From Chloroflexota bacterium (GTDB lineage: Bacteria; Chloroflexota; Dormibacteria; CF-121): DNA of 39,456 bases. Under the pieces are notes generated by a model. That model saw only the letters and a program-made list of their open reading frames with translations. It was not told where the DNA came from and did no database searches. Location of the stretch: the NCBI GenBank assembly GCA_005881235.1, contig VBEQ01000207.1, positions 1-39,456 on the forward strand. The letters are read 5' to 3'. The position numbers were made by a program, and so were the translations under genes. Positions 1-39,456 of the stretch are shown piece by piece (position 1 is the first letter of the stretch; each line of letters opens with the position of its first letter).

Positions 1-657
1 GCGAACATCCGCCACTTGATGCTCGAGGAAGCGATCCACGTCATCCGCGAGCTCTGGAAGGGCGGCTATGTCAGCCACCAGGGCGACTACTTTGATGTCC
101 ACGACGCACGCATCTTCAGCATGCCGAAGCAACTGCCCCCGATTGCCGTGGCGGCGAGTCGCCGCGAGTCGTGTCGACTCGCGGCGCGGACCGGCGCCGC
201 GCTGATCGCGACCCAGCCCAAACCAGAGCTGGTCAGCATGTATCGCGATGCCGGCGGGACAGGGCCGTGCTACGCCCAGATCGCGCTCTGCTGGGGAAAG
301 GATGAAGCACAGGCGCGCAAGACTGCGCACCAATACATGCGGTTTTCGGTTCCCGCGTGGAAGGTGATGTCGGAACTGCCCAACCCCGTCAACTTCGCCG
401 CCGCTTCGACCACGGTTCGCGAGGAGGACGTTGCCGAGTCGGTCCCGTGCGGTCCGAACGTCAACCGGCATCTCGAGGGTATTCAAAAATATCTCGACGC
501 GGGATTCGACCGCATCGCGATACTCCAGGCGGGACGCGACCAGGACGGATTCTTCGGCTTCTGGAATGAGGAGCTGAAGCCGCGCCTGGGACAGATGGGG
601 CTTGCCGCGGGCCGTCAGGAGGCCGCGGCACCGGCGGCCGGGCGCAGCTCGCGGTAA
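1..657 (+). CDS. LLM-class F420-dependent oxidoreductase, G6PDH-like family (C-terminal part; 5' end lies outside the window)
   Basis: The frame of ORF 16..657 is open back to nt 1 with no stop, so the TTG/ATG at 16-21 is probably internal. The translation (..HQGDYFDVHDARIF..PPIAVAA.., ..FSVPAWKVMSELPNP..) resembles luciferase-like F420-dependent oxidoreductases. Confidence 0.8.
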   Translation, partial: ANIRHLMLEEAIHVIRELWKGGYVSHQGDYFDVHDARIFSMPKQLPPIAVAASRRESCRLAARTGAALIATQPKPELVSMYRDAGGTGPCYAQIALCWGKDEAQARKTAHQYMRFSVPAWKVMSELPNPVNFAAASTTVREEDVAESVPCGPNVNRHLEGIQKYLDAGFDRIAILQAGRDQDGFFGFWNEELKPRLGQMGLAAGRQEAAAPAAGRSSR

Positions 658-1751
658 ACCGACAGCAGCCGGTCGAGGTTATCGGACAAGCTAAAGCGCT
701 CGACGGCCCGGGCTCGTGCGCGCCGGCCGAGCTCTCCGCGGAACTCGGGGAATTCGATCAAGGTGCGCAGCGCCAGGCGCAATTGTCCGTCGAGGTCCTT
801 GGTGTCCAGGACGATGCCCGCTCCGCGTAGCGCCTCACCGTCCGAGCCAACGTCGGTTGCCACCGGGGCGACGCCACATGCCATCGCCTCCAGCAAGGAG
901 AGCGACAAGCCTTCAACCATGGAGGGCAGGACGAAGATGTCCATGGCTCGCAACATCGCGATCCGCTCCGCTTCATCGATCACCTGCCCGGTGAAGACGA
1001 CGCGAGCGCTTCCATAGCGTCGATCGAGGCGACGCTTCTCGCTCCCGCTTCCGACGACCACCAGCTTGACATCCTCGGGCGCATCAACATCCTGGAAGGC
1101 ACGCACCAGGAGGTCGACGTTCTTCTCGGGATCGACGCGGCCGAGATAACCGACCAGGGCGCCGGCCTCGAGCGTCTGTTTGAAATCGGATGCTCCCGGT
1201 GTGTATTTCTCGATATCGACGCCGTTGGGAATCACCGCGATGTTCTCGGCGGGAACTCCGTAGGTCTCGAGCAAGCTCTTTTGTTGCTCGGAAAAGATGA
1301 TCACCCGGTCGAAGCTGGCGAGCGACTGGGCGTAGAGGCGATAGACCGCCGTGCTGATGCCCTGCCACAGCCCGAAGCGAGAGTCGTAGGGGACATGGAA
1401 GGTGGCGACAGCCGGCAGGCCGAGCTCGTGGCAGAGCTCGGGGAGTCCGAAATCGATCAGCGTGGAGAAGCTGAGCGAGACATGGACCAGGTCGACGTTC
1501 TCGCGACGCAGGAGATCGCTGATGCTGCGCTTCGTCCTCGGCGAGGAGATGATGTAGCGGTGGCTACCGGTCAATGAACGGAGCGTCAGCCCGTCGTCGG
1601 TGACCGCCGCCAGCGTGCCGTGATGGACGAAGAAGACCTTGACCCCACGAGCCCGAAGCCCGGCGACGGTCTCGCGCGAATAGGTCAGAAGGCCATCGCC
1701 CGCGCGGCCACTCTGGTGCCCGAGCCAGGCGACGCGCAACGGCTCATTCAT
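615..1751 (-). CDS. Glycosyltransferase family 4 (GT-B, group 1)
   Basis: 378 aa. C-terminal EGLSLSLLEAMACGVAPVATDVG block (E-x7-E type) is typical of GT4. The ATG at 1751 overlaps the folK stop (ATGA). Its 3' end overlaps the convergent gene by 43 nt. Confidence 0.85.
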   Translation of the reverse strand: MNEPLRVAWLGHQSGRAGDGLLTYSRETVAGLRARGVKVFFVHHGTLAAVTDDGLTLRSLTGSHRYIISSPRTKRSISDLLRRENVDLVHVSLSFSTLIDFGLPELCHELGLPAVATFHVPYDSRFGLWQGISTAVYRLYAQSLASFDRVIIFSEQQKSLLETYGVPAENIAVIPNGVDIEKYTPGASDFKQTLEAGALVGYLGRVDPEKNVDLLVRAFQDVDAPEDVKLVVVGSGSEKRRLDRRYGSARVVFTGQVIDEAERIAMLRAMDIFVLPSMVEGLSLSLLEAMACGVAPVATDVGSDGEALRGAGIVLDTKDLDGQLRLALRTLIEFPEFRGELGRRARARAVERFSLSDNLDRLLSVYRELRPAAGAAAS

Positions 1752-2149
1752 CGGGACTTGAGGTCCTCGAGGAGTTCGAGGAGAAAGGGGCGGTTCGGCA
1801 GTTCGGGGTGGGGGATGTGGAGGCCGGGCTCGTCGACGGACCTACCGTCGTAGCGCAGGATGTCGATATCGATTTCTCGTGGCCCCCATCGTTGTCGGGC
1901 GGTGCGGCCAAGCTGCCGCTCGATGTCCTTCACGGTGTTAAGCAATGGCCGAGGTTCGAGTGATGTCTCAACCTCGAGCACCTGGTTCAAGAAGCGCGGC
2001 TGGTCTTCGACGCCGAGCGGCTCGGTCTCCGCAACGCGCGACGCCCGGATCAGCGTGATGCCCGCCTCGGGCAACGCCTCGCGCGCCGCTTGCAGGTAAC
2101 CGGCTCGATCGCCCAGGTTACCGCCCAGCGCCAGCCACACCCTTGTCAC
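1748..2149 (-). CDS. folK: 2-amino-4-hydroxy-6-hydroxymethyldihydropteridine diphosphokinase (HPPK)
   Basis: 133 aa with LGGNLGD, ETEPLG..QPRFLNQV, RWGPREIDIDIL and HIPHPEL motifs. The GTG start overlaps the folP stop (GTGA). Confidence 0.9.
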   Translation of the reverse strand: MTRVWLALGGNLGDRAGYLQAAREALPEAGITLIRASRVAETEPLGVEDQPRFLNQVLEVETSLEPRPLLNTVKDIERQLGRTARQRWGPREIDIDILRYDGRSVDEPGLHIPHPELPNRPFLLELLEDLKSR

Positions 2150-2979
2150 GTGCCCCGGATGGCATCCGCCATGCGCGCCACGCGGACCATCGCCTTGACA
2201 TCATGAACGCGGACGATGTCGGCGCCACCGGCGATGCTCAGTGCGACCGCGGCGGCGGTTCCTTCCAGCCGTTCGCCGGCCGGCAGGTCGAGCGTCTTGC
2301 CGATGAACGACTTTCGCGACGGGCCGATCAGGAGCGGAAACCCCAGCTGGCGCAGCTCGGGCAGACGGCGGATGATCTCGAGGTTTTCCTCGCGTGTCTT
2401 GCCGAATCCGATTCCGGGGTCGAGGATGATGCGATCGTCCCGGATGCCGGCCGCTCGGCCCACCTCGACGCTCTCGAGCAGGCTTTGGGCGATCTCGCCA
2501 ATCAGGTCGCGGTAGCCGCCGCCTGGCTTGTTGTGCATCAGGATGACCGGAGTCCCGGCGAGAGCGACGGCCCCCGCCATCGCCGGATCGCGCCGGAGTC
2601 CCCACACGTCGTTGACCAGGGTGGCGCCGGCCGCGAGCGCTCTTTCCGCAACCTGAGCTTTATAGGTGTCGATCGAGACCGGTACCGCGACCGCGGCCGC
2701 CACCCGCTCCACGACGGGGATCACGCGCGACAATTCCTCCTCGGCGCTGACTCCCGGACCAGCCCAGGTCTCCGGGCGGGTCGATTCGCCACCGATGTCG
2801 ACCAGGTCGGCGCCATCCTGTTCCATCTGCCTGGCCTGGGTGACGGCGGTCTCGAGATCCATCACGCCGTCTCCCGAGAACGAGTCGGGGGTCACGTTGA
2901 CGATGCCCATTACATAGGTTCGCGCGCCCCAGGTGAAGTCACGCGCGCCGATGCGGGCCGATCGCATCGTGGCGGCCAT
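2146..2979 (-). CDS. folP: Dihydropteroate synthase
   Basis: 277 aa with the GIVNVTPDSFSGDG signature, DIGGESTRP and NDVWG blocks. Confidence 0.93.
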   Translation of the reverse strand: MAATMRSARIGARDFTWGARTYVMGIVNVTPDSFSGDGVMDLETAVTQARQMEQDGADLVDIGGESTRPETWAGPGVSAEEELSRVIPVVERVAAAVAVPVSIDTYKAQVAERALAAGATLVNDVWGLRRDPAMAGAVALAGTPVILMHNKPGGGYRDLIGEIAQSLLESVEVGRAAGIRDDRIILDPGIGFGKTREENLEIIRRLPELRQLGFPLLIGPSRKSFIGKTLDLPAGERLEGTAAAVALSIAGGADIVRVHDVKAMVRVARMADAIRGT

Positions 2980-3008
2980 CGGCCTGAGCGTAGCATCATG
3001 TCGTTTCG

Positions 3009-4505
3009 GTGACAGACATCAAACTAAGCCGCCTCCTCGAGGGCGTCGAGGTGCTCGAGGCACCGCCAACCGACCCTGAGGTCAGCGGCCTCTGCTACGA
3101 CTCCCGGCGCCTCAACCCAGGCGACTGCTTCGTCGCCATCCCGGGTACGCACACCGACGGGCACCGCTACGTCGAAACGGCGCTGCGCGATGGTGCGGTG
3201 GCGGCGGTGGTGCAGCGCCGGGCCGGCGCCGCCTGGCCGCAGGTGGTGGTGCCGGACACGCGCCGGGCGCTCGCCCTGATGTCGAGCACGTTCTACGGTC
3301 GCCCCAGCGCGGACATGGTGGTCATCGGGGTGACTGGAACCGATGGCAAGACGACCACCACGACGATGATCCACCAGATGCTGTTGAGCGCCGGGCGGCG
3401 AGTCGGTTCAATGAGCACGGTGGACATCCGCCTGGGCGACGCCGTCGATCCAAACGATTCGCGCCAGACCACCCTGGAGGCGCTGGAGGTTCAGGAGCAA
3501 TTGGCTCGGATGCGCGATGCCGAAGTGAAGTACGCCGTGATCGAAACCAGCTCGCATGGGCTCGCGTTGCAACGCGTGGTGGGGGTCGAGTATGACGTAG
3601 CCGTTTTCACCAACATCGCGCACGAGCATCTCGATTTCCACAAGACGATCGAGGCCTACCGAGAGGCGAAGGCGCAGCTGATCGACCTGACAGCCGGCAG
3701 TGCCCGCAAGGGTATCGAGAAGACGGCCGTGCTCAACCGCGATGACCCGAGTTACGCGTACCTCGTCGACCGGCCGATTGCCCGCCGGATCACCTACGGC
3801 TTGCAGCTCGAGGCGGACCTCAAAGCCGATCGAGTCGAGGCAACCCCGCAGGGTCTACGGGTCGATGGGTCCACACCGCTTGGGCCGCTCGCGCTGGATT
3901 TGAAGTTGAGCGGCCGCTGGAACGCGGCCAATGCGCTGGCCGCGGCGGCCACCGGTGTCGCCGTCGGGCTGACGCTCGACGAGATCCGTCATGGGCTGGA
4001 TAGTTACGCGGGGGTCAGTGGCCGGATGGAGCGTGTCGACCTTGGCCAGCCGTTCAGCGTGATCATCGACTATGCGCATACGCCGCAGAGCCTCGAGAAG
4101 GTCCTCCGCGAGCTGCGGCCCATCACGCGGGGCAAGCTCATCGCCGTCTTCGGTAGCGCCGGCGATCGCGATCGCGAGAAGCGGCCCTGGATGGGCGAGA
4201 TCGCGGCCCGTCTCAGCGACTACGCCGTTTTCACGAACGAAGACCCGCGCGAAGAAGACGCCATGACGATCCTCAGCGAAATTGCCGCTGGTGCGGAGGA
4301 GGTCGGCTGGAGCGAGGGCCAGCAGTACGCGCGCATCGAGGACCGGCGGCAGGGGATCGCGCATGCAGTCCGCCGCGCCGGTCCTGGGGATACCATCCTG
4401 CTCGCCGGCAAAGGGCACGAACGGAGCATTCTCATCGGCCGGGGCAAAGAGCCCTGGGACGAACGAGCCGCGGCCGAAGCGGCGATCCGCGGACTCTCGT
4501 CGTGA
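3009..4505 (+). CDS. murE: UDP-N-acetylmuramoyl-L-alanyl-D-glutamate--2,6-diaminopimelate ligase
   Basis: 498 aa. Mur ligase P-loop GVTGTDGKTTT, DNPR-like DDPS region, C-terminal domain with GKGHE. GTG start lies 29 nt from the divergent folP start. Confidence 0.93.
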   Translation: MTDIKLSRLLEGVEVLEAPPTDPEVSGLCYDSRRLNPGDCFVAIPGTHTDGHRYVETALRDGAVAAVVQRRAGAAWPQVVVPDTRRALALMSSTFYGRPSADMVVIGVTGTDGKTTTTTMIHQMLLSAGRRVGSMSTVDIRLGDAVDPNDSRQTTLEALEVQEQLARMRDAEVKYAVIETSSHGLALQRVVGVEYDVAVFTNIAHEHLDFHKTIEAYREAKAQLIDLTAGSARKGIEKTAVLNRDDPSYAYLVDRPIARRITYGLQLEADLKADRVEATPQGLRVDGSTPLGPLALDLKLSGRWNAANALAAAATGVAVGLTLDEIRHGLDSYAGVSGRMERVDLGQPFSVIIDYAHTPQSLEKVLRELRPITRGKLIAVFGSAGDRDREKRPWMGEIAARLSDYAVFTNEDPREEDAMTILSEIAAGAEEVGWSEGQQYARIEDRRQGIAHAVRRAGPGDTILLAGKGHERSILIGRGKEPWDERAAAEAAIRGLSS

Positions 4506-4521
4506 CGAAGCCCGAACGCCA

Positions 4522-4944
4522 ATGAGCCGGGCCGTTGAGGAGGTCAACCGCCGGATGCTCCGCGCCCGCGACGCGATGGATCGCGCTTACGCCGAGCCAT
4601 TGGACCTGGCGACGCTGGCTCGGATTGCCAACGTCTCGGAAGCGCACTTCATCCGCACCTTCCGCGCCACCTTTGGCGAGACGCCGCACCGCTACCTCCA
4701 GCGCCGGCGGGTCGAACGAGCCATGTTCTTGCTGCGCGCGACCGACCGGAGCGTGACGGACGTCTGCCTGGACGTGGGGTTCACCAGCCTGGGCACCTTT
4801 AGCCGGAGCTTTCGCGACATCGTCGGCGAGCCACCATCCGGGTACCGTGCGCGTGGGCCGATCGTCGCCGTCCCGACCTGCTTCGCGATGGCATGGACCC
4901 GACCGAGCAGTTTTGGAGAAGCCAAAGCCAGAGACGTCGTCTAG
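4522..4944 (+). CDS. AraC-family HTH transcriptional regulator (small, DNA-binding domain only)
   Basis: The ATG at 4522 follows the murE stop by 16 nt; the upstream part of ORF 4282..4944 overlaps murE and looks non-coding. Translation has the AraC double HTH (..LARIANVSEAHFIRTFRATFGETPHRYL..VTDVCLDVGFTSLGTFSRSFR..). Confidence 0.8.
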   Translation: MSRAVEEVNRRMLRARDAMDRAYAEPLDLATLARIANVSEAHFIRTFRATFGETPHRYLQRRRVERAMFLLRATDRSVTDVCLDVGFTSLGTFSRSFRDIVGEPPSGYRARGPIVAVPTCFAMAWTRPSSFGEAKARDVV

Positions 4945-4950
4945 CGTGGG

Positions 4951-4973
4951 ATCCAACATCAATCCCAACATCA
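4951..4973 (+). repeat. Two-copy tandem repeat ATCC(C)AACATCA between the AraC-family gene and the VOC gene
   Basis: CCAACATCA occurs at 4953-4961 and again at 4965-4973 (12-nt period), immediately upstream of the GGAGG (4975-4979) of the VOC gene. Confidence 0.6.
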
Positions 4974-4986
4974 CGGAGGTCTACCC

Positions 4987-5433
4987 ATGTTCAAGGCTCT
5001 TCTGATCACGTCGCTCTACGTTCTCGACCAGAACAAGGCGCTCGACTTCTACGTCGGCAAGCTCGGCCTCGAAGTGAACACCGATCAGGATCTGGGCTTC
5101 ATGCGCTGGCTGACGGTGAATGTGCCGGGCGATGCCCGCCAGATCCTGCTGGAGAGGCCCGGCGCGCCAGGCCTCGACGAAAAGACCGCCGAGCAGGCCC
5201 GCGAGCTGGTGACGAAAGGCGCGACCGGCGGGACCCTGTTCTTCACGACCGACGATTGCTGGAAGACCTACGAGGAGCTGCGGGCGAAGGGCGTCGAGTT
5301 CACCGAGGGGCCAACCGAGCGACCGTACGGCATCGACTGCGGCCTGCGTGACCCGTTCGGCAACCACATCCGTTTCTCGCAGCTGCTCCAGGTCCCAACA
5401 GCTACGGCGAGGGCGACCAAGGCGAACCGATGA
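4987..5433 (+). CDS. VOC family protein (glyoxalase/bleomycin-resistance fold)
   Basis: 148 aa. GGAGG sits 7 nt upstream of the ATG. N-terminal ..LYVLDQNKALDFYVGKLGLEV.. and C-terminal ..RDPFGNHIRF.. are typical of VOC proteins. Confidence 0.85.
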   Translation: MFKALLITSLYVLDQNKALDFYVGKLGLEVNTDQDLGFMRWLTVNVPGDARQILLERPGAPGLDEKTAEQARELVTKGATGGTLFFTTDDCWKTYEELRAKGVEFTEGPTERPYGIDCGLRDPFGNHIRFSQLLQVPTATARATKANR

Positions 5434-5876
5434 AGTTTCGCGCAACAATCGAGCTCGCAGGCAAGACCGCTACCGGCATCGAGGTGCCGGCAGCGGTCGT
5501 CACCAAACTGGGATCCAGCAAGAAACCAGCGGTTCGCGTCACGATCAAGGGTTACACGTATCGGAGCACCATCGCCACCATGGGTGGGCGGTTCATGCTG
5601 CCGATCAGCGCGCAGGTCCGCGAGGCCGCGGGTGTGGCCGCCCGCGACAAGGTCGACGTCGATGTCGACCTCGACACGGCGCCTCGCGTGGTGACGGTGC
5701 CGCCCGACTTCTCGCGCGCGCTCGCGCGCGAACCCGCCGCGAAGCGTTTCTTCGAGGGTTTGAATTTCAGCAGCAAGCAGCGGATCGTGATCGCCATCGA
5801 GGCTGCCAAGACACCGGAAACCCGTGAGCGGCGAATCGCGAAGGCGGTCAGCTCCCTGCGCGAGGGCCGAAGTTAG
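5430..5876 (+). CDS. DUF1905 / YdeI-OmpD-associated family protein
   Basis: 148 aa with ATGA overlap to the preceding gene. N-terminal ..ATIELAGKTATGIEVP..VRVTIKGYTYRSTIATMGG.. (DUF1905-like) and C-terminal ..FF..L..SKQR..I..AK.PETRERRI.. (YdeI-like). Confidence 0.75.
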   Translation: MKFRATIELAGKTATGIEVPAAVVTKLGSSKKPAVRVTIKGYTYRSTIATMGGRFMLPISAQVREAAGVAARDKVDVDVDLDTAPRVVTVPPDFSRALAREPAAKRFFEGLNFSSKQRIVIAIEAAKTPETRERRIAKAVSSLREGRS

Positions 5877-5889
5877 CAGTCCGAGAACC

Positions 5890-6642
5890 TTACCGACGCG
5901 CGGCCAGCACCAGTTTGCGATCGGTAAACGACTTCACACCGCCGTCGGCAACCACGATCTCGAGGTCGCGGACGGCTGAGGCCGGAGCGTCGAGGAAACG
6001 GGCACGGACTCGCTCCTGGGTCGCGGCGTCTTCGCCGCCGCGTTCCAGCCACGGCTCGAAGTCGTGGGCCTTGCGAACGACCTCAAGCTTCGCGATGCGC
6101 AGGCCGGCCGCTTCGGCAAACGCGATCCATTCTCGCTGCGTGTAGATGTGTCGGTGCGTCGGGTCGCGCAGCCTTTCGACCTCATCCTGGTACGCCGCGC
6201 TTTCCGAGTCCTCGGGAGCGAGCGTGTCGACAAAGATGAAGACGCCGCCCGGCCGGAGCACACGCGCTACCTCGCGGAAGGCGAGCGCGACGTCGTCGAA
6301 GTGATGGGCGGCCAATCGGGTGGCGACAATGTCGAAGCTCGCGTCCTGGAAGGGCAGCCGTTCCGCGACTGCCTCGACGAACTCGGCGTTTCGCACGCCG
6401 ACCTCGCCTAGGACACGTCGCGCGGTCGCCAGCATGGCTGGCACAGGGTCGGTCAGGACGACGCTCGATGCGTGGGGCGCGAGCGCGAGCGCGGTGTGGC
6501 CGGCGCCGGTCCCGATGTCGAGCACCCGTTCGCCTCCCATTGGCGCGGCGAAGTCGACGACCAGTTGCAGCTCGCGGCCCGACTTGTGCTCGCCGGTAGC
6601 GTACGCGTCGGCGGCTTTCTCCCAGCGGGTGGCGCTACTCAC
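5890..6642 (-). CDS. Class I SAM-dependent methyltransferase (type 11)
   Basis: 250 aa with the VLDIGTGAGH SAM-binding motif I, later FDIV and LRPGG blocks. GTG start. Confidence 0.85.
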   Translation of the reverse strand: MSSATRWEKAADAYATGEHKSGRELQLVVDFAAPMGGERVLDIGTGAGHTALALAPHASSVVLTDPVPAMLATARRVLGEVGVRNAEFVEAVAERLPFQDASFDIVATRLAAHHFDDVALAFREVARVLRPGGVFIFVDTLAPEDSESAAYQDEVERLRDPTHRHIYTQREWIAFAEAAGLRIAKLEVVRKAHDFEPWLERGGEDAATQERVRARFLDAPASAVRDLEIVVADGGVKSFTDRKLVLAARR

Positions 6643-6646
6643 CCGC

Positions 6647-7477
6647 TCAGCTTAGGGCGACGCTGTCCAGGACCTGCTTGACCACCGGCGAATTCGGGTC
6701 GGCGGCAAAGAACGAGAACTGATAGCTGCGTCCCTTGGTCTGGTCGCGGCCGAGGAAGACCGCCGACATGAAGGGCCAGCCCTGATCGGGGCGCGCCCAG
6801 GCGGATGTGACCTTACAGGTATCGAGGGCGACCCTCGATACCTGCTCGCCCCCGCGCGCGGTGTAGCTCCAGACCTGTTGCACCGTCAGCGTGTCCGAAG
6901 CGCTGGTTTGAAGAATCAGGAAGGGAAGATCGTCGCCGCTCTTCAAGATCGTGGTCAATGCCGGATCGGACGACGGGGCGACCTGGTAACCCGGCGGCAG
7001 CATCAGGCTCCAACCCAACCCGCTCGCCGCGTGGATCGCCGTCGTCACGACCAGGTCCGACCGGACCCATCCGGCGAGGCTGGCCTGCTTGACGTGATAC
7101 CAGACGCTTCCCGAGGCATCAGGCGCACGCTGATCGGCCGTCGCCTGGGTACCCTGCGATAGGATGCCCAGCTGCGCGGTCGAGGAGCTCGCTCCAGCAC
7201 GCACCTTTGCGCCCAACGGCTCGTTGACCCACACCGGGAACGGCAGAGCCGGCGCGGCCGGCGGTGTGACGGTCGTCGCCGTCTTTGGCATCGGAAGGGA
7301 AGCGGGGCACGATGTCGGCGAGGCGTGCGGATCGATGGTCCCCGAGGCGGAGGGTTGAGGCCGGCCCGCCACGGCGTTGGACTTGTAGAGAGACGTCAGC
7401 GGCCCAGCCAGCAGGAAGGCCGCCGCGGCGCCGATTGCCATCAGGGGAATTAGGCGGAGAGCCGACCTCATGTTCAT
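6647..7477 (-). CDS. Secreted/anchored protein with bacterial SH3 domain (paralog of 28814..29665)
   Basis: 276 aa. N-terminal hydrophobic signal/anchor, Pro/Ala/Thr linker, then an SH3b-like segment (..AKVRAGASSSTAQLGILSQGT...VWYHVK..LAGWVRSDL..). The C-terminal domain ends ..VVKQVLDSVALS. Confidence 0.6.
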   Translation of the reverse strand: MNMRSALRLIPLMAIGAAAAFLLAGPLTSLYKSNAVAGRPQPSASGTIDPHASPTSCPASLPMPKTATTVTPPAAPALPFPVWVNEPLGAKVRAGASSSTAQLGILSQGTQATADQRAPDASGSVWYHVKQASLAGWVRSDLVVTTAIHAASGLGWSLMLPPGYQVAPSSDPALTTILKSGDDLPFLILQTSASDTLTVQQVWSYTARGGEQVSRVALDTCKVTSAWARPDQGWPFMSAVFLGRDQTKGRSYQFSFFAADPNSPVVKQVLDSVALS

Positions 7478-7501
7478 GCAACGCCGCCCCCCGTCGGTGC
7501 G

Positions 7502-8128
7502 TTACGACAGCGGTTTGCGCCCCGGCAGCCCGCTTCGGCGCGGAAAGCGCGCCGGCGTGGGGACCAGCTTCGGCACCACGACGAGGGCATGGCCGCCGGC
7601 GGGGTGCTCGAGGCGTGGAAGCCCCCCGCCGAGGAGGCGGGCGGCCGGCTCGAGGACGAGCGGGTCGAGGGGGCTGACCTGGGCAACGAGATCTCCACCA
7701 GTTCTAACGAAGGGAAGGGCCAGCTCCAGCAGCACCTCCGGTCGTGCTGCCGCCCTCGAGATCGCCCGATCGAATTGCTCCCGAAGCGCAGGCTGGTGGC
7801 CGAGCTCCTCCGCCCGCCCCAGGGCCACCGCGACGTTCGCCAGGCCGAGCGTCCCGGCCACGTGCTCGAGAAAGGCGCACTTGCGGGCGTTGGCCTCCAG
7901 CAGGGTGAACTGGATATGCGGCATCTCGACCGCCAGCGGAATCGCCGGCAGGCCACCGCCGCTACCGATATCGATCACCCTGGTGATGCCACCCCAGGAC
8001 GCCTCGACCAGGACGCCGGCATCATCGATCAGCGCCTCGACCTCCTCGAGCGTCCGTGCCCCGGTGAGATTGATACTTCGGTTCCACTCGAGAAGCAGGT
8101 GCGCGTACTGCTGAACTTTTGGGCGCAC
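7502..8128 (-). CDS. rsmG: 16S rRNA (guanine527-N7)-methyltransferase
   Basis: Translation from the GTG at 8128 (VRPKVQQYAHLLLEWNRSINLTG..VIDIGSGGGLPAIPLA..LLEANARKCAFL) matches RsmG/GidB. The Arg-rich part of ORF 7502..8374 upstream of 8128 overlaps the zinc-ribbon gene and looks non-coding. Confidence 0.85.
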   Translation of the reverse strand: MRPKVQQYAHLLLEWNRSINLTGARTLEEVEALIDDAGVLVEASWGGITRVIDIGSGGGLPAIPLAVEMPHIQFTLLEANARKCAFLEHVAGTLGLANVAVALGRAEELGHQPALREQFDRAISRAAARPEVLLELALPFVRTGGDLVAQVSPLDPLVLEPAARLLGGGLPRLEHPAGGHALVVVPKLVPTPARFPRRSGLPGRKPLS

Positions 8129-8133
8129 AACCT

Positions 8134-8143
8134 TACAATATTG
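8134..8143. promoter_or_regulatory. AT-rich palindrome CAATATTG with -10-like hexamers on both strands, lying between two divergent start codons
   Basis: TACAAT (8134-8139, + strand) ends 6 nt before the GTG at 8146. TATTGT (8140-8135, - strand) ends 6 nt before the GTG at 8128. CAATATTG (8136-8143) is a perfect palindrome. Confidence 0.3.
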
Positions 8144-8145
8144 AC

Positions 8146-8364
8146 GTGCCGATCTACGAGTTCTCCTGCCTGAGTTGCCGCCAAACGTTTGACGTCTTCG
8201 GCGGCTACGCGAGTCGCGACGAGCGCCAGGTCTGCCCCAGCTGTGAGAGCACCAACACGAAGGTGATGTTCTCCACCTTCGCGGTGGTGGGCACCGGCGA
8301 GGCGTCGAGCGCATCGACCAGCGGCGGCTGCGCCTGCGGCGGCAGTTGCGCCTGCTCGAATTGA
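8146..8364 (+). CDS. FmdB-family zinc-ribbon protein (CxxC_CxxC_SSSS type)
   Basis: Translation from the GTG at 8146 begins VPIYEFSCLSCRQTFDV...CPSCES, the typical FmdB N-terminus, and ends with a Gly/Cys-rich tail (GGCACGGSCACS). An alternative ATG at 8119 would overlap rsmG. Confidence 0.8.
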   Translation: MPIYEFSCLSCRQTFDVFGGYASRDERQVCPSCESTNTKVMFSTFAVVGTGEASSASTSGGCACGGSCACSN

Positions 8365-8399
8365 GCGTAAACAACTAGACACCGGCGCCCCCTTCCGGC

Positions 8400-9320
8400 A
8401 TGATGGGGGCCGTGGCGTCCAGCTCCGCGCCCATCCGATTCCGGCCGATGCCGCTGCCGGAGCTCCTCGACGAGCTGTTCCGCCTCTATCGCAGACATTT
8501 CTCTGTGATCGCGGGGATCAGCCTGTTGCTGGTGATTCCGGGGCTGCTGACAAGCTTGCTCTCGGGCTCTTACCGGACGAATCCCATCGGGATCCTCCTC
8601 CAGTACATCTCCAGCGGAGGAGGGGCGGCAGCTCTACAACAGATTCAGGCAGCGCAAGCACAGCAAAACTCCGCCTGGTCAGCACTGGAGGGGCTCATCG
8701 CTTTGATCATCGTCCCCTTTTCCCTCGGCGCGCTATATCGCGCTGCGGTCGATGGCGCCAAGGGCCAAGCCATGACGATTGCCTCAGTCCTGAAGGGAAC
8801 CCTCGCTCGGTACTGGCCGCTTTATGGGTTCGCGATACTAACCGGCTTGTTTGGCGTGGTCTTGGTGATCGTCTTCGTCATTGGCCTCGTCCTCTTAGTT
8901 CTTCCTGGACTTGCGGCGCTTTGCGGAGGTGTCTACTTCGCGGTCCGCTGGTCGGTATCGATTGCGGCGATGATGGCGGAAAACATTGGGCCCATTCGTG
9001 GGCTTGGGCGCAGCTGGAATCTGGTCAAAGGCATGTGGTGGCGGACGTTCGGAATAATCCTGCTGGCCGTAATCGCGTACATCGTCATTTACCTGGCACT
9101 ACTGGCCCTCTTCACCGTGGTTGCCGCCATCATGCCAGCGATCAGTACAGACACGAGGAGCGGAGTCGCGACGGCGGCAACAACGCTCGTTGATGCGTTG
9201 ATCGCACCGATGTTTCCCATCCTTCTCACCCTCCTCTACTTCGATCTGCGGGTTCGCAAGGAAGGCCTCGACTTGGATCAGCTCGCCGAGCAAACGTCTC
9301 CGGGCCCTGCTCCGGCTTAG
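8400..9320 (+). CDS. Polytopic membrane protein of unknown function (resembles GDPD-membrane-domain / DUF975-like proteins)
   Basis: 306 aa with about 6 hydrophobic helices and an N-terminal ..PELLDELFRLYRRHF.. segment. Third-codon positions are visibly less GC-rich than in neighbouring genes. It is the first gene of the MoxR cluster. Confidence 0.65.
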   Translation: MMGAVASSSAPIRFRPMPLPELLDELFRLYRRHFSVIAGISLLLVIPGLLTSLLSGSYRTNPIGILLQYISSGGGAAALQQIQAAQAQQNSAWSALEGLIALIIVPFSLGALYRAAVDGAKGQAMTIASVLKGTLARYWPLYGFAILTGLFGVVLVIVFVIGLVLLVLPGLAALCGGVYFAVRWSVSIAAMMAENIGPIRGLGRSWNLVKGMWWRTFGIILLAVIAYIVIYLALLALFTVVAAIMPAISTDTRSGVATAATTLVDALIAPMFPILLTLLYFDLRVRKEGLDLDQLAEQTSPGPAPA

Positions 9321-9327
9321 AAGTTCG

Positions 9328-10215
9328 TTGCGCGCGCGCGTCCGGCCGCTGCTGCCGATGCTCGTCCTCACGCTGGCCACCGCCGTGCCCGCGTCGGCGA
9401 GCCAGGCCGATGATTACACGAACGCGATTCATCGGGCGCTGACGCTAGTCCAGTTCGCGGAGCGCGGCGACACCCCCTCGATTGGCCAGGCGCTCCAGGT
9501 ACTCGCCACTGCGCCGGGACCCAGCCAGCCGGAAATTCTACGCGACCTGGGCACTGACCCGCCCGCCCTCACCGACGCCGACCAACGGCTGCAGGCGTTG
9601 TATGGCGCGCTCCAGGCACGGGTCGATACCCCCGATCCGGAGCGCGCGCGGCAGCAGCTCAATAACGTCTTATCGATGGCACGCTATGCTGGCTTGACAT
9701 CCGGGCCATCGATCGTGGACCGCATCGTGGACGCGATCACGAACGCGCTAGGTCGCTTCTTCCGCTGGCTCGGTGTCACTAACCTCCATCTGGGTATCCC
9801 GCCCCTGGTCTGGCTGGGACTCGCCGCGCTGTTCATCCTCGGCATCATCCTCTGGCCGATGCGCGGCATGCTTAGCCGCGGAGGGCGGGAGGCCGTGCCG
9901 AGAGTGGCACCCGGGGCGGCCCGCGCCTTCACAGATTTCTTCGCCGATGCGGATCGGTACGCCGCCGCGGGCGACTATGTCGCGGCCATCCGAGCGCTTG
10001 CTGGCGGAGTCACCGGCAGAATTAGCGGTGAGCGGGTGTGGGACCGCAGTCCGCTAACGGTACGCGAGCTTTTTCAACGCACCAAAGATTCCGAATCGCT
10101 TCGGCCGCTCTTACGCTCGTTCGAAGAGGCCAGCTATGGTCGTCGGCCACCAGACCAGACGACATTTGAACAAGCACTCGAGGCCGCTCGCCCATACCGG
10201 AGGCCGACGGTGTGA
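9328..10215 (+). CDS. DUF4129 domain-containing protein (signal peptide, one TM helix)
   Basis: 295 aa. TTG start gives a signal-like MRARVRPLLPMLVLTLATAVPASA. The C-terminal ..AAGDYVAAIRAL..RSPLTVRELF......SFEEASYGRRPP.. is typical of DUF4129. Confidence 0.75.
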   Translation: MRARVRPLLPMLVLTLATAVPASASQADDYTNAIHRALTLVQFAERGDTPSIGQALQVLATAPGPSQPEILRDLGTDPPALTDADQRLQALYGALQARVDTPDPERARQQLNNVLSMARYAGLTSGPSIVDRIVDAITNALGRFFRWLGVTNLHLGIPPLVWLGLAALFILGIILWPMRGMLSRGGREAVPRVAPGAARAFTDFFADADRYAAAGDYVAAIRALAGGVTGRISGERVWDRSPLTVRELFQRTKDSESLRPLLRSFEEASYGRRPPDQTTFEQALEAARPYRRPTV

Positions 10216-11347
10216 AGCGCGGCAGCTGGTTTGGACTGGGAGTCCTTGTGGTCACAGTCGTCATCCTGGTTATGTTTCGAGGAACCACTCGGAACGACTC
10301 GCCGGAGCACAGTTCAGCCAGCGACTCGGGGAAGGGCACGTCCGCGCTTCGACTCTATGCCGCGTCTCTCGGCCACGCCACCGGAACCGTCGAAGGCGAT
10401 TACACTCTTCCGTCGTCGCCCGCCCTGCTGTTCGTCTTCCGGCCGACGGAGGGCTTCAGCAACGCCGAGAGTCAACAGCTCGACAGCTGGCTGCGAGCGG
10501 GCAACGTGGCGGTCTACGCTACGGAGGAACGCGATCCGGAGCTCGACAACCAGTTCGGACTGCACCTGACGAGCCGTACCGTGGACGCCCCGGCGCACGC
10601 CGCGGCGCCCGTCTTCGGTGGGGTCGGCTCACTGTCCGGTTCCTCAACCGCCCTCGCCTTCAAGCCATCGCCGTCACAGGTGCCCCTCCTTCGAAACGCC
10701 GCCGGCGATGTGCTTGCCGTTCGCATGACGGTCGGCTCCGGCCAGCTGATTGCCATGACCGATCCGCTTGTGCTTTGCAATGGCTACCTGCGATTGGCCG
10801 ACAATGGCCGGTTCGCCGCTGATCTGATCGCGCTCACGCCCAACGGCGGGACCGTGTTGTTCGATGAGTTTCACCACGGGCAGATCGCCGGCAACGCGCC
10901 GACGGCGACCGCCTGGGTGCTGACCCCCTGGGGCGCGGCGCTCGCGCTGGCGGTGATCATCATCGTTGCAGGTCTCGCCTTGCGCGGCCGCGCCTTCGGT
11001 CCGCCGATTCCGCTGCGCCAGGCCGGGGATCGTTCCGGCGCGGAATACGCGGCCGCCGTGGGCAGCTTGCTTCATCGCACCGGGGCTCGCCGGGTCACGC
11101 TCGAGACCTTGCTCGCGGCGACGCGTCGCACCGTGGCGGAACGGGTTGGGCTTGGTAGCGAGACGCCAGCCGACCAGGTCCTGGAAACGATCGCACAGCG
11201 CTCGCCCGCCGCGGCCGCCGAATTAACCCGGGCTGAGGCCGAGCTTCCGTCGGCGCTGAACTCGGAAGCCGCGGTGCTGGACATGGCCCGGCGGCTGCAC
11301 GACCTGGCCTATCCACTATCGACCATCGAGCACCAGAAGGAGTCCGC

Positions 11348-11351
<4 letters not shown>
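10212..11351 (+). CDS. DUF4350 domain-containing protein
   Basis: 379 aa. The GTG start overlaps the upstream stop by 4 nt. N-terminal TM helix, then ..GTSALRLYAASLGH..LLFVFRP...ESQQLDSWLRAGN..; a second TM helix follows and the tail is helical. This layout is typical of DUF4350. Confidence 0.7.
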
Positions 11352-12295
<944 letters not shown>

Positions 12296-12304
12296 GGTTC
12301 ACGG

Positions 12305-13621
12305 GTGACGCTGGTTCCCCAACCGCGTCTGCTGATCGCCCTGCTGCTGGGGGCGGTCCTGATCCTGCTCGTGCTGGTGCATCCGGTTTTTCTCATCCTC
12401 TTTCTCGCCTACTACGCGGCGCTGCTGGGATTTGCTCTGGCCGACGGGGCGCGGCTGCCGAAAAAGTCCGGCTTCATGGCGAGCCGCGTGCTACCCCAGC
12501 CGTTTTCGCTCGGCGAAGTCCAGTCGGTCCAGGTGCTGGTCGCCCACTCCGAGGCGGCCGGCCTGCTTGCCGAAGTCGCCGACCACGTGCCCGCGGATTT
12601 GCAACCCGACCGCCGGATCCTGACGGGTACCTTCGACCGGGAAGGCCTGTTGGGCGTCGAGTACACGGTTCAGCCGCCCCATCGCGGCCGTTATCCGTTC
12701 GGCCCGGTTGACCTTCGGTGCTGGCGTCGGGGAGGCTGGCTCATCCGGCAGGTCCGCATCAAGGCCGATGAGCCAGCGGCTGTGTATCCCGACGTGCTCG
12801 CCATCAAGCGCTACGAGCTGATGTTGCGCCGCGGCATGCGGATCATGATGGGGCTCCGGCGCGCCCGTCCGCCCGGAGCGACGACCGCGTTCGCGGGATT
12901 GCGGGACTACCTGGCGGGGGATGATGTCCGCCGGATCAACTGGAAAGCCACAGCACGCCGCGACAACCCGGTGGTCATGGAGGTCGAAGCCGAGCGCGGC
13001 CAGCAGGCGATCATTGCGCTCGATTGCGGGCGGTTGATGACGGCTCCCGCTGGTTACCTCACCAAGCTGGATCACGCGGTCAACGCGGCCCTGCTCCTGG
13101 CCTGGGTGGCGCAGAGCCAGGGCGACAAGGTCGGCATGCTCACCTTCAGCGACGGCGTGCGCCGTTTCGTGGCGCCCCAACGTGGGCCCGCCCAGGTGAC
13201 CCAGCTGAACAAGGTGCTGTACGACGTCAAGGCCGAGTACACGGAACCAGATTTTTCTGAAGCCTTCGCGCAGCTGGCCTTGCGCGTCAGCCGCCGCTCG
13301 CTGGTGGTCGTCCTCACCGACGTGCTCGACCCCGAAGCATCGCGCGATCTGGTGGCCCACGCGATCCGCTTGAGCCGGCGGCACCTGGTGATGGTAGTCG
13401 CCATGTCGGATCCCGAGGTGCTGGCAGCCCGCGACGCGCCGGTCGAGCGGGTCTCGCGCGCCTACGAGTGGGCGGCGGCGGAGGAGTTGCTCGCCGCGCG
13501 CCGGGCGAGCTTTGAGCAGCTGCGGCAGGGGGGAGTGCTCGGCCTCGACGTCGAGGCTGGCCGGCTCAGCCCCTCGCTGGTCGAACGCTACCTCGAGCTG
13601 AAGGAGCGCGCGCTGCTCTAG
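12305..13621 (+). CDS. DUF58 domain-containing protein (vWA-like, MoxR partner)
   Basis: 438 aa. Two N-terminal TM helices, then ..FAGLRDYLAGDDVRRINWKATARR.. (DUF58 signature) followed by a vWA-like region. Confidence 0.88.
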   Translation: MTLVPQPRLLIALLLGAVLILLVLVHPVFLILFLAYYAALLGFALADGARLPKKSGFMASRVLPQPFSLGEVQSVQVLVAHSEAAGLLAEVADHVPADLQPDRRILTGTFDREGLLGVEYTVQPPHRGRYPFGPVDLRCWRRGGWLIRQVRIKADEPAAVYPDVLAIKRYELMLRRGMRIMMGLRRARPPGATTAFAGLRDYLAGDDVRRINWKATARRDNPVVMEVEAERGQQAIIALDCGRLMTAPAGYLTKLDHAVNAALLLAWVAQSQGDKVGMLTFSDGVRRFVAPQRGPAQVTQLNKVLYDVKAEYTEPDFSEAFAQLALRVSRRSLVVVLTDVLDPEASRDLVAHAIRLSRRHLVMVVAMSDPEVLAARDAPVERVSRAYEWAAAEELLAARRASFEQLRQGGVLGLDVEAGRLSPSLVERYLELKERALL

Positions 13622-13673
13622 CGCGTTCGAGTAACTTCCCCGACCCCTGTGCGTTGCGTTCACCGGAGCCGGT

Positions 13674-15185
13674 ATGAAAACGCTCGAACGGCATCGAATT
13701 GACGCAATCGCACGGGAGCTCGAGACCGGCGCGTACGGCCTGGCACTTGGCCTTGGCCTGGAGCCAGCATCGGCCGAACGGATCCTTTTGGAGGCGTTCG
13801 CCACCATGGCGCCGTCTGTGCCCAGGACGACCCGAATTGACCAGCTGCGCAAAGAGCTCTCCGCGCGTATTCGGAAACGTGCGCCGCAGGAATGGGTGCC
13901 CGCGACGACCGACCCAGAAGAGGCCCCAGCAGCATCGGTCAGCGAAAACCTCCACCTCCGTATCGTCGACCTCCTCGAAGAGCATCAGGCCGACGATCCG
14001 GTCGGGCGGCGACGGGCGGTGCTCGCCGGCTCCATCGGCGTCGCGCTGCTGGTAGCAGGCATTGCCTTCCTTCGGGTTCATGCCGATGCGTTGGCCGCGG
14101 CACGGCCGGCCATCAATGAGCTGAGCCCGGCGGCTGCCGCGACCGGTGTACCACTCGACGGCGACGTCAGGGTGAAGTTCGACCACCGGCCCGAGGGCAC
14201 CCCGACGCTGCGGTTGGAGCCGCCCCACGCGCTCTTGGAGTCAACGCACTGGGACGGCAACATGCTGGTGGCGGTCTACTCAGGGCTACACCTTTCCACC
14301 CGCTACCAGCTCGTTCTTCAGGCGGATTATCGGAGCCGGCTCAAAGACGTTGGTCATCTCGAAAAGCGCTGGTACGTAACCACCCGCGGCTATCCGGTGC
14401 TGTCCGCGCTCACCCCGGCGCAGGGCCAGACGCGGGCGCCACGGACTGGAAAGATCTCGATCGACTTCAGTTATCAGCCGCCGGCAACGGCGCGCCTCAT
14501 CATCACGCCCGCCGATGGAATCCTGGCGCTCGGTGATTGGAGCGGGACAGCCTACACGGCCAGCTACAGCGGACTGAAGCCGCTTACCCAGTACGAAGTC
14601 ACGCTGAGCCTCGACTACGGCGCGGCCGCCGCCGGCACGCAACGGCAGTGGTCCTTTTCGACGGAGCCCGGCTGGCCGCCAAGCGGCACAGCGGTCATCT
14701 GGTACGCGACGCAACCACCCTGGAACCCAACGGATCAGCGCTTGCTCGCGGTCGACTGGCAGGGAAACCCCGCCGGCACCATGTATCCAACCTCGACCCT
14801 GGTCCAGCAGGCGCCCGACGGGTCATCCGTGCTGACCCCGGACGGCGGCTCCATCGACGTCAACGGCGCCGTTCCCGCCGCAAGGCCCGCCTACGCGTCG
14901 ACCGCGTTCGCCGCCGATGACAGCCGGAGCGTCTGCAAAGTCGTGGAAACCGGCCCCTTCTGGCTGGAAGCCGGCCCTCTGCGCGGGCCGTCGCGCCGCG
15001 TCGTCCTTCTGGGTTCCGGAGGCGGGCGGGTCGGCTTCGACATCCTTGCCTGCAGCATGGCCAGCGACCGCGCCGTGATCGCGGATAACGGGATGGGAGG
15101 CACGGCCGCGGTCCGTGTGATCGCGCTGACGACCGGACGCCTTGTGTACCAGCGGTCGTATGGCGGAGCAGACGACAACTTTTGA
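13674..15185 (+). CDS. Membrane-anchored protein with two tandem Ig-like (SbsA/Big_5-like) domains and the start of a beta-propeller-like region; probably interrupted by a frameshift
   Basis: 503 aa. TM helix at about aa 115-133. Two similar ~90-aa units (aa ~150-238 and ~241-331), each ending in W-x-[VF]-[ST]-T. The ORF stops at a TGA immediately after a T4 run (15180-15183), while a +1 frame continues the protein. Confidence 0.6.
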   Translation: MKTLERHRIDAIARELETGAYGLALGLGLEPASAERILLEAFATMAPSVPRTTRIDQLRKELSARIRKRAPQEWVPATTDPEEAPAASVSENLHLRIVDLLEEHQADDPVGRRRAVLAGSIGVALLVAGIAFLRVHADALAAARPAINELSPAAAATGVPLDGDVRVKFDHRPEGTPTLRLEPPHALLESTHWDGNMLVAVYSGLHLSTRYQLVLQADYRSRLKDVGHLEKRWYVTTRGYPVLSALTPAQGQTRAPRTGKISIDFSYQPPATARLIITPADGILALGDWSGTAYTASYSGLKPLTQYEVTLSLDYGAAAAGTQRQWSFSTEPGWPPSGTAVIWYATQPPWNPTDQRLLAVDWQGNPAGTMYPTSTLVQQAPDGSSVLTPDGGSIDVNGAVPAARPAYASTAFAADDSRSVCKVVETGPFWLEAGPLRGPSRRVVLLGSGGGRVGFDILACSMASDRAVIADNGMGGTAAVRVIALTTGRLVYQRSYGGADDNF

Positions 15186-15570
15186 CGCTCAAGGCCAGCT
15201 TGCGACGGCGTTCACGACGATCCGGCGGGTAGTCGATGGGCGCACGGTGGCCCGGCTCGATAACCAGCGCGTCCTGCGATTCTCGTGGGATGGGACGCGC
15301 GTGGTGACGGTGCCCATCCTCAGCGGCAGCGACGTGACGCTCCTCGAATGGCAGACCGGAAAGGTCATATGGCGACAGGCCGGTGATCCGGCCATGGTCG
15401 GCCGTCCCGCCTTTGCGATGTCGCAGCCGAACGGGACGGCCATGGCGATCGGGGTCGGGGGCGCGGATCGTAGCGGTGCGCTCGACCAGCTCTGGATCGT
15501 CGCTGCCGACGGACAGGCGACGCAGGTCGTGAAGGGGTTGCTCTACGCCGCGTTCACCGGCGCCTTCTGA
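15142..15570 (+). CDS. Probable frameshifted continuation of 13674..15185 (beta-propeller-like repeats); less likely an independent gene
   Basis: The 142-aa ORF (TTG 15142, ATG 15160) has no signal peptide or convincing RBS. It carries repeat-like strands (..[11 protein letters not shown].., ..[11 protein letters not shown]..) similar to ..VLTPDGGSIDV.. in the upstream ORF. Deleting one T from the T4 run joins ..GGADDNF to [10 protein letters not shown]... Confidence 0.45.
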
Positions 15571-16517
15571 CGCGACCGGCCCGTGAAGAGCAAGTATCCA
15601 TACAGAAGTGCGCCGGTTGTCAGGCCGACGGCGACCTTGACGCCGGTGGGTGCGTCCGAGGGGCTGAGGTTTCCCTCGATGATGCCGGCGATGATCAGCA
15701 ACGGCGCCAGGCCCGCCAGGATGATGACGGCCTTGCGGGCCGCGAGCACGAGCGCATCTCGGCGTCGATACGCACCCGGTAAGAGGATGGCCCAGCCCAT
15801 CATCAACCCACTGGCGCCCGCCGCGACCACGACTGAGAGCTCGAGCACGCCGTGCGCGATCACGAAATCGAGCAGCCCGGGCGCGATGCCGTAGGCGTTG
15901 GTCAGGCCGAGGAGGCCGCCCAGCTGGATCCCGTTCGTCATCAGCACGTAGACCGTCGGCAGGCCGAGCAGCACGCCAAACGCGAAGGCGAGGATCGACA
16001 CGTTGATGTTGTTCGTCATGATCACTCCCGACATCAGCGCGCGCGTGTCGGGCGAGATCTGGGTCCAGAGTTGGTGGTTGTGAACCCCCTGCACGATTTG
16101 CGCGGGGACCAGCGCGTAGGCCAGCTTGGGGTCGAGGGTGACAGCGATGAAGGCGATGACGGCCGGGCCGAACAAGAGAAGCGCGGCCGCGACCAGGTAG
16201 GGGGCCGCTTCGCGGTACGTCTGCGGCAAGGTGCGTTTATAGAAGACCGCGATCCGTTCCCCGAGATTGCCGCCCTGCCGGTACACCGCGGCGTGACCGC
16301 GCGCGACCAGGCCGTTCAAGTATCCGGCAACCGGCTCGGTGGGCCAGTCGCGCTTGGCGCGGGCAAAGTCGGCGGTCGCGCGGCGATAGAGCGCGGCCAG
16401 CGAAAGGACCTCGGTCGGCAGCAACCCGCCGACGCGGCTCGTCCCGGCTCGCTGCAACAGTTTTTCCAGGCGATCCCACTCGGGCCGCCGCCGGGTTACG
16501 AACTCATCGGCGCGCAT
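15543..16517 (-). CDS. Stage II sporulation protein M-like (DUF95) integral membrane protein
   Basis: 324 aa. Cytoplasmic N-terminal helical segment (..[13 protein letters not shown]......[18 protein letters not shown]..) followed by about 6 TM helices, as in SpoIIM/DUF95 proteins. Confidence 0.8.
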
Positions 16518-16578
16518 CTATCCATGATGACGCACGGCGCGCTGAAATCTCTCCACGAACGGGCGTTAGACTGCAGGC

Positions 16579-17655
16579 GTGCAGCCGCCGGATGCCTCGG
16601 ACGACCTGGTTGTTTCCACGCCGGAACGGGTGGCGTTCCAGTACGAGATCGCTGGCATTGGGAGCCGTTTCCTGGCGCAGTTCATCGACGTGCTGGTGAT
16701 TACCGTGATCCAGATCGTTCTCACCATCGGAGCCGCGGCGCTCGGCGGCATCTTCAACTCGATCCAGGTCTTCGGGCTGGTGGAGCTCATCCTCACGTTC
16801 ATCCTGATCGCGGGCTACTTCCTCATCAGCGAGGCCGCCTGGAATGGGCAGACACTGGGCAAACGGTACGTGCGCCTGCGGGCGGTGGGTGACCACGGGG
16901 AGCCGCTGACGATCGGCCAGGCGGCGATCCGCAACCTCGTTCGGGTGGTGGATTTCCTGCCGGCGTTCTACGCGATCGGCATCGTGACCATGTTCAGTAA
17001 TAGCCGGGCGAAGCGGCTCGGCGATTTCGCGGCCGGCACCCTGGTCGTCCGCGACCGAGAACGGATCAGCCTCTACGACCTGGCGAGCACCACGCCGCTG
17101 GCCGCGTCCCAGCCAACGCCCGTCTCCTCCATCTGGTCAACCCCTAGCGCCGACACGCCGATAGCCGGTGAGTCGCCAGCAGCGATCGACCGCCCCGTGG
17201 ACCCGGCGCTGCGCCGCCTGGTGGTGGCCTATGCGGCCCGGCGGGAACTCCTGCCCGCCGCTCGCCGCGAGGCGCTGGCCAGGAGCGCGGAAGCGGCCTT
17301 ACGCGCGGCGCTGCCCGATGTCGTCGCCGCCGCTGGTCCCCTGGCGGCGCTCGACCAGCTCGCCGAACGTGAGGGAATCTCTGCCGTGCGACCCGTACAC
17401 CGTAACGCCTCGAGTGCGATGACCTGGGGCGTGACGACGCTGATTTTCTTCTGGATGCCGATCATTGCCATCCCGACCGGCATCCTCTCGATCGTGTTCG
17501 GTGGCGACGCGGTGAAGGCCATCCGAGTGGAGCCCCAGAAATATCAGGGCGAGGACAAAGCGCGCACCGGCCGCCTGCTCGGGATCATCGGACTAACCAT
17601 CTCGAGCGTCCTGCTGCTGATCTTCATTCTCGCGGTCGTCCTCGGAAACAGCTAG
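16579..17655 (+). CDS. RDD-family membrane protein with C-terminal DUF4190-like membrane domain
   Basis: 358 aa with a GTG start. N-terminal ..AGIGSRFLAQFIDVLVI.. and ..GQTLGKRYVRLRAV.. are typical of RDD. The C-terminal two-helix segment (..GILSIVFGGDAVKAI......LGIIGLTIS..) resembles DUF4190. Confidence 0.85.
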   Translation: MQPPDASDDLVVSTPERVAFQYEIAGIGSRFLAQFIDVLVITVIQIVLTIGAAALGGIFNSIQVFGLVELILTFILIAGYFLISEAAWNGQTLGKRYVRLRAVGDHGEPLTIGQAAIRNLVRVVDFLPAFYAIGIVTMFSNSRAKRLGDFAAGTLVVRDRERISLYDLASTTPLAASQPTPVSSIWSTPSADTPIAGESPAAIDRPVDPALRRLVVAYAARRELLPAARREALARSAEAALRAALPDVVAAAGPLAALDQLAEREGISAVRPVHRNASSAMTWGVTTLIFFWMPIIAIPTGILSIVFGGDAVKAIRVEPQKYQGEDKARTGRLLGIIGLTISSVLLLIFILAVVLGNS

Positions 17656-18026
17656 AGGTGCTGCCGCCCGGCGATGCCGGTGTCGACCGGGTGCCACCAT
17701 TCGACCCTGGACTCGCCGAGCTTCCAGCACAGACAAACGGTCTCGCCTTCACGCTGGTGCAGGAAATCGATCAACCCGATCGAGGGATCGCGCAGCACGA
17801 TGCCCCAGTCCTGCAGCTGTCGCGTGTCGCGCTCGAGCGTCCGCTGCAGCTCAGACAGGTGGCGAGCGGGGAGACCGCCGCCGTTGTGTGACGCCTTCTC
17901 CCTGACGGCCGCCACCGTCTTGTCCTTGGCCAGCGCTTCCTGGGTGGCCCGGATCCGCTCCAGCAGCGGCTTCAATGTGGGCACGAGGGCGTTGGCCTCC
18001 TCGACGCTGTAGAACTTCTCTGGCAT
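17652..18026 (-). CDS. DUF2203 domain-containing protein
   Basis: 124 aa. MPEKFYSVEEANALVPTLKPLLERI... and ..GLIDF.......VCLCWKLGE..V.WWH are characteristic of DUF2203. It starts 9 nt downstream of the cysteine desulfurase gene. Confidence 0.8.
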   Translation of the reverse strand: MPEKFYSVEEANALVPTLKPLLERIRATQEALAKDKTVAAVREKASHNGGGLPARHLSELQRTLERDTRQLQDWGIVLRDPSIGLIDFLHQREGETVCLCWKLGESRVEWWHPVDTGIAGRQHL

Positions 18027-18035
18027 GCGGTCTGC

Positions 18036-19202
18036 TCAGGCGGCCGAGATGGGTGCCATGGCACGCAGACGGGCGACCATTCCGGGCAGTCGATCGAGGA
18101 CGAGCTCGATCTCCCCTTCGGTGTTGCCCTTGCCGACCGACAGTCGCAGGCTGCCAAGGGCGCGTTCTCGCGGGTAGCCGAGCGCGAGGATGACGTGACT
18201 CGGTTCGAGCGAGCCCGAGGTGCAGGCCGATCCTGAGGAGGCGGCGAAACCGTCCATGTCGAGCTGCAGCAAAAGCGATTCTCCCTCTACGCCCTCGAAC
18301 AGGAAGCTGGCGTGGTGCGGAAGGCGGTTCACGGGGTGACCGGTGAGCTCGGCCGCAGGGATGCGGCCGAGGACGCCCGCGATCAGGCGGTCGCGCAACG
18401 CGGTGAGGTGGGTCGTGTTCTTCGCCATGTCGCGGCGCGCGATGCCGATGGCTTTCGCCAGTCCCACGATGCCGGCGACGTTCTCGGTTCCCGCGCGGCG
18501 GTTGCGTTCGTGCCCGCCTCCCAGGATTTGCGGCAGAAGCCGCACGCCGGAGCGAACCACCAGGCAGCCCGCGCCCTTGGGGCCGTGCAGCTTGTGCGCC
18601 GACATGGAGAGCAGGTCGACTCCGAGCTCATCGACGCGTGTCGCGATCTTTCCGGTGGATTGCACGGCGTCGGTATGGAAGTAGGCGCTGCTTCGCTCGC
18701 GCGTGACCGCGACCAGCTCGCGGATCGGCTCGATGGTGCCGATCTCGTTGTTCGCGTGCATGATGCTGACCAGGATCGTGTCGGGCCGGAGCGCGCGACC
18801 CAGGTCGGCGGGATCGACCAGGCCGGTACGATCGACAGGGAGCCGCGTGACTTCGAAGCCGTCCTGCTCGAGCGCGTCCGCCGAACGGAGCACCGCATCA
18901 TGCTCGATCGTGGAGGTGATCACGTGCCGTCCGCGGTCGGCGTTCCGCTGCGCGATCCCCTGGAGCGCGAAGTTGTCGCCCTCCGTTCCGCCCGACGTGA
19001 AGACGATCTCCTTGGCCGCAACCCCGTAATAGTCGGCGACCTCGTCGCGCGCCTGGTCAATTGCCTGGCGCGCGCGTTGACCAAGCCCGTAGACACTGGA
19101 GGCGTTGCCGAACTCGTCGGTAAGGTACGGCATCATCGCCTGGAGCACCTCGGGATCGAGCGGCGTGGTCGCTGAATGGTCGAGGTAAACCATCGACACC
19201 AT
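18036..19202 (-). CDS. Cysteine desulfurase (NifS/IscS family, PLP-dependent)
   Basis: 388 aa with VYLDHSATTP, the SAHKLHGPKG PLP-lysine block and the SSGSACTSG active-site Cys loop. The start could also be the ATG at 19193. Confidence 0.92.
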   Translation of the reverse strand: MVSMVYLDHSATTPLDPEVLQAMMPYLTDEFGNASSVYGLGQRARQAIDQARDEVADYYGVAAKEIVFTSGGTEGDNFALQGIAQRNADRGRHVITSTIEHDAVLRSADALEQDGFEVTRLPVDRTGLVDPADLGRALRPDTILVSIMHANNEIGTIEPIRELVAVTRERSSAYFHTDAVQSTGKIATRVDELGVDLLSMSAHKLHGPKGAGCLVVRSGVRLLPQILGGGHERNRRAGTENVAGIVGLAKAIGIARRDMAKNTTHLTALRDRLIAGVLGRIPAAELTGHPVNRLPHHASFLFEGVEGESLLLQLDMDGFAASSGSACTSGSLEPSHVILALGYPRERALGSLRLSVGKGNTEGEIELVLDRLPGMVARLRAMAPISAA

Positions 19203-19226
19203 TCTATGGTGCGTCGAGAGCAGTGA

Positions 19227-19553
19227 CTACGAGGACGTCGGTCGCGACGGGCGCCCGCGGGCCAGCTCGTTCAGGGACCCGCTGAACGCCTTCATGTATT
19301 CGTGGACGTCGAGCATCTCATCGGTGCTGATCGGTCCTTCCTCGGCGGATTTGGGGAGCCCGTCGGGATGCTTGGCCTTCTTGAGCAACAGGACCGCGAC
19401 GAAGCTGACCCCGCAGTTGGCGCAGGTCACCTCGACCGTGCAGTGGCCGTCCGCCTCGTTGAGCAGCTTGACCTGACAGTCGGCTAGGGCCTGCGAGCAG
19501 GCGAGGCACTTGTAGTACTTGGCTCGCTCCTTGATCAGTGCGATCAGGTTCAC
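19227..19553 (-). CDS. Hypothetical zinc-ribbon protein
   Basis: 108 aa with a GTG start. Two CxxC pairs (CLAC, CANC) plus two further Cys. The C-terminal ..ISTDEMLDVHEYMKAFSG.. segment is of unknown function. I do not recognise the family. Confidence 0.5.
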   Translation of the reverse strand: MNLIALIKERAKYYKCLACSQALADCQVKLLNEADGHCTVEVTCANCGVSFVAVLLLKKAKHPDGLPKSAEEGPISTDEMLDVHEYMKAFSGSLNELARGRPSRPTSS

Positions 19554-19609
19554 TGCTTTCCACTATAGAGGGCGATCCGGCGCTGGGCCAAGCGCCCGAA
19601 TCGAACGTA

Positions 19610-21157
19610 CTACCCCGCTAGCCGGTAAATCCGGATCTGTGGGCCAGGCCTGACCCACCCTTCATATCCGGCAAGCGGAACATAGTAGGTGTCGATCGGG
19701 TCGAAGACGCTCTCCGGACATCCGTTCGTCGGTGAAAAGCTCGCAAGCGGTGGTCCCTGCGCGCGCAGCGCCTGCTCGAGTGGGCTGAGCGTCGCGCACC
19801 CGGTGCCGGGGGTTTCATAGCCGACGACCACATAGGAAATCCCCTCATTCCGAAAACTATCCAGCGATGTCAGCTGCAGGTCATCGCGCGTCAACTCACG
19901 GATGGTGTACTGGGTCTCGAGCCGGCTGTCGAGGAAGGACGCGATATAGGGGTCCGTCGCCCCGTGGCTGTGCTCGCCGCTGTCGATCATCGCCTGGTCG
20001 TGGGCCGGACCGGCCATGTAAGGTACCGCGGCCCTGCCGCCGGCAGGCACGTGGTGGGCCAGCCAGTCGAAGGCGAGGGTGCGGGTGTCGGTCTGCTGAA
20101 TCAAGAGGTCGTAACGGACATCGTGAACAAGCGGCGCGACGGCGATCAGGACGAACGCGACGCCCAGCGCCAGTCGCCGCGTCCGACCCGGCGCGGTCCG
20201 ATGGACCAATGCGGCCAGAGCGCGACCGCCGAGCAGCAGCAGCAACGGAATCATCGGGTCGGCATAGCGCAGAAAGACCGAGCGGCCGGCACCCATCAAC
20301 AGGAAGTAGACGAGCAGGAACGTCAGGATGATCCAGTCGGCCGGTTGCCGTTGCCATGCTGCATAGGCAACGCCAATGACCGCCAGCAGCACAAGCACGG
20401 GATCGATGCCAAACCACAGCGCGACGCTCAGTTGCACCCAACCGATCGCGGGTGCGGTCGCCCGCCCCAGGTGCTGAAAGATGTAGCCGATGCCATGCTG
20501 GGTCATTCCTGGATCAAGCACGAGGAACGGGGAGGTGAGTGCCAGGGTGACGATGCCGAGGACGCCAATCAACGCCAGCCGGGCCAGCAGCCGCGGCCAT
20601 CGGAGGCGCTCCGCGCGCGCCCGCAACGTTTGGGCGGCGGCGATCCCCGCGAAGACGAGGGCGCCGTTGTACTTCAGGCTCGCCGCCACGCCGAGGGTGA
20701 TCCCGTTGATCAGGAGCGGCCGGAAGCCGCGCGCCTGCAGCATGCGGTAGGCGACGTACATCGCCGCGACACAGGCGAGGCTCAGCGGGATGTCGAGCGT
20801 CCCGAAATGGCTGTCGCGGACGTGGAGGAAGGCGACCGCCAGCGCCGCCGCCCCGAAGAACCCCGCGAGCCATCCGTAGGCGCGCCGTCCGAACTCGAAG
20901 ACGATCAGCACCGTGAGACTGCCGAGCAGCGCATCGAGGACGCGAACGCCGAGATAGCCCGACGCCGGATCGGAGACCAGGCCCACCAGACGAAATGGCG
21001 CCAGCCAGGCGGCTGCGACATAGAAGTAGAGATGCGGCCAGTCGGCGAAGTGGGGGTTCAGGACGCCATGCAAGATGCCCATCGCCCGACCGACCGTGAC
21101 GTCCTCGTCCGGTCGATACAGAGCTGGCAGCCCGAAGTTGATCCCCCACAGCCGCAA
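19610..21157 (-). CDS. Glycosyltransferase family 39 / ArnT-like membrane glycosyltransferase (start uncertain)
   Basis: 515 aa, polytopic, with an N-terminal ..RLWGINFGLP...PDED.. loop typical of PMT_2/GT39 enzymes and a large C-terminal soluble domain. The first canonical start is the TTG at 21157, but an in-frame hydrophobic helix is encoded upstream without any ATG/GTG/TTG. Confidence 0.72.
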   Translation of the reverse strand: MRLWGINFGLPALYRPDEDVTVGRAMGILHGVLNPHFADWPHLYFYVAAAWLAPFRLVGLVSDPASGYLGVRVLDALLGSLTVLIVFEFGRRAYGWLAGFFGAAALAVAFLHVRDSHFGTLDIPLSLACVAAMYVAYRMLQARGFRPLLINGITLGVAASLKYNGALVFAGIAAAQTLRARAERLRWPRLLARLALIGVLGIVTLALTSPFLVLDPGMTQHGIGYIFQHLGRATAPAIGWVQLSVALWFGIDPVLVLLAVIGVAYAAWQRQPADWIILTFLLVYFLLMGAGRSVFLRYADPMIPLLLLLGGRALAALVHRTAPGRTRRLALGVAFVLIAVAPLVHDVRYDLLIQQTDTRTLAFDWLAHHVPAGGRAAVPYMAGPAHDQAMIDSGEHSHGATDPYIASFLDSRLETQYTIRELTRDDLQLTSLDSFRNEGISYVVVGYETPGTGCATLSPLEQALRAQGPPLASFSPTNGCPESVFDPIDTYYVPLAGYEGWVRPGPQIRIYRLAG

Positions 21158-21221
21158 CCCGGCGGCGATGACAACCAGTCCGGCGACCGCGCCGGCGGCG
21201 AAGCGGGGCGGGCGGTTCGGG

Positions 21222-22220
21222 TTAGCTGCCGACGAGGTCCGGCCGGGTAGGGCCGTAGATGTCGACCGGCACGGCCGTGGGCTCGTGCTTCTTCGCTTCC
21301 AGCTTCTTCACCGCATCGATGGCGGCGGTCGTCGCATCGCCGACAGCCGTCGTGATCTGTCGGGTCAGCTGCGACCGAACGTCGCCGGCGGCGTAGACGC
21401 CTGGCAGGCTCGTCTGCATCGTCGAGTCGGTCACCAGGAATCCGAGCGGGTCGTGCTCGACGTGCTCTCGATGATCGAAGAACTGGACGTTCGGCTGAAA
21501 GCCGATGAAGACGAAGAGCCCGGTGACCTTCAGTGGCCGGCTCTGCCCCGTGACCACGTCTTTCAGCGTGACCTCTTTCACCTGGCCGTCCTCACCCTTG
21601 ACCTCGGTGACGGTCGTGTTGGTGATCAGCTCGACCTTAGGGTTCTTGCGTGCCGCCTCGACGAGGATGGCCTGGGCGCGAAAGTGCTCGCGGCGGTGGA
21701 CGATGTAGACCTTCTTTGCGTAGCGGGTCAGAAAGACGCCCTCCTCGAGCGCCGCGTCGCCGCCGCCGACCACGGCGACCTCTTCCTCCTTGAAGAAGGC
21801 CCCGTCACACACGGCGCATTGCGAAACGCCGCGCCCCTGGAACTCGCTCTCACCCGGGATGCCGAGCTTCTTGGGCTCCCCGCCCGCCGTCAGGATGATG
21901 TAGTTCGCCGTGTACTCCCCGTCCTCGGTCTCCACGACGTGCTGCACGCCTCGGCGGCGGATACCGGTGACCCGGACCGTCTCCAGGTCGACGCCGAACT
22001 TGACGGCCTGGTCGGCCATGCGCTGGGCCAGTTCCGGCCCGGTGATGTGATCGAACCCCGGGTAGTCCTCGATCGCCTCGGTGTTGAGCAGCTGGCCGCC
22101 CGGAGCGCCGCGCTCGAGCACCACGGTTTTGACCCGCGCTCGTCCGGCGTACAGGGCGGCGGTCAAGCCGGCCGGCCCAGCGCCGATGATGACCACGTCG
22201 TACTGGCGGTCTTTTTGCAT
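21222..22220 (-). CDS. trxB: Thioredoxin-disulfide reductase
   Basis: [15 protein letters not shown] motif, redox-active CAVCDG, second dinucleotide fold [14 protein letters not shown] chose the ATG at 22220 because the codons upstream (to 22238 or 22274) are AT-rich at position 3. The C-terminus has a tail of about 25 aa beyond the usual TrxB end. Confidence 0.9.
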
Positions 22221-22329
22221 CGCTTGCGAAGCTCCCATGTTATCTAAGCCTGATCCCAACTCCAGTATTCCCAAATTCGCCTCGCCTGAACGAGCGGGCC
22301 AGGCCGGCGCGCGTCGTAACCCTGGGCGG

Positions 22330-22337
22330 TATATAAC
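22330..22337 (+). promoter_or_regulatory. Possible -10 element (TATATAAC) upstream of the ECF sigma gene
   Basis: It is the only AT-rich octamer in the 128-nt trxB/sigma divergent spacer and ends 11 nt before the ATG at 22349. No convincing -35 was found. Confidence 0.2.
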
Positions 22338-22348
22338 TGCGGAAGTGG

Positions 22349-22912
22349 ATGCCTGAGGAGCATAGGACCGGCACAGCGGCGTTCGCTTCCTCCGGAAAGG
22401 TCGTGGCGCTGCCCCAGGCGGACCCGACCCACGGTCCGGACCATGTCACCTGGGCCTATCAGACGCATGTCACAGCCATCTACCAGTACATCTACAGCCG
22501 AGTCGGGAACCGCCCGGACGCCGAGGACCTCACCGCCCAGGTGTTCATGAAGGCGATCAGTGGCATGCGCAGCGATGTCTCGGTCCCGGAGTTGCGCAGC
22601 TGGCTCTACCGGGTGGCGCAGACGACCCTGGCCGACCACTGGCGCGAGTACTACGCCGAGGACACCGGCGAGCTCGACGACGACGTGACCCGGCCGCCCG
22701 CCCCTCGCGAGAATCCGGAGGCCGTGCTGCGGGTGGACTCTCTGCTCGCCACCCTCCCCGAGAGTTACCGGCGGGTGCTGGAGCTCCGCTTCTTGCGCGG
22801 CTACTCCGTGCGCGAAACGGCGCAGGAGCTCAACCTCAGCGAGACCAACGTCAAAGTGTTGCAGTTCCGGGCGCTCAACCGCGCCGGGCGCGACCGCGGG
22901 AGGGCGACGTGA
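22349..22912 (+). CDS. ECF-type RNA polymerase sigma-70 family factor
   Basis: 187 aa. Region 2 (..[26 protein letters not shown]..) and region 4 (..[37 protein letters not shown]..). The stop overlaps the next gene's GTG (GTGA). Confidence 0.88.
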
Positions 22913-23580
22913 ACGACGATCCCGAGCAGCTCGACAAGCACGTCGAGGACCTGCTGCAGGACCGCCGGCCGGAGCGAACCCCGCTCGCCGATGAGGCTGC
23001 GCTTCGGGCTCGCCAGACCGCCGCCATGCTCCGGGCCGCCAAGCCAGGAGCCGGTCTCCCGTCGAAAGAGTTCCTGGAGCGCATGCAGGGATCGATTCAC
23101 GAATGGGTTGACGAACGCTCGGCGCGGCCGCAGCCCGCGGTACGCCCCAGTCGCCGGTCGCTGCTGCTGACGGGGGCCGCCGGCATCGCCGCCGGGGTGG
23201 CGGCCGCCGTTGGCATCGATCGGCTTGCGACGCACCCGGCGCCGGCCGCGAACCAGCAGCTGGTCGAAAACGGGAGCTGGAAAGCGGTCAAAGCCCTATC
23301 CGAGCTGCCCGAGGCGACGCCGGTCGCGTTCCGCGCCGGGGCCATCGAGGGATTTCTGATCCGGCACGGGCAGGAAGTCAAAGGCCTCTCCGCGGTCTGC
23401 ACCCACATGGGATGCATCCTCAACTACAGCAAGTTCCGCGATCAGTTCGAGTGCCCCTGTCACGGCGCGACGTTCAAGAAGAACGGGCAGGCAACCGACC
23501 AGTACGACACACCGCTGCCGACACTGCCCTCGTTGCAAGTGCGGATCCAGCGCGGCCAGGTCGAGGTCTACACGGTCTAG
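22909..23580 (+). CDS. Membrane-anchored Rieske (2Fe-2S) domain protein with ~80-aa cytoplasmic N-terminal extension; candidate anti-sigma factor
   Basis: 223 aa. Acidic/helical N-terminus, twin-arginine motif SRRSLLL plus a hydrophobic stretch, then Rieske boxes CTHMGC and CPCHG. Confidence 0.85.
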   Translation: MNDDPEQLDKHVEDLLQDRRPERTPLADEAALRARQTAAMLRAAKPGAGLPSKEFLERMQGSIHEWVDERSARPQPAVRPSRRSLLLTGAAGIAAGVAAAVGIDRLATHPAPAANQQLVENGSWKAVKALSELPEATPVAFRAGAIEGFLIRHGQEVKGLSAVCTHMGCILNYSKFRDQFECPCHGATFKKNGQATDQYDTPLPTLPSLQVRIQRGQVEVYTV

Positions 23581-23607
23581 CCGTAACCGTCCCGCGTACC
23601 CACATCC

Positions 23608-24096
23608 ATGATTGCATCGATCACGCGTGTGGGCTGGGCGGCCGCTATGGTGGCGAGCGCCGCGCTTCTTCTCGCTGCCTGTGGCGGCACCAGTTCCGGC
23701 ACGGCGGCGACCGCCTCACCGTCGGCATCGGCTACGCCGACACCATCGCCAACAGCAGGAGCGGCGCCCGTCGTCCTGGCGCAAAACGTCGGCACGATGG
23801 GGACGATCCTCGTGGCCGCCTCAAACAACCACACGGTCTATACCTTCGACAGCGACACCCCGGGCGTCAGCAAGTGCAGCGGCGGCTGCGCGACAACCTG
23901 GCCACCACTGACGGTCCCCGCAGGGACGACGCCGACCGCCGGTCCTGGAGTGACCGGTCAATTGGGCACGATCACGCGCAGCGACGGCTCGCTCCAGGTG
24001 ACCTACAAGGGCATGCCGCTCTACTTTTTCCACAGCGACGCAAAGGCGGGCGACACCATGGGCAACTACACCGGCTGGAGCCTCGTCAAGCCTTAA
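23608..24096 (+). CDS. COG4315-type lipoprotein (secreted repeat of unknown function, PF03640-like)
   Basis: 162 aa. Lipobox LLLAAC and a Ser/Thr/Ala/Pro linker. ..TVYTFDSDTPGVSKCSGGCATTWPPL.. and ..QVTYKGMPLYFFHSDAKAGDTMG.. are the two typical repeats. Confidence 0.8.
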   Translation: MIASITRVGWAAAMVASAALLLAACGGTSSGTAATASPSASATPTPSPTAGAAPVVLAQNVGTMGTILVAASNNHTVYTFDSDTPGVSKCSGGCATTWPPLTVPAGTTPTAGPGVTGQLGTITRSDGSLQVTYKGMPLYFFHSDAKAGDTMGNYTGWSLVKP

Positions 24097-24161
24097 CAGC
24101 CGACGTCGATGATTCGGCGCCGCGTCCGGCCAGGCCCGGGTAGGCTTGTTGCTGGAAGCAA

Positions 24162-24629
24162 ATGAGTGGTACGCCGCGCGCAGTTTCGATTGACATCGGG
24201 GTGCAATGGGAAGCAGGTGCGCCGATGCCGCACCTCCTAATCGGCCTTCGTACATTTCTCTTGTTCTACGCGAGGGCGGGTGGAGAGGATCCGGCGGAGG
24301 ATCGCATTGGGTTGCTGGAGATTGTCGGCTGCGCGGCGGCTCGCTACGGTCCACCAAATGATGAAGCCCTGGAGAACCACCCCCTTTGGGGCAATGGGCT
24401 GGGCTTCTACGCCGCTCATCAGGTCGAAAACTCGTCGTGGCTGCCTGAATGGCGTGAGCTCGCACTTATTAAGGGCGCGCAGGCTTCAGCTTTGCCGCAG
24501 GAATTGCGCCACTTCATCTTTACCTTTCACGACGAAACGGTTGAGGTTCTGGCTCACGACCTTAACGCAGAAGTCTTTAGCGGGAGCATGACCGAGGCTC
24601 TTCAGGAGGCGTGTCGCCGACTGGCCTAA
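24162..24629 (+). CDS. Conserved-looking hypothetical cytoplasmic protein
   Basis: 155 aa with no TM helix or signal peptide. The segments ..GPPNDEALENHPLWGNGL..YAAHQVENSSWL.. and ..RHFIFTFHDETVEVLA.. recall an uncharacterised actinobacterial family; I cannot name it. Codon position 3 is clearly less GC-rich than in flanking genes. Confidence 0.55.
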   Translation: MSGTPRAVSIDIGVQWEAGAPMPHLLIGLRTFLLFYARAGGEDPAEDRIGLLEIVGCAAARYGPPNDEALENHPLWGNGLGFYAAHQVENSSWLPEWRELALIKGAQASALPQELRHFIFTFHDETVEVLAHDLNAEVFSGSMTEALQEACRRLA

Positions 24630-24726
24630 CCGTTGGCCGCCCTTAGCGGCTACAGATCGGCGGTCTCGGCCTGCAGCCTAGGGAGCGTTTCGGGTACGCT
24701 CGGCCCAGTCCATGGGAGGGGTGGCC

Positions 24727-27700
24727 ATGTTGGTCTGCTCGCGATGCGGCGCCGAGAACCGGCCGGGACGCAAGTTCTGTGCCCAATGCGCCGCGGGCCT
24801 GGCGATCTCGTGTCCCTCCTGCGCTGCGGCAAACCAGCCGGGCGAGAGGTTTTGCGGTGAGTGCGGCGCCCCTCTCGCTGAAGCCGTGCTCGCCGGCGAG
24901 ATCGTCATTCCGGCCACCGAGCGCCGGCTGGTTTCGGTTCTGTTCGCCGACCTGGTCGGTTTCACCGGCCTGTCGGATAGCCGGGATCCCGAAGAGGTGC
25001 GGGAACTTCTCACACGATACTTCGATACCGCACGCAAGGTCATCGCCCGCTACGGCGGGACGGTCGATAAGTTCATCGGGGATGCCGTGGTCGCTGTCTG
25101 GGGAACACCCGCGGCGCATGAAGACGACGCGGAGCGAGCGGTCCGCGCGGCCCTCGACCTGATCGACGGTGTCACCGCGTTGGGGTCGGGCAATGGTCAA
25201 CAGCCGCTCGCGCTGCGAGCGGCGATCGGGACCGGTCCGGCGGCCGTTCTGGTCGGAGCGACTGGCCAGGGGATGGTTGCCGGCGACATGGTCAACACGG
25301 CGTCGCGCCTGCAGGCGGCGGCGTCACCAGGCACGGTTGTCGTCGATGAGGCTACCTATCGAATCGCCGGCCGCGCGATTGCGTTCGAGACGGTCGGCGA
25401 CCAGAGTCTGAAAGGCAAAGCACTGGCGGTGCCGGCGTGGCGCGCGCTGCGCGTGGTGGCCGGCCGCCGCGGCTTGCTGCGAGCCGAGGGACTCGAGCCG
25501 CCCTTCGTTGGCCGCGACAGCGAACTTCGCCTTCTCAAGGAACTGTTACACGCCACACAGACGGAACGGAGGGCCCGTCTTCTCTCGATTATTGGTCAGG
25601 CCGGCATTGGCAAGTCGCGCCTTGCATGGGAGTTCCAGAAATACGTCGATGGCCTGGTCAGCGACGTGTACTGGCATCAGGGCCGGTCGCCCGCATACGG
25701 CGACGGGATCACCTTCTGGGCACTAGGCGAGATGCTTCGGCAGCGGTGCGGCATAGCCGAAACCGATGACGCCTCGACCAGTCGTGAGCGCCTTGCCGAA
25801 ACGCTCGACCGGTTCGTGACCGATGAGGGTGAACGTGCCTGGCTGGCGCCAGCACTTAGCGCCCTGCTCGGTCTCGAGCCGGCGCCGCAGGGCTCGCGCG
25901 AGGAATTGCTTGCCGCGTGGAGAACCTTCTTCGAACGCATCAGTGACCGCGGGCCCACTGTCATGGTTTTCGAGGAGCTGCATTGGGCCGACCAGGGCCT
26001 CCTCGACTTCATCGAGTACCTCCTGGAATGGAGCCGGGCTCACCCCATCCTCATCGTCACCCTGGCTCGACGGGAGCTCCTCGAACGGCGACCGACCTGG
26101 GGAGCCGGCCAGCGCAACTTCACTGCCCTGCAACTCGAGCCTCTTTCGGCGGATTCCATGACCAGGATTCTCAACGGCCTCGCCGGCGGCCTGCCTGATG
26201 CGGTTGCCCGCCAGATCCTCGAGCGGGCTGAAGGCATTCCGCTGTACGCCGTCGAGATCGTCCGGATGTTGCTTGGCGATGGTCGCCTGACCCAGGGCCA
26301 GGGCTCCTATCGCCTCACCGCCGATGTCTCTCGTCTGGAAGTTCCAGCCACGCTGCAGTCGTTGATCGCGGCCCGGATTGACGGTCTTTCGAAAGACGAG
26401 CGCGCGGTGATTCAGCATGCCTCCGTGCTCGGTCAGTCTTTCACGGTCGATGGCCTGCTGGCGCTGACCGGCATTGGTCCTGAGCAGCTCGATGCCGTGC
26501 TCCACATGCTGGTCAAAAAGGAACTCCTTGCGCTCGACTCCAACCCGCGTTCCCCTGAACGCGGCCAGTACAAGTTCGTGCAGGGCCTGCTCCGACAGGT
26601 CGCCCACGAGACGTTGAGCAAACGCGAGCGGCGGGAACGACACCTGGCGGTAGCGCATTACCTCGAGGGACTTGCTGACGATGAACTCTCCGGTGTGGTC
26701 GCCAGCCATTACCTGGATGCTTTCCGCGCAGCGGTTGCTGGTGCCGAGGCGGATGCTCTTGCGGCCCATGCTGGGGAGGCTCTCCGGGCCGCGGCCGATC
26801 GTGCCGCCGCCCTTCACTCACATGATCAGGCGTTCACCTACCTGGAGCAGGCTCTGACGGTGACTACCGATGAGTCAGAGCGCGCTGCCATCCTGGAACG
26901 GGCTGCGGTATCGGCGCGGGCGATCGGGCGGGATTCAGTTGCCGAAGACTACCTCGGGCGCGCAATGGCTCGTTACCAAGAAGTCGGCGACCTCGAGAGT
27001 GTCGCGCGGGCGGCTACGGCGCTCGCAAACCTGCTGACGACTGCAGGAAACAGCGAGCAGGCCATTGCGCTCCTGCAATCGGTGCGTCTTCCGGTCGAAG
27101 AATCCAACGCCGCCGTTGTCGCGCTCAATGCTGAACTGGCACGGGCCTTCATGATCCATTTCGACAGCGCGCTGGCCGCGGAATACGCTGACCGCGCGTT
27201 GATGGCGGCCCATCAACCTGACTTGATGCCGGTCATCGTTGAGGCCCTCATCACCAAGGGCTGTGCGCTCGGGCAAATGGGACACCGCTATCGGGAAGCG
27301 CAGGCTGTGCTGGCCGGGGCGATGTGGCTGGCGCAGCGTCAGGCACTGGTGCTATCCGAAATCCGCGCCCGCATCAATCTCGCGGTTTTCCTCAGCACCG
27401 ATGATCCGCGCCTCGCGTTAGATCTCACGCGTACGGCCCTGGACCTTGCCCGGCGGTTGGGGCACCGGAGCCTTGCGAACAGGCTTGGTTCGGATGCTGC
27501 CTGGTACGCCTTTCGCACCGGTGATTGGGATTGGGCCTCGCGTCTGCTCGACGAACTCGAAGAGGCTGAGAACGCGATCGCCACCTACGAGCAACTCCTG
27601 AATCGTGCAATCTACCGGGCGAACCGCGGCGATCGGTCGGCTGCTGAAGGTCTCCTGGACAGCGCCGAGGAACGCATACGGGGATCGACCAATCCTGAGG

Positions 27701-28209
27701 GCGCCGAGGGCCTAACCACGGTCCGCGTCTTTGTCGCCGTCGCGACCGCTCAAATGGAGAAGGCCTATGAGATGGCAATGAGATCAGCACCAACGATGCA
27801 AAATCGCGCCTTCCGAGGACAGACCCTCGATGAGGCCTGCCACGCGGCGCTCGCGTTGAGAGATGCAACACGGACGCACGCTGCGCTGCGAGAACTCGAT
27901 GCGCTGGGCAACCCGGGCACATGGTTGCAGACGAGCAAGCAAGCCCACCGTGCCGGGCTGGCGCTGCTGGAGGGGCGGATTGACGAGGGTCTGGCGGGCT
28001 ACCGCATCGCACTGGCCGGCTGGCGAGAGCTCGGCGTGACCCGCGACCTCGGTCTCTGCCTGCTCGACCTCGCTGCATTGGTCGGCACCGATCACCCCGA
28101 CGGTCGGGCCGCGGCCGAGGAGGCGCGCCAGATCTTCACCCGCCTCAATGCCGCGCCGGCCCTCGAGCGTCTCGAGGCCCTATCGGGCCAGGTTGCGGTC
28201 GCACGCTGA
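24727..28209 (+). CDS. Double zinc-ribbon / class III adenylate-guanylate cyclase / AAA (AAA_16, STAND-like) ATPase / TPR-like repeat protein
   Basis: The ATG at 24727 is preceded by GGGAGGGG; ORF track start 24712 is the alternative. CSRCGAEN..CAQCA..CPSCAAAN..CGECG zinc ribbons, VSVLFADLVGFT cyclase core, GQAGIGKSRL Walker A, then a long helical repeat C-terminus. Confidence 0.9.
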   Translation: MLVCSRCGAENRPGRKFCAQCAAGLAISCPSCAAANQPGERFCGECGAPLAEAVLAGEIVIPATERRLVSVLFADLVGFTGLSDSRDPEEVRELLTRYFDTARKVIARYGGTVDKFIGDAVVAVWGTPAAHEDDAERAVRAALDLIDGVTALGSGNGQQPLALRAAIGTGPAAVLVGATGQGMVAGDMVNTASRLQAAASPGTVVVDEATYRIAGRAIAFETVGDQSLKGKALAVPAWRALRVVAGRRGLLRAEGLEPPFVGRDSELRLLKELLHATQTERRARLLSIIGQAGIGKSRLAWEFQKYVDGLVSDVYWHQGRSPAYGDGITFWALGEMLRQRCGIAETDDASTSRERLAETLDRFVTDEGERAWLAPALSALLGLEPAPQGSREELLAAWRTFFERISDRGPTVMVFEELHWADQGLLDFIEYLLEWSRAHPILIVTLARRELLERRPTWGAGQRNFTALQLEPLSADSMTRILNGLAGGLPDAVARQILERAEGIPLYAVEIVRMLLGDGRLTQGQGSYRLTADVSRLEVPATLQSLIAARIDGLSKDERAVIQHASVLGQSFTVDGLLALTGIGPEQLDAVLHMLVKKELLALDSNPRSPERGQYKFVQGLLRQVAHETLSKRERRERHLAVAHYLEGLADDELSGVVASHYLDAFRAAVAGAEADALAAHAGEALRAAADRAAALHSHDQAFTYLEQALTVTTDESERAAILERAAVSARAIGRDSVAEDYLGRAMARYQEVGDLESVARAATALANLLTTAGNSEQAIALLQSVRLPVEESNAAVVALNAELARAFMIHFDSALAAEYADRALMAAHQPDLMPVIVEALITKGCALGQMGHRYREAQAVLAGAMWLAQRQALVLSEIRARINLAVFLSTDDPRLALDLTRTALDLARRLGHRSLANRLGSDAAWYAFRTGDWDWASRLLDELEEAENAIATYEQLLNRAIYRANRGDRSAAEGLLDSAEERIRGSTNPEGAEGLTTVRVFVAVATAQMEKAYEMAMRSAPTMQNRAFRGQTLDEACHAALALRDATRTHAALRELDALGNPGTWLQTSKQAHRAGLALLEGRIDEGLAGYRIALAGWRELGVTRDLGLCLLDLAALVGTDHPDGRAAAEEARQIFTRLNAAPALERLEALSGQVAVAR

Positions 28210-28802
28210 TGGCTCGGATCGAATGGGTCGCGGACGACGATGCATCGGGCGAGCTCGCCGATGTCTACCGTGAGCTGAAGCGAACATCGGCGAAGGGAAA
28301 CGTCCCCGACATCCTGCGGACGATGAGCCTGCGACCCGACTTCTTGCGTGCCATCGATAAGGCGAGCCGGCTGCACTTCACCGACGGAGCACTCAGCCGA
28401 GCGGAGCACGAAATGATCGCTTCCTACGTCTCGGCGCTAAACCGCTGCCACTATTGACTCAGCAGCCATGCCTGGTTCCTGCAGTTGCAGGGGGAGCAAT
28501 ACTCGAAAGCGGCGGCGGCGCTGCGCGACGGGGACCTCGAGGCCGCCGACCTGGCGCCGAAGCACCGGCTGCTCCTGGAATTCGTCGAGACGCTAACCCG
28601 GCACGCGTACCGCATCACCGACGAGCAGGTCCAGCGGCTCCGCGAGGTCGGGTGGAGCGACGCGCAGATTGCCGAAGCCGTCTATGACGGGGCGCTTTTC
28701 AACCTTTTCGTGCGGCTTGCCGATGCTTTCGACATCCACCCCGACCCCTCGTATGATGCGGCGGGCGCACCCGGGGTCCTCGGCCGACCCGACGGGCCCT
28801 GA
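28209..28802 (+). CDS. AhpD/carboxymuconolactone decarboxylase-family peroxidase-related protein with in-frame TGA at 28455-28457 (candidate selenocysteine; otherwise a disrupted gene)
   Basis: ORFs 28209..28457 and 28485..28802 are in the same frame. Read-through gives a 197-aa protein with ..VSALNR-C-H-Y-[TGA]-L-S-S-H.. in place of the family CxxCxxxH motif. The downstream half has no in-frame ATG. The start ATG overlaps the cyclase stop (TGATG). Confidence 0.65.
28476..28493 (+). promoter_or_regulatory. Small hairpin downstream of the in-frame TGA (SECIS-like candidate)
   Basis: UU-CCUGC-[AGUU]-GCAGG-GG: five Watson-Crick pairs plus two G-U pairs. The core stem starts 20 nt after the TGA, and the 4-nt loop contains G and U. 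Confidence 0.3.
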
Positions 28803-28813
28803 TGCTCGCCCGC

Positions 28814-29665
28814 CTACTGCACCGTGGCGCTGTCCAGCAACTGGGCGACCACTGACGAACTCGGCTCGTCGAGCAGGAAAATCAAGTCGTAGTAACGGGT
28901 GGTCGTGGTGAGCCTGATCTCGTGGACGAGCCCTGCACAGCCGCTGCCGGCCAGCTTGATGCTGAATACGTGGTCGGTAGCGGGAAGGTCGCCGACAAGC
29001 GCCTGCTCGGCGGACCGCGCCGTCCACGCAGTTCGGGGCGGTAGGCCGGCCGGCACCATGGTCTCGGTCGGCGCCTGGTCCCTCGCGCCAGTCTCCACGT
29101 AGAGCAACGTCATCGGCCCGTTCTTGTAGCGTGCCTCCGCCTTCCCCGGTACCGTCGTCTGGAACTGATAGCCAACCGGCAACCAGATCTTTAGCGAGTC
29201 GGTCGACGCCAGGCTAATTGGGTAGTTGGTTGTATAGCGGCCGCTCAACCAACCATCCCGGCCGTCGCTCATGCGAATTTGATACCAGGTAATACCATCG
29301 CCATTGGGATTGGTCTGTTCGCCCTGAACGGTCAATTGCGTTCCGGTCGGCAGCGTCGTGAGGCGCGTCGCCGAAGCTGCGGGGGCGGCCCGGACGTTGA
29401 CTCCGTCCGAGGCGTGTACCCAGGCACTCCGAGGGATCGTATTGCCTTGTTCGATCCTGCGGACTACAACGTCTTGACACGTGCCACCTGCGGAGGGTGT
29501 GACAGTCGGCGAAGGCGAGCCGTTGGCCGGGACCAGGCTCGACGTGTGCGAGCCGGATAGCGACAGGGCGACGTGATGGTCCCAGGGCCGCAACACAGCG
29601 AGCCCGACCTCAGCGCCTAGCAAAGTCATGACCAGGCCCCACGCCGCCAGCTCGAGCTTTGTCAC
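28814..29665 (-). CDS. Secreted/anchored protein with bacterial SH3 domain (paralog of 6647..7477)
   Basis: 283 aa. N-terminal hydrophobic anchor, Ser/Pro/Thr linker, SH3b-like ..GVNVRAAPAASATRLTTLPTGTQLTV......ITWYQIRMSDGRDGWLSGRY.., and a C-terminal domain ending ..VVAQLLDSATVQ. Confidence 0.6.
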   Translation of the reverse strand: MTKLELAAWGLVMTLLGAEVGLAVLRPWDHHVALSLSGSHTSSLVPANGSPSPTVTPSAGGTCQDVVVRRIEQGNTIPRSAWVHASDGVNVRAAPAASATRLTTLPTGTQLTVQGEQTNPNGDGITWYQIRMSDGRDGWLSGRYTTNYPISLASTDSLKIWLPVGYQFQTTVPGKAEARYKNGPMTLLYVETGARDQAPTETMVPAGLPPRTAWTARSAEQALVGDLPATDHVFSIKLAGSGCAGLVHEIRLTTTTRYYDLIFLLDEPSSSVVAQLLDSATVQ

Positions 29666-29669
29666 GATC

Positions 29670-30728
29670 CTAGCCGCGCCCCGGGTTGTCGGGCGTCGCC
29701 GTCACGGTGGCGGCATTTGACTGCTGGGCGGCCACCTTATCGATCGTGCACCTCACGGTGGTCGTTGCGTTGTACCCGACGTCCGGCACGACCTGCGCCT
29801 GGCAACTTCCGAGGACCTGCCGAGAGGCGGTGTCCGCCATGGTGAAGGTGATGGTGGAGGGCGCCCGGGCATGCAGTAGGCCGCCGAGATTCTTGAGCGA
29901 GGCCGAGACAACGCAGGGCGAGCCGCATCCCGAGGTGTCGACCGACACCACCGTGTAGATGGGCGGCAGCGTCGTGAGATTCGAGAAATCAATCACATCA
30001 GCAGGCGCCGAAATCCCGAAGTCCTGGTTGTAATTGATGAACCGAAGGTCGGCGTCGCGAATGCCGTCAACCACAACCCCGTGTTTCAGGCGCACGCGTA
30101 GCACCCGATAAGGCGCCTGCGCGGTGATGAACACCTCTCCTCGCGCGCCGGACAAGTCGACCGCATCGACTCCATCCACCGACACGTGGTCGGTGCGCTG
30201 CGTGATCGCCGGCCCGAGGAACGTCGAACGGAAGACGTTTCCATCGGTCAGGTCCGTCAGTTGGGGAACGTGGCCGGCCGATCCCTTCCACCAGCCATTT
30301 CCGGCCGCCTTAACAAAGCTGCGAGAAACAATGTCGCTGCCCATGTGCGCCGACAGAAACTGCTGCCCGCGAAAATAGGCACTGTTGCCAATGATGATCG
30401 CTTCGAGCTTGACATCAGCCTTCGTAACCGTCACGTACTCGGCGCCGCTGCGGCTCAGTTGCAGATCGATCGACCACTGGTTGCTGCCTTCGCTATACAA
30501 GCCGGTAATCTCGAAGCTGTCGGCCGCGATCAGCGTGCCGGTGGCGCCGCTCTCCAGGCTGCGCGTCGTGGGGAGGCCGAGACCGAAGGGAAGATCACAG
30601 GCTGAGAGCGCGGCGACGACGACGGCTCCAACCAACCCCGCCCGTGCTCGGTACGACGCCTGCGATCGAGAGCGAATTGCTAACAAGGCCTGGGGTGTAA
30701 CGGGTTGAGCATTCCAACCGTTACTCAA
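29670..30728 (-). CDS. Putative secreted lipoprotein of unknown function
   Basis: 352 aa. Arg-rich n-region, hydrophobic core and lipobox LSAC; the rest is beta-rich. The start is uncertain: TTG at 30728, with an alternative TTG at 30686. Confidence 0.55.
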   Translation of the reverse strand: MSNGWNAQPVTPQALLAIRSRSQASYRARAGLVGAVVVAALSACDLPFGLGLPTTRSLESGATGTLIAADSFEITGLYSEGSNQWSIDLQLSRSGAEYVTVTKADVKLEAIIIGNSAYFRGQQFLSAHMGSDIVSRSFVKAAGNGWWKGSAGHVPQLTDLTDGNVFRSTFLGPAITQRTDHVSVDGVDAVDLSGARGEVFITAQAPYRVLRVRLKHGVVVDGIRDADLRFINYNQDFGISAPADVIDFSNLTTLPPIYTVVSVDTSGCGSPCVVSASLKNLGGLLHARAPSTITFTMADTASRQVLGSCQAQVVPDVGYNATTTVRCTIDKVAAQQSNAATVTATPDNPGRG

Positions 30729-30730
30729 CG

Positions 30731-32410
30731 GTGAGCGCCAAGCGCCGGGCGGTGCGCCTCTTCGGCCGGGAATACGCAGTCATCCTTCCCAGCCTGCGTG
30801 ATCCACGGATGCATGTCGCAGCCGTGCTGGTAACGCTCCAGGTGTTGGGCCAGACGGTGCTCGGCTTCCGGCTCTCGGTGGCCCAGATTCTCATCTGTCT
30901 TGCGACCGGCGCCCTGATCGAATTCGGGGTCGCCTTCTTCAAGGACAGCGCCATCATGTGGCCGGCGAGCGGATTGCTGACTGGCAACAGCACGGCCTTC
31001 ATCTTGCGAACGCCCGGCACGCTTCATGGCCAGTGGTGGAGCACGCATGGGATCTGGATCTTTGTCGGTGTGGTCGCCATCTCGATGGCGTCGAAGTACC
31101 TGATCCGCTGGCATGGGCGGCACATCTTCAACCCCTCGAACCTTGGCCTGGTCATCGCCTTCGTCGCGCTGGGCCCCAAGTTTACGGAGCCGCAGGATCT
31201 GTGGTGGATCCCGCCCGGTCCGTGGCTGATTGTGACCTACGCGGTCCTGGTGGTCGGGGGGTTGTTGATCGCGTGGGAACTTCGATTGCTCGGGCTCGAG
31301 CTCGCCTTCATGGCTGGGTTTGCGGCCTTTACCGCCGTGGCGCTGGCGCTGGTGCCCGACCATTGCATGGTCGCCAGCTGGCACGTGGCGCCAATGTGCG
31401 GACGTGAACTCTGGCAGATCCTGGTCACCTCGCCGGAACTCCTGGTCTTCGGCCTCTTCATGATCCCCGACCCACGGACCGTTCCCGACGGCCCAGTGGC
31501 GCGCGCGGCGTTCGGCATTGTCGTCGCGATCCTGGCGGTGCTGCTGATCGGCCCGACGACGTTGGAGTTCTGGACCAAGACCGCGATCCTGGCAAGTCTC
31601 GTCATCGCCTGTGCACTGCGCTTTGCCCTGGCGCAGTTCCTCTCTCCGCTTGAAGCCCCGGTCAGGCGGAGGGCTGGGACGCGTCGCCTGAGCTGGCGCC
31701 TACCGGCAGCGCTGGCCGTCGCTCTCGTCCTGGTTGGCACCCTTCCCGTCGCCGCCGATCTATCCACCCACAACCCGGAGCCGGCCGCTGGGCTCGCCGA
31801 TGGGTCGACCCCAGCCCTCGTGGCCACCATTGGTGCCGGGCCGGCCATCGGCGGCTGGGTTTCGAGCTCAGCAGCCGCCGCACTGCCGCCCCCCAGAGGT
31901 TCGGGGCCCGCCTCCGCATCGGCACAGCTGTGGATCCTGCCACCGATTCCCAATGTCACCATCGCCTCGAATGTGGTCGCCTTCGATCAGTCCGTGCCGA
32001 AGAGCGCGACGAGGATGGCGCATGACGCGGTGCTCGACCTCATCATCGAATCCGAAGCGCGTCGCGCCCACGATTTGAAACTGGCAGAAACTGGGGCCAC
32101 CGGCGATGGGCTCAAAGAATTCACCGACGTCATCAAGCAGGACATCGCGTCTGGAAAGATCATCCAGAAGACCTACACCTTCGACAAGGTCAGCCTCAAT
32201 CTCTTCCTTCCTAAGTTCAGCAGCCAGGCGTCGCGGCTGGTGGGCGTCACCCTGACCGGAACCTCGACCTTCATCACCAGAGATGCGTCGGGCAATGTGT
32301 TGTCGCAGAGCAGTACGCCGTATTCGAAGAGCTGGGGTCTTGACACGTCCGCGAGCGTCGGCCACCAGGTCATCATCAATGACTACACGGAGCTGAGCCC
32401 TGCCCCCTGA
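30731..32410 (+). CDS. RnfD/NqrB-like polytopic membrane protein with Pro/Ala-rich linker and C-terminal soluble (NTF2-like?) domain
   Basis: 559 aa. ..WPASGLLTGNSTAFIL.. and ..GRHIFNPSNLGLVIAFVAL.. resemble the conserved SALxTG and NPFNPA segments of RnfD/NqrB (recalled from memory). No other Rnf/Nqr subunit genes are nearby. Confidence 0.6.
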   Translation: MSAKRRAVRLFGREYAVILPSLRDPRMHVAAVLVTLQVLGQTVLGFRLSVAQILICLATGALIEFGVAFFKDSAIMWPASGLLTGNSTAFILRTPGTLHGQWWSTHGIWIFVGVVAISMASKYLIRWHGRHIFNPSNLGLVIAFVALGPKFTEPQDLWWIPPGPWLIVTYAVLVVGGLLIAWELRLLGLELAFMAGFAAFTAVALALVPDHCMVASWHVAPMCGRELWQILVTSPELLVFGLFMIPDPRTVPDGPVARAAFGIVVAILAVLLIGPTTLEFWTKTAILASLVIACALRFALAQFLSPLEAPVRRRAGTRRLSWRLPAALAVALVLVGTLPVAADLSTHNPEPAAGLADGSTPALVATIGAGPAIGGWVSSSAAAALPPPRGSGPASASAQLWILPPIPNVTIASNVVAFDQSVPKSATRMAHDAVLDLIIESEARRAHDLKLAETGATGDGLKEFTDVIKQDIASGKIIQKTYTFDKVSLNLFLPKFSSQASRLVGVTLTGTSTFITRDASGNVLSQSSTPYSKSWGLDTSASVGHQVIINDYTELSPAP

Positions 32411-32420
32411 TCCCGTGGCT

Positions 32421-33995
32421 CTATTGACGGACGACGGCCGGCGCGTGCCCGCGTAAAACGAACTTCTGGATCTTTCCCGTTGCGGTCTTGGGTAGCTCCT
32501 CGACGAAGTTGAACCACTGCGGCACCTTGAAGTGCGCCAACTTCGCCCGCGCAAATTCTCGAAGCTCCTCCTCGGTCGCCGTCTGACCGGGTTTCAGCAC
32601 GATAAAGGCGCAGGGCGCCTCCCCCCAGCGTTCGTGCGGAAGGCCGACCACCGCCACCTCTTGCACGGCGGGATGGTGCAGCAGACATCCCTCGACCTCG
32701 ATCGACGAGATGTTTTCGCCACCGCTGATGATGACGTCCTTCAGCCGGTCGCGGATCTCGGCGTACCCGTCCGGGTGGACGACGGCGGCATCGCCGGTGT
32801 GGAACCAGCCATCGCGGATTGCCTTCGCCGTGGCTTCCGGATCCCGGTAGTACCCCTTGAGCACCGCATTGCCCCGGACGACGATCTCGCCGATGGTGCT
32901 GCCGTCGTGGGGCACCTCCTGGCCGGTTTCCGTGTCCACGACGCGCAACTCGCCGGAGGTGATCAGCTCCACGCCCGTCCGCGCTTTGATGGTGGCCCGC
33001 TCCGCTGCCGTCAGCGCGGCATGTTCCGGTAAGGGATCGCAGACCGTGATGAAGGGCGAGGTCTCGGTCAACCCATAGACCTGGGTGACCTCCCAGCCCA
33101 GCTCTCCCTCGAGCCGCTCGATGGTGGCGGCGGCGGGAGGGGCGCCCGCGGTCACGACCCGCACGCCGCGCGGAACATCGCCACGGACGTTCGCCGGCGC
33201 ATTGGCGAGTCCGATCAGGACCGTGGGCGCCGCGCACAGCCAGGTCACGTGCTCCTCGCGGATCAATCGGAAGACGGCCGCGGGGTCTGGCTTTGCCAGA
33301 CAGATGTGGGTGCTGGCGGCGGCGGTCACGGTCCAGACAAAGGTCCATCCGTTGGCGTGGAACATGGGCAGGGTCCAGAGGTAGCGGTCGCCGATCCCCA
33401 GCCGGAGGTGGAGCAGTGTTCCGATCGTGTTCAGGTAGGCGTTGCGGTGGGTGATCATGACACCCTTGGGCCGTGCCGTCGTCCCGCTCGTGTAGTTGAT
33501 GGTGAGCAAGTCGCTCTCGCCGATGTCCGGGCGCCTGACGTCCGGCGATTCGGTCTTAAGGGTTGCCTCGTAATCGAGCCACCCGGCGCGCGAGCCGGTC
33601 AGCGCGACGAACTGTTTGACGTCCCCGATCCGGTCGCGAATACCGTCCACGCTCTCGAGGTAATCCTCGGTGGCGCAGACGACGGTTGCCCCGGAGTGAT
33701 CGATGATGTAGGCGAAATCGTCGGCTGTCAGCCGGTAGTTGACGGGAACCAGCACGGCGCCAATCTGCGGCACCGCGTAAAACGACTCGAGCTGCTGGTG
33801 GACGTTCGGTGCGATGTAGGCGACTCGGTCGCCCTGGCGAACGCCCATCCGCTGGAGCGCGGCGGACCAGCGGTCGCAGCGGTCAAAGAACTGCTCGTAG
33901 CTGAGCCGGAGGTTGCCGTCGACGACGGCCTCACGCTGCGGATGCAACCGTCGAGTCCGCCGCATGAATTCGAGTGGCGTGAGCGGCGTCTCCAT
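32421..33995 (-). CDS. AMP-dependent acyl-CoA synthetase/ligase (ANL superfamily)
   Basis: 524 aa with the AMP-binding signature INYTSGTTARPKGVMITHRN, later YGLTET and GWFHTGD, and a C-terminal ..LPKTATGKIQK. Confidence 0.92.
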   Translation of the reverse strand: METPLTPLEFMRRTRRLHPQREAVVDGNLRLSYEQFFDRCDRWSAALQRMGVRQGDRVAYIAPNVHQQLESFYAVPQIGAVLVPVNYRLTADDFAYIIDHSGATVVCATEDYLESVDGIRDRIGDVKQFVALTGSRAGWLDYEATLKTESPDVRRPDIGESDLLTINYTSGTTARPKGVMITHRNAYLNTIGTLLHLRLGIGDRYLWTLPMFHANGWTFVWTVTAAASTHICLAKPDPAAVFRLIREEHVTWLCAAPTVLIGLANAPANVRGDVPRGVRVVTAGAPPAAATIERLEGELGWEVTQVYGLTETSPFITVCDPLPEHAALTAAERATIKARTGVELITSGELRVVDTETGQEVPHDGSTIGEIVVRGNAVLKGYYRDPEATAKAIRDGWFHTGDAAVVHPDGYAEIRDRLKDVIISGGENISSIEVEGCLLHHPAVQEVAVVGLPHERWGEAPCAFIVLKPGQTATEEELREFARAKLAHFKVPQWFNFVEELPKTATGKIQKFVLRGHAPAVVRQ

Positions 33996-34070
33996 GACTA
34001 AGACAATACGCCGTGAGAGGCTGGTGGCTCAGTACGCTGGCCACCAACCCCTTAAAAGCCGGGCGTTATT

Positions 34071-35219
34071 TTAGTCGCGGCGGCTGTTATCGTCGCCGTC
34101 GTTGTCGTGCGGCAGCGCCAGCTTCCAGACGGTGCCGCCCTGGGCGCAGAGCTGTGGGATCCCCGTCGCCGGGCAGACACTGTCGGCGCTGAAGTAGAGA
34201 TTGCCATCCGGCCCCACGACGTCCATGTTGGGGAAGTTGAGCCCAGCCGCGATCACCGAGGACGTCCCCTCCTCGGTATCGAGCTTGACGATGTTGCCAG
34301 TGAACGGCTGCGGGGGTGTTGGCGTGGTCCACATGTTGACGAAGTAGACGTTCCCCTGCCCGTCGGCGGTGCAGCCGGTCACGTGCTTGAGATCCGAGTT
34401 GGCCACGAGCGTCACCGACCGGCCGTGTACGCGGTAGAGGTGGCCCGCCAGCGTGGCGACCCACAATGCGTCGTCCGTCGCCGCGATGCAGTCCGGCACC
34501 TCGTCGCTTGGGAAGGCGTTCTGCCGGAATGGGAAATAGTGGAGCACGCTGATGTGCCCACCATTGCTGACGAACTCCAGCGTGTTCGATCCGGCATCGG
34601 CAACGTAGGAACCACCGTTAGTTGCCAGGACGCCGTACGGGTTGGAGTCGTGCTCCTGGTTCGGGATGTCGGCGGTGTAGTCGAAGCCGAATGCGCCAAC
34701 GCCGGCGACCTTTCGCCAGGTGCCGTTCGACTTTACCGAAAGCAACGCGCCCGCCTCCTTCTTGGCGGCGGCGACGTCCGCCCGGCATTCAGTGTCCCCG
34801 GCGGCGCACTGGTAATTCGCGAAGGCCTGCGGGAACACGCCCAGGATGGCCATCAGGGATCCGTTACGCGCGGAAATCCCGTCCACTCCCAGGGCTTCGC
34901 CGTGGGTAGGATCGAAGAACTCGGCGGCGGAGAACAGGTGGTCGACGAGCGGAGTGTGGGTTGCAGTCGCCGTGTTAACCCACGAAATCTGTGACGTACG
35001 GCCGAAACAGATGGTCGGCACGCCGGGGATGCAGTTGTTACCCCCGTGGCCGGCCTCGGCTACCACCAGCTTGCCCTTGAAGAACTCGACCCCGCGTGGG
35101 CTGTCGAAGCCGGCGGCAACGAGCGTCGGCGCCCCGGTAGCCGCCGCGGGTGTGGGCACCAGCGCCCCCACCGCCATGAATACGACGGCGGCCAACGACA
35201 AACGGAATTTCCCTCGCAT
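34071..35219 (-). CDS. Secreted beta-propeller protein, ScyD/ScyE-like
   Basis: The ATG at 35219 is preceded by GGTGGAGGAG. Signal peptide MRGKFRLSLAAVVFMAVGALVPTPAAA, then ..LVAAGFDSPRGVEFFKGKLVVAEAGHGG.. and repeated propeller-like strands. The upstream part of ORF 34071..35312 is probably not translated. Confidence 0.62.
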   Translation of the reverse strand: MRGKFRLSLAAVVFMAVGALVPTPAAATGAPTLVAAGFDSPRGVEFFKGKLVVAEAGHGGNNCIPGVPTICFGRTSQISWVNTATATHTPLVDHLFSAAEFFDPTHGEALGVDGISARNGSLMAILGVFPQAFANYQCAAGDTECRADVAAAKKEAGALLSVKSNGTWRKVAGVGAFGFDYTADIPNQEHDSNPYGVLATNGGSYVADAGSNTLEFVSNGGHISVLHYFPFRQNAFPSDEVPDCIAATDDALWVATLAGHLYRVHGRSVTLVANSDLKHVTGCTADGQGNVYFVNMWTTPTPPQPFTGNIVKLDTEEGTSSVIAAGLNFPNMDVVGPDGNLYFSADSVCPATGIPQLCAQGGTVWKLALPHDNDGDDNSRRD

Positions 35220-35273
35220 CTCCTCCACCCTTTGCCCCCGCTTAACCCGTCTTAACGCAATAGCCCATTGGGG

Positions 35274-35310
35274 CCAGCCGACATGGTACGGCTGGACGCT
35301 GAGTCCAGTC
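35274..35310. promoter_or_regulatory. Two mutually exclusive hairpins in the ScyD-like/dxs divergent spacer
   Basis: Hairpin A is CCAGCCG(35274-80)/CGGCTGG(35289-95) with an 8-nt loop. Hairpin B is CTGGAC(35292-97)/GTCCAG(35303-08) with a 5-nt loop, extendable by G-U and G-C pairs. They share 35292-35295. Confidence 0.3.
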
Positions 35311-35394
35311 AAGGGGCAGGGAAACCAAATCTCGGTTATCGCCGTTATCTGTCGAGCAGGGGCTTGGCGGCTCTTCGCTAGACTCGAATCGAAT

Positions 35395-37314
35395 ATGGAT
35401 CAGGTTTCCAGCACACCAGTTCTCGACCGGATCATGAGTCCGGCCGATCTTCGCTCTCTGAGCGATGCGGAGTTGCGCGCCCTGGCCGATGAAATCCGCC
35501 AGTTCCTGGTTGCGACCGTCTCCAAGACCGGTGGCCACCTCGGGCCCAACCTCGGCGTCGTCGAGCTGACCCTGGCGCTCCATCGGGTGTTCGAGAGCCC
35601 CAGGGATCGCATCCTCTGGGACACCGGCCACCAGGCGTACGTCCACAAGCTGCTGACGCGTCCCCGCGAGGGATTTGCGAGGCTGCGCAAGCTGGGCGGC
35701 ATGAGCGGCTATCCGAACCGCACCGAAAGCCAGCACGATTTCATTGAGAACAGCCATGCGTCGACCGGTCTCAGTTATGCCTCCGGGATGGCTGAGGCGA
35801 TGCGGCGGCAGGGCGATCCCGGACACGTGGTCGTGGTCGTTGGCGATGGCGCCTTGACGGGCGGGATGGCCTACGAGGCACTCAACAACATCGGTCATCG
35901 CAAGACGCCCGTGATCATCGTCGTCAACGACAACGGCCGCTCCTACGCTCCCACGGTCGGCGGCCTGGCGCAACACCTGGCGCAGCAGCTCACCGTCCTC
36001 AACCCGTCGTATCACCGGACGAAGAAGCGCGTTGATCGAATTCTCCGGGCGGTTCCTGCCGGCGACAAGGCGATCGAAGCCGTACGCCGGATCAAGGAAG
36101 GTCTCAAGGAACTCGTCTCGCCGCGCACCTTCTTCGAGTACCTCGGCATCAAATATTCCGGCCCGATCGACGGCCACAACATCGAGGACGTCGAGCGCAC
36201 GCTGCGCCAGGTCAGCCGCCTCGGTGGACCGTCGGTGGTGCACGTGATCACGACTAAAGGTCGTGGCTATGGGCCGGCCGAGGCCGACGAGATCGACCAT
36301 CTTCACGGCGTCAGTGCCTTCGACGTGCTGACGGCGAAACCTTTGAGCCGCAAGGTGTCGTATACGGATGTCTTCGGCGAGGCACTGCTGCGCGAGGCCG
36401 AGCAAGAGCCGCGACTGGTTGCAATCACCGCCGCCATGGGGAGCAGCGCCGGGTTGGGCCCCTTCGCTGAACGCTTTCCCGACCGGTTCTACGACGTCGG
36501 AATCGCGGAGCAGCACGCCGTCACATTTGCGGCCGGCCTAGCCATGGCAGGCCTGCGCCCGGTCGTCGTCATCTATTCGACCTTCCTGCAGCGCGCCCTC
36601 GACCAGGTGATGATGGATGTCTGCCTGCACAAGCTGCCGGTAACTTTCGTGTTGGATCGGGCCGGGATCACGGGGGATGATGGCCCTTCGCATCATGGAA
36701 TCTTCGACCTGACGTTCCTCCGCGCCATGCCGGGGCTGACCCTGGCGGCGGCGAGCGATCCGCAGGAGCTGCGCGATCTGCTTCATACGGCCATCGCGCG
36801 CGACGGCGCCGGCCCCTTTGCGATCCGTTTTCCCAAGGGCGCGGCCGGCGACAGCGAGGCGCAACCGGCTCGGATCCTCCCGGTCGGCGAGTGGGAGGTA
36901 CTGCGCCAGGGCAGCGCCGCGTTGCTGCTGGCGACCGGCAAGCTCGTCCCGGCCGCCCTCGAAGCGGCCACCATGCTCGACAAGGAGGGCCTGCCGCTGA
37001 CGGTGGTCAACGGTCGCTTCATCAAGCCGCTGGATCCGCGGCTCGAGAGCTGGGCGCGGCGCCACCCGGCGGTGCTGACGCTCGAGGACAACGTGGTCAC
37101 GGGCGGCTTCGGATCGGCGGTCGCCGAAGCGCTGGCGCCGCTCGGCATCCCGGTCACGGTGATGGCGGTCCCCGACAGCTTCATCGAACAGGGCGGACAG
37201 GCGGAGCTGCTCAAGCAGCTCGGGCTCGACGCACCAGGGGTCGCCTCGCGAGTCCGCCGCCTCGTGGGCGACAATGAATCGATGCCCGAGCCGGCAACGC
37301 AACCCGGTAGCTAG
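35395..37314 (+). CDS. dxs: 1-deoxy-D-xylulose-5-phosphate synthase
   Basis: Translation from the ATG at 35395 (MDQVSSTPVLDRIMSPADLRSL..GGHLGPNLGVVELTLALH..GDGALTGGMAYEALN..) matches full-length Dxs (639 aa). The part of ORF 34846..37314 upstream of 35395 overlaps the opposite-strand gene. Confidence 0.95.
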   Translation: MDQVSSTPVLDRIMSPADLRSLSDAELRALADEIRQFLVATVSKTGGHLGPNLGVVELTLALHRVFESPRDRILWDTGHQAYVHKLLTRPREGFARLRKLGGMSGYPNRTESQHDFIENSHASTGLSYASGMAEAMRRQGDPGHVVVVVGDGALTGGMAYEALNNIGHRKTPVIIVVNDNGRSYAPTVGGLAQHLAQQLTVLNPSYHRTKKRVDRILRAVPAGDKAIEAVRRIKEGLKELVSPRTFFEYLGIKYSGPIDGHNIEDVERTLRQVSRLGGPSVVHVITTKGRGYGPAEADEIDHLHGVSAFDVLTAKPLSRKVSYTDVFGEALLREAEQEPRLVAITAAMGSSAGLGPFAERFPDRFYDVGIAEQHAVTFAAGLAMAGLRPVVVIYSTFLQRALDQVMMDVCLHKLPVTFVLDRAGITGDDGPSHHGIFDLTFLRAMPGLTLAAASDPQELRDLLHTAIARDGAGPFAIRFPKGAAGDSEAQPARILPVGEWEVLRQGSAALLLATGKLVPAALEAATMLDKEGLPLTVVNGRFIKPLDPRLESWARRHPAVLTLEDNVVTGGFGSAVAEALAPLGIPVTVMAVPDSFIEQGGQAELLKQLGLDAPGVASRVRRLVGDNESMPEPATQPGS

Positions 37315-37324
37315 ACGGCAGCGC

Positions 37325-37858
37325 ATGGCCCCTGCTCCGGATCCTATCGCCGAGGCGGCGGCCTACCAGCGGCTTCTCCTTTCTCTCCTCGGCGATGACG
37401 ACCCTATCAACGTACAAGACGCCACGCCGGCCAAACTACATGCCCTTCTCGAGGAAGCCGGTCCGGACCTGCGCCGGCGGCCCGCGCCGAAGGAGTGGTC
37501 GGTGCTCGAACTGCTCGGTCACATGGTTGACGCCGAGATGGTCATGTCCGCGCGTTATCGATGGACGATCAGCCAGGACAAGCCACCACTGCCTGGTTAC
37601 GACCAGGACCTGTGGGTCAACCGTTTGCGTCACAACGAAGATGAGCCGGACGTGCTGTTGGGAACGTTCGCTGCTCTGCGCGGCGCCAACCTCGGGCTCT
37701 GGCAGCGATCGTCAGCGGTGCATCGCGAGCGGGTCGCGATGCACGCCGAGCGAGGACCAGAGAGCTACGACCTGATGTTCCGCATGCTTGCCGGGCACGA
37801 CCGCTTTCACCTCAACCAGATGCGCGAGACGCTTCAGCAGTTGCGTGCGGTGAGCTAA
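37325..37858 (+). CDS. DinB-family (DinB_2) metal-dependent protein
   Basis: Translation from the ATG at 37325 includes ..EWSVLELLGHMVDAE.. and ..GHDRFHLNQM.., the His-containing helices typical of the DinB fold. Confidence 0.82.
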   Translation: MAPAPDPIAEAAAYQRLLLSLLGDDDPINVQDATPAKLHALLEEAGPDLRRRPAPKEWSVLELLGHMVDAEMVMSARYRWTISQDKPPLPGYDQDLWVNRLRHNEDEPDVLLGTFAALRGANLGLWQRSSAVHRERVAMHAERGPESYDLMFRMLAGHDRFHLNQMRETLQQLRAVS

Positions 37859-39456
37859 GCCAGGCGCGACTCCGAGTCGGTGTCGGCTTCGGAGCCCACG
37901 ACATGAAGTCGCGGCGCGGCCGGTTCGGGTTCGCTCTGGATCGGCTCGCTTACGATCGGAGCCGTGACGACCAGCGGAAGAGTAAGCGCGAACGTGCTGC
38001 CGGAATGCGGGCGCGACTCGACGTGGATATCGCCACCATGCTGGCGGGCCAGCTCGCGAGAGAGGTAGAGGCCGAGGCCGGTGCCGCCGACCTGGCTGGT
38101 GTCCCGGTGCTCGATCCGCTCGAAGCGATTGAACAGGCGGGGCACCTCCTCGCGAGCGATGCCGACGCCGTCATCGACCACCCGAAGTATCGCAACCGCA
38201 TCCGCCGTCGAGACGATACAAAGCACCCGCCCGCCGTTAGGCGAGTACTTGATGGCGTTCTCGAGCAGATTGCTGATGATGGTCTTGATCCGGTCGGCGT
38301 CGCCCAAGACCGTGACCGGCACCGGGGGTGTTTCGAGCGTCAGCACATGATTGGGCCCGGCAAGGGGTCGAACCACCTGCATCGCATCGCCCGCGACGTC
38401 GCGTAGATCGATGCGGTCCCGCTTCAGTGCAAGCCGGCCGTCCTCCAGTCGCGCCGAATCGAGCATCTGCGCGACCAGCACGTTCAGCTCGGCGGTCTTG
38501 GCCTTCAAGACGTCCACGGCGCGCAACCCCGCCTCGTCGAGCTTGCCGAGCGAACCCTGCTCCAGCATTGACAGGTAGCCGTTGATCACGCCCAGCGGGC
38601 TGCGCAGCTCATGCGAGGCAAGGTTCAGAAACTGGGTCTTCGTCTTCTCCAGCGCCGCCAGCCGCTCCGTCACTCGGGCACGATCGAGCGCTGCGGTCAG
38701 GTTCGCAGCGTAGCCACGAAGCCGGCTCACCTCGTCGGTGCCGAAGAAGGGCGTGTAGGGCCCGGACACGATCACTATGGCGCCGGTGCCGAGGTCGAGC
38801 GGTAAGGGAACGACGATGGCGTCCTCACGGCTCGACCCCTGGGTGGCGAGCAAGCGCGGCCTGCCCTTGGGATCGCCCTGGGCCGCCAGGCGGTGCGCGA
38901 CCTCCCTGGGGAGGCCTCGCAATGCCAGGATCTCGCCGTTGGCATCGACGATGGCGATGCCATCGGCCCCGACCAGTCGGAGTCCCCACTCGGCGGCACG
39001 CCGCGCCAGGGTCGGCCGGTCCGGGCTGAACAGTACGAGGTCGTGCACCGCGTTGCGGTATTCATCCTCCTCTCGCTGGCGCCACAGACGGCGCAGCCAC
39101 CTGGGCGCGGCAAAGCTGACATAGAGCAAGGGCAGTGCGACGATCGCCACTCCCTCGAACAGCCACTGCACGCTGGGGTTGGTGGCAGCGGCCCCACCAA
39201 AACCGGCGACCAGGAGGATCAGGACGATCGCCCCGTACCCCCCGGCGATTGCCCGCAGGCGCGCGCGCTGAACCGCCGGGCGGTGCCGGGATGCCATCCA
39301 AAAACGGACGATCGGCTCGATGACGCAGGCGGACCAGACCACGACCAGGAGAGTGGTGGCCGCGGATTGCAGGGCGGTTGGCCGCTGCTGCGGATCCGAG
39401 GGTAGTGTCATGACGAGTGCAATCGCCGTCGCCACGACGGTGAGCACGAGGGCACC
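37855..39456 (-). CDS. Sensor histidine kinase (multi-TM N-terminus, GAF-like domain, HisKA, HATPase_c); 5' end may lie outside the window
   Basis: H-box LASHELRSPL, N-box ..NLLENAIKYSP.., G-boxes DDGVGI and GGTGLGL. The frame is open from the GTG at 39447 to the window edge. The 3' end overlaps the convergent DinB gene by 4 nt. Confidence 0.88.
   Translation of the reverse strand, partial: GALVLTVVATAIALVMTLPSDPQQRPTALQSAATTLLVVVWSACVIEPIVRFWMASRHRPAVQRARLRAIAGGYGAIVLILLVAGFGGAAATNPSVQWLFEGVAIVALPLLYVSFAAPRWLRRLWRQREEDEYRNAVHDLVLFSPDRPTLARRAAEWGLRLVGADGIAIVDANGEILALRGLPREVAHRLAAQGDPKGRPRLLATQGSSREDAIVVPLPLDLGTGAIVIVSGPYTPFFGTDEVSRLRGYAANLTAALDRARVTERLAALEKTKTQFLNLASHELRSPLGVINGYLSMLEQGSLGKLDEAGLRAVDVLKAKTAELNVLVAQMLDSARLEDGRLALKRDRIDLRDVAGDAMQVVRPLAGPNHVLTLETPPVPVTVLGDADRIKTIISNLLENAIKYSPNGGRVLCIVSTADAVAILRVVDDGVGIAREEVPRLFNRFERIEHRDTSQVGGTGLGLYLSRELARQHGGDIHVESRPHSGSTFALTLPLVVTAPIVSEPIQSEPEPAAPRLHVVGSEADTDSESRLA

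Follow-up and report, generated by a model that had tools for sequence, protein, structure and literature searches.

The locus described here raises the question of whether a TGA codon that cuts a redox gene in two, at the position of a catalytic cysteine, is a stop or is read as selenocysteine (Sec). In the window, by which we mean the whole stretch of 39,456 nucleotides that was analysed, a reading frame opens with ATG 28209 and closes with TGA 28800-28802, and its sole interruption is TGA 28455-28457. This codon is followed by nine sense codons and then by TTG 28485, from which the frame stays open to its end. Read through, the frame holds 197 sense positions, the putative Sec being position 83, and around the TGA it reads LNR-C-H-Y-TGA-L-S-S-H, with the Cys codon at 28446-48 and the His codon at 28467-69. 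These coordinates agree with those of the original prediction, which had joined two ORFs in one frame into a candidate selenoprotein gene because the TGA seemed to stand at the second Cys of a C-x-x-C-x-x-x-H motif. The features of the locus are collected in Table 1. The upstream neighbour is a 1165-aa cyclase/AAA_16 gene (24712-28209) whose stop overlaps ATG 28209, and the resulting TGATG overlap probably couples the translation of the two genes; relatives have a GGAGGG ribosome-binding site at the selenoprotein start in place of this overlap. The gene neighbourhood differs in three of the related loci (L001, L003 and L004) and is conserved only among close relatives. When the window was scanned for further in-frame TGAs with coding-like stretches on either side, many GC-driven false candidates came up, none of them with a redox motif.

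Table 1. Features of the predicted selenoprotein gene and of its immediate surroundings in the window.
Feature	Position	Strand	Evidence
Overlap TGATG of the upstream stop and the selenoprotein start, one base in common	28207..28211	+	Sequence
Complete CDS of the predicted AhpD-like (TIGR01926) selenoprotein	28209..28802	+	Frame, TIGR01926 score, full-length PDB matches
Redox motif C80-H-Y-U83-L-S-S-H87 (TGC CAC TAT TGA CTC AGC AGC CAT)	28446..28469	+	Alignment
UGA, predicted selenocysteine codon	28455..28457	+	TGA in 112/119 loci
Predicted bacterial SECIS hairpin, U.G + CCUGC/GCAGG, apical loop AGUU (28483-28486)	28477..28492	+	Synonymous constraint, energy, model criteria
TGA, true stop of the selenoprotein CDS	28800-28802	+	Next base T

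To place the read-through product in a protein family we scored it against profile models, with U83 entered as Cys in the query. It passes the cut-off of TIGR01926 (NCBIfam, peroxidase-related enzyme) with 104.8 bits against 81.8, residues 3-180 matching positions 2-177 of the 178 in the profile, and that of the core-domain model TIGR00778 with 40 bits against 27.8. The Pfam CMD domain is matched as well when Cys is placed at the TGA, and the assignment to the AhpD/carboxymuconolactone-decarboxylase (CMD) family made from the letters alone is thereby borne out. Two further models were rejected, namely canonical AhpD of the Mycobacterium tuberculosis type (TIGR00777, 19.6 bits against a cut-off of 191.95) and NF041238 (71 bits against 175, a partial match). 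The read-through product also aligns end to end with the proteins of PDB entries 3C1L, 2OYO, 6K40 and 2PRR (E = 1e-16 to 1e-27), which are single chains extending across both halves and have N-x-C-x-Y-C-x-x-x-H in the equivalent place. The TGA therefore aligns with the second motif Cys in the solved structures as it does in full-length Cys homologs, and the misalignment that would have spoken against the original proposal was not seen.

A search of the protein database returned about 27 full-length Cys homologs, together with over 90 "proteins", 108-113 aa in length, which consist of the C-terminal half only and start just past the stop position. When the contigs encoding these half-length "proteins" were fetched, each was found to have an 82-83-aa ORF directly upstream in the same frame, and the two ORFs were parted by a single stop within C-H-Y-stop-L. 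In all, we analyzed 119 loci, mostly soil metagenome contigs, with the window itself and a few contig duplicates among them; 29 loci came from a scan of species-representative genomes and 80 more from a metagenome scan. Among these 119 loci, which were selected for their resemblance to a TGA-bearing query, the codon aligned to 28455-28457 is TGA in 112 and TGC or TGT in 7; neither TAA nor TAG occurs. Complete flanks are available for 111 of the TGA loci, which represent 103 distinct sequences over an 86-codon region, and a contig with 99.9% identity to the window also carries TGA. A redox motif of the C-x-x-U-x-x-x-H type is present in all 112 TGA loci, and the base after TGA is C in 109 of them, the window included. 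The column occupied by TGA is the sole invariant Cys column among the homologs, and His87, four residues on, is invariant too; several Cys forms have Thr or Tyr in place of the first motif Cys. By their labels, the metagenome-assembled genomes (MAGs) with TGA belong to Candidatus Dormiibacterota or "Chloroflexi CF_", in which the amino-acid sequence is 86-93% identical to that of the window, and, further, to Chloroflexota, Thermomicrobiales, Ktedonobacterales, Acidimicrobiales/Actinomycetota, Planctomycetota and Chthonomonadales. The TGA loci thus span at least five phyla, those named being Dormibacterota, Chloroflexota, Actinomycetota, Planctomycetota and Chthonomonadales. The argument that a chance nonsense mutation is unlikely to have struck this very codon, first made for the single sequence, is upheld by these counts.

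The original prediction further pointed to a small hairpin at 28476-28493, just 3' of the TGA, as a loose fit to bacterial SECIS architecture. Its position was confirmed, as were its stem (CCTGC at 28478-82 pairing with GCAGG at 28487-91) and its loop (AGTT, 28483-86). Two U.G pairs had been added to this stem: the inner one (28477/28492) is conserved in orthologs; the outer one (28476/28493) hinges on a Gly wobble position and is unpaired in 15 of the 20 sequences sampled, and this part of the proposal did not stand. The remaining hairpin was compared with the bSECISearch consensus given in Fig. 2 of PMC13188914, which sets four criteria concerning loop and stem size, a loop G, spacing and energy. 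The loop has 4 nt (consensus 3-9 nt), and the upper stem consists of 5 Watson-Crick pairs and the conserved inner U.G pair (consensus 4-16 bp). A G stands at loop position 2 and is followed by U at position 3 (consensus G within positions 1-2, usually then G/U). The spacing from UGA to loop is 25 nt, 28458-28482 (consensus 16-37 nt), and the minimum free energy of the 18-nt hairpin is -8.8 kcal/mol (consensus -7.5 kcal/mol or lower). The hairpin thus agrees with the published bacterial SECIS model on all four counts. A search of Rfam, with the window at the gathering threshold and with 28380-28580 at E <= 10, found no family matching the hairpin element.

Folding energy is not what makes this hairpin significant. 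Compared with shuffled sequence its energy is unremarkable at 66% GC (z = -0.5). CUG and CAG are reverse complements, the codons of L-Q-L-Q and L-E-L-E are self-complementary by nature, and some Cys homologs fold a hairpin here too; consequently the presence of a hairpin alone is not diagnostic. Its significance comes instead from comparison across loci, where synonymous sites are frozen alongside the TGA. In the window the 14-nt core of the hairpin is unique, the expected number of occurrences being 0.01, and of the 112 TGA loci 107 have the identical 14 nt, CCTGCAGTTGCAGG, 20 nt past the TGA. The loop AGTT was found in all 20 sampled hairpin variants and in 111 of the 112 TGA loci. Over 103 sequences the codons +7 to +11 (TTC CTG CAG TTG CAG) have synonymous entropies of 0, 0.28, 0, 0 and 0.24 bits; at other conserved Leu codons of the same alignment 4-6 codons are in use and the entropy is 1.3-2.0 bits. 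The sole change tolerated is a double one, from CTG to TTG and from CAG to CAA, which turns a C-G stem pair into U-A (L012, L013 and L083); L015 has this change plus one mismatch, and the U-A variant of L012 reaches only -5.9 kcal/mol on the minimal 17-mer. This covariation concerns one pair in one clade and probably reflects a single evolutionary event, and formal covariation counting has low power with a stem that is almost invariant. The most divergent TGA ortholog, L031 from Chthonomonadales, has the hairpin GCCUCCGC-GUU-GCGGGGGC 20 nt past its TGA, again with G-U in the loop. Cys homologs that have L-Q-L-Q encode it as TTA CAG CTG CAA (L035) or CTC CAG CTA CAA (L038), and L034 and L119, of all Cys forms the two nearest in identity to the protein of the window, retain the hairpin, apparently as a fossil. 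Taken together, these comparisons support constraint on the hairpin at the RNA level.

If the established bacterial pathway operates at this locus, SelB-GTP carrying Sec-tRNA(Sec) would bind the mRNA hairpin CCUGC-AGUU-GCAGG with G-U in its loop and, once the UGA enters the ribosomal A site, would compete with release factor 2 to deliver Sec. The UGA at 28455 is followed by C, which makes a weak termination context. The true stop reads UGA-U with no hairpin 3' of it and would be expected to terminate normally. In the protein, Sec83 would stand where C-x-x-C-x-x-x-H has its invariant second Cys; it would make the nucleophilic attack and could form a selenenylsulfide with Cys80, with His87 close by. 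As far as sequence can tell, the likely role is the reduction of hydroperoxides or disulfides, which would be the presumed substrates, in defence against oxidative stress. The 39-kb window and the ortholog flanks that were fetched yielded no selA, selB, selD or tRNA-Sec gene: ARAGORN detected no tRNA-Sec in the window and 22 ortholog loci, and Pfam and NCBIfam scans of the 29 window ORFs detected no SelA, SelB or SelD.

This negative result leads to the alternative that survives best, in which the UGA is read through without Sec, either by near-cognate tRNA-Trp or tRNA-Cys or by leaky termination stimulated by the hairpin, so that Cys or Trp would occupy position 83. Besides Sec machinery not being found within the window and flanks, the weak termination at UGA-C is in keeping with such read-through, and the conserved hairpin could in principle boost it. 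However, the UGA occupies the catalytic Cys position of a family catalogued as CxxU selenoproteins, and the hairpin fits the SelB-type model with its G-U, small apical loop and right spacing. Moreover, if Cys were the residue required, one change from TGA to TGC or TGT would make translation efficient, yet TGA is kept in nearly all of the loci. We therefore regard read-through without Sec as improbable and continue to favour Sec.

A split gene, giving an 82-aa N-terminal product and a C-terminal product of about 105 aa re-initiated at TTG 28485, is what the public records depict, since gene callers report the orthologs as pairs of ORFs, one of 82-83 aa and the other of 108-113 aa, and the TTG is conserved. 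The original prediction had denied that the downstream half is an independent gene. It was right that this half has no in-frame ATG and no ribosome-binding site 5' of its start; the half does have TTG 28485, which ORF finders take as a start. The nine codons between TGA and TTG nevertheless vary synonymously with L-S-S-H kept, and this conservation as protein, which includes the invariant catalytic His, indicates that they are translated in frame. The called starts also vary among orthologs (MHTWYLQ, MWFLQ, MQGEQ), a split would part Cys80 from His87, and the homologous structures are single chains over both halves. A split gene is thus very improbable.

Still less credible is a pseudogene, or an assembly or sequencing error, by which a TGC or TGT was turned into TGA. 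A step from TGC to TGA takes one base only, and a lone sequence could not exclude it, but the codon recurs in 112 loci of many independent assemblies, comprising 103 distinct sequences, which argues against a read error. The frame has no other stops or frameshifts, and no ortholog with decayed downstream sequence was seen. Where estimable, the values of dN/dS 3' of the TGA (0.08-0.45) lie well below 1 and are broadly like those of the 5' half (0.02-0.27), which indicates that the sequence 3' of the TGA is under purifying selection and agrees with the earlier remark that this half still looks like the family. It is the conservation of the TGA, the purifying selection and the nine conserved codons that exclude pseudogene, sequencing error and split gene. 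Recoding of TGA as a sense codon throughout the organism (as in genetic codes 4 and 25) has nothing in its favour except the in-frame TGA itself and is excluded, because, as had been noted at the outset, TGA is the ordinary terminator of many window genes, for example the murE-like gene (3009-4505), the cyclase gene (24712-28209) and the selenoprotein gene itself at 28800-28802. We conclude that the gene very probably encodes an AhpD-like TIGR01926/COG2128 protein, a thiol/selenol oxidoreductase of the carboxymuconolactone-decarboxylase fold, in which UGA 28455-28457 is decoded as Sec.

In a rough neighbour-joining tree the TGA forms stand at deep nodes, with the Cys forms L034 and L035 nested within them and with one Cys subclade. 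This arrangement is consistent with, and suggestive only of, repeated replacement of Sec by Cys in the AhpD-like clade; such apparent reversions leave a fossil hairpin behind. A wider scenario can be sketched, tentatively and with rather more doubt than confidence on our part. Sec would be ancestral and nearly fixed in a soil AhpD-like clade spread over at least five phyla, gene and SECIS would have been transferred horizontally as one cassette, the SECIS would have been born of the self-complementary L-Q-L-Q codons, and Sec decoding would be active in Candidatus Dormibacterota. The locus leaves existing knowledge of selenoproteins unchanged, and its main value is for annotation: the gene appears in public MAG and metagenome records as two short ORFs, and as a result redox capacity and selenium use are under-counted in abundant soil lineages (for instance Dormibacterota and Chloroflexota). 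It also offers a clean example of dual coding, in which a predicted SelB-type hairpin lies within an L-Q-L-Q peptide and its synonymous sites are frozen across phyla.

Among known systems, the SECIS of E. coli fdhF is the reference SelB-binding element, and like the window hairpin it is internal to the coding sequence, a short way 3' of its UGA. Its apical loop, GGUC, has four bases with G-U at loop positions 2-3, and so has the window loop AGUU. Counted from the U of the UGA, this G-U falls at +30/+31 in the window and at +23/+24 in fdhF. The window hairpin differs further in having no bulged U, a shorter stem and a stem sequence locked by the overlapping L-Q-L-Q. At the protein level, DR1765 of Deinococcus radiodurans (PDB 6K40), 3C1L (Mlr4105), 2OYO and 2PRR have Cys at the second motif position, where the window protein would have Sec. 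According to the account of Zhao et al. (2020) given in PMC8945050, a DR1765 deletion mutant is sensitive to H2O2 and its complementation needs the CxxC cysteines. NF041238 (AhpD_rel_CFYUT), an alkylhydroperoxidase-related (seleno)protein which the Sargasso Sea survey called 'hypothetical protein 1', has a related fold and a CxxU motif like that of the window protein, but the latter matches only the C-terminal half of its 357-position model, and the two belong to different families.

The closest known system is the AhpD-like (COG2128) CxxU selenoprotein family, first described by Zhang, Fomenko & Gladyshev (2005) from 27 Sargasso Sea sequences (PMC1088965). Among the families of the GOS survey it ranked fourth in abundance under the name 'AhpD-like 1', its Sec forms numbering 299 and its Cys forms 902 (PMC2398784). 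The family is included in BSepDB (PMC13326102), and a 2026 review lists it as "AhpD-like protein, TIGR01926, CxxU" (PMC13188914). The original prediction was right that AhpD-like selenoproteins appear in such surveys, and these sources settle which motif position carries Sec. In the literature consulted the family is a computational prediction, for which we found no 75Se labelling or mass spectrometry, and our literature search found no paper mentioning both selenocysteine and a name beginning with Dormibacter. The window gene shares with the published family the NCBIfam model, Sec at the second Cys and a SECIS in the downstream coding region, and in both cases Cys homologs coexist with Sec forms. 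The proportions differ, TGA being found in 112 of our 119 loci, which were picked by similarity to a TGA-bearing query, against 299 Sec to 902 Cys forms in GOS. The published examples in the literature consulted come from marine metagenomes, whereas the present clade belongs to soil Dormibacterota, Chloroflexota and other phyla. The window gene is thus a member of a catalogued selenoprotein family, with its predicted Sec at the published position.

In the window, 21222-23580 forms a redox-stress gene neighbourhood comprising a thioredoxin-disulfide reductase gene and, divergent from it, overlapping genes for an ECF sigma factor and a Rieske-domain protein. In Dormibacterota relatives the thioredoxin reductase, ECF sigma factor and Rieske genes lie immediately 5' of the selenoprotein gene; this order is not kept in more distant orthologs. 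Thioredoxin reductase may serve as reductant, and the ECF sigma factor may act as regulator.

The window carries, directly upstream of the selenoprotein gene, a 4.6-kb segment with a cyclase gene, which is missing at the corresponding position in four related MAGs (L005, L007, L008 and L027), where the Rieske gene is followed after about 400 bp by the AhpD-like gene. In L005 the leader GGTACGCTCGCCCCAGTCCAT...GGAGGG is found immediately 5' of the selenoprotein start. The matching leader in the window (24693-24720) now stands 5' of the cyclase gene, and the stop codon of the cyclase gene overlaps the selenoprotein start (TGATG). The same gene arrangement was found in a contig 99.9% identical to the window (L039).

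Genes of the window discussed here, with their surroundings
Feature	Position	Strand	Remarks
DUF4350 and DUF7847 proteins	8400-11351		5' of the MoxR-type cluster
MoxR-type AAA ATPase, DUF58/VWA protein, Big_5-domain protein	11348-15185	+	gene cluster
NifS/IscS-type cysteine desulfurase	18036-19202	-	TIGR03402, 514 bits, slightly below the cut-off of 530.75
Thioredoxin-disulfide reductase	within 21222-23580	-	TIGR01292, 372 bits (cut-off 343)
ECF sigma factor	22349-22912		divergent from the reductase gene
Rieske-domain protein	22909-23580		overlaps the ECF sigma factor gene; divergent from the reductase gene
4.6-kb segment	23585-28208		contains the cyclase gene
Cyclase, 1165 aa	24712-28209	+	zinc-ribbon, adenylate/guanylate-cyclase, AAA_16 and TPR-like domains
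ORF, 413 aa	34071-35312	-	opposite strand to dxs; overlaps its longest ORF
1-deoxy-D-xylulose-5-phosphate synthase (dxs), longest ORF	34846-37314	+	

NifS/IscS-type cysteine desulfurases can mobilise selenium. The enzyme encoded in the window shows weak similarity to the selenocysteine lyase SclA (110 bits vs 525), and nothing ties it to the selenoprotein. The MoxR-type cluster has no relation to the selenoprotein finding. The longest dxs ORF places about 190 residues ahead of the DXP_synthase_N domain and the 413-aa ORF overlapping it is without family match; the real dxs start is probably near 35420.

A hairpin (CCTCGAGCTCGAGG, -7.8 kcal/mol) in register with window 28476-28493 is also present in three Cys homologs in which L-E-L-E replaces L-Q-L-Q, namely L036 (5268-5285), L120 and L121. 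It forms there because the Leu codons CUC/CUG are reverse complements of the Glu (GAG) and Gln (CAG) codons. This suggests a route by which the SECIS element may have originated from the peptide's own codons. In one TGA ortholog, from an Ardenticatenaceae MAG (L015, 3268-3285), a CAA to CTA change (Gln to Leu) breaks one stem pair and the predicted alternative is a 7-bp stem with a 10-nt loop. The change may stem from misassembly, may be tolerated, or may mark a gene in decay.

In several Cys homologs (proteins P0005, P0014 and P0017; loci L036, L038, L120 and L121) the redox motif no longer has its first Cys and reads T-x-x-C. All TGA forms retain it (C-x-x-U). The resolving Cys may be dispensable in the Cys enzymes only.
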